Shown: one piece after another, positions 1-64,000 of the stretch
Layout of the letters: each line of letters starts with the position of its first letter
How positions within the stretch are numbered: the stretch's first letter is position 1
Assembly (NCBI GenBank): GCA_030704615.1
Contig: CM060731.1
Coordinates: forward strand, 44,702,001 to 44,766,000
Direction: 5' to 3'
Length of the DNA: 64,000 nt
Source: Takakia lepidozioides
Lineage: Eukaryota > Plantae > Bryophyta
Notes under the pieces: generated by a model
What the model saw: only the letters and a program-made list of their open reading frames with translations
Told to the model about the DNA's origin: nothing
Databases searched by the model: none
Position numbers and translations under genes: made by a program

Positions 1-176
1 AGTTCCACTCCATGGTACATCAGTGCCTTCCACCTGGCATTCTCTCTCTCTTTCCCTCCAGCATGCCATTTAAACAATAGGAGAACATATACTGACTAAC
101 TGAAGAACCTAGCAAACAACCAGGAAGTGTTTGTAGATGAAGGGAGTATGCGTACCCAATGTAGTTTCGTAGATAC

Positions 177-1408
177 CAGTGTTGGGAGGGTATATTGATT
201 TTTTCTACCCTCAGGGTAAGGGTATACATGATTTTGGGGGTCAAACTTATCCTCGGGGTAAGGGTATAATCTATTTTTTGAAAACATTTACCCTCCGGGT
301 AAGGGTATATATAAATTTTTGGTAAACATTTACCCTCAGGGTAAGGGTATTGGGTGCCACATATACCATGAGGGTAAGGGTAATTGCAGGATAATGGTAC
401 CATTTTTATATCCGAGGGTAATTATAAAGGGTAGAATTAATTTTTTAAATTTTATTTGTGAATTTTATTAAATACTTATAATAAAGCTTCTTTTTTTTAA
501 TAAAAGGGACAGAGGCCCTACAAAAACTTTATTGGAGTGGCAAAATGAGAACAGAGAGGAGGAAAAAATAACCTCCTAAGGGACCGTAAAGTCGTAAAGT
601 CGTATCACATGGGGAACACCCAGCACTGGTAGGGAGTTGGGGGAGGGAGCCGGAGTTAACTAAGAACCAGAACCTCGGTGGGGGGAGGGAATTGCCAGAG
701 GGCCTAACCAAGACGAAGCATTTCAACTATATAACATCCCCGTTATATAGAATTTAACGGGATATGTCTTTTATTTATATTTTTGTTTATTTTTTATGTG
801 GCTTACGAATAGCAAAATTTTAGCCCTCATTTATGCTCCTCTAATGGCCCTAAAATATAATAACAAAACAACACATTTGATCATAATGAGGTCGCTCTGC
901 ACCATAGATAAGAGAATGGCGGGTACTGAGGAAAGAGAGAGTGGCAGTGGCGGGGACCGCCACTAGCACCCGCCACTAGCACACGCTTTTTCCAAGGAGA
1001 GAGTGGCAAGGACAGGTCTTGGAGCACGAGCTGCGAAGAGGAAGACCAACGAAGGGGGAAATAAAATAAAATAAAAATGCTAGTGTTTGCCCTCTCTACT
1101 AGCAAATACCACACCTAAACCTAAACCCCTAGTAATCAAATTATTATACCCTTCGCTATTACCCGGCCATTGAACAGATGTACCCTCATGGTAAGGGTAT
1201 CCTTCGAAATTTCAAACCCCTTGGTATAACAAAAATAATTACCCCTGACAAGGGTAGGGTAAGGGTATTTTGGAATTTCCAGGGTAGGGTATATCCATAT
1301 ACCCTTATTGGATTTTACCCTCAGGGTATAATGGCAGATAAAGATAAAGATAAAGATTCTTTAATGTCCAGTGAAAAAGGGCAGAAAAAATGTATCCTCC
1401 CAACACTG
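177..1408. mobile_element. Non-autonomous hAT-type DNA transposon
   Basis: TIRs CAGTGTTGGGAGG (177) / CCTCCCAACACTG (ends 1408). Perfect 8-bp TSD GTAGATAC at 169-176 and 1409-1416. Many subterminal GGGTAAGGGTA/TTACCC repeats, which explain the spurious 'YPYPEG' ORFs. Confidence 0.92.
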
Positions 1409-1563
1409 GTAGATACGTCAGTGTCGAGAAATAAATTGCCAACATATGCTTGAATCTCCACTCTCTAATGTGTGGCTATTTTGTTGACTAGCACCTCCAC
1501 GTATTACTTCCAATCATTAGAAAAAACCAAAATGTAAACTCTCTTTCTGTGCCCCTCTCTGGC

Positions 1564-1956
1564 ATATATATATATATGACGCCAACCGAAGCTAGCGTAA
1601 ATAAGAGCCTCTTCCCCTTGCGGGTACTGCCCCCTTTCAGGGGTGGGCTCTATCCGAACTGTAACCTGTTTCACAGTGGCTAGCTGGCCACTTTCAATCT
1701 TACGTTTATTGAGGATTAGGGATGTGAGTGATGAAATAGTCGTGAAATGCAAGGCTCGTAGTAGAGGTGTAGTGTATTTGGGTGGTAGGTTAAGATTATC
1801 TTTTAAACCTTGGATATTATGGGTATGAGCACCGCCCCTGACACCTGCAGTGATGACGGTCAGAGGTGCCGTGTTCCAGCCTCTGTGACGGAGGGCATGT
1901 ATGATTGGGTCATATTTTTCATGTTTGTACATAATTGATTGACCTGGATTTCGATC
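1564..1956 (-). mobile_element. 3' end of a non-LTR retrotransposon: restriction-like endonuclease (RLE) C-terminus, 3' UTR and (AT)n tail; Dualen/RandI-like
   Basis: Translation 'DRNPGQSIMYKHEKYDPIIHALRHRGWNTAPLTVITAGVRGG...LILNKRKIE' fits the K..KY...L...GW....G.RG pattern of the RLE C-terminal half. It is followed by a structured GC-rich segment and (AT)n at 1564-1578, and is cut upstream by a CACTA terminus at 1957. Confidence 0.72.
1579..1653 (-). other. Structured 3'-terminal RNA element of the LINE (three-way junction plus UUCG hairpin)
   Basis: Minus strand reads ATAGAGCCCACCCCTGAAAGGGGGCAGTACCCGCAAGGGGAAGAGGCTCTTATTTACGCTAGCTTCGGTTGGCGTC. It is homologous to the inserts at 28018 and 29209, with compensatory stem changes. 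Confidence 0.75.
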
Positions 1957-3128
1957 CATTATAACAGATGAGCGTTTTTATGACTTCACATATAACTATT
2001 TTTTCAGTCTTATATGCGTTCATGATTACATCACTCTGTAGTGAAAAAAACCCTGTCATAGCGACTAGTCTTTAGGACTGCGTTTTGCAAGTCATATCCG
2101 TGACTGCTTGCGTGACACCTGGAGTCCTACTGCAGAGAGGGTTGCAGTCACAACTATATGACTAATATATGACTACATTGTCTGTTGAGCGCTGCCTACA
2201 TGGAGAGGCTTCAGCGGGACACGTGCGCCACTGCGCAAGCGACACGTCATGCATTCATCAGGGGATCATATGACTATATGTCTGCAAAGTGATGCCTATA
2301 TGGAGAGGCGACAGATGGACACGTGCGCCACTTCGAATTTGACATGTCACGACTTCTTGCCATGATCATATGACTACATGTCTGCACAGTGATTGCCTAC
2401 ATAGAGAGGCGCTAGCGGGACACGTGTGCTATGGCAGATTTCACACGTAGTGACTACATGACTCGCTCATATGACTACAGGGATGTCTACATGGAGAGTT
2501 GTTAGCGGGACACTTGTTGCACTTGAGATGTGACATGTGGCACACAGACAAAATATATGACTAGCATATATGACTACGGATCTTTACACGTGGTGAAAAT
2601 ATGGATAAAGAATGTCGTGTCATATACTGCCACGTGTTCTGGTTTGAGCAGGAGTGATGTCACGTGTCATCAAGATTGTTTTCCGAAATAATTTATATTT
2701 TTAATGTTTATATTTTAATTTTTAGTTTTCATTTAATATTTAAAAGAACAGGGTGCAGCCTTGGAAAATTTTATTAAATGGTATTTTTTAATATTATTTT
2801 AAAATGAAAGTGAATTAAATGATTTAAATTCTTCATTACATAGTGAAATTCCAACATGAAAACAGAATGGATCCCTCTTGCATACTATCAACCACAAGGA
2901 GAATGAAAATAGTCAACTACAGGGCAATACAAGCCTTATAAATCACATTACAAAAATCCAAATGAGACCAATGTCCCAATGGACACCTCAAAAGCCACAA
3001 GGTCAAAAAATCCATGCCTCAAAAGGCCCAACAAAAAACAAGCAAACCCACACATGGGCTGAATTGTTGTAGCTAGTATGTTCTGGTGCTATTAGAATCA
3101 AGAACTCTGTTAAACAATGCAATACTGA

Positions 3129-6100
3129 CTATCCCTTCCGCAGCTCCATAAGTTTCAGTAACTTTAGACTCCAAAGTGTTGTCTGACCAACCACATGCCC
3201 CAACTCGGTATGTTTCCTAACACCATTCACATATGGTAGAGGGGTGTTACTGATACATGCCTCTTTGATGTACACACAGGCATAATCAAGGGGCACAGCA
3301 GGGTACCCGTAACCCACCACAGCACCTTGAAGAGCAACAATCAGCCCTACTCCACATTTCTTGCATTTGGAGTTCACATCCAACAGCCGAACCTCGTCAC
3401 CCACCCTGAACTGTGATCCCAACTCCACACAAAAAAGAACACGATGTGAAAACCCATGACATACACACGACTAGGACACTCAACATTTGCGAATTAAAGA
3501 AGCCCCAAGGTTGGAAAAAAATAAAACAAACAAGACAAGGGCCTGGACTTACTCCATTTGCAGTCTCGAGTGGTTGTGAGATCTCTTTTGGGGGGCTACT
3601 CGCCGGGTCGACACTCTTGCCCCTGGTCTGTACCGGCTTGTCGACAATATCACCTTTGTTTGTCACAAGTTCCTGTGTCACAGACCAGAGAACAACCAGG
3701 AAAGCAATGAGCAAACAGGAATAATGAATAGAAACAAAATCCAAGTATGAATCAAACAAAAAAAAACCAACATGAAAACCTGCAAAGAAAACCTAGCATT
3801 AATCAAGCAACCGAGGATAAGCATCCAGGAAAGCAATGCAATGAATGAACCCACAAAATTGTAGCCTCTGGAGCACTGTCAGAATGTTTGTACCTTCACA
3901 GTAGCAGTGTTGTATGGTTGTTGTCCGAAAACAGGCTGAGACTCCAAAAACTTGGGAATACTGGCAGCTTTCGATGCCTTCCACAAGAAAGGCCACAACA
4001 CCTCTATTAGATACTCATCAGTTGGTCAATCTGGTTGCACTTTCCATGGCTCTGGAAAAATCCCACTGAAGGGAGGATTGTTTGCCGCTTTTCTTGGTGT
4101 GTCATAACAGCGTGGTCTCAAAACTACCATCTTCTTGCCACACATCTTCCCCACAAAACCTTTGGGAAGGGATGCAGGCCCATTAGCAGAATGAAAAGAT
4201 TCACATAACAGACCATTTAAGTCCAGAATCAGTAAATGCTTCCTCACTGGTCCAGGAAGTAAACTGTCATTTGGCTTCAACATGTGAGCACGAGAAATAA
4301 AGCAACCTGCTTGTTTGTTTTGTCCCCGTCTGCATCTTCCTCCCCATTTAAACTCCCACATACCTGCATACCAGAATCCGGTGTGCCCGGCGGCTCTGTC
4401 ATCATTGCCCCCTGGACTGCTACTGCCTTTGTACGTGGCAAGGGCTGAATTTCCACGTGTACCTCACAGCTGGCCTTCCCTGTATCCTGCTGCTGCTCGG
4501 TCAAATTCAAAAGATCATCAGTGACAAGAAGACATAAGGGCTTAGAGTGAGCACCAGTTACCGTCTGAAATTGGGATTCCAAACATTTTGATACTGTCAC
4601 AGCAGACGCATCCATCGTAGATGTCACTGGTCCTGCGCCTGGTAGATTAATCCCCAATCAGGCCACAATGGCTTTCTGGTACTCAATCATGCTCTGCATC
4701 TGTAATTTTAAGTTTGCCATCTCACGTCCTTGTGATTCCACCAGTTTGTCCAAGCCATCCATCCTGCCACCTACTGTAGAATATGCGAGACTTCCCTCCC
4801 AAATCCATGAAAACTTGCCCCCAAGTATGAATCAAACAAAAAAACCTAGCATGAACAACCATTGGAAAGAAAACCCAGGCCAAAAGCCTTGAAAAAAACC
4901 CTAGCAACCTATGATGCAGCAACCACTCTAGCAAACGTGGAAAACACACTTACCCGCCTGTCACTCCCAGCTGACAACCGTGACACTGAACCCTCTTGAA
5001 TTTCATATAATGTAGGAGGGCACCCTGATAGTGTTTCCTGCAAATTAATTAGTCAGTAAGCAATGTGAGGGCTGACTATATACACATAGCAATTCAATGA
5101 GGAACAAAATACAGAGTCGTGATGATGCCACTTACCAAGTGCTTCCACCATTGTCTTCCCACCACGGCCAGTCTTGGTAGGATTCTGAATTGCACCATTT
5201 GCCTTCTTCATGTTGCCCGACACTTTGTGGAACACCTCTGTCTGCTAGTAACTTACAAGCTTGTTCCATACCTCGTCAGTAATGGGTTTCCCCTTACCAC
5301 CCAACCACGCAGTGTGTGCTTCATAACGCTGGCTCTTCATTATTCTGCCAATTGTTTGTTTTAGGTGGAAGTCTTTTAACTTGTGTGGCGTATATGAAAA
5401 TAGCTTAGCCAGGTGATCTCTGATTTCGTATACAACTTCATCAGGTTGGTTGTTGATGGCAAGGGAACAATCTAGCTTGCGATAAGCCTGTCCTTTAAGG
5501 GCAGCGTGCCATACATTCCAGGTCTGACCATATGGGGCTCCTTTGAGGTTCGTCACAATCACCGTGGGATGAAGACCTGCAGCTATTCTCTCTTCCTTCA
5601 CCTTGGTAGCTTCAATTTTGGCTGAGCTATTAGCCCACCTTAAAGCATTGGTTCTATCATTCTTTGAAACGGCACCCTCCCCTCCTTCAGAGACCTCCGT
5701 GTGCTCAGGAGAATTTAAAGCAGGATCCTGCCAAGTAGGGACTGGTGGCCATGGCTGTTGGCCAGAAGGCCGAGGACCATACTGGCCATACTGTCCATAA
5801 GCAAGAGGATATTTCGGTGGTCTGCCACCCCCATAGCTATTAGGGGGTGGCAAATATGGTGGAGGAGGATATTGGCCATACTGCCCATATGGAGGAGCAT
5901 CATATTGACCCTGACCATACTGAGTGCCAGACTGTGGGTACTGAGGCATACCATAATAAGGTGGGGGTACTGGTGGCACAGAACCCACAACGATGGGAGA
6001 GTTAGGGCCACCTCTTGCGTTCTTGTGGGCGCCATCTCCATTGCTAGCAGCAGGGATCGTGGATCTAGTGCGCTTGTGCTTGCCCTGAAAAGAAATTCCC

Positions 6101-7000
6101 CCAGTACAATGTGGGTGATTACACATACATATAGGCAGCAAGCAGCAAATCCTTGAATTCAAGATAACAAACTGGAAGCACATATCATTTGTAAAGACAA
6201 GATTACCCAAAACTCAGTATGATCTTGGGCAGTAAATCTCCCAAATTTGATTGGCCCCAATGATGTCCTCCCAGTACATTTTTGAACCCTCTTAGGTATG
6301 AGGTGTTCCTGAAATCCATAGCAAGAATTCAAATGGACAAACCTGATGGGTCCATGAGAAGTATCCCTCCAAGTTTTATTGATATTTTGGGTGCATAAAT
6401 AACCCAAGTATCTCTATAAGTAGCCATTGTAGCTTAGTACCAGGACGTTGATTTCATGGGGCAAAGAATTTGAACACACCTGAAGTCTACATTGGCCTGA
6501 CATCATGCCTTTGGCACTTCAACTTGTCTAGTGGAAAATCATTTGTGATTGTGCCTTGGCTGACCCCTGCATTGTCCAACTTCCCTGTCTTGACAGACAT
6601 ACCCTATCTCTTCATGATCTTACCATACCATATCTCTTCGTGATTTTACAAAAATATACATAATTTGAATCATGGTCATTGTGAAGAACTATAAATCACA
6701 GACGGAGAAGGTGTTCGTAGTGTAGATGATGGGCGTTTTTGTCCTGCGACATGAGCATGGGCATGTTCTCCTCGGCTTGCCGTGGCATCCGCCGACGACA
6801 CAGTCGCCTCGCACTGGCGTGGGAGGAGTGGATCGTCATCATCGTCCTCAGAAGAGCCCTCATGCAGAATCGTAGTCTTCATCGTCTTCAGTCTGACACT
6901 TTGCCTTGCAGGACCTTGATCCCTAGCTTTTTCCTTCGGAGCGCGTGGCTTGCGAGGGCGATTCGCTCCCGCAAGCCTGTATAAACACCTCCATGACCTC
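3129..7000 (-). pseudogene. CACTA TnpA/Ptta-like multi-exon gene with Pro/Gly/Tyr-rich region and C-terminal Tnp1/En/Spm-like domain
   Basis: 5245-6087 '...KPITDEVWNKLVSY' then 'VSGNMKKANGAIQNPTKTGRGG' resembles the Ptta/En/Spm (Transposase_24) motif. 3129-3428 'VGDEVRLLD...GLI...VPLDYACVYIKE...PLPY...LGHVVGQTTLWS' resembles Transposase_23. Stops and frameshifts are present; exon borders are approximate. Confidence 0.65.
3890..4250 (-). pseudogene. FCP1-homology/NIF (HAD) domain fragment inside the TnpA-like gene
   Basis: 'KHLLILDLNGLL...VVLRPRC', then 'DTPRKAANNPPFSGIFP', then after a frameshift 'DEYLIEVLWPFL...PKFLESQPVFGQQP'. These are the N- and C-terminal motifs of the plant DLNGLL-type NIF family; the middle is deleted. 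Confidence 0.7.
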
Positions 7001-10000
7001 CCTCTCAAACAATCACAAACAAATGCAAGCATACATACCCTAATACTCTTAAGCCTACGCTGAACCACAACCGCACCCTACCAGGACGTAATGGCTGCCA
7101 CGAATGCCGGCGGACATCTCCCGCCTAATGACACACCCTCCTCAAACCTAATCGTCACTCACTGCATGTTGTTTGCCTCTCTGTTTGTACAAGTCGCAGC
7201 TACTCACCCCCATTTGTGTTGTGAAGCTTATGATCGTTGTAGGAAGGTTAGAGGATAAGGCGAATCGCAAGTTTAGTGGGTGGGTAACCAAAGTCAGGAA
7301 CTAAACTCACCCATCTATTGACTGCTTGAACGTTGCTTCCACCTCCTTTATGGCAGCAATCCGGCGCTCTCGGAACTTCTCATACTCAGTGAGAGGGACT
7401 GTCACTTCGAAGACCTTCCGCTTCACCATGGACACTCAGAAACGATACTTATAGTATACTATAGATATAGAAATAGCACATTGGCAGCTGGTGCAAAATA
7501 AGAGACAATGCACTGTGCGTAGCATGCAAAGAAGGAAGGGGTGACGTTCAAAGCATGCACAGTGCAGGTGGCGACCGGATGCGTAGGCGTAGAATAGATG
7601 ACCGTCTATGGCGAATGGAAGAAGCTTATGCCACAAGGAATGGGCATACAAAAATGCTATGCAACTGCGATGAGTGTCATGGAGGAAAAATACTGTTGTT
7701 GGAAATAGTGAGGAATCATTACATGATACACGGGAGGGATCCTCTTCTCCAACGTTGTTCTCTTCCGGTACGATCGCCACTTTCTCTTCAGCACTTTAGT
7801 TTGAATTTTGAATGCAACGATCATCTTCTCCACATGTCGACATTTCGTTGGGTGATTGTAGTCAAGAAGTCATAAGATACAGACGTGACTATGACTACGC
7901 CACTTCCGTTATCACTTTAATTAATGCACATGTCGTGTTTTCATTGGTCATGTGTAGTCATGTAGTCATATATGACTAACTAAGTAACTGCAACTATGAC
8001 TTCAATGGCTACAAATGTCGTGTTTTGATTGGGTGTATATTCATAAGATATGTACGTAAATATGACTGCATCACTGCAACGTCACCGTGCCTCCTATGTC
8101 ATAATATGAACAAGTGTCACATCGTTGTTGGTCCACTCACAAGATGACTATTGGGATGCAATGATGTGAATATTCAGATGATGAAGACGAAGGCCCTGCG
8201 GCACAGCAGGAGCCCAATGTCACAGAGAACGCAGATGAGAGTGGTGGATTGGAGGTAGAAATCACTACAACAAATGAGCGTTTTTATGACTGCACATATG
8301 ACTATTTTTTCAGTCCTATATGCGTTCATGACTACATCACTCTGCAGTGAAAAAAGCCCTATCATAGCGACTAGTCTTTAGGACTGCATTTTGCAAGTCA
8401 TAGCCGTGACTGCGTGCGTGGCACCTGGAGTCATGATGTAGAGAGGATGTAGTCACAACTATATGATTTATATATGACTAACTATATGACTACATGTCTA
8501 CAAAGTATAACTCCATTGGAGAGGCGTCAGAGAGACATATGTAGCACTCCGGATGTGACACGTGTCCACGTGGACAACATATATGACCCACACGTGGGAA
8601 AGAATATCGTATCATATAATGTCACGTTGCCATGATGTAGTCATGAGTATATAACTTCATGACTAAAGAGGTTTTTTAATAATATTTTAATTTAATAAAT
8701 TAAATCATACAATTATAATATTTAGATTATTAATTGATTTAAATTCTCATTAGGTTTCTAGGAAAATAGAATGGAAGCCATTGTTGTCTTTTATTCTTAT
8801 TTTTATTTTTGTTAACAAAGAGGGACAGTGGGGGACAGTGGCCTCCAGAACTTTATAGGTAATGGACATAAAATGTCCTTGGATACAAAGAGGAAAAATA
8901 ACCTCTGGATAGAGTGCCATAGAGGCTGAAAGAGGAAGACACAACTTCGCGTACCAAGACAAGAAAGAGTAGTAAGAAGGAAGGCAAGCAAAGAAGGGGG
9001 TCTACATAGAGCTAAAGAGTCTAGCAGGAAAAGAGACTGCAGCCAGAAACTACTGCCATAACTTGGAAACAGAAAGGCACCGAGCTAAGGAGAAGAACTG
9101 AAAATCAGCTAACAATGTCATAAGAAAGCTGGGCCCTAGCCTTCCACTTCCTAAAAGATCTACAGATGGAGAGACATCCCTGCAGGGGTCGTGCTCTTCA
9201 GCTCAAGACCAACCAATTGATCATCTATCCATGCAGGTTTCTTGTAGCTATCCTTCCACAGGGAATCATAGGTAATCTGGAGATTGAAATCCGGCCCTCT
9301 TGGATGAATCTGGACCCATGCACTCTATCCCTGCTCCTTCAGCTATCCATGCCTTTGCACAAATCATGTATATATCATTGCCTTGCTCCTAGCAGCTGAC
9401 AATGACAGCCTAGAATTGTTCCAGCAAACACCCCAACCCTACTTACCATACTCGCTGACTTGTGTCTACTTCCAACAAGCATTCACTTTTTTGCCTCGAT
9501 TGTTCCACCATTGACTAGGGTCGGAAATGTATTCTTTGGAACAGAGCTTCTCCTCGTCTCTGTTATCTGTTTTTTCAATACTTTCCTGTCGACCACATTG
9601 GCAATAACATGTCAAAATCATTCCAAAACCACCAGAGATCCACCAACACGGAGCTAACTTGTAGAATTCAACATGAAAATATAGGGACGACTCTGATAGC
9701 AGGGGAAAACAGGGTGGAATATGTTGAAGAAAGTACCTTCATTAGTAGTGTCTTGTTCTATCAATTGTGCTGTTGCCGCTGTTTCTAGTAGACCATCTAC
9801 CCACTTGTAGCCGCTGTGCTATTGAAGAAGGTGTCTTCGTTACCAGTGCCTGATTTATCAATTGTGCCGCTGCTACGGCAAATTCCAGTTGACCATCTAC
9901 CCATGCAGGTTTCTTGTAGCTATCCTTCGACACATGGAATCATAGGTAATTTGGAGCTTGAAATCTGGCCCTCTTACATGAATCTGGACCCACACTCTAT

Positions 10001-10089
10001 CCGTGCTCCTTCACCTATCCATGCCTCTGCACAAATCATGCATAAATCCTTACCTTGCTGCTAGCAGCTGACAATGACAGCCTATATTT

Positions 10090-10550
10090 GTTCTAGGAAA
10101 CAACCAACTCAACTTATCACACGATCTCGTTCAGCCCTAGTGTTGAAGGCTCCCTCCACATCCTCAATGCTCCCACATTTGGCATACATGTCCACGAGGT
10201 ATTGTTCAGAATCACATATGGTACAATTCCAGCTTTGGTGATGCAACCATGAACCTCTTTGCCCTTTTCCAGGGCTGCCAGGCTTGCACACGCACTGCAA
10301 ACACGCACTAAAATGATGTGGTCGAGCTTCACCCCTTCCCCCATCATTGGCTCATAGGTATCCAAACCTCCATCCTGCACCCCTGCTGTGCATACCCTGC
10401 AAGCATCGCACTCCACGACACCACATCTCGTTTAGCCATAGTGTTGAACACTCCCTTGACATTGGCATATATGTCCAGAATTAGGGGATGTTCAGAATGA
10501 CATCTGGTTATAAAATTCCAGGGCTGCCAGCCTTCATACACTCCTATGAT
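10090..10550 (-). pseudogene. PLS-class PPR gene fragment
   Basis: 'LDIYANVKGVFNTMAKRDVVSWSAMLAGYAQQG', 'CSACASLAALEKGKEVHGCI', 'LVDMYAKCGSIEDVEGAF'; frameshifted. Confidence 0.9.
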
Positions 10551-10854
10551 CATGCTGACCCTACCAAGTCCCTTGTAAACGACCAAGAGGTCCATGCCCA
10601 ATGGAGACATCATCACATTTTAAGCTGGAATGGCTCCAAGAGTCATACTGAACAGTATTCTATTTTTCCCCTGCCTCCTTGCCCCCTGCCTTTCCCCATC
10701 CTGCAACTGAAAGAGGCTCTACAAACTTCAACCAGCTAGGCATAATTTCAGCATATTCAGATACCTAAGTCCCCTGTCTCAAGCATAAGAGCATCAAGCT
10801 GAAAGGCCTGCAAACTGAAAATCAGGTGCATATGCTCACATTATATTAAGTGGA

Positions 10855-10940
10855 TTGAAGGCATTAAATGCTTTTCTACACAACACCCTTGTCAACATGT
10901 ATGTTAAGTGTGGTAGCTCGTGGATGCACTTGTAGTTGTC
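10855..10940 (+). pseudogene. Short PPR fragment in the opposite orientation
   Basis: Plus strand reads 'LNAFLHNTLVNMYVKCGSS'. Confidence 0.65.
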
Positions 10941-11139
10941 CCACCCCGAGTTTAAATTTCAGTCTAGTGACGAGGGCAGGTAGGCCATTGAGATAGTCCT
11001 TAAGGTCCTTGCCCATGTCACATATTCGAAACAAGTTTAGGGAGGTTTAATGCCTAAATGTATTTCCACTGGACAGTGTGAGGGCATCAGAGGAGGAGAG
11101 AGAGAGAGAGAGAGAGTCACCGGGGAAGGTGGTCATCAT

Positions 11140-11570
11140 GGTACTCCAAGACACCACATCTTGTTCAGCCATGTTGTTGAACACTCCCTTTGCATCCTTG
11201 CTACACCTACATTTGTCATACATATTGTCCACCAGGGGAGTGTTCAAAATGACATCTAGTACATTTGCAGCTTTGACGATGCAACCATGGACCTTCTGCC
11301 CTTTTCCAGGGCTGCCAGGCCTACACACGCATTGCAAACACATACACACGTTATGTGGTCGGGCTTCAGTATCCCTTCCCTCATAATTTGCCCATAGGTC
11401 TCCAAAGCCTCCATCCCACGCCCCTGTTGTGCATACCCTGCAAACATCGCACTCCATGACACCACATCTCGTTCAGCCATAGTGTTGAACACTCCCTTTG
11501 CATCCTCGATGCACCCACATTTGACATATATGTCCACCAAGGCAGGGGCAGTGTTCAAAATGACATCTAG
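11140..11570 (-). pseudogene. PLS-class PPR gene fragment
   Basis: 'ALVDIYVKCGCIEDAKGVFNTMAERDVVSWSAMFAGYAQQGRGMEAL...KPDHITCVCVCNACVGLAALEKG'; paralogous to 10090-10550. Confidence 0.9.
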
Positions 11571-12579
11571 TAATTTGACAGGTATTCACATTTTTGCCTT
11601 GGTTGTCCCACCATTGACTGGGGTCAGAAAAGTATTCATTCCAAAGCTTCTCCTCATCTCTGTTACATCTTTTGGATACTTTCCTGTTGTCACATTGGCA
11701 ATATCATATCAAAGTCACTCCAAACTATCCCAGGTTCACTCAACCAACTAACTTGCAGAATTCAACATGGAAATTTAGGGCCGATTCTGATAAGAGGGAA
11801 AAACAGGGTGAAATGTGTTGAAAAACGTGCCTTCATTAGCAGACCATTTTCTCATTAGCAGATTTCTTGTAGCTATTGATCCACGGGGAATCAGAACTAA
11901 TCTTGTGTTTGAAATCCGGCCCTCTTGGATGAACCTGGACCTCTATCCCTGGTCCTTCAGCTACCCCTGTCTGTGTACAAATCATGAATACTTGTTGCTA
12001 GCAGCTGACACTGACGGCGTGAAGTTCTTCCAGCAAACCCCAACCCTAATTATTACATTAGTTCTAATTCTAAATTGCATCTACTTCTCTCTAGTGTAGT
12101 CCAACATGCATTCACCTTTTTGTCTCCATTGTCCCACCATTGACTGGGGTCGGAAAAGTGTTCATTCCAAAGCTTCTCCTCATCTCTATTACCTGTTTTT
12201 GGATACTTTCATGCTGCCAAACAGGGCAAAACAGGCTGAAAGAGGTCAAAGAAGAAGGTATCCTCACCACATTGTCCTTTACCTTGTGTCATGACCTATA
12301 GAGGATTTGACCGACCATCAGCCCAAAAGGACCCCTTGTGTGTGCTGCTTGTATCTGTAGTCAGGTAATGTTGGATTGGTATGTGAGATCGAACCACCAC
12401 GGTCGAGCTGAGCAGGCAGAGATTGAAACACGGCCTGCTAAGACCAAGCTGACTCTCCCAAGAACGGCGAGCGTCTCCTCGTCTCGTCTCTCTCCCAAAA
12501 ACGGCGAGCTCACAAGAATGTTGGGATCTTCTCCTCGTCTCCTCTCCTCCTCCTCTCCTCCTTCCTGCATCATTTGCTC

Positions 12580-12665
12580 AAGAGTAGGAAGGTCTGCAAA
12601 GCCTCCATCCCACGCCCCTCCATATCCTGCGATCACCGCGTTCCATGACACAACATCAAATAGAT
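12580..12665 (-). pseudogene. PPR fragment
   Basis: 'FDVVSWNAVIAGY' followed by sequence matching 11400-11425. Confidence 0.7.
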
Positions 12666-14674
12666 GGTGAAACGCAGGAGACAAAAAAGCCTAAGTCCCA
12701 GCCCGGTGTAAAGTTCGGCGGTGTAATCTTAAACCGTTAGATCTTAAATAATCTAGACCGTTAGATCTGTAAAATCTAACGATTCAAAAATAATTTCCAT
12801 CACATGATCTAACCTTGTACAACCACGTATTTAATCTCATATATCTTGCGATCCTTGTTAAGCCACGTCCATCCAGGTCCAATTTATTGAACAGATATCA
12901 AATCGACACACCGTATAGGCGGATGGATGAACCCATCCATTGAATGAATTCATTAATGTATATGCCTTTTAAATGACATGTGTAGTGATGTAGTCATATA
13001 TATAGAGTTATGAAACAATTTGCAGTAAGGGACTCATAAGTTTACATGCCATGTCATCGATGGATAAACTCATCCAATGGATGAATACATTTATGTATGT
13101 GCTTTCAAAATGACACGTGTAGGGATGTAGTCGTATAAATAGAGCTGTAAAACCATCTTCAGTCATGGAGTCACAAGATTCCATGAAACGTCGTCCACCT
13201 GTAGTCAAACATATCACACTAGTCATAAAACCATCTTTGTCATCATGGTCAACAATGTTTGACCAATGCTCCCTAATTTTCCGGAGTCATGTAGTGATAT
13301 CCATTACTATAAAGTGATAAAACTATGACTGCAACGCATTTCAGCGCTCTGTAGTCGTATACCTAGTGCCGTTTTTATGACTCCGCCAAATCCGTAGTCC
13401 TAAAAACGTTCATCTCTTGTAGTGAATCCAGCGTGCATTGCAGGAAGCGTTTCTCTTTGCAGATGCAAACAGAGAGGACCCCATTCATGGTGGAACCGAT
13501 AACACATTTGCCGATCATGACGATGACCTCAACGATTCCGGAGATAATGAATTTGATGAGAATGCTCACATGCACGTTGATCCCGAGTATGATAAACTCT
13601 TCCGACAGTCGCAATGTCCACTTTTTGAAGGGTGCTCGATCAGCCGGCTGCAAGCAACTTTGACGTTGCTGAACGCATGCACTACCCACAAGTGCACCAA
13701 TGCATTTGTGGATGAGCTTCTGGGATTGTTGCGTAAGAGTTTTTTGCCTAAAGAGAATTCATTGCCGAAAATTCACTATGAAGCAAAAACCATGATTGCC
13801 AAGATGGGATTGCAGTACACCATGATTCATGCCTGTGAGCGTGGTTGTGTACTCTTCCGTGGGGAGTATGAGAATGTAGACATTTGCCCAGTGTGCCGCA
13901 GTTCCCGTTACATTCCAGGTCATGGAAGTGTGCCCAAGAAAGTATTGCGACACTTCCCTCTCATTCCAAGGTTGAAACGTATGTACCGATGTAAATCGAT
14001 CGCTAACCTCATGACATGGCACGATAGACATAAGAGCCAGGATGGGTTGGTTCGACATCCAACTGATAGTAAAGCATGGAGACACATTGACACCACAATT
14101 GAGGATTTTGCTGCAGAGCCACAATCTCTGCGATTTGGATTGGCCTTAGACGGTGTAAATCCCTACGGAGCTCAATCCACAAGTTGGAACACATGGCCGT
14201 TCTCTTGGTCAATTACAATCTGCCTCCGTGGTTAATGACCAAAAAGTTCTTTGTCATGTTAGCGCTACTGATTCCTGGTAAGGAGTCTGTTACCTCGGAC
14301 AATGTAGATGTTTACCTGATGCCCCTAGTGGAAGAGCTACTGGAACTATGGAGAGGGATTGCAGCTCATGATGTTTCCCGTCCTCGTGGTCAACGCGAAT
14401 TCACACTGAGGGCAGTGTTGATGTGGTCAATCCATGACTACCCTGCATATGGCTTGCTCTCACGTCAAGTGACGAAAGGTTATGCTGGTTGTCCAGCTTG
14501 TGGACCCGGGGTGACTTCACAGAAGTTACACACATGTGGAAAAACTGTTTTCCTAGGCCACCGAAGATTTTTGGCCCACAATCATCCATATAGAGGGTCA
14601 AGAATGTTCAATGGCGCTATTGAGCATGGAACTCCTCCAAAAACGCAGACTGGAACACAAATCAAGGAGAGAGA

Positions 14675-16051
14675 TATGAGCCATGTATGTATGTCTGCAT
14701 CATTCTGGGGTATCGGGAAATCTGTGTTGCAAGCTACTATTGTGTTTAGGTCTATAATAGATGGGATATTTCTCCATTGGGGGTCTCGTGGGTCAGATGA
14801 GAGGATTGTAATAGCTTTGCGGATTTTGTGGTGGATATTTAATTGTGCTTGCCATTTTCTCTGTTGTGTTCTTGTCAAGTATCCTCCGTTTATTTTTTAT
14901 TGTTCAGTTTGTACTGGAGCAGGGAACTTTGTGCATGTATGTAGCGTGGCATCTGTAATTTGAGTGAATATTTGTTCTAGCTTGGAGCTTGCGTTCTCCC
15001 AAATTTGAAGGGTGGGGTTTGCTGAATATCGATCTAGTATTGTTTCAAAATCAGATATAACTGTACTAGAAATGGATCGAAACTTGGCTTGGAATGCCAG
15101 AATAGAGGAGGGGGGAATAGGAGTGGGAATACGTGGCCTTGTGTCTAACGAGGGGCCATTTAGGACTGGACCTATAGGTACTATATGCGTGGGGATCCGG
15201 AGAATAACTGGGTAATGGTCAGAGTTATATATGGGATCATACAGGATTGTACTGTACAGCTGTGTGGGATTATTTCTAGGCATTTTGAGGTAGTACCCAT
15301 CAATGAGGCTATGCGAGGTATAGTTTAGTCCTCCTTGCCTAGAGAAAGCCTGGTTTGTAGTGATGTATTGGAATCCATGCGTTTGGGTAAAAGTTGTCCA
15401 TTCTATGTCTTTTGGAGAGGGAGGGAAGTGTACACCATCATGTAATCTACCCAGCATAGATAGGTCTCTGTTGAAATCACCTGCGAGGAGGATTGTGGAC
15501 AAGGAGTGGAGTGGGTTGTTAGCAAAGCTCACAATTTGTTGTAGAATATTGGGGGTAAGGGCTATATCGTCCGGGTGTGAGAGCATATATAAATGAATGA
15601 TAAGTAGTTTTGGATAAGGGCTGATGTGAATCTCAACAATTTGGAGGTGAGTTTTAAGGTGCGTGGGGATGCGGGCATTTGTAGTTGTTTCTTGTGAGCG
15701 CATGGATATGTGTATACCAATGGCTAGGCCTCCACAAGTCGGCTGATATGGTGGTGAGCGTCGTCTATTATATTTTCCTGGCGATGGGGGGCTCCCATAA
15801 ATGATGTGGTGGTCAAACAGTATTATGTTGATATATGTGTTGGGCGAGTGCGAGTTGAGTTTGGTTTCTTGTAATAGAATAATATGGGGAGGGTTTGAGT
15901 TTTGAAGAATAAGTGAAAGGGTTGGCAAGCTGGAGGTAATGGATCCCACATTCCACGTAAGGCATATTAAGGGTTGGTCTATAAGGTTGTCTTGTGGGTT
16001 GTCTGGGGTATAAGAGAGTGGCGGTGGTGTAGGTTGGTGTACAGTGGGCAC
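14675..16051 (-). mobile_element. Non-LTR retrotransposon 5' part: APE (EEP) endonuclease ORF
   Basis: Motifs 'CLTWNV', 'ILLQETK', 'LLAGDFN', 'SLIDGYY', 'SDHYPV'. Continues after a frameshift at ~14890 ('TRTQQRKWQAQLNIHHKIRK') until the CACTA junction. No RT domain is present. Confidence 0.9.
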
Positions 16052-18595
16052 TGCATTGTCACACTGTGGTGTGTTGTCACATTGTGGCGTGTGTTTGGTC
16101 GTTTGGTAACCGGGTAGATATGTAAGGGTATTTGGCGTGGCAGATAAAATGTCATGCGAGATAAAACTCTGGCACTGTATGGCAGTGTCGTACCTATAGT
16201 GGATTGGTCACAGGTGATGCCGGCAATGTGATGATCTACATGCTCTGATAGACTGTGCAAGATAAGAATTTCTACACTTCGAAATTGTTTTGGTCTAACC
16301 TTACATTGCTCTTCAGATATCCCGAGTAAATATAACAGCCTGTTACATGATGAGCAAAGACAATCGAGTCACCGAGTGTTGACTGGGAGACAGTTAACAA
16401 CAGAAGAAATACATCTAATGCTTGTAAAGTTCACACTCATGGTTGAAATGGACCTCTGGACTGCACTGAAATCATGGTCTTCCCTTGCAACCAGGGAGTT
16501 ATCTACTTCATTCTCCTCTAATGTACCTTTTTTTTTTTCAACCCTATCCCAGTCCCTTTCCATGAGGTGTGACACATAGTGTGGTCATAGCCGCATCCTA
16601 TCTGTGCTAACAGGTGGACACACGCTAGCCTATTCGAGCTCCATGTGACTGGGTATCTCCATTTGGATCTCATCTACATTAAAGGGATAGATGTATCATC
16701 TAGAATAGGATGATGTCAATGGCATGTGACTCGTGGGTAGGAACCCCTAGTCAAATATATAGCATACAACGTTCAGAAGGTATTGTCCATTACTACATCT
16801 CCGTGGTCTTCACACTAGTTCCTTCATTTCCTTGTGGAAATTTGGGGTTTAGGGTTTTGAACACATTTTGCAATACCCAGAGGCACAACATGTTATATGT
16901 CCACCGACCTGAACTTTTCCTTGATGCAATACCCCAGGTAGCACTGTTTGCAGCCCCACTGTCAAGCCCGGACAGTAACAATTAGTGCACACTGTTGCAG
17001 CGCTCATCTACACAAGATAGAGAGACACACATCCATTGAAGAAAAGGAGAAATGGGGAAAACGGAGTGAACATAAAAGAGAAAGTCTATCAAGCACATTC
17101 TCGAAACAAGTGGGTAGCTCTCTGCATCAAATAGCTTGTTTACAAAGTTTCACTCCACATTCAATTGAGAGGAAACAATGCCAAAATATGTGAGCTCCTG
17201 TCCACTACCATTAGACCTGAATTCTTGAGTAAGCCAATACTGGAATAGGCATCATGCGAATGTAGTTGCTTACAGTGAAAAAAGAGAGCGAGCACTCAAA
17301 CGAGACACTTGATTAAAGAGGGAAAGACGACATTTTAGTATTCAGAGTGCTGAAGGAGAGATCATGTTTATGCTTGCCCTCCCTGAAGCTGGTGGACATG
17401 ACGCCGACTGTGACATCGTGTACAATGGTGACAGTAGATGTCAATGTGGCACCACAAGGGCCCAGTCAGGAGATTGACACCAGGTGACCTCCTGTATACC
17501 CCTTGTGTAATAAATCCCTGGCATGTTTCCCTACCTCTGCAAATTGCACTGGACCCCCCTTTGGTCCGGCTGGAGTAGGAATTGGGCACGTTTCACTCAT
17601 TTTTCTGACGACTGAGTACTGTATATTGAAGAGTGGAAGAGGGATTGAAGTGTGCAGTGGAATTTTGTAAGAAAGAGACGTACAGATCGAATATAGGTAC
17701 TGTTGTGAATCAGAAGCAACTTCAGAGCTCCAAGATAGAACTTGGGAGGGTTCAATGATGGAAAGAGAGCTAACCTACTCTTACATTCAACTCTGATCAA
17801 CAGCTGTCTAAAATCGTAACTATCTTTAGCAAGGTTCTATGCACAAGCATTCACTTGCTCAGATCAATGCATAGATCGTTCCCACGTTCTCAGACAGGAA
17901 TGTACACCATGTAGGACGCCTAAAGTAGTCTCCATTTCTCTGATTTGTCGCTCTGTGCATCACTTTCTCTACATATTTGACAAAATAAATCGTGATTGCC
18001 TGTGTCTAGTACCCGGAGATTGACTTATGCCAAGGTCGATGAGCGAAAAATGTAAAAGACCGAAACTTGTAGCCACCAGATATGATTTCAAACAGATCCG
18101 AGACAGGTCCTTTCTCTTGAAGCCCTTGGTAACCAATTCCACTCAGCAAGAAAGACATGGACGCTACTTCTTGATGCTCTTTAAGATCCAGAAATCGCAT
18201 CTGCCAACCCTGTGTAGACCTGCAGGAAAGACAGAGCGAGGACGGGAGGTGAGGACTAGGGAGGTTGCTACCCCATACCCTCCGCTTGAAATATATTGAG
18301 AGAGAAATTGCTGATAAAGTAGGAATCTACTCCTGCGTTACAGGGAGAGAATGGGATAAGTGGATGGGTGATTGCTACCGTCCGACCACAATACAGGGAA
18401 CAAAACAACAGAGAATACGGAGATAAAGGATAGAGATCACTCGGCCATTAAATTGCCCACTAAAAGGCAATAAGAAACTGAATATGGAGAGAGATAAGGA
18501 ACGAAGACCGATGCGAGATGCTGCTATCCTCCGAGTATGGTCGCATTGATATCGATGAGAAAAGGCCGACTGGAGGGAGAGAGAAAGGTTTCGAC

Positions 18596-19605
18596 CAGTG
18601 TTGTGCGGGTAAATAGATTTTTGCTTATCCTCCGGGTAAGGGTAAATAAAATCAGAGATTTATTTATCCTCCGTGGTAAGGGTAAATTATTTATATGTCC
18701 ATTTATTTATCCTACAGGTAAGGGTAAATTATTGATATGTCCATTTATTTATCCTACGAGTAAAGGGTAAAGGCCAATATTTTCGACCGAGTAAGGATAA
18801 ATACCTGGTAAGGATATATGATTTACCCTTTTTATACCCGCCGGGTAAATAAAGGATATATAGAAGGATATATAATTTTTTTAGTTTGTTATGCTCAACT
18901 CAAAAAATATAACTAACTAATTGAGGTAATCAATTGTCTATTTATTGGCTTAGTAGGCTCATCGTATCATATGTTGACTTGGGATAGAAATAGACTAGGG
19001 AAAATGACCAGCTTGTGCTACATCATGTACCTCTCATCTTGTATATAATTACATGACCAAGTAGCAAACAAATGAAGAGAAAACATGAAAGATGATTCTG
19101 ACCAGAGAAAAGGAGATGGAGGGTGGGCATAGGTACTTCAAACTAGAAGCCTTGAATAACTGCAATTGAATTGAGATGGGAAGGCAAGAACTCGAAAACA
19201 ACCTTTACGGAATCGTCAGTGGCAGCATTGAGCAAGACAGGTTCATTGGCCAAGAAGTGAAGAGAGCAGTCAGCTGAATCATGGGCATTCTTTATAACTA
19301 CCTGTTCCATTTTTCCCGAATCCAAATGCTGATCACACCAGATGGGCCCTCCAGTTGCCAAGAAAGGCTGTAGTTTTTCATTTACCCTTTTTCTATTTAC
19401 CCTCCAAAAATATATATTTACCTGCGAGTAAAGGATATATGGAAACTATTTACCAGTCACACGGGGAAGGGTATCTCAGATTATTTACCCGTCTGAAGGG
19501 TAAGGATAAAGGTAAATGAAATGGGCCAATCCGGGTAAATCATTTACCCTTACCCTGATTACCCGCCGGGTAAATCCGGGTAAATGATTTACCCGCACAA
19601 CCCTG
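18596..19605. mobile_element. Non-autonomous hAT-type element carrying a host exon (Pack-hAT)
   Basis: TIRs CAGTGTTGTGCGGGTAAAT / ATTTACCCGCACAACCCTG. 8-bp TSD GTTTCGAC at 18588-18595 and 19606-19613. GGGTAA subterminal repeats related to 177-1408. Confidence 0.93.
19203..19372 (-). pseudogene. Captured exon of a WDR36/UTP21-like WD40 gene
   Basis: 'QPFLATGGP/SGVISIWI..' plus 'VIKNAHDSADCSLHFLANEPVLLNAATDDSVK', followed by a GT donor. Matches the recalled plant Utp21 segment VIRDAHDSS..SLHFFANEPVLMS.SADNSIK; frameshifted. Confidence 0.78.
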
Positions 19606-19909
19606 GTTTCGACCCCGCTGCGTGCAGCGCGTCTCAGATGAGAGAGGCTATCTAAAGTAAGCACATTACTTTACAGAAATAACCACTAAACATTCATCTA
19701 CGGAATTCATCATAAAATATCTACATTCATCCATCAATGGAACACATAAGGAACATAAGGAGCTTGTGCCCAAGTGGGACCCACTAAAGAGATAAGGTCC
19801 TTAGGTAACTACATGCCAGTGAATCCGTAGTCCCTGCTAAAGGCAGGGCCAACAAACAAAAAACAAAAAAAATGTAGGAGACTAGTTTTAGTGTAGAGAA
19901 GTGATGCGA

Positions 19910-20412
19910 GATATCACATCCCTGTCTTGCATTGGAATCCCGGTGGTGTTATTCCTAACTACCGAGAAACTGGTCCAAGTCAACGCTATCAGTGTTGAAC
20001 AGATCTGGCATAATGAATTCCAAGTGTGACCACAGTTCCTGGCAGTATAGAGGAGGCTAGTGAGAAACAGAGAATATTATTGTTGAAATTGCATTTGTTA
20101 CAAAAAGAAAGGGGGACTGCTATGACCGACACGAGGATTCCTGTGCTGCCAAGTAGTCTACCAGTCTGCTGTACAGGGTAGGGCTGTGAAACTTGTCCTA
20201 CTTGACCTGCCTGACAAGCTGCAATATGTACCTGCATGTCATTTTGGAGCGGTGTCCCAGTTAGCATCAACCGCTGTTTTGCCACATTTGTAATTAGCCG
20301 CAAATGCTTGGTGCGGAGGCTGCTCCGGTCCTTCAAGAGATGTGCCTCATCCATGAGCACACAGCTCCATTTCCATCTCTTCAGAAATTTGCGATCATCT
20401 ATGGATTGGGTA
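19910..20412 (-). pseudogene. Two-exon fragment of an ETL1/SMARCAD1 (CHR19-like) SNF2 ATPase
   Basis: Exon 20412-20232 'DDRKFLKRWKWSCVLMDEAHLLKD...QRLMLTGTPLQNDMQ', GT-AG intron, then an exon from 20038 'ELWSHLEFIMPDLFNTDSVDL' with a stop/frameshift. No other exons are recognisable nearby. Confidence 0.85.
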
Positions 20413-21910
20413 CTGCCAGCACAAATATACATAACACTAAGAAATCTTCCCCCCTTTAGAGTTTTGCAAGTTCCAACTAATCCAACATGCAACGAGAATG
20501 GCAAAGCCCATCAGACATGTTGGAATCCACTAACCTCCGTTTGTCAAAGAGAGAATAACAAGTCCACTGAAGCTCGGGCAGGTGACGTTGGGAAGCTCTC
20601 AATCTTGACTTGGCTACAATCTTCCGGTTGGCAGCTCTTCAATTGGACCTGGATTCAGGGATTATGGCTGTCCGATAAATAGGGTGCGAGGTCGGCGTAC
20701 TACTTAGGGTTTAAGAGTGGGGAGGAAACTAGGAAACCACAAGGAAAGCTATGCTTGTGAACTTTATAAAAAAAAAAACAGCTTTTTGGTTGTGGGTTCT
20801 TCGGACAATTTACACCCAGGACCTTGGGCGCCACATTTCAATGTAACCGTGCAGTCTCTTTGCAGGTGAGTATCACAGGTCATAGTACAAATGAAGATGG
20901 TTCGACAAGGACGTGCAGGGGAATCGAAAAACACAAGCACCGTGAGTTGATAACACAGACACATTGGGGAACCTTCCTGCATTATGCCACTGGCGCACCA
21001 AATGTGCTTGTTCACATCAGAACACAGCGCCAAAAGAACTAGTGAAGTTTTGGTTGTTAGAGTAATTTAGCATGGACCTATTAACGGTTGAAGGTTTGAA
21101 TAAGGGCCAAGACCGAGCACTTGAGAATTGATTTATCGTCTCAATCAAGCTAGGTACACAACGGAGACGCGTCTTGGAAGTTGGAAGGAAAGTCAGGCCA
21201 GTTTGCATAAGCCATCGGTTTGTATTATCCAGAGTTGGTTTGCCAGGCCCTCACAAGCTGTACATCCTTCTGCTAAGTATCAGTTAACTCCAAAACCTCC
21301 AATCCAATATCTTCCCTCACATGCCACGAGATTCGATGTGGGGGCGGATGAAGATAGCGCAGGACAGTACTCTGTAAATGATGATGAGCGAGATTAATGC
21401 ATGCGAGACAAAGACAATGTAATGACGGCGCGGGACTTCGATATAATTGTGAGGGAAAAATAAGCAAATGTGAACTCGGGCTTCTTTGGCAAAGCTCCAA
21501 TTAGTAGTGCAGAGGTGTCGAGAGAATAGTTGTAGTTGCATGCCCACAGCTATCTAACTGCACTGGGCCGCAGCACAGAGGGAAAATGGCCATAACTAAG
21601 AACGGCTTGCGAATCATGTTGACCACGCTCAACCCTGACCCTGAGGATCCTCCAATTCACTGGGAAGGGATCGTCGTGCGGGTACTTACACCTCCTCTCT
21701 TCATTGGATTAGATAAAGTTCTTGTAAGTAGATTATCGAGCAGCAGTTTGCAGCATCCGGCTCCTGTGAAGATCGGAGCATCACGGGGATTGATCATAGT
21801 TTTTCCTGGACGCATCCATGGACTGTATGCGAATGTACACTGATGGGGTGAGTATAAATACTGCAGGTATTTAACCTGAAGTACTCATGCCCAATTTTCG
21901 GTTAAGTTCT

Positions 21911-24900
21911 TGTTAGAATTGAGCAAGAACATGAACAAGAACTAAAGTCTTAGACTAAAGCTAAAACTAAAGCTCTCCTCTCAACCATAGAAGCCACCAT
22001 CATACTCTTACACTTAGACTAGTGGCTTCACCCCCGAGCTTGTACAAGAAGGTCTCTAGAAAGTCCTACTTGGTCACTTCCACTTCCACTATGGTGACCA
22101 TCCACCTTCTAGCCATTCACCTTCCAAAGGTGAGTTAAACAAGATAGTCTCTTAGACTTCTAAACCTTTGGCCTTCAAGACTCTTAGTCTTGTAGATATG
22201 TTTAATTACTTCCAACACTCCCACTCAATTAAACCATATCATTGAGCTACTTCGTTTGTCTTTGGAGAAGAGACACCAAGTAAGGCTGAACACTTCATGT
22301 ATTTTGTTTGTGGTAGACTCTTCGTCAAAACATCCGCAACCGTATCTCCTGTAGCACAATAGATCATCTTGATCTCTCCCTTGCATACAACTTCCCGTAT
22401 GTAGTGATGTTGCACTTCAATGTGCTTCGTCCTTGAATGATACTTCGGATTCTGACTTAGTGCAATCGCACTTTGATTGTCACAATTGAGAGTCGTAGGT
22501 AGTGATTGGAGATGATCCAAATCTCCAAGCAACTTCCGTAACCAAATAGCCTCCTTTGCTACTTGTGTAATGGACATGTACTCAGCTTCTGTTGATGACA
22601 ACGCTGTTGCAACTTGTCGTTTGCTAGACCAAGATACAGCTCCACCTGCTAGGAGAAAACAATGGCCTGAAGTTGATTTTCTACTATCAATGTCTCCTGC
22701 CCAGTCAACATCAGCAAACCCTAACAAACTTGGATCTTCCACTCTCTTGTAGAGTAGACTAGAGGTTGATGTTCCTCTTAGATATCGAAATATCCTCTTC
22801 ACTGCTTTCTAATGGGTTTGTCCGGGATTTGAAAGAAATTGTGAGACCACTCCCACTGAATGTGCAATGTCTGGCCTAGTACAAACCATGCAATACATCA
22901 AACTGCCGACTGCGCTTTGATAAGAAGTTTTCCTCATATCTTCTTACTCTCTTGAGTCTTAGGTGCCATATCATTCGTAAGTTTCAAACCAACTTCGAGA
23001 GGAGTTGATGTTGGCTTACTCATCTCCAACTTAAACCTTTGTAGAATTGTCTCAATGTATTGTCGTTGATGCATGAATACTGTATGGTTCATTCGATCTC
23101 TGCTGATTTGAATACCAAGACAGAACCGAATCTCATCTACACCATTCTGCTTAGGTATATATGGAACAGTAAGCTGTCGAGCTATTCCATTTTCTTGACA
23201 AAACTGATTGAAAGCCTTTGAGATGTACTCACCACCATTGTCAGATCTCAAAATCTTAAGAGGCTTTTCAGTTTGTTTTTCTGCAAGTACTTTGAACTCC
23301 TTGAATTTCTCTAGCACTTGACTTTTCTGCCTTAGGAAATTCACCACAACCCTCCTTGACAAATCATCAATGAATGTCACAAAGTACCTTGCTCCTCCAA
23401 GTGATGTGGTTTGCATTGGCCCGCACACATCAGAATGTACAATCTCCAATATATTTGTGGCTCTTCGTCCACCATCCTTAGGAAATTGACCTCGATGTTG
23501 CTTCCCTTCCAAGCAACCTTTGCATAGACGCATATCGTTCATCTCCTTCAATGGTAGTCCTTCCACAAGATGGCTTGAGAGTTGCATCTGTCTCAACTTC
23601 TTAATGCTCACATGACCTAACCTTCTATGCCACAACTCTGTTTCTGACATGACAGGTGTAGATCCCAACTGTGGTGAAAATGTGGTAAGAGCACTAGAGA
23701 CATGATGTTGTAATCTATACAAACAATAATCAAGAATAGCTCTTGCTACCACAGCTCCTGAGCTATCCGTGATAGTACAACTCTCATCTTGGAATACCAC
23801 TCTGTATCCCTTTGCAACAATTTGCCTTACAGACAGCAGGTTCTTTGTTAAAGTAGGGACATATAGGACATTTTCCACCTCTATGGTTTCCCCTTCATTG
23901 AGCATAAGAGAGACTGAGCCTTCCCCACCAATGACATGCTTGCTACATCTCCCAAAAGAACATATTGTGTAGGTGAAAGAGATCTATAGGATAAGAAATG
24001 CTCTCTCTCTGAACTCATATGTTGAGATGCTCCTGAATCAACATACCACACATGCTTCTGTCTAGTAGTGGCTGAGAGAGACACAACAAATAAAATAGCA
24101 TTCCTCTGATGAGTAGCTATGTTCCCTTGATTCTCTCTGCTGCGCTCATCTGCAATGCGCTTTCTACAATCCTTGATCATGTGACCAAGTTTCTTACAAT
24201 AAAAGCACCTCACTTTGGCCTTTTTGATCTTTGAGCTAGATTGAGGTTTCTGAAACCTCTGGGACTTCTGAGACAAATGTGAAGGGAGTCTTCTATTCAA
24301 GACTACTCCAGCCTTGCCTGTGAACAAAGCTCTGTCTACATCTGTAGACGTACCTTGACCTTTTCTTCTTGTTTCCTCCTTGAGGAGAAGTCCTATGACA
24401 ACATCAATAGTTAAGTTGGTTTGTCTTGCTAGAGACACCACAAAACCATCGTAGGATTCAGGTAAGGTTGCCAATAACACCATTGCGGCATGTTCATCAG
24501 TCACATTAGTTCCCACAGAGACTAGTTGATCTCGCAACACAAAAAATAAATTCAAGTGTTGTTCAACTGAGTCTGACTCGATCATCTTCAGACCATAAAA
24601 CTTTTGCGTCACATACACTTGCGATGTGACATCATTCGTCTCATATATGCTAGTTTGTCCCAAACATCCTTAGCATTCTTAGCACTTATAATGAGATGCA
24701 ACTGATTGTCTCTCAAACTTGTAATGATGCTAGCTCTTGCTTTCTGATCTTTCCTATCCCATATGGCTTGGCCAACAATAGTGTCAGGTCTTGGGACTGA
24801 TCCATCAACCACTCCCCATAGATCTTTGTCTAGAATAACCATCTCCATCCTAAACTTCCAGGTTTGATAGTTAGCTCCATTGAATCGATCTTCCACTCTC

Positions 24901-25330
24901 ACATCTAATGCACTCGTCATAGACATAGAAGGAGGATTGCTAGAAGACGACGCTCCAGCCATAATCAAGTTCTCTCAATCTCAACTACCAACTCTCACCT
25001 AGAGAAGAATGGCTCTGATACCATGTTAGAATTGAGCAAGAACATGAACAAGAACTAAAGTCTTAGACTAAAGCTAAAACTAAAGCTATCCTCCCAACCA
25101 TAGAAGCCACCATCATACTCTTACACTTAGACTAGTGGCTTCACCCCCGAGCTTGTACAAGAAGGTCTCTAGAAAGTCCTACTTGGTCACTTCCACTTCC
25201 ACTATGGTGACCATCCACCTTCTAGCCATTCACCTTCCAAAGGTAAGTTAAATAAGATAGTCTTTTAGACTTCTAAACCTTTGGCCTTCAAGACTCTTAG
25301 TCTTCTAGATATGTTTAATTACTTCCAACA
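21911..25330 (-). mobile_element. Ty1/Copia LTR retrotransposon, internally deleted
   Basis: 307-bp LTRs at 21911-22217 and 25024-25330 (TG..CA, 6 differences counted by eye). 5-bp TSD GTTCT. PBS TGGTATCAGAGCC at 25023-25011; PPT at 22218-22228. Has gag with CCHC, protease (WYVDSGAS), integrase fused to mid-RT, and RNase H; frameshifts present. Confidence 0.97.
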
Positions 25331-25526
25331 GTTCTTTTTCTACACCCCCCTGGATGTCTGCGATCTGGGAGATTTGTCCATGGATATAGTAGCAAGGGGG
25401 TAGGCCTGAATTTGTGGCGTGGAACAGTGAACTCTTGAGTCACTTGTGCCGTTTTAGTAGAGCAACACAAGTTTTTGTCGAAGTACTTAATTTATTTGTG
25501 AGTAAACCTGGTTAGCAAGAAAATCC

Positions 25527-25740
25527 ATGGAGACTCATTGGGTGCATGTGCAAGTGAGAGAAATTGACAGGACCGATGTATTTCTTTTACATGTATCTGA
25601 TGACTCCCAGGGGCTAGATGTTGTAATGAAATACGATCCAACAATGGTGCATATGGCGAGGTCCGGCCGGTTACTGGAGGGGAGCCTTCTGCGCGTCTTT
25701 CAGTACTCTGTTTCTATTTTGACGCCCTCGACAATAAAGT
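25527..25740 (+). pseudogene. Exon resembling the RPA70 N-terminal OB fold
   Basis: 'VHVQVREID...FLLHVSDD...MVHMARSGRLLEGSLLRVFQY' resembles Rep-A_N (LQV...RLVLSDG...LV.SG.L..GS.V.L..Y). A possible next exon 'RLLLIWRCALV' lies at ~25834. Confidence 0.4.
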
Positions 25741-27201
25741 ACGCATTTGCCAAGCACTTTGCCACACGGAAAGCAATATGAGCTGTTACTGGTACTTGAA
25801 TCCTTAACCTAGATGTGGTGAATTGTGCGCGCAGACTACTTCTGATCTGGCGATGTGCCTTGGTGAATGCACCTGCGTTGGACGTGGACAGGGAAAATCA
25901 GGAGCATGGTGCCAATCTGCGAGTGCCACATTTCTGTGTTGTTTGCCTTCAATATCAAAATTGATTGCCTCTTCCTAGTTTGTAAAAGTTCTGTAAACCT
26001 TCAATGTTGACTTGGAAGGGCCTACTAAATTGTTAGGGTCATGAGCACCACTGTCTATCCAATGCAGACTAATGTACACACTACTCAATATACTCCGATG
26101 TGGGTCTCAACAGCAGAAAAGTAACCCAGTACTGTTCACAAGGTCCCTTTTGGCAGTCTTTCCATTGGGCCTTTCATTCCGACGTTGCATTCAAAGTCAT
26201 GGCCAGTCGAACAGTTTCGAACGGTTTGCTTACAAGTTTTACCGCCCCTTCATCTCTCATTGATCTCATCGATCGTGGATCTTCTTCCCTGCAGCCGCAC
26301 GGTAGACTTCATTGAGGTGAACATAAGCTAATATAATATTCAGCAGCAACCGATAGATGGACATCGTTCGTCGCGGCTTATAAGTTAGCACTTGCTTTTG
26401 TGACTGTCTAGGCACACATAACGTAGTTTTGTGACAGATTCGATTCTCAGAGGATGAAAAGGTTGCAGGCGAGGCAGTCATTTCTGACAACATGGGATCG
26501 GGACTCTATGCGACCACCCCACACAAACCTCATCTTGAGGTCTAGAGATTCTGGAGAGGTCAATGAACACAGAGCTGTCCTGGTATTCTTTTCTTACAAG
26601 TATTTCGAATAATAATGCTTATTATACTGGATGGGACATATCACTGCGCACATGTTGTTGACACTGTATGTGAACTTCATCCAGGGACTGGCGAGGTCCG
26701 CGCAAATATTTATGTTTCTTAGCATCCAGATCATATATTGGCAATGATCAGTTCTTTGGTGAGAAGTATGACCCACAAGTAATCCAGGTCCTAGCAAGGG
26801 AGTTCTGTTGATCCGTGCGTACAATCAACTGTAAATTTATGTGTAGAATGGAAATTGCCCTGAGAATCATCTTACGATCATCTTGGTTGGTATGTCGCTG
26901 CATGTAATATCACATTTGCTAGCAAAAGTTATGAAGTATGCTCAGAAGTATGTTGTTGTGTTGTAGATGGAACGTAGTTGTCATGGATTCAGCGACGCAC
27001 GGTGCTACTTCCCACCTGCCACTCCTACCGTCTTCAGGATTGTTTTGACATCTTCTCCATCTCAATTCCCTGGCCTCCACCTAATCATCGCTGTTACCAA
27101 ATGACCTTTTGTTCCCCTCTTCCTAATATTTACGAGAATATTTAATGAGTGAGTTAATGTCTTTATTTCGTTCTCTCATATGTGCAAATTCATGTTCGCA
27201 G

Positions 27202-27415
27202 GTGGGCAAGTCCAAAGTGTTTAAGGCTATGTTTCTGCACGAGATGGAAGAATCACGCACAGGAGTGGTGAAAATGGAAATGGAGCATCTGGTCCTTGAA
27301 GCATTTGTTAACTTTTTTTACACAGGTCATGTGGAAGCTGACATCATGGACGAGCACCTGTTTCAGCTCCTGGGAGCTGCAGAAATGCATGAGCTGAGTT
27401 TGTTGAAGTCTCATT
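27202..27415 (+). pseudogene. BTB/POZ-domain exon truncated by a Copia insertion
   Basis: After a CAG acceptor: 'VGKSKVFKAMFLHEMEESRTGVVKMEMEHLVLEAFVNFFYTG...LLGAAEMHELSLLKS'; the LTR starts at 27416. Confidence 0.85.
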
Positions 27416-28017
27416 TAAAGTGGATCAAGTAAGGAAAGCTTACTGTCAAAAAGGTCTGACTTCCAACTTTCTAAGAGCTCATTATGTACTGAAGCTCTAA
27501 ACATCTCTGCAGGGAAGTCCAAGTTCTCCCTTGGATGGTCAAGCCTGCATAGAGTGGGGCCGCAACTAAGCGTGGTGGTCATCATAGATCGCTAAGCTTA
27601 ACTGGGCTCACCACTATGCAGGGTGGCTTCTAACCTACGTGCTAAATATTAAACATAGTAGTAGCATCTAAGAGTACCATCTAAGAGTTAATCCTACTTG
27701 ACCATGTTTGTGATCTCCATCTCCAACACCTCCCCTTGAACTTTAGAAGCTTGATAGCCCGCTGCAACTTCAAAGTGAGTATAATGTCAACGATGGTGTT
27801 CTCCAAAATAGATCTGCTCAGTGTTAAGAGAGTAGAATGTTTAGCCATCGGAGAAACATTATGCTGCGATTTGTGGACAAGTTTCCTCCTTTTAGACCCA
27901 GACAGCCACCAAGAAACAGACTCCCTCATAAATCAATTGTTCGCACCAAGTTGAGTTCATCTCGAAGCCTTTCGAAGAGGGTCCGACCCAATGGCTTAGT
28001 AAGAATGTCCGCCAGTT

Positions 28018-28123
28018 ATAGGGCCCACCCCTGAAAAGGGGCAGTAGCCGCAAGGCGAAGTGGCTCTCAGTTACACCGGCTTCGGCCGCGGAGTCTTCTC
28101 TCTCTCTCCGCCAGTCTTCTCTC
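28018..28123 (+). mobile_element. ~80-nt LINE-tail-derived insertion with (TC)n tail
   Basis: Flanked by TCCGCCAGTT (28008-28017 and 28124-28133). Removing it restores Copia RNase H 'DQLADILTKPL'. Homologous to 1579-1653. Confidence 0.85.
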
Positions 28124-29208
28124 TCCGCCAGTTGATCTCTAGATGGAACATGATTGATTTTCAACTCTCCTCCTGTGACTTTTTCCCTAATAAAATGGTG
28201 ACGGATACCTATGTGCTTCGTTCTGTCGTGAAAGACTGGATTTTCTGAAAGCTTGATTGCACTTTGATTGTCACACATCATCTGCGTGGGTTCTTTCTCA
28301 TCAAGGAATTGTAGTTGTGAAAGAAGCCTTCTTAACCACACCGCCTCCTTAGCACCACTAGTCATAACCATGTACTTAGCTTCTGTCGAAGACAGAGCCG
28401 TGCATGGCTGTTTCCTGCTTCCCCAAGAGATGGGACTTGAACCTAGTCTGAACAGATATCCTGTGGTGGACTTCCGATCGTTGAGGTCGCCGGCCCAGTC
28501 TGCATCTAAGTATCCAGTGAGGATGTTTGCCTCCCCTCGCTGGTAACAAATCCCCAAATCCATAGTACCTTTGATATATCTAAATAGATGTTTGATGGCA
28601 TCCATGTGTGGGGTTTGAGGTTGGTTGGAGAATCTGCTGACCATGTTCACAACGAAAGAGATGTCCGGCCGTGTTTGAGTAAGAAAATTTAACTTCCCAA
28701 CCATTCGTTGATAGAGTTGGGTGTCCACCGCTGGTGCTCCCATGTCGATCTCAAGTTTGAGCCTTGGGAGCATGGGCGTGACTACTGCATTGCATTGCCC
28801 ATATCCAAATTCTTCCAGCATTTTGGCCGCGTAGCCCCTTTGAGTCATAATGATTCCTTCAGGATGAAAGAAATACTCAAGCCCAAGAGAGTGCTTTATT
28901 AGACCCATGTCTGTCATCTCAAAGCGTTTCTTGATCTCTGATCGTATCCATTGCAACTTGTTGTCATGGTTACGAGTAAGATAAACATCATCTACATACA
29001 GCATGAGTAGGACAATTTTGTCTCCTTCTCTGAAGTAATATAAGTTTCCATCCGAGTTCGTGCGCTTCAATCCTTGTTCTTGAAGGTAATTGTCTATTTT
29101 GGTGTACCAGGCACGCGGTGCCTGACGAAGACCATACAAGGCCTTACGTAACTTGCAAACCTTGCTCTCTTTCCCCTTAGCCTCGAAGCCTTCAGGTTGC
29201 TGGATAAA

Positions 29209-29289
29209 GAGGACTCCGGCCGAAGCCGACGTAACTAAGAGCCACTTCGCCTTGCGGCTATTGCCCCCTTTCGGGGGTGGGCCCTATAA
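29209..29289 (-). mobile_element. 81-nt LINE-tail-derived insertion
   Basis: Flanked by the 12-bp duplication TTGCTGGATAAA (29197-29208 and 29290-29301). Removing it restores RT 'EEVFIQQPEGF'. Homologous to 28018-28095 and 1579-1653. Confidence 0.88.
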
Positions 29290-32200
29290 TTGCTGGATAA
29301 ACACTTCCTCTGTCAATTCACCGTTTAAGAAGGCAGTTTTGACATCTAAGTGAAATATAGGCCAACCATTCTGACCTGCTAGTGCTGTAACAACTCGCAG
29401 GGTGTTGTTCGAAGGATTGCATGACCCAAACTCACATACTCCTCATGAATCCTTGCCCTCTATGTCATCATCTATAGGTCAGTCAAGTGCAGACTTAGAG
29501 GGTAGTTCTGCCTCGACCTCCAATATGCACGGGCAACTAGAGGCAGTTCCACCAATACAGGAAGGTGTATATACACGCACTGGCCGAGCCATTCACCCTC
29601 CAAGACGATTCCATGATTTCGTGGTGGGTTTGTCTGAAGCTGTCCTAGAACCCACCACCTCTGCCGAAGCATCTCGACACCCAGGATGGGTCGACACCAT
29701 AGAAGAGGAAATGGCCTCAATTCACAAGAACGAGACCTGGACTCTTGAAGATCTGCCCCCCGGTAGACAACCCATTACCACCAAATGGATCTATAAAGTC
29801 AAAACACACGTTGATGGAACCACTGCCAAATTGAAGGCACGTTTGGTGGCTCGTGGTTTCCAACAACGAGCATGGGAGGATTTTGACGAGACCTACACAC
29901 CATCAGTACCTTCAGGTGGTTCTTGGACTGGTGAAGGCTCCAAAATATCAGGAGACTCTTGTTGTGGGAGCTCCCTCCGTGGTCCGTCCGGCTGGCTATC
30001 GGCTGGCCACGAGAAATGAATGTTGTGATCTTCAAGTGGTTGTGTCAACAGCAACTATGACACTCGCAAGTGGTTGTGTCAGCCGGACACTCGCAAGTGT
30101 TTGACATCAGGCAGGGCTCTAAATAATTTTTGGTGTGGTGTGATGCCATTGTTTGCCCTGGTAGGAGAAATATTGACAAGGTAATTTGTCGTGCTGACAG
30201 TCTCTACCCAAAGACGTGCTGGAAGATGGGCCCCGAAGGCCAAGCTCCTGGCTCGCTCTATCAAGGTTCGGTTCTTCCTCTCTGCGACCCCATTTTGATG
30301 CGGGGTATTAGATTGGGTGAATTGTCGTGTTATGCCATGATCTGCACAAAAATTTGAGAATGCAGTCAAGCAGTACTCCCCACCTTTGTTTGATCGCAAC
30401 ACTTTGATAGTGCGTCCAAACTGTTTCTCAACTCTGGACTTAAATTGCTTGAACAAGATGAAGGTGTCACTTTTTTTCCGAAGGAAGAAGACCCAACAGT
30501 ACCGACTCAAACGTCTCAAATTTTTTGTCAACATCATTGAAGACAGTAGCGATGAGGAGATCGATAATTTTCAGGAGTGCAATGATGCTCCCACTGACAA
30601 TCTGGCTGCAGATATCCTCGAGCTCAACGTAGCTCAGTACCGCGATGCATCTGATTGGTATGTGGATAGCGGGGCTACTAAGCATGTCTCGGGCAATGAC
30701 AGTCTTCTATCCAATATCAAAAAGGGAGAAGGAAAATCCAAGGTCAAAACTGCTGGAGGCTTGTACCACCAAGTAGCCGGGAAAGGCAATATTGTGATTC
30801 TTGTCAAGAATGATGCAATAAAAGAAGAAGTTTTGTATGTCCCGAGTGTATGCAAGAATTTGCTATCTGTTGGTACCTTGACTGACAAAGGATTTAGACT
30901 TCTCTTTGACGAAAAGAATGTTTACTTGCTGAATGTTGGCCTTGAGGTACTCGGTAAAGGAATTCGTGATCTATCGAATGGCCTTTACAAACTATCGGTG
31001 TTGAATGAATCATTCGTAGGCACAGTGGAAAGTAGCACGGACCTCACACGGATCTGGCATCACCAGTTGGGCCACTTGAATTATAGGAGTCTGAATTTCT
31101 TATCGCAGAAAGGTCTTGCCGTCAATCTTCCTCAAAATCTACCCATGAGCCATGATGTCTGTCATGCATGTGCGCTTGGAAAACAAAGTCGGGAGAAAGC
31201 TCCAAAGAAGAGTCTTCACATGAGTTCATCGCCTCTTGATATGATCCACACTGATCTCTGTGGACCATTGTCCACACCCTCTCTCTCTGGAGCTTTGTAT
31301 GTTCTTACATTTGATCTCATTTGATCTCATTTGACAATTCAGCGCAATCGCGCATCCAATGATCAGGTTTGCCGCAGAAGTTGCAGCTCCCCTCACGCTT
31401 GGCAGTGGCCCCCTTCCGATATTTATTGTCGGTGGGCTGGCTCTTGTTCCTTGCGAATTTAGACTTGATCAGCAAAGCCTCAGGGTCAGTTTTTTTTCCA
31501 CGAGCCTCCCAAATTTCTCGTTTGGCTTCGTCCAATAGAAGAATACCAATCAATTCATTGAGCGTTGGAAGTTCAGGTCGGTAGATCAAGGTGCATGCTA
31601 GTGATTCCAAGCTCTCAGGTAGAGAATTCAGAATCTGCTCCACCAGGTCCTCTTCACGGACAGGTTCCCCGATGTTGGCTAGCTGGTTGATAATCTCTTT
31701 GAGTTGCTTGATGAACTCTATCACCAATCCGCCATTCTCCAGTCGAATGTTGGTGAGGCGGCTCTTGAGCAATAGACGACGTGCTTCGCTTTTCTGCTCA
31801 TATAGGTCCTTCAAAGTCTGCCACATGAGCGCTGGATCTGTGATCCTTGCGATGTGTGGAATAATTTCATCTCACACAGAGAGACTGATTATCGCCAATG
31901 CTTTCTTCCGCCTACGTTCGTAGTCAGTGGCGGACTCTCCTTCCCTCTCTTGGAATTCTCCCTCGGCATTGGGCTCTAGGATGTCTATCAGTTCATCCCT
32001 TTGTAACAAGCTGGAAACACGGACCTTCCAGGTATTATAGTTGGAAAGTCCACCTAGCTTTGAGACCTCTGATACACTGCTTTCCCCGTGGGCCATGCTA
32101 ACACTCTCACAAATACTATGGAGTTACACTGTTGTTACTGTCACCTAGCAAAAGTGCTATCCGAAGTCCTAACGTTCAGCAAAGGGTCCCACTATTAGCT

Positions 32201-34025
32201 TGCTCTGATACCATAAAGTGGATCAAGTAAGGAAAGCTTACTGTCAAAAAGGTCTGACTTCCAACTTTCTAAGAGCTCACTATATACACTGGGCCGCATG
32301 TATTCAGGCTACTCATGAACTCCTTACGCTCCATCTACACGTTTTTTACCCGTCTGGCAAACCCAGAACAGTACGTGTGTGTGCACAAATTCTTTGAAAT
32401 GCAGCACATATTTCCAAGCGAATTCGTGATTTTGGAGTATCACTTGGAACGTGTCCGTCTGCACCGTCTCTTGCAAAGCGTTGTGTTGGTTGCATCGTTC
32501 ACGTCACCACATACTCTCCTTATCTTCTCTATGCTCATTTCTCAGTAGCCTCTTTGCAGCAATCTCTCTGTCAATTACATATTTCACACTCAGATCATTA
32601 ATTAAGTTATGATCGATAAATTTATTAAGGGAAGATTATGGCCGATAAAAAAGTTGTGGGCGCATCGTTGAAGCAAGCGAAGTGGGCAGACTTAGCCAAG
32701 AGTGTGGATGCGTGATGTAGAAATGAGAAGACTCTTAAAACCGAGGAGCAGTGCCGCATGAAAGTTGACAACTTGAAGAAAGGTTATCGATAGCTTTGAA
32801 ACTTTCTTGACGATTAGACTGTAAAGAATTTTTTCATAATGCCAGCTGGTTTGTTCTTTTGCAAGATGGCTTAGGCTAGGGACATACACAAGACAAGAAA
32901 TAAGGGTGTTGTCCCTTAGCTGTCATGAATGATAGCACTACAAGTGTTATTGGCTTTGTAAGAATGAAGGAGCTTAGCTCATGAGTACCGTGTTACTTTG
33001 CAGTATTAAGTTAAGTTGGTAACGTTCCCTACAAATGGCCTTGGTTTGAGGTCTGGGACGATCTGATAGGTGACACTCCTAAGCAATCACGGATTGGCTC
33101 TGGTCAGAAGCAACGCTACCTAACTTAGTACGTTCCCCTACCCAAGGGTGTATCGTGAAATTTCCATATTAGGGTAGTGGGGATCTCCTCTGTTCCCTAG
33201 TTGTTGCAATCTTCTTTGTCCTTTATCTTCTAAATCTACCCTAGAGGCCGCTCTATTTCGACGGACCCTGCCGGAATCATTAAATACATGCAGGTCGCCA
33301 GGTCCGGCAGGCTTAATGACAATATTAATTATTTCGTTCAAGCTTCATCCAATTTTTCAGGAATTTGGCACCCCGGGTATTTTTTCCATTAAAGTAGGTG
33401 AGCAATGTCAAGATTCACTTACAGTTGACATTCTCTCTGGCAAGTCATAATTATGGTTAGCCATAACTCTCAAGCCATAGTCATGGCTAGTGGTAAATAT
33501 TTTTAATAAATCTCAAACTTTGTTTTTATTATTATTTGGACAGAATTTTAAAATATTTGTTCTCTCTTAAAGTGAATTAATTAAAGACGAAATAGAGCGA
33601 CCTCTACGGTATTCTCTTAGTGCCGTTGGGCTTTACCAATTACCCCCTCCTAGTGATGGTTTCTGTTGTCAGGTCCAGTTTTTCACTTCATCTCTCAAAT
33701 GCATTTATGTGTCGATTGATCGTCTGGTCGGCTGACTGGTTGGTTCATCCAGCCAATGGGCATTGTTTTTTTGTGGTCATTCCTGACCAAGATTTGAATA
33801 GTTAGTGGTTTTCTCTTAGAAGTACCAGCTTATTTGAAAGTAAGACATTGGGTGGTAACTTCAATGTAAACTTCTCTAGTTAGTTACATGTGACCAACCA
33901 AATTATGTCCACCTAGAGTTCAATGGCTTCTGTATTGGGGTCTGTGCAGGGATCTCACCAAGTCTGCATCTTAAAGAAATTGGCAAGGGTGATGAATTTA
34001 CAGGGATGTGGTGGGGCAGGCAGTG

Positions 34026-35660
34026 ATGGCAGGGTCTTTGGAGGGATGGTATAGTTGCCCTCCTTACCGACTTTTAGAAGACGAGATAGCACGAAAGTTT
34101 GCTAAAAAACTGGCCTCCTTCGAGTTTACAGCAGCCACTCTCCTAGAAATGTCGGACAGTCAGCTTGATGAAATCTTGGTGAAAGTGTTCCCAGAGGCTG
34201 CTATCGCAGCTAGACTTCGGTTCAAGGCTGCCATCCAATCCCAGAGAAGGAAGGTTGCTCCAGGTACCATTGTATCCTCTTGCATCGGGTGGCCGAAGAG
34301 ATAGTCACTCAGGTGCCTCTATTGGGTGATTTGGAATTGCGGCTGTTGAGTTGAACTTCTCTTGTGGGACTGTACCATTTGCAGATGAAGGTGGACCCAC
34401 TAAGAGAGCAAAGATTTCTAGAATGGCAATCACCAAGGATTTAGGTGTGTTACTTCTCTGTCACAACTTTGTGTCATTTTCCACAATGTTTTTGGCATTG
34501 TAATGCACTGTGCCTAATTGCCCCTGGTACTGTTGGGGAGTAGGATACTATGTTTCCTTCTTTCAAAGCACGCATGGATCTCTTTGGCACCAAAGAAGAG
34601 AGACCTACTGATCGTGCACATTTTGCTACTAATTAGCGAGGTGAGCATCTTCCAACCTTGATTTTGTTGTGTGCCCATACTTTAACAGTTGAAGAGGTGC
34701 TGCAAAAAATTTGGGAGCAACAGAAAGATGATATTGAAGGTCTCTTGAAGCGACATGGTCAGTTTTTACCGACCCACCTGTATGAACATTGCAAGGTATA
34801 GGTCACAACTATCAAAGATGCACCATGTTGTTGTGGCACAGATTAGTGCAAGGGGAAAAGATCTTGAAAGGGGATGACTTGTTTCAAATTGTGGAGGCCA
34901 ATAAACCCAACCTAACACTGCTTTTAGGGGTCTGCGGATGTGGAAAGACCAGGACACTTTTGGAAATTCTTTCAAGGAGTTTTGGTTTTTTTTGGTGGGA
35001 TCTAGCGAAAGAAATGGCGGTTCAAACGATCTGCAAGAAATTGCTAATCGACTAGACGTGATGCAAAATTTTGATTGTGGTTACAGCAGTATTGAGCAGA
35101 GCGTATTTGCTCAGAAAATGCTTGGAGCTAGAGGAAAATCTCACACCTCTTGATTGGCTCTTTATGCAAATCCAATTTTGAAAGTTCGATGTGGGTGACA
35201 TTTTTTTTCCCCTTACTATGGATCTGTTTGAATTGGTTGTTGATGCCCCTCTGAATGTCGTACATATCCTTGGATATAGTCGCCTGGTTGAGAAGATCCA
35301 AAGAAAAGATTCGTGTAGCAGCAAGCTTTTGTTTGTAACGCCTAAGCTCTTGTCAACAAACTGAAGAACAAGTTTGCATCCAATGCTGATGCCAGAAAAC
35401 CCTTTCTCTCTCCAGTAATTGACACCTTGAGACGGATCTCAAGTGCCTCAACAGCTGCCTGCATAATATCTGGAACGGGTACCTTCATGATTGTGAAGAC
35501 ACAAAATATTATGGGAAGCAGCATTGCCAAAGAGATCAACAGTTCTATTCTGTCTTTGACAATTTCGGGTTTGAGAACATAGAAAGACCATGGCTTATGT
35601 GGAGAAGTTTTTCAATGTTAAGGATGCACTGAAATTGAATCATACTGGTCAGTCAACATG
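34026..35660 (+). pseudogene. Crinkler-like gene: SAM-like header plus P-loop CR-NTPase
   Basis: Exon 1 'KFAKKLASFEFTAATLLEMSDSQLDEILVKVFPEAAIAARLRFKAAI' is SAM-like. Later come 'LLLGVCGCGKTRTLLEILSRSFGFF/LVGSSERNGGSNDL' and 'KFASNADARKPFLSPVIDTL...IISGTG'. Several frameshifts and stops. Confidence 0.6.
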
Positions 35661-37867
35661 GAATTTTACCTTGCCATTGTATTAGACACTCGAAGAAATA
35701 GATGACTGATTAGACTCTGTGACCAACTTTGTGATCAGGCTATAAACATCACACTCACCCTCCAGTGTTGAGCATCTAAAACCATAACGGACTAAACCCC
35801 AAAGATCTGAACCACAAATAGGCACAAGAAGAGAAAGACAAGGATGGCAAAACATGGGGCACACCTCTGCCAGGAACCTAAGATGGATGCAACACTGACT
35901 GAAGAAAAAGAGAGGGAATCTGAAAACCTTCAAAACCCTAAATGCACTCGCTCTTTGGTGTAGAGATCTAAGCAATGGCGTACAAACCTGATTATGGAGA
36001 ACACATAGCAAGTTTGCCAACATACAAGAAGAGCAGATTGAGTAACTTGAGCTAGGAAATTGCAAGAAGAAATCAAAACCCTAACCAAGATCTGAAACCC
36101 TAATGAAAAGATCAACTGCACCAAGGTTGCACGATAAGGTACTCTAGAGTGACCAGGAGCTTTGTGATCACAACCTGAATATCACAATAAAAGGACTTTC
36201 AAAAGGAGAATCCTCGTCCACCCACAATATCTTCCATACAAAATGTTTCCTGAGCAGATATGAGTGATTAAGGGAAGATCCTCAAAGGAGGTATACCTGC
36301 AGGAGCTCTCAAGAGGTCTGCTGCTTCAAGTTTTCTTGCACCAAGGAGACCCAGAAAGGACTTAATATCTTCAAAGGGTTAGTAACTTAAAGTCCCTTCT
36401 ATTAGTCTTGACCTTCTGCGCAGCTAGCGCCACCACGATTTCAGACTTATGCGCTTCTGTTGTGTCAAGTCTGGCAATGGCCAACTCCATGTTTGCCATC
36501 TTGAAGGAAGCAAGGAGAAGAAATGCAAGGCGGACAGAAAGAGCAGCTACCTACCTCATGCAGGATGAGAGAGAAAGGGCTTGACCTGCACCCTTGAACA
36601 CCAGCAGTGATAGAACAGAGGACTCTCAAACCTTTGGCCAACCCTTTACCAAACCCTTGCACAGAAGTATTTCACTAAAGTGAAGGAATTGAATTTTTTA
36701 CTGTTTACATGGGGTACTTTCCCATTGCCCTTTATCCCTCCCTATATACCTACATCACCAATACTCATACCAATATCCAACTTCTCTAACGCCGTGTATG
36801 TTCGTATGTTCAGGGGCAGGAGAAGTGTATTAAATGTACCCTAGATGTCTGGTTCATGTCCGGGTCTCGGATTTTACCAACCCAGGCACATATCTAAAGC
36901 CAGCAATGCAGACAGAACTCACATGCACCTACAAAGCCATTTGGTGTCACAAGTTTCCCACACTGACTGGAAATTTGTGAGGAATACATGTCTTTCCATG
37001 CAGAACCAAATCGATATGGTCCCAACAAATTAGTATTCAAACAATCAGTACATGACACAAACAGGTAACTGGAATGGGGAGCAATAGGAAAGTGTACCAA
37101 GGGAGCATATTGTTCTCCAAAACAGGCAGCATGCCCAGATGGTCGCATATTCTCAAAATCACTTCCACTTCTATGTGATAGGGAGACCCCAAAATTCTTA
37201 ATGGAGGCCCCGAAGAACTGCTGTTCTCCACGAAAACAAGTCTGAAGCACCAATTTGGCGCCTGGATTTCCATGGCCAGCAAATCCCTCCAAACAGTGCA
37301 ACCATGGCTAGGTAAGAGCTCAATGGTTCTCTCGTGATCACATACCCTACAATGTAACAGCTAGGCCTTCAGAGGTCTCAGACACAAGGGCAGACAGCAG
37401 ATATGGTGATGCTAACTTCTCAACTGGCCAACCACAGCATTGGGTCCCAACATCTGTGCAAACCCTCAGACACGCAAGATATTCAAATTGATAAGGGATT
37501 GACCGTCATCCGCTACTATTCTCTGCGACAATAGATACAAAGATGTACAAACCCACCCTAACCTGGACACAGAGACGTCGCATCAAGCGTTGGAAGCATG
37601 GAAAGATGGCCTTTGACCACCTCTCTTACATAACGGAAAGTGACAGCTGCACTGCAGCCACAGAGACACACTCAACTTTCCAAAACAAATAACCACAGAG
37701 AGAGGACCACTATTGATGTGCACCTAAATTGGTGCTTTGAGCATGCTAGATGGGGTCCTACCTGCTTCTGCTTGTCAATTTCCTCCACAAGCTACCAATC
37801 CTAATAGATGGGAAATAACTAAGCATCACGCACAAGAGAAAGTCCCCCATAACATTTTCCAACAGTG

Positions 37868-40800
37868 TTACATACACCCCTCAAGACCTGTGAAAGGAAG
37901 TGGCTGCTCCTGCTTCTTGATATGCTCTAGCAACAGGGCAGCCTTTCTCATAGCCCGTGGAGTGCCATCACGGGCCAATTCACTCAGTGGCACATGAGCC
38001 CCCAACTGTCGTGCTATGGCTATGTGGGCAGAGTCATTGGAACTCAATGCAAGTAAAACTGCTGCAGCATTCTCCTTGTTGCGGGGGGCTCCACTTCTGA
38101 TTATCTCAACCAATGTGGGGATGGCTGAAGCCTGGCCAATTGCAACCTTGCCCTCCTGGTGGGTGGCCAGAATGGCAAGAATTGCCAGGGCTTCATCCAC
38201 CATTCCCGCATTTTGGTCTTCCAGAAGTTTCATTAGGGGAGGTACTACACCTGCCCGAACTGCACGCGCCTTGTTACCTTGGTAGATTGAGAGATTGAAG
38301 AGGGCTGTGGCAGCATCTTTCTTTCCCCTTGAGCTCCCATCTCGGAGCAAATCAACCAAAGCAGGGATTGCACCAGAAGCCCCGATGGTTACCTTATTCT
38401 CATCCACCACAGATAGACTGAAAAGAGTTGCTGCAGCATTCTCTCGGGCTTCCTTACTTCCATTCCTCAGGACTTCAACTATGGGGTAGATTGCTCCGGC
38501 TAAGACAATGGCTCCCTTGTTGTTATCATTTATGGAGAGATTCAAAAGCGCAGTCACTGCATGCTCCTGGGTTTTGGGGTCACTTGTGGTAAGAAGATCA
38601 ACCAGGCGAGGGATGGCACCTGCCTCTGCAATGCAGACCCGATGTTCAACATTCCTTTTGGCCAACAATCGGATTTCTCCAGCAGCAGCCCTTTGCATAT
38701 CTATCTGGCCACTCGAGAGTTTTCTGACTAGAATGTCGATGGTGACTCTAATGCCAGACCTCTTCGGAACTTCAATTCCATGTGTCTTGCACCACTGCTC
38801 AATCAAACTGCGGAGAACGTAGTTGGGGGTCAGCTTTGTATGGTGTAGCGTTACACCTGTCTTAGGACATGTACGGTGTCCAGTCTCCAGCCACTTCTGG
38901 ATGCAGGCACGCTCATAGGTCTGCCAACCAATGAAAGAGTGGATCAAAGTTCATTTCCAATGATGTAATGTGAAGTGGAATAATGCTGCCCCACTTCCAC
39001 AAAGGGTATAGCAATGTTTCCAGAACAATCAACTGCTGTACAGCAGAAACCTCTAATCATGTGCAGCAAGGATCATTTCGGCGTAGGGGCTGATGGTCCT
39101 CCAACTTTGTTAGCTCCTGAATCATCCTATTTTCCTGTTGTACCCTGATCAAAGTACAGGTAGATGAAAATAACCTAAACACAAGCGAAGAAAAGGTAAG
39201 GAACCAACCTGTCCAGTGGCAACGAAGACTGGATCTTTCATCATCTCCAACGAAATAGGACATTTGAAATCATCTGGTACATTCAGGCGCCCTTCTTTCT
39301 CAGTACCCGCACCTGTTCCCACTTCACTGGCATTCTGAGATCCTCTATTCTCAATACCGGCACCAGTCCTTGGTTCAGAAAAATCATTGAAGCCCCCTGT
39401 CTCAGCATACGACCGTACTGTAAATTGAGTCCTTTCTAGTTCAGGGAGATCTATTTCTAAGTTCTCAGCCGGCAAAATCCTCCTCAACTTCCTCAAGACA
39501 AAGAACATTTGTTCAAAGCCCTTGTCATTGTCCCGAATCACTCCTTCAGGAAAGATGGCTCCTTCATAGCTTTCATTTTCCATGATCTCCTGTATTGCGT
39601 GTGATTCTTCCCTTATTGCCCTGGTGGAATTGAGTTCAAGTCCATTGGCCAGTCTGCCAAGCACTGCTGGATCAGCAGGCTTATCATCTATCTCACCCAG
39701 TACTGAAATCAAGTCTGCATGTAATCGTACATCTTGGGGATCCACCCTGCCTTTTGCTCTCATAAGTTGAGTGTGCAGCAGCTCAATCTGCACCACATGG
39801 CAAAGAAGCATAGTGAAAAATACGTGAAGGCAGAGGAAAGCTACTTTCACAGTTCAAATTCAAAGTGGATGCAAAGAAAATTGAAACCAACAGGAAAGAC
39901 ACAACCTTGAAGGATTAACCGTACATGATTAACTTTCAATCTAACTGGGCAGCTTTGATTTGAATGGACACGAAATGGACTATTTAACAATTATCATCCC
40001 TCGCGTTGAAACAGTGTCTAGCACTCTCCAAGAGCAATGCTTAAGAGGCCTTAAACACAATGTGCACAGCTTTCTCATATACATAGAGACAGTTACCTGC
40101 TCTTGCACTTCATCTGAGACATCAAGAAGGTCAAAGGGCAATCCATCCAACCCCTTCCCCATCTCTGCTGTTAACTTCTGAAACCGATCTGTCACTGCAA
40201 GTCTCTCCATTATCTGCCACACGCACCACAATCAATTGCTCACAATCTTTGATCATACCAGCACAGTATCCCCTTATTCGTTGAAGCTTCTCATGGCTAG
40301 CCCAGAGTAGTTAGGGGGCTGTGCCCACTGACAGGATTCATCCCAGCCCTTGCTGACGCTTCTCACAGCTAACCTGAGTGGTTAGGGCACTGTCCCTACT
40401 GCTCAATTTGTGCCGAGGCAGAAGGTTTCAAATTGAAGACAACCCAATCAGAAGGGAGGTCACAACATAAACCTGGTGACCATCCTCACAGGAGGGAGAG
40501 ACAACTCAGACTCATGGCAGAACCAACTAAAACAACCAGCAATACAACAGTCCGAAATAAAAAAAGGTGCCCTACCTGGCATTGACTACTAGCCATAAGT
40601 TAAACAGAGACAAGCAGGAACGATCCCAATTAAAGGTACACCACATCCAATTAATTATATCTCCATGCAGGCCAACGCCTACCTGCCAGAAGTGACCTGG
40701 TTTTTCCAAAATCGAATGTGACCAGAAGTGCTCACATGCCATTGGTAAATTTGAGAAGACGTACCCTGACCTTCTTGAAGAGAGTAACTACTTTTATTAA

Positions 40801-41402
40801 ATCTCAGAACTAAGACAGATGGAATCCCTGACAATTACATGCACAATGTACATGATGAAATATGGTGATGGTCATGCTGAACCAAGGAGCCAACTTCAAC
40901 AGGTAGATTACAAAATACGTGTATTCCATGATTCGTCCAGTGGAGGTTCGAATCATCTGGGGGTGGGGGCTTGGACGATCTTCATTCAGACAACATCAAG
41001 AGATTATAACTGCAGACATTCTTCTACTTCTACCCATACTCATACTCATACCTGTACGAGTCAAGAGACTTGCAACGGGTTCAAAAGCGAGGGTTACATG
41101 GCCATAAAAATAAGGAAATAAGAACGTACCAGATACAATGTGCTGCCATGATAGCAGAAACGAAGCAACTCCTTAGCGGAGCACAGCGCCCTATACAGCC
41201 CTTTGAAGCATGTGATGGCCGCATCCGGGAGAGGCAAACTCATTTCCCTGACCTCTTCAAACAAAGGGGCTAGTAACTTCACTCGCCTTACGAGGGCAGC
41301 ACATTCTTTCTTATGACTCTTTCTGAAATCTCCTATCAAGCTTATAGCATTCACTACATCAATAAGTGATTGAACTAGTGATTGTGAAGAGCCTTCCCCC
41401 AT
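37868..41402 (-). CDS. Plant U-box E3 ubiquitin ligase, UND/U-box/ARM class (PUB10-14/SPL11-like), ~673 aa
   Basis: Exons 41402-41130, 40213-40097, 39787-39209 and 38920-37868 have GT-AG borders, all phase 0, and give an open frame. U-box '[23 protein letters not shown]|[10 protein letters not shown]...CPKT'; ARM repeats '[13 protein letters not shown]', '[13 protein letters not shown]'. Confidence 0.96.
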
Positions 41403-43109
41403 CTAATACAGATCCTCAGTGGCCCTGCCTGCTGTCGCTATATATGTGTGTATATAATCTGAACTATTATATTACACTTGTCGATACGTATGCTATCTTA
41501 TTGCGCTTGTGGATGCCTTTAATCTGACAATCTGCTGGAGCCAAACGCCATCGTTCTTCCAGACCACCTACTTTCTTTTTCGCTATCCATATGCTTCTTA
41601 ACACTCCTGTGGTGGATGTAGCCGATACTGGAAAAACTCTTCCATTGGTCACCACAACTTCTCCTTGTTCAGACACAGTAGTCAGTGCCTCGTCGAAAAG
41701 TAGTCGTCCCAACCTCAGGCCTTTCTCAAACCTCCCATCTTCACACTGTTTCAAGCTTACTGCCTCGCTGTCGTCGACAACTGCCGTCCCGCATAACTTT
41801 CCCCTCTCCGCTCCCTCCTCCGAAAAATCTCACCTTGTTACTCCAGCTCCCCCAACTTCTGCGAAACAGATTCTCAGATACTCGAACAAGAGACCTGCTG
41901 CTCTCAGTGCCAAGGCTAATCACACTCCCACACAGTCTACCTCCCACACTCCAGATCCATGCGCATGTGCTCTCCGTCCAGCCAGCTCCCCAGCAACAGA
42001 TCGAGATGCTGCTACTTGCTCTCCCTCGCGTGCTCAAGCGTCCCCATTATACACACCAACCAACACGGAAAGCACACTCTCAGGCCAAGCCATCCTACAG
42101 CAAGGAGATCATCCCTGGCGTACCAAAGCGAATCTTTCCAGGCAACCATAGCATTCTCCAAACATGCCGATCAGGGATCCAGCTGCAACTCAAGCATGCC
42201 ACGAAACCCCCACCGCCTGCGTACGTGTTGGATTTGTTCCAGAAACATAGATACTAGAAACCCCAGCGCGCGTGTGCGGGAGAGGGTTTCCAGCCAAGAA
42301 GATGACCACGTTCACGACCCACTCCTTAACCACGGTTGCGGGGTAGGGTTTCGGCTAAACCAAGTCGTTCAGTGGCCGGCGAGATTTGGCTAAACCTATG
42401 CTGGTGGACTTGTCTCTGCAGGTTTAGCTGAGACTGCCACGTGGTCATTCATTGGAGTATTCTGCCCGAATTGTTTTTTGGGGGATCGAACCGACTCTGT
42501 TTGTGCTTCATTTTGTGTTAGGAAAACTTTGATATGGTGGATGTAAATCTGATAAAATGGATGATTTACAGTTTGTAAGCACAGGTTTTCTCTTTGGGCA
42601 GTCACTGTTTCAATTGCCTTTTTTATTTTTATTTTTTTTAATGGCTATGCCAGTTAATTTTACTTTTACTTTTTTTTTCCCTTTTAAAGAGAGGGGAATA
42701 GAAAGTTATAGAAACTAGAAACCCTAAAAATAAAAAAAAACAAAACCCTTAGTTTTGATTTTGACCTTCAATTTTGTAAAAAACAGATTCTGTTAAAAAC
42801 ATATATATATATTTTTGCTCAGACTATCGTAGAATCTTTTGCTCAGACTATCTTAGACTCTGTTGCTTCCAGACACCATTCAATCGATAACCAGATTCAA
42901 TGTACCGTGACTCTGAATGCACAACATTTAAGAAAAAATGCACCATTTACTTTATTTTTTAAATGTAAAGTTTTCCAGGGCCACTGTTCACTATTTTTTA
43001 TTTTTTATTTTTGTTCACTATTATAAAGACAAAAAACAAATAAACAAAACTTGGACTTGTATGGTATCATTTAGCTGTTTCTTTTTTTTTCCATTTTTTT
43101 CTCTTTTGT

Positions 43110-43338
43110 TTTCTTTTTTTTTTCTTTTTAAAGGGAAACACCTGGGAGCGACAGCTCACAAATCAGGCCCCTTGATAGAGAGAGGAGAAAATAACCTCTC
43201 AGTAACCTCGCCAAAAGGCTTTCAGATGCGACACCGCGCAGGGAAGGGGGAGCAGAGCGTACCCCACCCGTCAAGTAGCAGGATTTGACTCCAGGGTCAT
43301 CCGGATGGCACTCAGTGCACTTTACCAACTGAGCTACT
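43110..43338 (-). mobile_element. tRNA-derived SINE
   Basis: Minus-strand head AGTAGCTCAGTTGGTAAAGTGCACTGAGTGCCATCCGGATGACCCTGGAGTCAAATCC has an A box and a B-box-like motif. A-rich tail. Second copy at 51155-51391; tail fragments at ~43428 and ~51010. Confidence 0.82.
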
Positions 43339-46300
43339 GACTGTTGGTTTTTTGGAAGTCGTGTTTCTAAGTTGCAAGTTTGAAAAAAGTGAGTGGTCCT
43401 TGTATTTTGTTTTTTAAAGTAAAAACATTTAAGGGAAACACCTGGGACCGACAGCTTTGTATTCAAAGTTGCATTCAGATGGTTTTTCTTCAAATCCGTT
43501 GCATTTGGTCATGTTTTCGAGGATAGGGGATGTCTTGGCTCAATCTTGAGAAAATATCTCACGACGGATCACACTATGCAACATGTCGGAAGTGATTGAC
43601 CCCGAAAACTCATGAGAAAAAATCAAACATACAGTATAATCCATTGCCGAACAAAACTGGCCCAACTAGAGAAGATAGTTAGGCATACGGCCGTTAGTTA
43701 GCAGTTCAACTCTATGCTCTAGTTGGCCACCCTGGCCCTAGATTCAAGCTCCACACAGTTTGTGTTGGGTCCAGAGACGTGCAAGGCATGCATGTTTACA
43801 AAAGCGGGAGAAGGCACGACAGAGCGACTATACTATTCGTCCACCACCAAGCATGCTTATCGTCCAGACGATAACCTCGGGTGGGACGCCGTCCGTCAAA
43901 AGTGACGGACCGGATAACGACAAACTGTCGGCCAGTGCCTTTGGTAACGGGAACGGACGAACTTGATTGGTCAAAGTCCCAAGCCCCACACGAGTGTAGA
44001 GGGGGAGCCTCGCAGAGCATGTGCATGAACGTGAGAGTAGAGCAGCGCTTTTACGAGGCACTAGAAGGTTCCATGTGGGGTTGCGGATGGTGGCCACAGA
44101 GACACGGGCGGTGGCGGGAAGGGGCAGGTAGGTGAGCGCAGCAGCAGCACATGGCAGCCCTTCAAGGCAGGCTGACTCGAGCTGGGCCTACCTAACGACT
44201 AGAATTACATAAGGAATGGGATGGATGGATGGCTGCAAACATCGCTGTGCAGATAGAGGAATTTCGTAGTCGAGGCATCCATCCCTGGCGTCCTAGGGTT
44301 TAAGCTCTGCCGCTATCCTTTCCAGTGTCCACCATCGCCGGGAGTTTGTCTGACGCTGTATATGTTTGTAATCTGTTCAGCGTTGTGTAGGTCGTATGAA
44401 TCTGCTTGGATGTTGTTGAATCGTTGCATGTCGTAGCTCGGGGGTAAGTGAGTGCCGATATATTTTGGTTCGTATGTTTTGAGTGTACGGCATTATTTGT
44501 TGTTGTGTTTCTGCAAGCTGCTATCTTTTTATGTGGCTGCAGTGGGGACTTCTGGCACCTTGGTTTGTGAACATTTGGCGCGGCATTCGGATGAAGTCAG
44601 TAGTTTGTGTGCTCTAAACCTTGCTTGTGTAAAGGACTTGTCTAGAACTGCAGTCAGAGCTTGTCTGTGGAGGAACTATGATCCCTTTCGGCGGTGGATC
44701 TAGTCCAGCGAGCAAGGTAGAATGAGTCGTCGGTCTTCGCTGTCAAGGGACATCCAGTTGCGTTAGTGGTTTGCGTGCCAGATGTAGTTAAGCCTTGCGG
44801 TTGCGTCATGGCGATGAGATATTGCCAATATTATGAAAATAACTCGTTGTTATTGACGTTTTGGCAGGTGCAAACTGCACTTGCCAGGCTAGAAGATGCA
44901 GTCTGTGTTTGTACTGGCGTTGTACTCATGCTTTGTAGATGCGTGAGAAGCTCCTTGATATCCTGTGATGACCTTTCATGCTAATGCTGATAACCGTGAT
45001 TACAGAAAACGGTCTCTTGTCTGAGGATGTCAACGATCCCTTCACCTTCATTTTCGTGTGGTTCTTTAGATTTTCTTTCTAAGGGCAAGATGCCAAATTG
45101 CTGTAAGCTTGCCTCGTTGTTTGGCTGGCTGTTTGACTGCAATGCAGTCTTTTAAAGTCTGTCTGTCGATGCTCATGCCAAAGTTCGTAGCTCTGCAGCC
45201 AATGGTGGATTGTTCAACGTTAGGAACACACTTGGCTGCCCCCGCGTGGCCAGTTTTAAGGATTTATTTGTTCGATGCATTTTAATGCCAAACTACCCCT
45301 AGTATCCGAACTGTCACTTTCCATACCATTGTTAGGAGTAGGCAGGTACGGTATTATGATGTATCGAGGAGGAATCTGATCGTCTCGACCTTGTTTGCCC
45401 GCCATGAAGGTCTTCGGCGTCTGTTGTAAGGCCACTTTTAAAAGTGCGATGTCACTTGGTACACATTGAATGAACCCTTGTACATCTGTCTTCGATGGGA
45501 TTGCGGGGCAAGCCTGGTACGGTTCATCTGCAGTAGTGGTTGAAGTGGAGCATCTGTCTTGATTGTCTCGTATTGCTCTTCATATTGCAAGTAGAAAAAG
45601 GACGGAGTGGTGGTCCTTGAGGGGGGTATGTTTTGTACGTTTTGAATAGCTTCAGAGTCGTACTTTTTTAGGGTGAAAAGTTCAGAGGTATGAGAGAAGT
45701 CTACATGAGGATGTGGTAATTTTTGGAGCAGCTTACTCCTCTGACCTTATCAAGTGTGTAACAGTCGCTCAGTCTTTCACCAACCTGACTAAGTAGGATT
45801 GTCTTAACACAACTTCACTGCAGTGGCTCGAGGATGGTGCAGCGGACATAAAACTGTGCTTGTTTGTACACTCTCCAAAGATAAATAAAAAATTCTGACT
45901 CGTCAATGTTTCCAACCACTGCAACTGGAGCCTCTGCATTAGTGCAACAGATATGACTATACTCTGATCTAAATTGAAACTCACTCTTACCTGCCTTTGC
46001 AATGTATTGAATATCCTGTGTCTTGACTGCTGTGAAGAATGTTACTCCTGGCATCTGAGCAGTTTGGTTGACTCACAATCTACTGTATGATGAGATGTAG
46101 TGCCCAGCTCCACAAAGGTGTTCTGGTACCATTCTGGTCATTCTACAGTTTCGTAAATTGTGTGTCAAACATATGAAGGCACTATGTTCTGCAATGTTGC
46201 CCTAATCTTCTTTGGAACTGCTTTCAGACAAGTAAATTTTCAGCCACACTAATACTTTGGACAATGTTTTCTTCACTTTCCTATAAAGTATTTGTCCAGT

Positions 46301-47803
46301 AAATTGGTCCAAGTATCCTCTTCAAAATGGAGACGGTAAGAATCTTTCCCTACTAAAATCCAACTTCCTCTGCAGCATGTGTGACTATCAATACTTGTTA
46401 GCAACATTTCCTTGAATAATGGCAGACTGTGATTGTGAGTTAACAACTTCATAAAATCATTGTTCTTCACTGTCCAGGTCCTGGCAGAGGATGTAAGCAT
46501 GTAGACAATGGACATCCCTGGCTAGTTTCTAATCTAACCAGGGTGGGCATGTTCCTGCACATCAAAACCAGAGGTCCTTTTATGGCCATCTATTCTCATG
46601 AGTTTGACGAGTTTCAGTACTGAAATTAAGCACAGGAGCTTATCAGCAAACTGCACTTCGAACATGATTTTCAAGTTCTGCCAAATTGGTGCCAACTGAA
46701 GGTATGTGTGAGGTGGATGCGGTGGATTATGAACATGACACAGCAGGCCTACACAGACTATCACAACACATCTCATGATTCAATCATGAGCTCAATCCAT
46801 AGCTCCGGATTTGAACTTCCAAACTTGAGGAAAATACAGGAATGGAACCTGAAGGATGCATCGACAAGGGCTTTGTCAATGCGTACCCAGCAGATGTTCT
46901 TAGAGAAACACCACAGGATTATGCTGACTAAGAATTGAAGTAGCCATAAACCCCATATCTGTTTGGATCAGAGGTCTGAATTGTGCACACAGCACAACTG
47001 ACATTGTGATGATGGCAACATTAAGGATAGATACTGACAAACACACACTAGCATGGCCGTGAGATGACAGATAATGCAGAGCAAGCTTCCTGATTGATTC
47101 TATCTGAAAACTTCCAATTTGGTTCTCAACGACTGCCATTTAGGGCTCATATGTATGCCCAGTTAAAAGCTGATCTCTTTTCCCCCTGGCTTTAGCCCTC
47201 ACTATCTCCCTCTCTATGACAATAAGGTAACAGCAGCATAGTCAAACCACGAACATCTCTCTCTCTCTCTCTCTCCAGATCATGCGGCAGTGTACATGAC
47301 AGTGCAATTAAGACCAGTTAATACCAATTCTTGGTATATATATAGAGTCAGTATATGTCAATTGCCCTTCCTACTAGTATTGAGGGGTAAAAATGTGAGA
47401 GTTGAGGGCATTCAATTAATGCATCCTTTGACCCCTTTAAGTTCCACTCTCTTGCAGAGCAGATTCTAAGCTTCACGTTGGCCTGATTGTGGCGGCGTCT
47501 ACTTATTGAGGGATAAGGAAGTGTTCTCGCAAAATTGGGTAATCTTACAAGGGGTCATATGCTAGACACTGGAGGGAAGAGGGAGGGGGAGACAGAGAGA
47601 GCAGCAGCAGTGGTGTATCTAGACATTTTTTTGGGTTAAGCTGGTTAGCACAGTCGAAGTTCCAAGGGCCTCGCAACAGCGCTGGACACGGCGGCACTGC
47701 CATGTATGTAGAATGCGCATCCCTACCTGGAGAGATTCCTACTCAGTATACAGATTTACATTCCAGGATCAGATTTACCTGGCGTCATAACAACATATCC
47801 GCA

Positions 47804-48742
47804 TCATATTGATCGTGACCCATAGCTTGTACCCACTAAATGCTGCACACGCTTATGCAAATCCAGCAGCTTCTTTGCCTTCCTCCGGGCTTTGGCAGTG
47901 CCAGTGCTGGCGAGTTCTCCCAAAGGCCCATAAACCCCATATTTTTCCGATGCGTAGATGTGATTGGGATCATTCGAGCACAATTCAAGGAGAATCGCGG
48001 CTGCATTCTCCTTTTGACGAGGATTTCCATCTGTGATAATGTCCACAAAGATGGGAACAGCGGTTGAGCCATGGCCGATGGCAGTCTGCCCGTCGGTGTG
48101 AGTTGCCAAGATGGCGAGGACTACGAGGGCCTCCTCAGCAATCCCTTCATTCTCGTCAACCAGCAGCTTCATCAGAGGAGGGATCACACCTGCCCTTACA
48201 GCCAAAGCCTTGTTATCATGATATATTGATAGATCAAACAGAGCGCTCGCCGCATCTCGTTTCCCTCTCTTAGAACCATCAATCAAGAGCTGCACCAGTC
48301 CAGGTATGGCGCCCTCAGTGTTCCCAATGAGAGCCTTATTTGAGGAGCGCGTTGATAGACTGAAAAGAGCCGCTGCCGCATTTTCTCGGGCTTCCATGTC
48401 CCCAGTCCTGAGCACTTCAACGATCGGATCAACTGCCCCGGCGGAAACGATGGAATCCTTGAGGTGCGCATTGATAGACAAGTTCAAGAGGGTGGTAACT
48501 GCGTGTTTTCGGGTCTCGGCGTCATCGGTCTCTAACAGAACTGAAACGAGTGTGGGAATGGCACCTATCAGAGCAACGTAGTCGCGGTTCATGGAGCTTT
48601 TCCTTGTCAGCAGTCGAAGCCCCTGTGTAGCCTCCTTCTTCCCACCTACCTTGGATTCTATGAGATCTGTAACCCACGCATCAATTCTGGCTCTATCTTC
48701 TGGGGACACAGTGTGGGCCTCAGGAAAATCGCCCCCTGCCAT
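47804..48742 (-). CDS. Intronless ARM-repeat protein of the PUB family lacking the U-box (312 aa)
   Basis: Open ORF aligned with the ARM region of the neighbouring PUB ('HAVTTLLNLSI', '[15 protein letters not shown]', 'RGKRDAASALFDLSIY', 'PRQKENAAAILL'). There is an in-frame stop 6 codons upstream of the ATG. Confidence 0.88.
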   Translation of the reverse strand: MAGGDFPEAHTVSPEDRARIDAWVTDLIESKVGGKKEATQGLRLLTRKSSMNRDYVALIGAIPTLVSVLLETDDAETRKHAVTTLLNLSINAHLKDSIVSAGAVDPIVEVLRTGDMEARENAAAALFSLSTRSSNKALIGNTEGAIPGLVQLLIDGSKRGKRDAASALFDLSIYHDNKALAVRAGVIPPLMKLLVDENEGIAEEALVVLAILATHTDGQTAIGHGSTAVPIFVDIITDGNPRQKENAAAILLELCSNDPNHIYASEKYGVYGPLGELASTGTAKARRKAKKLLDLHKRVQHLVGTSYGSRSI

Positions 48743-49871
48743 TCGACTCAGCGTGCCTCACCCCTGTTTCTCCACAAATCTCTAGGTATAGAATGATGTT
48801 CACACACTGGTCGCTTTGTCCTGCACACCAATAGCTGACCGATCAACACGCACGCCCGGCTACCTGCATTCACAGCAATGCGACCACACCATCTCAACCC
48901 TTCTGTCACTCTTCGTTTTCTCTCATGGCTTCGTCTTCCACCGCATAGTCCCTCAATGCTTGCCTCTGTCTTGAATTGGAAAATGCCATTCTCCTGTCGG
49001 CCTCGCAAACATCCGGGCAATCTAAGAAATGGATACAACCCAATTCAACCCTCCCACCTCTCCCCTTCCCCTCTCTGCCCCTCTCTCTCTCAATCAGATT
49101 TGTTAAGGGCACCACTCAATCATCTCCCACAGAGGAACGACACTTCCTCTGCCCCAATTCCAGTGAGAAGTGAGAAGCAACAGCGTGGAGCTCGGCGTGC
49201 TAGCGAAGCAGGAGTGCAATTAAGACTCAAAAGGCATAAATGCAGGCATCGGCATGGTGTCTCTCACAGCCAGGCTCTGACCACGGTTTGCGCTGTGTCA
49301 TTACCAGACCCTTGAATGCATTGCTTGTCTCTTAAGTAAACCCTTCCTCTCTCCTGCTCCACCTCCCTCCCCCTGCCGGAATCACGGAATTTGGTGGCCT
49401 TCCAAGTACCTCCCGACTCCCAACCCTCCCCGGATTAAACAGTCAACCCCGCCTCTCCCTCTCTCCCTCTCTCCCTCCGAATTCTGCAACTTTTTTTTTC
49501 CTTTTTTGTTTTTTGTTTCCAACCCGCCCTGGCCTTCCACTCGTGCAGTTGTGGGTGTGTGTGCATCACCAGGGCCATCCTGGGTTCAATCCTTCTTGCC
49601 CTGCGCTTTCAACCTAATCTCTAGAATACTAGAAATGAGGTGAGAACTTAATTCACACGTGCTCCTCTGATAGGACGGTTCGCCGGTTTCCGGCAAGTCA
49701 AATCTTTCCTACCCTCTCTTGAGCGCGACATGGAACTGAAGGAGTGTAAACTCCAGTCGGGGTTACACTGGGTTACACTGGGTTACACGAAGGGGTGTGT
49801 AATTCCACTAGGGGTTACACAGAATGCAATGTAACTCCACTTGTTACACACTTGGTCTCGAAATTTGACTA

Positions 49872-50175
49872 CCATACTTACATAGCTTATTAGGCAATAA
49901 TTAATTCAAAATCAAGTGTCTAATTAAATTTAGAATATTTTTAGAAAATGTGCCTAAGACTTGGAAAACTTTCCTGCCTAATTGCTCGAATTCTATTTTC
50001 GAAACCATTATGTTTTTCTTAGAAGAAAATTACCTCAACAATAAGGTCCACTGGAATACATGCCTGAAAATTACCTAGGGGAGATGCCTAAATAATAAAA
50101 ACGAATCTGCCTAATAATATTCTATTTTTATTAATTATTAGGCGTGGAAGTGCCTAATAAGCTAGGTAAGTATGG
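49872..50175. mobile_element. MITE (Tc1/mariner/Stowaway-like)
   Basis: TIRs CCATACTTACATAGCTTATTAGGCA / TGCCTAATAAGCTAGGTAAGTATGG flanked by TA on both sides; AT-rich interior. Confidence 0.82.
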
Positions 50176-50639
50176 TATGTCCAAATTTGGCTAAGTATAA
50201 AATGGATTAAGAAGACGTACACACATATAGAATTAAACCCAAAATCTCTTGCAATTACCTTACCAACAGATTACCCCGCCACTGATGTCATCCTCCTGGA
50301 TTCTTAAGTATTTAATAGTGAAACTGAGGTAAGAGGCTGTGGGAGGATTTGACAGGGGCCCCGCCGGAGGAGCCCAGGCTATGCATGAGTGCATTAATTC
50401 TTACATTATTCTTAGTGTCCTCCTACAAAATACAGTAGTCTTCAAGCCCTACAGTATTCCAAATAAATACATAATTTGTTTTAACTCTATAGTTGCTAAT
50501 TCAATTGGCCAATCAAATACAAATTGCTGCTAGTGAATCAACACTTCCCAAGAAAAAAAAGCTATTATAGCAGACCATACATATATGCCACATATTGTAT
50601 CTAATTATCTTTGTTAAGAGAAAAATGATACCTTGCAAA

Positions 50640-50760
50640 GGAAGCGTAAATTATGGTGTCTCTTGACTACTACATCTGGGAAGGGACACCTTTGTGCCAC
50701 CCATCTGTGGATTGAACCCACAACCGCTTCCGAGGTGGTGAGTGCCCACTGGGCTACAAC
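50640..50760 (-). mobile_element. Second tRNA-like SINE head
   Basis: Minus strand GTTGTAGCCCAGTGGGCAC...GTGGGTTCAATCCAC contains A and B boxes. No full cloverleaf; 3' end uncertain. Confidence 0.5.
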
Positions 50761-51154
50761 TTGGTTGTTTGTTATATTGTAGAGGGCTGAATTTCACCAC
50801 TCTTCCCTCGTCTCTCGCCAGCTCGTCACCCTCGTGTGTGGCGTGCCAATATTTTTATTCGTATTTGGAATTTTCGCACTCTCTTTTTTTCAGTAATAGA
50901 AACGGGACAGAGGCCCTTTTCGCGCACTCACTTTGTTACGTAGTTGGCAGATTGAAGCACGTTTTTTTCCCACATCCAACACATTATTCTCAATTTATTC
51001 AAAAAAGCCTGGAAACACCTGGCAGGAAGCTCACAAATCAGGCCCCCTTAAAATAACCTCTTTCGAAATAACCTCCCCATGAGCCGCCAAAGCACAAGGC
51101 TAATTGGGCACCTGCTAAATAGCCTTTTTTTTCCTTCAATGGATTCGGCTTTTC

Positions 51155-51391
51155 TTTTTTAATAAAGGGGAATACCTGGGAGCGACAGCTCACAAATCAG
51201 CCCCCTTAATTATAGTGAGAGGAGAAAATAACCTCTTTTAAAAAAAAATTAAAAACCCTCTTTCATAGTAACCTCGCCGTGAAGGCTTTTCACATGGACA
51301 CCGCGCATGGAAGGGGGGAGAAGAACATACCACACCGTCCAGGTAGCAGGATTTGACCCCAGCATCATCTGGGTGGCACTCAGTGCACCTT
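51155..51391 (-). mobile_element. tRNA-derived SINE, second copy lacking the A box
   Basis: Colinear with 43130-43322 (CCTGGGAGCGACAGCTCACAAATCAG...GTAGCAGGATTTGAC...GGCACTCAGTGCAC). Confidence 0.82.
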
Positions 51392-54300
51392 AAAATAAAA
51401 GGAGGAAAAGCCTTGTTTTGTTTCTGCGTGCGTAAGTTCCTGGCTGCGGGGCGCCGCATGACGGAAGCAACGACAAATTGTGGGAAACCGTATGGTGTAA
51501 CTTACAAACTCCTGACGGAATGCTTCCGCGCTAGTAATTACTGGACGGCGAACAATTCGTCCTCATCCAGGAATATGCTTCCGTCATCCATCCTGGGCCA
51601 CGGTCAAGCCGCGTGGCCTAGCCAGAGGCGGCGCACAGGCCGTTGGCCGCGGCCGCGTGCCCCTGTGCTCGGTAATTCCACTGCTGTATGTGGATACGTA
51701 CAGACCGCGTAGGTAGGTACTATACCCGTAAATAGGTGTAGAGACTTGCTGTAGGTGTAATCACTTTTTATTAGTCCACATTCTTACTGTATGTTAGATA
51801 TTTTCTAGATGCAGTCAGATTTTCTATTCACTGGACGTTAAGAAAACTTTATCTTTTATCATTCAAACGCTTTGTTTTTACTGTCAAAGCGCTTACTTGG
51901 AATGTGTAGACTTGGCGGTGGCCGGAACGCGCATTTCGGCATGGGAAGTTGTCGACGACGCTGTTGTGCACGTAAATCAGCTGACTGCAAGCTGTTTGTA
52001 ATGGTCTTCGACCGGCACCTTTACACCATTAATAAGAGTAAAATAACTGAGCTGCTTGACAATTATGATAATAATACTACTCAATTATTCTATGTAAGTA
52101 ATAATTTGATAAGACTACACCCATCATTAGGAAGGCAGTAAAAGCAATGGAATTTGTTTTCATGGATAAATAAGTCATGCAATGGTGTTAATAAAGAAGA
52201 GCTGGTCGTGAATTTTGGGCTGTAAAGTGTAAAGTACCCAGTTAGTAATACCGATAAGTGATTTTAGTAGGACTTTGATTAAGAAACCCACGTACCATTT
52301 CCGTTCTCAAAACTTGGGCGGCTGTATACTTTCCAAGGTTCTTTATCCTTTCCTTTGCGAATGTTTGTGAATGTTTTCTTTAATAGTAGAGTTATCCGTA
52401 AGGAGGGGATGGAGTAGGCCACTCTTTGGCCAAAAGACAAGCTGAAGTGCAATAAATGTCAAAAGAGCATGCGAGCAAAGTACAAGGGAAAAAGAGAGAG
52501 AGAAATGAGTGTAAATAGCGTTTCATCTTGTATTTGGTTTTTGGCATTTCTCTCCGGGTACATGGCGTAACATACGAAGCAGGGCGGGCAAGGAGGGCTA
52601 GGGCGTGGGCGCCGGTGTCCCTAGCTTTCCTCTTTTGGTACCGGGCTGCTAGACTTAGCAGATACGTGCAAAGTGCCCACATGAGGCTTTGTGGGGATGT
52701 ATCCAAGGGCGGAAGGGAGGGCGACTTAACGGATAACTTTACTAAGTGTGAAAATAATGTAACTTGAGAGTTTTTTTCTAGGGGCTCATGTATCTACTTT
52801 GCAGATTACCTTTGCCTATAAAGATGAGATAAATACTTTGGGATGAACCTTCCATGCCTTCTTCAAGAACCTGGAGGATGAACCCACTGATATTGGATGA
52901 GAAATGATGTGATTGAGCTTGTGAGTAAGCCCTTCACTTCAGGATGTGATTGACATCATCTTTGAGAACAGCTCCTGGTGGGGCCCCCAAAAAGTCATCA
53001 CATGATCTGTTTGTGGGTCTGGTTTATATTCTTTTCTTTGGGAATGCACACATGAGCACACCTCATAGTCAAAAATAAAAAGTCTATGTGGGGAAGTTAC
53101 CTCTACACTTGCAGTTGTAGACTCTAATTTTCATTTTGGGCTTTGTCAAAACTGTGAGCAGACTGGAAGGGGAATCGGTGTTAATTGCATGAATGTCCTC
53201 AGTTTGCCATGCATTGGCAGAATGTTGTGATAAGGAGCCCTAATGCAGGAGGCCTTTCACTCTGTTCACAAGAGGGGCTGGACCACAAGAAGAAGTCTGA
53301 GCCAGATTCAAAGGGGTCCACCACTGGATCTTTCAGGAAAAAGATGGTAACACCAAGGGCCTGGGGGAGTGTAAGAGTGATGTAAGCCATGGCTTCTTGC
53401 GCTTTCAAAGACAAAAGAACGCGCTTCCCCCTCTGAACTTACCACACACCCTCTTGTCGTTTGGGATCATACTCATGGGCATACTGTTCTTGTGAATGGA
53501 TAGTATTGTTATACACACAATAGGCGAGTCCAGTTGTAGTAACTGTGGATGTAGGAGTCCTTTGGTTGTCTCAGAGGGTGGGTGCATTCTGAGAACACTT
53601 AACAAGATGCCTTCAGATGCCACCTCCATCCGATCGTTGGAGGATGGAAACCTCTTTTAACTCAAATGTAGAGGAGGTAAGTATGTAAGTTGATCACTGC
53701 ATCTTCCAGCTTCATGTCAAGGAATGCAGCTGGTGGGTTGAGCCCACACGTGACTAGCAAGCGTCCATTGTGGCGGACACTTTCTGGAGAATCTGAGCGA
53801 AACAGCTCGGAGCTCACAGCTCCGCGACTCAGCAGCTGCTGTATGAGAAGGAAGCTCTCAACTGCACCTTGCAAAAAACAGGGTCAACCTGCACCAAATG
53901 CGAGACATGGTCCTGACTGGGCCCACGGTTGACCATGCATGGCGGCCATAGCTGGCTTGTGGTGAGCTTGCAACGTGTCTAAAGCAACAACGCAGCGCCG
54001 AGTCTGCGTAAGAAACGCAGTGAAGCTCGAGCCCTCGCGGAGCTTCCTCCGTCCTTCACCTTCAGGCAGGGCCCACAAAATGCATCACCTAAAATTTTAC
54101 TTTCATGGTGATCATCCAAAATGGTATTGCAGGATTTGAAAAAACTCTTTACATGCTGGCAATCTCAACCGTAACCGGTGTCTTCAAGCAAGCGATACAC
54201 TTACGAAGATTTCCTCACAGTGATGATTCGATTCGAAGATGAGTTGTGCAAATTGGAGTGGAGAAAATGCCCATAGCTATTACTTCCACAAAGACTAGTC

Positions 54301-57300
54301 ACGTGATGCAAACCTTGATTGGGAATACGAGCATCAAATTTTTCCAAAGACCCACTGGTCATATACTATTTATAACATCATTTTGTGTTGTACTGACCAG
54401 TAAAATGTGACGTGGGCATCGGGATTAAGGCCACCCACAAGTGATTATAGGGACAGATCGCATTCTTGGCACGGGAGCTAAATTAAGCAACAAGCCAACA
54501 GCAAGATGGTGGTATTATACTGGGCACCTTCTTGCACCCACATACGCAAATAAACACCTGCCAACATGCAGCACTGCTCAACACTAGTGCGAACTTGCGA
54601 AGCTCCAAAAGCATGTCAATTCTTGCTTTTGTCCATCACTTCAAATCCCCCGTTCGCCAAGTGCCTCGAGGCGAGAGGTGTGGGCATGGCCGCGTTATAT
54701 TTCTATTTCTCACAATGATGATGACTCGACGATTGCTGCCGTATGCCGGCGCTTTTTACTGAGCCGGCAAATGTTCGCCCACGTTATTTCTTCTCGACCT
54801 TTCACGCCACCTTTCACACATAAGAAGAAGTCTAAGAAATGATGCCAGCAATGTGATGTGTTCGCCGTGCGGGTGTGTCAGCTGAAATTGAAGAGTAGCT
54901 GGAGAGCTGATTGGGTATGGGAACGGGTGCCATCCCCGTTGAGCTCCAACTAAGCATCTGGCTATGGTGTTAGTTGCTTGCAGCTTTAACCTCAGCTTCT
55001 GGACACTGGAGCCAGAGCTGAGTCCTGGCAGAACTGTAAGAAAAGAGAAGGAGAAAATGGGCAAAATATATGAAAAAAATTGTTTATGTTAGGGTAGATT
55101 AGGATTCTATATCAATCATGATGGTACCAAAAGATTGTGAAACTGGTCACTGAAGTACGAAGAATTAGGTGTAAATTAGTTAGAGGTTGGAGTTGAACTG
55201 TGGAACCAGTCAAGGTGTACACCCACTGGGTGTGTACAACAAGTTGCTGTTTCAGCTTAGATCAGCTCCGGTGGAGGTATTAGATTGGAGACCAGTACGT
55301 TGGATAACGAAGGCATGATGTCATGTGCACTGGTGGAATTTGCAATTGTGTTATTTGTTGTATTGCGGTGTGTTATTATCTGTTTGCAAATGCTTTCATA
55401 GATGGTTGGACAACAGTGGCTTGAAGATTATCCTCTTTATATTAGGCCAGGATTTGCGCAACAGAAAGCTCTCACAAAGTTGCCTAGCTGACACCCACCG
55501 AAATCTACGAACATAGATTATACTGGTGGCCCTGCGCATTGCTGGGTCTGCACATCAGGGCCCACGGGCTAAATGTTGGTGCCTGATTGCAAGCTTGAAT
55601 GTCATTAGTGCTTGTCACTTTTTCTCCTGCTCTGCTCCGCAGTTCAGCCAGTTTTTTGTGGAGATCAGCTGGGTCACACACTTGGAAGTCTGTAGGTAAT
55701 TGTCATGTCGCCCCCACATAATGTTTCTAGGGCTCCCGATCTATGAAGTCACTAACCCTGACTCGATACTCGAGCCCTGTCAATTTTCTTCCGCTCTTTC
55801 TGAGGAGCGTGCAAGACTTTGGAAATCATCTCCCATATTTCGAATTCTGTGACTGATCTCACAGCAATTTGCATTGGAGTATTAACCTGTTACGTTGCTC
55901 GCTGCGCAATCACATATACAGGATGGCCTGCTACAGGTCATTTGTAACGTCCATGGCATTGAAGTCACCGAGAAAGCTAGGTGTACTCACTAAGTGTCAT
56001 GTGTTGCAAGCGGACATTGCAGAAGCAAAGCTCACTTGTGCATCATCGCGGAAGCCGCTCAGCGCAGACTGCTGTTGCTGGCAGTCAGGTGTGGTCGCAA
56101 ACGCCGGTTCCAAGCCTTGCTGCTCCTCCCCGTCTTCGCAGAAAGGGGGAGGGGGGGTTGTGTGCAACGGCTCGGAGACCCGCATCTCGAAGAAGCCACA
56201 TGATAGGAAATGGCAGGCTTTGACGCCCCGCGCCATGTCGTCCGGAAAAGGCTGTTGGACACAGTCGGACTGTCAGGTCAGGGGAGGCCCCCGTTCCAAG
56301 GGAACACAGGCCATGCTAGTTCCATAACTTGGGGTCTCCGACCGGACCTTCAGGTGCCGGCTCTTGGACGATGTAGATGGCAGGTTTTGAGTTTCGACGC
56401 CCGGGTTCCATGACATCCATCCATTGAGCTCCAGCGACGAGCGGTCTCCTGTGCTACTTTACTCCTATTACTTAGCTCAAGCTTCTACTCCTACTTACTA
56501 CTGCTATTGAGCTAGATAGAAACTAGCCTTACAAAATTTTACAAAAAAGATTTATAGAGTCATGATCTCTGAAGAAATTGCCCTCCCTCCTCACAAGCTG
56601 GTCCGCGTGTGTAAGACGAAACTCCAAGGCTTTCTTTGCTTGGGTGAAAAATAGCCTCGGTTGAACCATTGTGAGCATTAGGGTGTTACAATTCACCACA
56701 ACATCCGATGTCACAGTAAGGTAAAGAAAGTTGGTCTATAGATACATCTTGAATTCCAAATTTATTGCCCTCCCATCTTTTCCTCCATCATGGTAGTCAC
56801 CATTTCTACAATCATACATTCTTGAAGTACTAAGTATTTTTTCGGGAAGTTCATCTTGTCCAAAACGACTTCTCCAAAACAACGCGACTGCTAGCAAATC
56901 AGCCTAGATATTCCTTGCAACATATAATGAAAACTGAAATGCGAAGATACAAAAGGAGAATTATCTTATGTGTAAATCGGATTGAACTTTTGACGACAAT
57001 GTAGATAAGATGCTGCAGATCTTGTAATTTTCCATGATGCGAAGTTGCCATTTAATCTTGAGAGCTTGCCGACTATGTCCAAATCAACTTCACACGACAT
57101 GTACAACAACTACGCTCAGGACTAATTGCAATTGCAATTGCATCGAGAAATATAATAATATCTAAAACTGGTGCATAGCAAATCCAATATATTATTGTCT
57201 GGCCCTTAATTCAAATCTAGTGACCATCTGCGCGACTGCTTCAATCCCTAGGACTCTGCCCGTGGCTTCTCCAACTCTTTTAGGTTTGCTCTCATATTAC

Positions 57301-59309
57301 TGAGGGGTTTCCTGCTTAGAAAATTACCAGAAAATAGGGATAGAGGTAAATAAATTACTAGAAAATAGTCGAGGGCTCTAGAAATTAGCAGGGAAGTGGG
57401 ATATTGTCTAGGTTAAGAGTTTTCATTCTAGGCTAGGGTATGCTCTCCCCTTCGGATAGTGGGAATGTAGGCGTCCCCTTTGCACACATGTGCGATCCGG
57501 GGAAGCTTGATTGTGAAGCAACCCAGACCTAAGCAGCTTGTCCCTAACGCTTTTCCAGTCCTCCGGAAACCGTCAGGCGGAGAGAACGTGCCGGGGATGC
57601 TAATAGCTCCGGGATGAAGCTACGTTAACGCTAATAAAGAAGTCTTGGAAGGCAATTAGCTAGGAGTAGATTCCGTAGGAGACACGAACGAATTTTGCCC
57701 TGCGAGCGTAGGAATTGGACCTGCGTTTGCTGGTAGTTTAGGATAGCTGGAGGAGTTCTCTCCATCGACCATTGACCCTCCGCCAAGCTTAGCGACACAC
57801 TTCATGGGTGGGCGGTTCTTGAGCCCAACCCACCTCGTCGCCGGACTCCAGGCCCCGGATTGATGTTCGTATTTTTCCCCTTTGCAGTAAGCGCGCGTGG
57901 CGAGGCTCGTCAGTCAACATCGGACAGTCACAGAGTACGTTACCCATCATTTCAAACAGGCTGGTGTTCAAATCTCCGTAGGTACTCATAAGTCAACACC
58001 AACAGCTCTCGATTGCTGAAGCGTGTTTTGTTGGAACCGTCTCATTGCGCCCTCCATGTGGCAAGGGCCTCCCCCTTCACGTGTGCGCCGTCTGATTTTG
58101 GGAGCTGTTGTCGTTAAGAAACGAACTAGGTAACGCGTGATCAGGCAACACTGTGATCTAAGATTTATATCGATCTTGGCAACTATAAGGTGCACACCCT
58201 AGGCAGGCTCGCCTGTCAACTACCGAATAAGCACAGGTTGGTCCACTGCGCCTCATGTTTCTCCAATCTCCATATCAACATGTTTTCAAGGACTGCACAT
58301 TTCCCACAACATTCTCTTGGCACTCATTAATCCATGGTGTTCACTTTACACCACTCTATAACTGCCGATATTTTGTTGTTGTTGAGGATCAATGTACAAA
58401 GTAAGTTTGGTCTTCTTTTCCATTAACACTATTTTAATTAATTTTGGATTTTTGGCTTAAATCCGGACTAAACTTAATATATTTTTGCATTAAAATTAAT
58501 TGAAATATTAATAATATCATGGTAAATGTGTGATTGAACTTTGTGAAACAGGTGATGTCATACTTGTTTCAAAATATGTCATATAAGAGGTCCATTTGAC
58601 ATTGAAGTGCTCAATGTGAAGTAGCAGTATTGAACAATTCATTGAACGTCCACTTGGAAGTCGAATAAAATAATATTCCATTACAGGATCACGATAAACA
58701 AATGGGTCGCATCGAACATGGGCCAGACTCCTACTCTACCATACTCGATAGAACTTGCTAGTAATTGATTGAATCTTCATATCAACAATATTCACATACC
58801 ACGCCATTGGAATGAATCATGTTTTGGATGTGACAAGGGCAGTAAAATATTAGAATAGCATGAAACATTCGGAAGAAGTACGGGGTAGTTAGGTTTGGGT
58901 GTATCTAGAGAAGTGTTAAGGTTTGGGTTTACAATAAGGGTAAGGGTTTAGGGTTTAGGGTACAAAAGGACAAACAAATATGATGGACTCACACTCGGTA
59001 GAATTAAGAAATGGTTGAGGAATTTGATATCCCTGTAATCATTCTATCATACCTTATCCAACAAAAGAAAATTAAAAAAGAGCATGAAACATTGAGAAGT
59101 AACATGTAGTACAATAAGGTTTGAGTGTAACTAGCGTAATACACTAAAGTTATTGGTTTATGATAAGATTAATGGTTTAGGGGTGATGGTGTAGGTAGGG
59201 TTGGATAAAGAATAAAAAATAAAATGGAGAAACAAATATTATGGAAGAGTCATTGGGCCAGAGAAGTATTTAGATTGAGGATTTGTCCTTAGAACTTGGT
59301 ATTAAGATA

Positions 59310-60125
59310 CATATGGTTATGGTATGGATACTTCATTCCCATTTGCAGGGGAAGGATAAGGGTTTAGACGTAACAATGACGTAGGGTTTTGTTTAGGGTT
59401 CCCGACGAGGGTTTAGGGTTTGGGTTGAAGGCAGAAATGGCGAGCATACATGCCGGAAGACTCGCACGCGCTACAACTTAGTGTTGTTAGTAAGGTAGTA
59501 AACAAAATAAAAATGAAGAACCTAATATTATGGAAGTGTAGTCATTGCATCGGACAAGTATTTAAATGAAAGACTCGGAACCTGGTATTAAAATACATAG
59601 AAAACAAACTTCGATAAAAAAGGTAAGTGCATGTCAATCCAAACCAAAGGCAAAACCTTGCGCAAGGTGAAGGGCGAAGAGATTTGAATAACCATAATAG
59701 TTATGGTTATGGTATGGATACTTCATTCCCATTTGTAGGGGAAGGGTAAGGGTTTAGACGTAACAATAACATAGGGTTTTGTTTAGGGGTTTAGGGTTTG
59801 GGTTGAAGGCAGAAATGGTGAGCATACATGCCGGAAGACTTGCACTCGCTACAGCTTAGTGTTGTTAGTAAGGTAGTAAACAAAATAAAAATGAAGAACC
59901 TAATATTATGGACAAGTACTTAAATGAAAGACTCGTCGTTGGAACCTGGTATTAAGATGTAACATAGAAAGCAAACTGTAACATGTCTAAATGCATGTCA
60001 ATCCAAAACAAAGGAAAAAGCTAGCGCAAATGTGAAGGGAGAAGACATTTCAATAACCATAATGGTTATGGTTATGGTATGAATAGTTCATGGGCCATTT
60101 GCAAAAAAGGGTAAGGGTTAGGGTA
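59310..60125 (+). repeat. Degenerate tandem repeat, ~365-390 bp unit, with TTTAGGG-like motifs
   Basis: 'ATGGTTATGGTATG.ATA.TTCAT' recurs at ~59313, ~59703 and ~60068; units 1 and 2 are nearly colinear. Confidence 0.85.
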
Positions 60126-60196
60126 ATGCTAACATAAAAAACAAGGTACTATAAAAAAAGGTATGTCAATCCTAAATCCTAAATTGCCAAAAAATT

Positions 60197-60227
<31 letters not shown>

Positions 60228-60916
60228 CACCCTATGAGATTTGGAAAGAAAATGGCGTTATATAACGACTTTTGGGAAGCGCCTGGTTCTCATGGGAGAA
60301 AATGGATCTGAAGAAAACATGATAGAGGATAAAAAGTCAGACCACCAAATAAAAACTAAGAAAAATGAAAATTGCTTAAAATTTGAACAATGGAAAAGGA
60401 CATGTGAAATTCTTTTTTAAACCAAGGCCAAAGATGAGAAGTATGAAAATGAAATGAAATGAAAATTTGGTGCAAAAAAGTCGTAGAGCTTAGAGGGAAA
60501 ATGGAGGAAAACCTCAGAGAAAAAACTTTAGGACTGGCAAATTGAAAAGTATGTCAACAACGATTGAGTAAGGCTCCTCCTAGTGGGAGACTTCAGTGGG
60601 AGAATTGGTTATGCGAAAAGCAAGTCCAATGTTTCAGAGAATGACTGGAAATGGGCTATTTTCTTTCGTTGTTAAAAACCTCTTTGACCGAATTTGAAGA
60701 CTCCAGTGGTCGTACCCGCCATTTTTGTTCTTGTGATCTATATGTTATGTAGGCGAAACTCCCCCACAGGGTTTTCTTTGTTGATGAATTCTTTTATCTG
60801 TCAGCTACGAGCGTATGAAGTGGTGAACCTCCACTGGACAGTGGAGGTTAATGTCCTAGGAGTTTTGTATGGTTGTTATGATATGTGTCTAACGACAGAG
60901 GTGGTCTGTTCTGTAG

Positions 60917-62190
60917 TCAGCAACATCACCCCCAGGGATTGTATTGTTGGAATGTGCAAACCTATCTGTGGTTCATTTGTTTCTCGAAAATCTCCGAATT
61001 TCAAGAATGATCACCTGGCAATTTTTGAGCTCAACCTGGAAATCGCAGAATGGGGCATTGTCCCCGTTGGAACACCTCCGGACCATAAGTTCCGGTTCCA
61101 CTACAAGATTGGTGCAGAGGACGCCGAGCTCAAATATGCAGATGTGGTCGACGTAGAGCTGGAGATGGAGGTGGAATTTCCGATGCTGGTAATGTTCATG
61201 ATGGAAGATGGTAAATTTCCTAGAACGTTTGGCTTCAAACTGGAGGTACGAATTCTAAGGAAGGCCATGATGAGAGAGTCCATTCGGGCGGGGTTCACAT
61301 ATTGCGACGAGGGTACTCAATTTACAGATGAAGGTTTTTGCATGGCTTGGGGTATTTTCTTGGATGTGCTTTACTTAAAGGGTAAGGAGATTGCAAAGAC
61401 GCGGGAAGAGGAGGCTGTGAGAGCGCGGCCAAAGAAGGGAAAATGGAAATCCATTGACGCCGGTGGTGATGAGAATGAAGTCGGGACATCAGGGGGAAAG
61501 AAGAAACAAAAGGAGGAGATGGATCCCGCTTTCATGACATATAACAAGATACCCAAGGCTGCAGACATATTCGACAAAGAGAAGTGTGAGAAGATGCAGG
61601 AGAGGCTGGAGCAAGACTACAATGACATGTTTCCTTTTGGGTTTGAGGCGACCCAGGATGTCAAAGTTTTCATGATGGAGCTTGCTCCCAGGGATATGGT
61701 GTACTGGCCCCTAAATGTGAAGCACAAAGACGAAGTCAAAGCGCGACTTTACCAGCTCCGAGTGTTTGACTCCAAACATTCCCGCAAACCCCACAATGGA
61801 AGTTTCTAGTTCGAAACCTCGAAACTGGAAGGAGGTGGAAATTCCAGATTCTTCATCATCGGTGGACAACACACGATCATTGCTGCCAAGGTAAATTTCT
61901 CAACAAATTCCAATTTTTGTAACAACATGAACCTCCACTGGACAGTGGAGGTTCATGAACTTTAAACAACATGCTTGTTAGGTCGATATCATTTCTAACC
62001 TTATTCAATTCTGTCGCAGAAACTTGTGCAAGACGTGGACGACGACAATCTTAAGAAGTACTACACTAACTAGCCCTCAAAGATTATATGGTCAAAGGAT
62101 GTGATGAGGCTCGTGAAGCTATCTAAGCTCCTAAACGACCCGAATAAGGCGCAAAAATTTAACACAACATTTCCCGAGAAAGTTGCACAT
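60917..62190 (+). pseudogene. Spliced gene relic with a ParB/Srx-like motif, probably TE-borne
   Basis: Long open exon to ~61800 ending 'MELAPRDMVYWPLNVKHKDEVKARL', a frameshift, 'RFFIIGGQHTIIAAK', a GT-AG intron (61891-62019), then an exon with an in-frame stop. Confidence 0.5.
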
Positions 62191-62715
62191 CCCTAAATGA
62201 TTCATTGTGTTTTCTGTTCCTTTTGCTAAAGAACCAAATTATTTTCAAGCTCGGATTTAATGTGACGACGGACCGACGCATTACGAAGCAAGAGACACTA
62301 CAAAAGGAGCTTCAAAAGGGAGGGTGTTACAATGAACGAGCGGGATGGTTTAAAATTCATTAATTCGACATGATGAGGTCTTTTGTAATGTGTCTTGTTT
62401 GGTAATGAGGTGCTTGTCCAGCTCTTCTTTTCCCAATCTATTTATGTTCTCCACCTGGAACAGTTCCTCAAATGTGCCGCAAAAATACTTGAAAAACTTC
62501 ATATGATCATGAAAATGTGATGTGGCGGAGAACGTTTCCAAAAGTTTTCAAGGTCATTGGGTTTTTCAACTATTTTCTAGGCACAATATTGGAACTGTTC
62601 TTGGTGGAGAACATGAGCAGATTGGACAAATTTGACTTGGAGGAGCACCGCATTCCGAAGCATGAGATACTACAGAAAGAGCTTCAAATTACAAGGCACA
62701 AGAAGATGGACGGAG

Positions 62716-64000
62716 TGTCGCGCACCTCACTTCGGTAAGCTCCCCTTCAAGTCATAGTTACTCGCTTTGATGCGCGCGCCTGACTCCCAACCTGGCCACC
62801 CCGGCCAACTTGGAGCTTCGGCTGCTCACCGGGACATAACGGTCCCCCCCTTCGCTTCCCTCTAAACCCTCCACCTAATTGGGACTAGGAGAATTCTTTG
62901 GTATGGCAGTCCGGAACAGCTCCCCACTCTTGGTCGCTTTCCTTTCTCGCTCGCTTACTCACTAGTTTTAGTCACCAACGGGCTTGCACCGTTCTCGGGG
63001 TTACTACTCCCTATATATACTTCTGTAGCTGTCCGCGGGGGTTCCACAACCAGCCATGCCATTTTATGGCGAACCACCACGAAAACCCTCGACTCCCGGT
63101 GATGAGTCGCGGTGAGTCTTGGCCCGCTCACCACGGCCCCTATGGACCGTGATGAGTCCCAAGACTCCCCACGACTCCCACCACGAGGTCTCCGCCCCCT
63201 TGGTGAGTCCTATGTCACCCCCACTAAGTCCCACTAAGCTACCACCACCCCTTGTGGAGCCACCCCCACCGCAACCCGGTGTGCGGGGCTCCACCTAGTG
63301 AGCGCCTCCGCTTCCCTGAGTGCCTTGGGCACTCAAGGGTGCTTCAGCCCCCCATACCTATCGCTGGCTGCCGCTGCCCCCACCACAGGGGCAGCCCCTC
63401 ATGTGTCCCCCGACCCCCTGCCCTCAAGGCAAAGGGCCGCGACACACACCCCTACCAACAGGGAGTCGATGTCCTCATCGACTTGTCCATTTTGTAGAAA
63501 CGAACATCCAAGTTGTGGCGTCCCACATCAAGGAGTTTGTTTCCACCCCATGGCATCCCATGGCAAAGAACCAAACCCCACACTTGACTCTACTCTCCAC
63601 TAGCTAGTTCGGCCGACTTCCTTCAAGTCTCGGCCAAGGGTGGAGCCTCTCCAGCTCCACCCAGTGCACTCTTCTTGGCCTACTTCAAGGCCAAGGAACG
63701 ATCCTCCCCGAGGATCGAATCGCCTTACTGCAACAACATTGCTTGCGATCGCTCATGATGCCGCTTTTGGCATCACCTTGAGCAAGGGTTCACCTGGAAT
63801 CCTCTTTGACTAGAAGATAACCTTGAACCAACCGTGCGCCCCAATCACTACAATTGGGTCCGCCTTGGAATGTTGGCCTGAGGTACGGGAACATGCCGAA
63901 GCCGCACTACGACTTCGTCCCGAGGCTACACGATTATAGTACGTGAATGGAAGCACGTAGCTTCCGCGTTAGCCCGCACTACAAGGCAACCCCCTCGGTA
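62716..64000. mobile_element. Probable LTR (Gypsy-like) running off the window end
   Basis: Abrupt switch to GC-rich non-coding sequence starting TGTCGCGCACCTCAC, a TATA-like CCTATATATAC at ~63010 and short internal repeats. No second LTR or ORF is visible. Confidence 0.45.

What the first reader, a model, noticed from the sequence alone, without database searches (positions are those of the whole stretch)
28008..29301. An ~80-nt structured RNA from a Dualen-like LINE tail moves as a stand-alone mini-retroposon
Seen: two insertions inside one Copia element (28018-28123 +, 29209-29289 -), each flanked by a different-length target duplication (10 bp TCCGCCAGTT, 12 bp TTGCTGGATAAA). Removing each restores the Copia reading frame. 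Both begin at the same point ((TT)ATAGGGCCCACCCC) and end at ...GGAGTC plus a pyrimidine tail. Both match the 3' terminus of the RLE-encoding LINE at 1579-1653. The 28018 copy has an extra partial target copy within its (TC)n tail, as expected from slippage during target-primed reverse transcription. No pol III A/B boxes are visible. Inference: a tail-only, promoterless retroposon family mobilised by a dual-endonuclease LINE. The shared 5' end suggests a defined RNA unit (processed or self-cleaved) or a programmed RT stop at the base of the structure, rather than random 5' truncation.
Basis: partly seen in the sequence, partly recalled or inferred. Interest (0 to 1): 0.9.

Follow-up and report, generated by a model that had tools for sequence, protein, structure and literature searches.

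The report
Tail-only copies of a LINE's 3' RNA module
Two roughly 80-base insertions in a plant Copia element are retrocopies of only the folded 3' end of a LINE retrotransposon, probably extreme by-products of LINE copying rather than a self-sustaining new element.

Summary
Two inserts (28018-28123 +, 29209-29289 -) interrupt conserved Copia pol motifs. Perfect 10- and 12-bp target duplications flank them. Both start at the same base (ATAGGG) and end in GGAGTC plus a pyrimidine repeat. They are 88-92% identical to the 76-nt 3' terminus (1578-1653, -) of a LINE fragment that encodes the end of a restriction-like endonuclease domain.

The module folds as a three-way junction (GAAA and GCAA tetraloops) plus a UUCG hairpin. 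Compensatory changes occur in all four helices. LINE 3' ends fetched from other samples carry the same or a related module after the stop codon.

Contigs of the source organism show a sharp module boundary at 1653/1654. About 90-110 contigs stop there, about 40 continue, and depth falls 28-fold. SINE heads or divergent LINE spacers could give the same signal.

In a related LINE family from a metagenome, 21 copies (11 with candidate target duplications) show a continuum of 5' ends. Two of them are tail-only and begin 2 nt apart.

No promoter, tRNA or ribozyme motif was found. Best reading: promoterless products of target-primed reverse transcription, with a 5'-end hot spot at the module edge. 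Stand-alone mobility is unproven.

Other first-stage notes report the same module and tail-only copies in other windows of this genome. I did not check them.

The parts
28008..28017 (+). Upstream target-site duplication of mini 1 (TCCGCCAGTT)
   Evidence: Read; identical to 28124-28133
28018..28095 (+). Mini 1 core, 78 nt, ATAGGG...GGAGTC
   Evidence: blastn; covariance model 95.6 bits
28096..28123 (+). Mini 1 pyrimidine tail holding a partial target copy (TCCGCCAGT at 28107-28115). Units 28095-28115 and 28116-28132 are a 21/17-nt imperfect tandem.
   Evidence: Read. TRF reports nothing at its threshold.
28124..28133 (+). Downstream target-site duplication of mini 1
29290..29301 (-). 5'-side target-site duplication of mini 2 (TTTATCCAGCAA on the - strand, codes FIQQ of the Copia RT)
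29288..29289 (-). Two extra T between the duplication and the mini 2 core (not part of the target)
29212..29287 (-). Mini 2 core, 76 nt
   Evidence: covariance model 99.6 bits
29209..29211 (-). Mini 2 tail (CTC)
29197..29208 (-). 3'-side target-site duplication of mini 2
1578..1653 (-). The same module at the 3' end of a LINE fragment
   Evidence: covariance model 100.2 bits
1564..1577 (-). (AT)7 tail of the LINE fragment
1654..1668 (-). 15-nt spacer between the family's usual TGA stop (1669-1671, lost in this copy) and the module
   Evidence: Majority letters at 1670 and 1671; frame
1684..1956 (-). Remnant coding the last ~90 residues of a restriction-like endonuclease domain
   Evidence: phmmer: 110 hits, best E 1e-19; tblastn 37-53% identity
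27416..32287 (-). Host Copia element (gag, integrase, RT, RNase H; LTR remnants 27416-27489 and 32214-32287, 97% identical)
   Evidence: Pfam; repeats; blastn

Best explanation
Each insert is a retrocopy made of only the 76-78-nt structured 3'-terminal module of an RLE-type (Dualen/RandI-like) LINE family, plus a short pyrimidine-rich repeat. The module is a three-way junction with GAAA and GCAA tetraloops, followed by a UUCG hairpin.

Proposed mechanism:
- The LINE protein recognises this module on an RNA.
- It nicks the target with a 10-12-bp stagger and primes on the (UC)n or (UA)n repeat.
- It copies the module, and cDNA synthesis ends 2 nt beyond helix P1.
- 0-2 untemplated bases are added and the junction is sealed.

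I read the copies as promoterless, dead-on-arrival by-products. They would be made repeatedly from LINE or SINE transcripts that carry the module, with a hot spot of 5' ends at the module edge, and would not form a lineage that copies itself.

Shown: the insertions, the target duplications, identity to the LINE terminus, the common 5' base, the covarying fold and the high copy number of the module.

Inferred: RT recognition of the module, target-primed reverse transcription, the template RNA, and the cause of the 5' stop.
For: - Perfect 10- and 12-bp duplications, and disruption of conserved Copia motifs.
- Simple-repeat tails of variable type, also seen in the organism's contigs as (AT)n and (GA)n loose ends at 1564-1578.
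- Nine other LINE 3' ends have an RLE-type ORF, then a spacer of 0-41 nt, then an AUAGR-type or related start. Three match the model at 34-88 bits; the others match weakly, are cut off, or were aligned by eye.
- Covariation across 6 sequences: 91.6% of cells paired against 33-58% when partners are slid, 6 pairs with changes on both sides, and 0 of 500 shuffles reach the observed score.
- Summed contig depth is 117,818 at 1639 against 4,177 at 1657. In run X1, loose ends number 70 at 1653 and 21 at 1654, while any place not listed has fewer than about 16. An independent study, X5, shows the same pattern.
- No tRNA, no Rfam family and no B box.
- In a related family, TSD-flanked copies of all lengths occur, including two tail-only ones, as expected for abortive reverse transcription.
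Against: - Only two tail-only copies could be inspected base by base in this genome.
- The contig peak at 1653 would also arise from SINE heads fused at that point, or from LINE subfamilies whose spacers are too divergent to align. This effect is visible in the comparator set, where many pairwise alignments stop at the module edge.
- The comparator's two tail-only copies start at different bases (-3 and -5), so an exact fixed end is not a general property of the clade.
- A structure-induced RT stop would be expected before a stable fold, not after it, so the cause of the hot spot is unexplained.
- No RNA data could be examined.
Confidence: 0.6

Rival explanations
1. A discrete tail RNA is the template. 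The module would be released from LINE transcripts by self-cleavage or a host nuclease just 5' of AUAG. The RT would then run off a true RNA 5' end, add a few bases, and either finish (giving a tail-only copy) or jump onto a pol III transcript (giving a new SINE).
For: - Both minis share the same first base.
- Mini 2 has two extra untemplated T at its 5' junction.
- The unpaired AUAG or a close variant starts the module in several distant LINE relatives.
- The flanks next to the boundary are T-rich in the element's orientation.
- Unverified notes describe tRNA and 5S heads fused to the same tail.
Against: - No known ribozyme family matches, even at E up to 10.
- An HDV-like layout does not fit by eye: two unpaired bases precede P1 and there is no 3' P2 strand.
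- The comparator's tail-only copies start at -3 and -5, not at one base.
- No RNA evidence was available.
Confidence: 0.2
2. A self-propagating mini-retroposon family. Inserted tail-only copies would be transcribed by read-through from host genes or other transposons, then recognised by the LINE RT and copied again, so that minis beget minis.
For: - The two minis differ at about 8% of positions, including a compensatory U-A versus C-G pair in P2. They therefore descend from two different structure-preserving sources.
- Both share variants (A at 1610, G at 1615) that are in the minority, 12-18% of depth, among all module copies.
Against: - There is no promoter.
- Read-through templates should carry upstream flanks into new copies, giving variable 5' ends. 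That is the opposite of what is seen here.
- The same differences are expected if the sources are different LINE or SINE subfamilies.
Confidence: 0.1
3. Ordinary random 5' truncation with no hot spot. Under this reading, the shared first base of the two minis is a coincidence picked out from thousands of windows.
For: - A related LINE family shows a near-continuous spread of 5' ends from -3 to beyond -880, with target duplications of 7-14 bp.
- The contig peak has other possible sources.
Against: - If 5' ends were spread over some 250 nt, as in the comparator, I estimate roughly 5e-5 as the chance that two of three copies in a window end at the same base at the module edge.
- About 70% of contig-resolved module copies stop at 1653/1654, against 2 of 21 in the comparator.
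- Several other windows were independently noted to hold tail-only copies with one 5' end (unverified).
Confidence: 0.1

Closest known systems
Severely 5'-truncated ('dead-on-arrival') LINE copies, for example RTE 3'-end fragments with simple-repeat tails in Lepidoptera (PMC2887409)
   Same: Both are TSD-flanked fragments holding only the 3' end of a LINE. Both have a simple-repeat tail, are made by interrupted target-primed reverse transcription, and are easily mistaken for SINEs.
   Different: Here there is no coding sequence at all, only the 76-78-nt UTR module. In this genome both inspected copies start at the same base, and the contigs show a sharp boundary there.
SINEs that share the 3' tail of a 'stringent' LINE, including Chlamydomonas SINEX-1/2/4_CR with RandI/Dualen tails and heads of unknown origin (PMC3747384, tables 1-3)
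   Same: Mobilisation would be through a LINE-derived 3' tail that ends in short repeats rather than poly(A). The partner clade (RandI/Dualen-like) is the same.
   Different: There is no head, no internal pol III promoter and no body. The element is the tail alone.
Short internally deleted elements (SIDEs) of R2 and CR1, for example Persaeus (PMC6740152)
   Same: Both are promoterless non-autonomous derivatives of a LINE that rely on its RNA recognition signals.
   Different: SIDEs keep both the 5' and the 3' end of the LINE and lose the middle. These copies keep only the 3' module.
HDV-like ribozymes that define the RNA 5' end of R2, RTE and L1Tc elements (from my own knowledge of Eickbush & Eickbush 2010 and Ruminski et al. 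2011; not read here)
   Same: They provide a defined RNA 5' end through cleavage at the 5' edge of a compact fold of about 70-80 nt.
   Different: Those ribozymes sit at the element's 5' end. Here no Rfam ribozyme model matches, and the fold lacks the HDV-type nested pseudoknot layout.

Membership tests
Classical SINE | Head derived from tRNA, 7SL or 5S RNA with an internal pol III promoter (A and B boxes) | tested here: not met
   ARAGORN finds nothing and Rfam finds nothing at E up to 10. The A-box-like motif occurs at chance level, and neither mini has a B box.
Classical SINE | 3' tail shared with a partner LINE, flanking target duplications, short length, many copies | tested here: met
5'-truncated LINE copy | Collinear with the LINE 3' terminus, with target duplications and the LINE's own tail repeat | tested here: met
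5'-truncated LINE copy | 5' ends spread without a preferred position | tested here: inconclusive
   Both minis share one 5' base, and contigs peak at 1653/1654, but that peak has other possible sources. A related family shows a continuum.
Dualen/RandI LINE clade (as the partner) | C-terminal restriction-like endonuclease (CCHC plus PD-(D/E)xK) | tested here: inconclusive
   Only the last ~90 residues survive in the window. They match the C-termini of proteins in which P0003 shows CCHC, RPD and E motifs.
Dualen/RandI LINE clade (as the partner) | N-terminal APE endonuclease in the same ORF as the RT, RNase H and RLE | tested here: inconclusive
   An APE ORF lies at 14897-16051, but no RT or RNase H is present in the window and nothing links that ORF to the 3' fragment. 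Relatives show RNase H followed by RLE.
Dualen/RandI LINE clade (as the partner) | RT sequence groups within the clade | not tested
   The window contains no RT of this LINE.
Ribozyme-processed retroelement (HDV-like, hammerhead, hatchet, twister and others) | Match to a self-cleaving ribozyme model at or next to the defined end | tested here: not met
   Rfam at gathering thresholds and at E up to 10 gives no ribozyme hit.
SIDE (short internally deleted element) | Retains both the 5' and 3' termini of the parent LINE | tested here: not met
   The target duplication abuts the module start within 0-2 nt, so no 5' LINE sequence is present.

The most novel reading that the evidence does not exclude
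The 76-78-nt three-way-junction module would be released as a discrete RNA by an unrecognised self-cleaving or host-processed site at AUAG, and would be the true minimal template of this LINE. Tail-only insertions would be its basic product. End-to-end template jumps from its 5' end onto pol III transcripts would repeatedly create new SINE families (the tRNA- and 5S-headed ones noted elsewhere in this genome). That would make it a natural modular SINE generator.
Probability: 0.2. Interest if true: 0.8.

Novelty: new variant of a known kind. Interest (0 to 1): 0.45.

Why it matters
If the 5' hot spot is real, this is a naturally occurring minimal retrotransposable unit. About 78 nt of RNA would then suffice for recognition, priming and integration by an RLE-type LINE in a land plant.

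That would give three things:
- a compact, covariation-supported target for studying how 'stringent' LINEs recognise their RNA;
- a natural test of the template-jump model of SINE birth;
- a possible small cis-module for retrotransposon-based insertion tools.

If it is only the short end of ordinary truncation, it is a routine feature of LINE biology. Its main value would then be for repeat annotation, because these copies would otherwise be misclassified as SINEs.

Tried and rejected
- **Rfam.** The whole window at gathering thresholds, and the LINE 3' end and mini 2 at E up to 10, gave nothing relevant.
- **ARAGORN.** No tRNA in the window.
- **Pattern scans.** The module core gave 0 matches in metagenome contigs and in prokaryotic genome contigs.
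- **Fishing further minis through ORFs that read across them.** No candidates were found. The RLE remnant also found nothing in the word-indexed protein search. Ten window ORFs are absent from the protein collection. More of this genome therefore could not be fetched.
- **TRF on the mini 1 tail.** Nothing reached the threshold.
- **A tRNA-like element at 50618-50765 (-).** It does not match the module model (2.5 bits), so I do not use it as evidence for head-to-module fusion.
- **RT collision with a terminating ribosome.** I considered this because the usual stop lies 15 nt before the module. I rejected it because the spacer ranges from 0 to 41 nt among relatives.
- **Counting the ~90-110 contigs that stop at 1653/1654 as tail-only copies.** I rejected this as over-reading after the comparator showed that divergent spacers make alignments stop at the module edge.
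- **'LINE 1564-16051 split by a CACTA'.** Not supported. Only 1684-1956 matches LINE proteins.
Full report
**Observation.**
- Mini 1 (+ strand) has a 78-nt core at 28018-28095, from ATAGGG to GGAGTC, and a 28-nt pyrimidine tail. The tail contains a partial copy of the target (TCCGCCAGT, 28107-28115). Perfect 10-bp duplications flank the element at 28008-28017 and 28124-28133.
- Mini 2 (- strand) has a 76-nt core at 29287-29212 and a 3-nt tail. Two extra T precede the core, and perfect 12-bp duplications lie at 29290-29301 and 29197-29208.
- blastn and a covariance model find exactly three copies of the unit in the 64-kb window. The third is at 1578-1653 (-) and is followed by (AT)7.
- The minis are about 92% identical to each other and 88-90% identical to the third copy.

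**Host element.** The host is a Copia element on the minus strand. It has gag, integrase and RT (Pfam) and LTR remnants at 27416-27489 and 32214-32287 that are 97% identical.

- Mini 2 sits between ...TAFLNGELTEEVFIQQ and FIQQPEGFEAKG... in one frame. The 93 inserted bases bring an in-frame TAG.
- Mini 1 sits between ...INHVPSRDQLA and ILTKPLGRTLFERLRDELNLVRTIDL*. The two frames differ by exactly the 116 inserted bases.
- Both are therefore simple insertions into conserved Copia pol motifs.

**Link to a LINE.** The ORF remnant just upstream of the third copy (1684-1956) finds 110 proteins by phmmer, with a best E-value of 1e-19.
- The longer hits carry RNase H followed by this C-terminal domain.
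- P0003 shows the CCHC, RPD and E motifs of a restriction-like endonuclease.
- tblastn shows that the window holds only the last ~90 residues. The window's 'LINE' is therefore a ~390-nt 3' fragment.
- The APE ORF at 14897-16051 cannot be assigned to this fragment. 'Dualen-like' is plausible but was not shown here.
- Nine of ten LINE 3' ends fetched from other samples (three Logan contigs of one run, four ENA contigs, one JGI contig, one other Logan contig) show the same order: RLE-type ORF, stop, a spacer of 0-41 nt, a start of the AUAGR-CCCACC type or a close variant, then T- or TC-rich repeats where the contig reaches that far. Only L002, L010 and L005 match the model clearly; the others match weakly, are cut off by the contig end, or were aligned by eye.
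- In L010 the stop codon is the TAG of AUAG itself.

**Structure.** The module folds as follows:
- P1, closing two hairpins: P2 with a GAAA loop and P3 with a GCAA loop;
- a linker;
- P4 with a UUCG loop.

On six sequences, 91.6% of cells form pairs, against 33-58% when the partners are slid. Six pairs change on both sides, and no shuffle of 500 reaches the observed covariation (four-sequence version). The alignment was fitted to the model, so these counts lean towards it. The minis begin two bases before P1.

**Genome-wide evidence and its limits.** Only Logan contigs were available. I laid three runs of one sample plus one independent 'plant metagenome' run on 1450-2150.
- Summed depth in X1 is about 430-740 in the unique flank and 112,000-130,000 in the module.
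- All-contig depth is 117,818 at position 1639 and 4,177 at position 1657, a 28-fold fall across the boundary.
- The best-supported loose ends in X1 are at 1653 (70 contigs) and 1654 (21). Position 1648 has 18 contigs in X2 and X3, which probably reflects clipping at the A/G variant.
- The 3' loose ends lie at 1564-1578 and carry (AT)n or (GA)n. Any place not listed has fewer than about 16 contigs in X1.
- Agreement among the upstream loose ends (0.39-0.40) is as low as among the 3' flanks.
- About 40 contigs continue into the LINE spacer.
- The independent run X5 shows the same pattern.

This establishes a sharp, highly amplified module. It does not count tail-only copies. SINE heads fused at that point, or LINE subfamilies with divergent spacers, would be clipped at the same place.

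**Comparator.** A second metagenome scan with the variant module of the ENA/JGI relatives returned 25 copies, all from one metagenome. For 21 of them the 5' end lies inside the contig.
- Homology to the other copies ends at -3/-4, -5, about -17 to -19 (two copies), -45, -68, -72, -131, -141, -146, -166, -238 ... and beyond -880, measured from the CCCACC anchor.
- An exact-repeat search finds candidate target duplications of 7-14 bp at eleven of these ends. I checked the junctions of the three shortest copies base by base.
- Two copies (L031, L025) are tail-only, and they start 2 nt apart.
- Tail-only copies therefore occur in this LINE clade as the short end of a continuum.
- The same set shows that many pairwise alignments stop at the module edge merely because spacers differ. 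This is the confounder.

**Excluded.** No tRNA, no Rfam family including ribozymes and no B box were found. The A-box-like motif is at chance level and is absent from LINE tails.

**Interpretation.** The anatomy is that of target-primed reverse transcription by the partner LINE: variable-length duplications, simple-repeat tails and identity to the LINE terminus.

I estimate that two of three copies in one window ending on the same base is unlikely under a comparator-like spread (roughly 5e-5). About 70% of contig-resolved module copies stop at that base. I therefore favour a real hot spot at the module edge (0.6), with the copies being promoterless by-products of LINE or SINE transcripts.

Three alternatives remain:
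- A discrete processed tail RNA (0.2) would explain the untemplated TT, the conserved unpaired AUAG and, if the other windows' notes hold, heads fused at the same point.
- Self-propagation (0.1) lacks a promoter and predicts variable 5' ends.
- Pure coincidence (0.1) is not excluded, because only two copies were inspected.

**Known relatives and novelty.**
- Truncated LINE 3' ends mistaken for SINEs are well known (PMC2887409).
- LINE-SINE tail sharing, including RandI/Dualen with SINEX elements of unknown head in Chlamydomonas, is also known (PMC3747384).
- SIDEs keep both LINE ends (PMC6740152).
- A class made of the recognition module alone, with a preferred single-base start, would be a new variant of a known kind.

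**Earlier notes and limits.** Other first-stage notes report the same module, tRNA- and 5S-headed SINEs, and tail-only copies with one 5' end in other windows of this genome. I could not check them. The organism is coded. No RNA data and no further genome sequence of the organism could be examined.

Noticed in passing
window 29402-30019 and 30386-31324: Two segments of the host Copia are inverted in place. The RT N-terminus, and the protease, pre-integrase and integrase N-terminus, are coded on the + strand, while gag, the integrase core, the rest of RT and RNase H are on the - strand (Pfam; tblastx against the second Copia). This could be a real rearrangement or an assembly artefact.
   Followed up: partly
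window 50618-50765 (-): A tRNA-like head with a perfect A box (TAGCCCAGTGG) and a B-box-like GGTTCAATCCA 38 nt later. It is followed by a ~75-nt region with a UUUACGC motif and a T5(CT)n end, so it is a SINE candidate. ARAGORN does not call it, and the module model scores only 2.5 bits.
   Followed up: partly
window 1957-2120: Very high-copy repeat directly upstream of the LINE fragment (summed depth up to 185,000), with a CACTA-like terminus CACTACAG at 2043-2036 (-). Because of this, the 5' end of the LINE fragment may be an interruption rather than a truncation.
   Followed up: no
window 13438-16051: CACTA transposase ORFs (Transposase_21, + strand) overlap the end of an APE-endonuclease ORF on the - strand (14897-16051). 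No RT or RNase H of a LINE was found anywhere in the window.
   Followed up: partly
window 1690-1737: Secondary depth hump, and several contigs whose match ends at about 1718-1738 (tables 2 and 8). This may be a second preferred 5' end or a short derivative about 75-85 nt upstream of the module. A few contigs also skip 47-68 nt inside or next to the module.
   Followed up: no
window 28008-28017, 29290-29301 and 1550-1563: The two duplications are alike at 7 of 10 positions when aligned from the element's 5' end (TCCGCCAGTT versus TCCAGCAATT). CCAG occurs within 9 nt of all three 3' junctions. This is a weak hint of a target preference, based on three sites.
   Followed up: no
L010:1147-1150; L011-L035: In one LINE relative the ORF's stop codon is the TAG of the module's AUAG start. 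In a single metagenome, 25 copies of an expanded (~115-nt) version of the module carry (CTTTT)n-type tails, and the candidate target duplications mostly begin with TA or TT.
   Followed up: partly
window 37868-39850 and 47804-48742: Two U-box/ARM-repeat (plant PUB-type) genes about 9 kb apart on the - strand.
   Followed up: no
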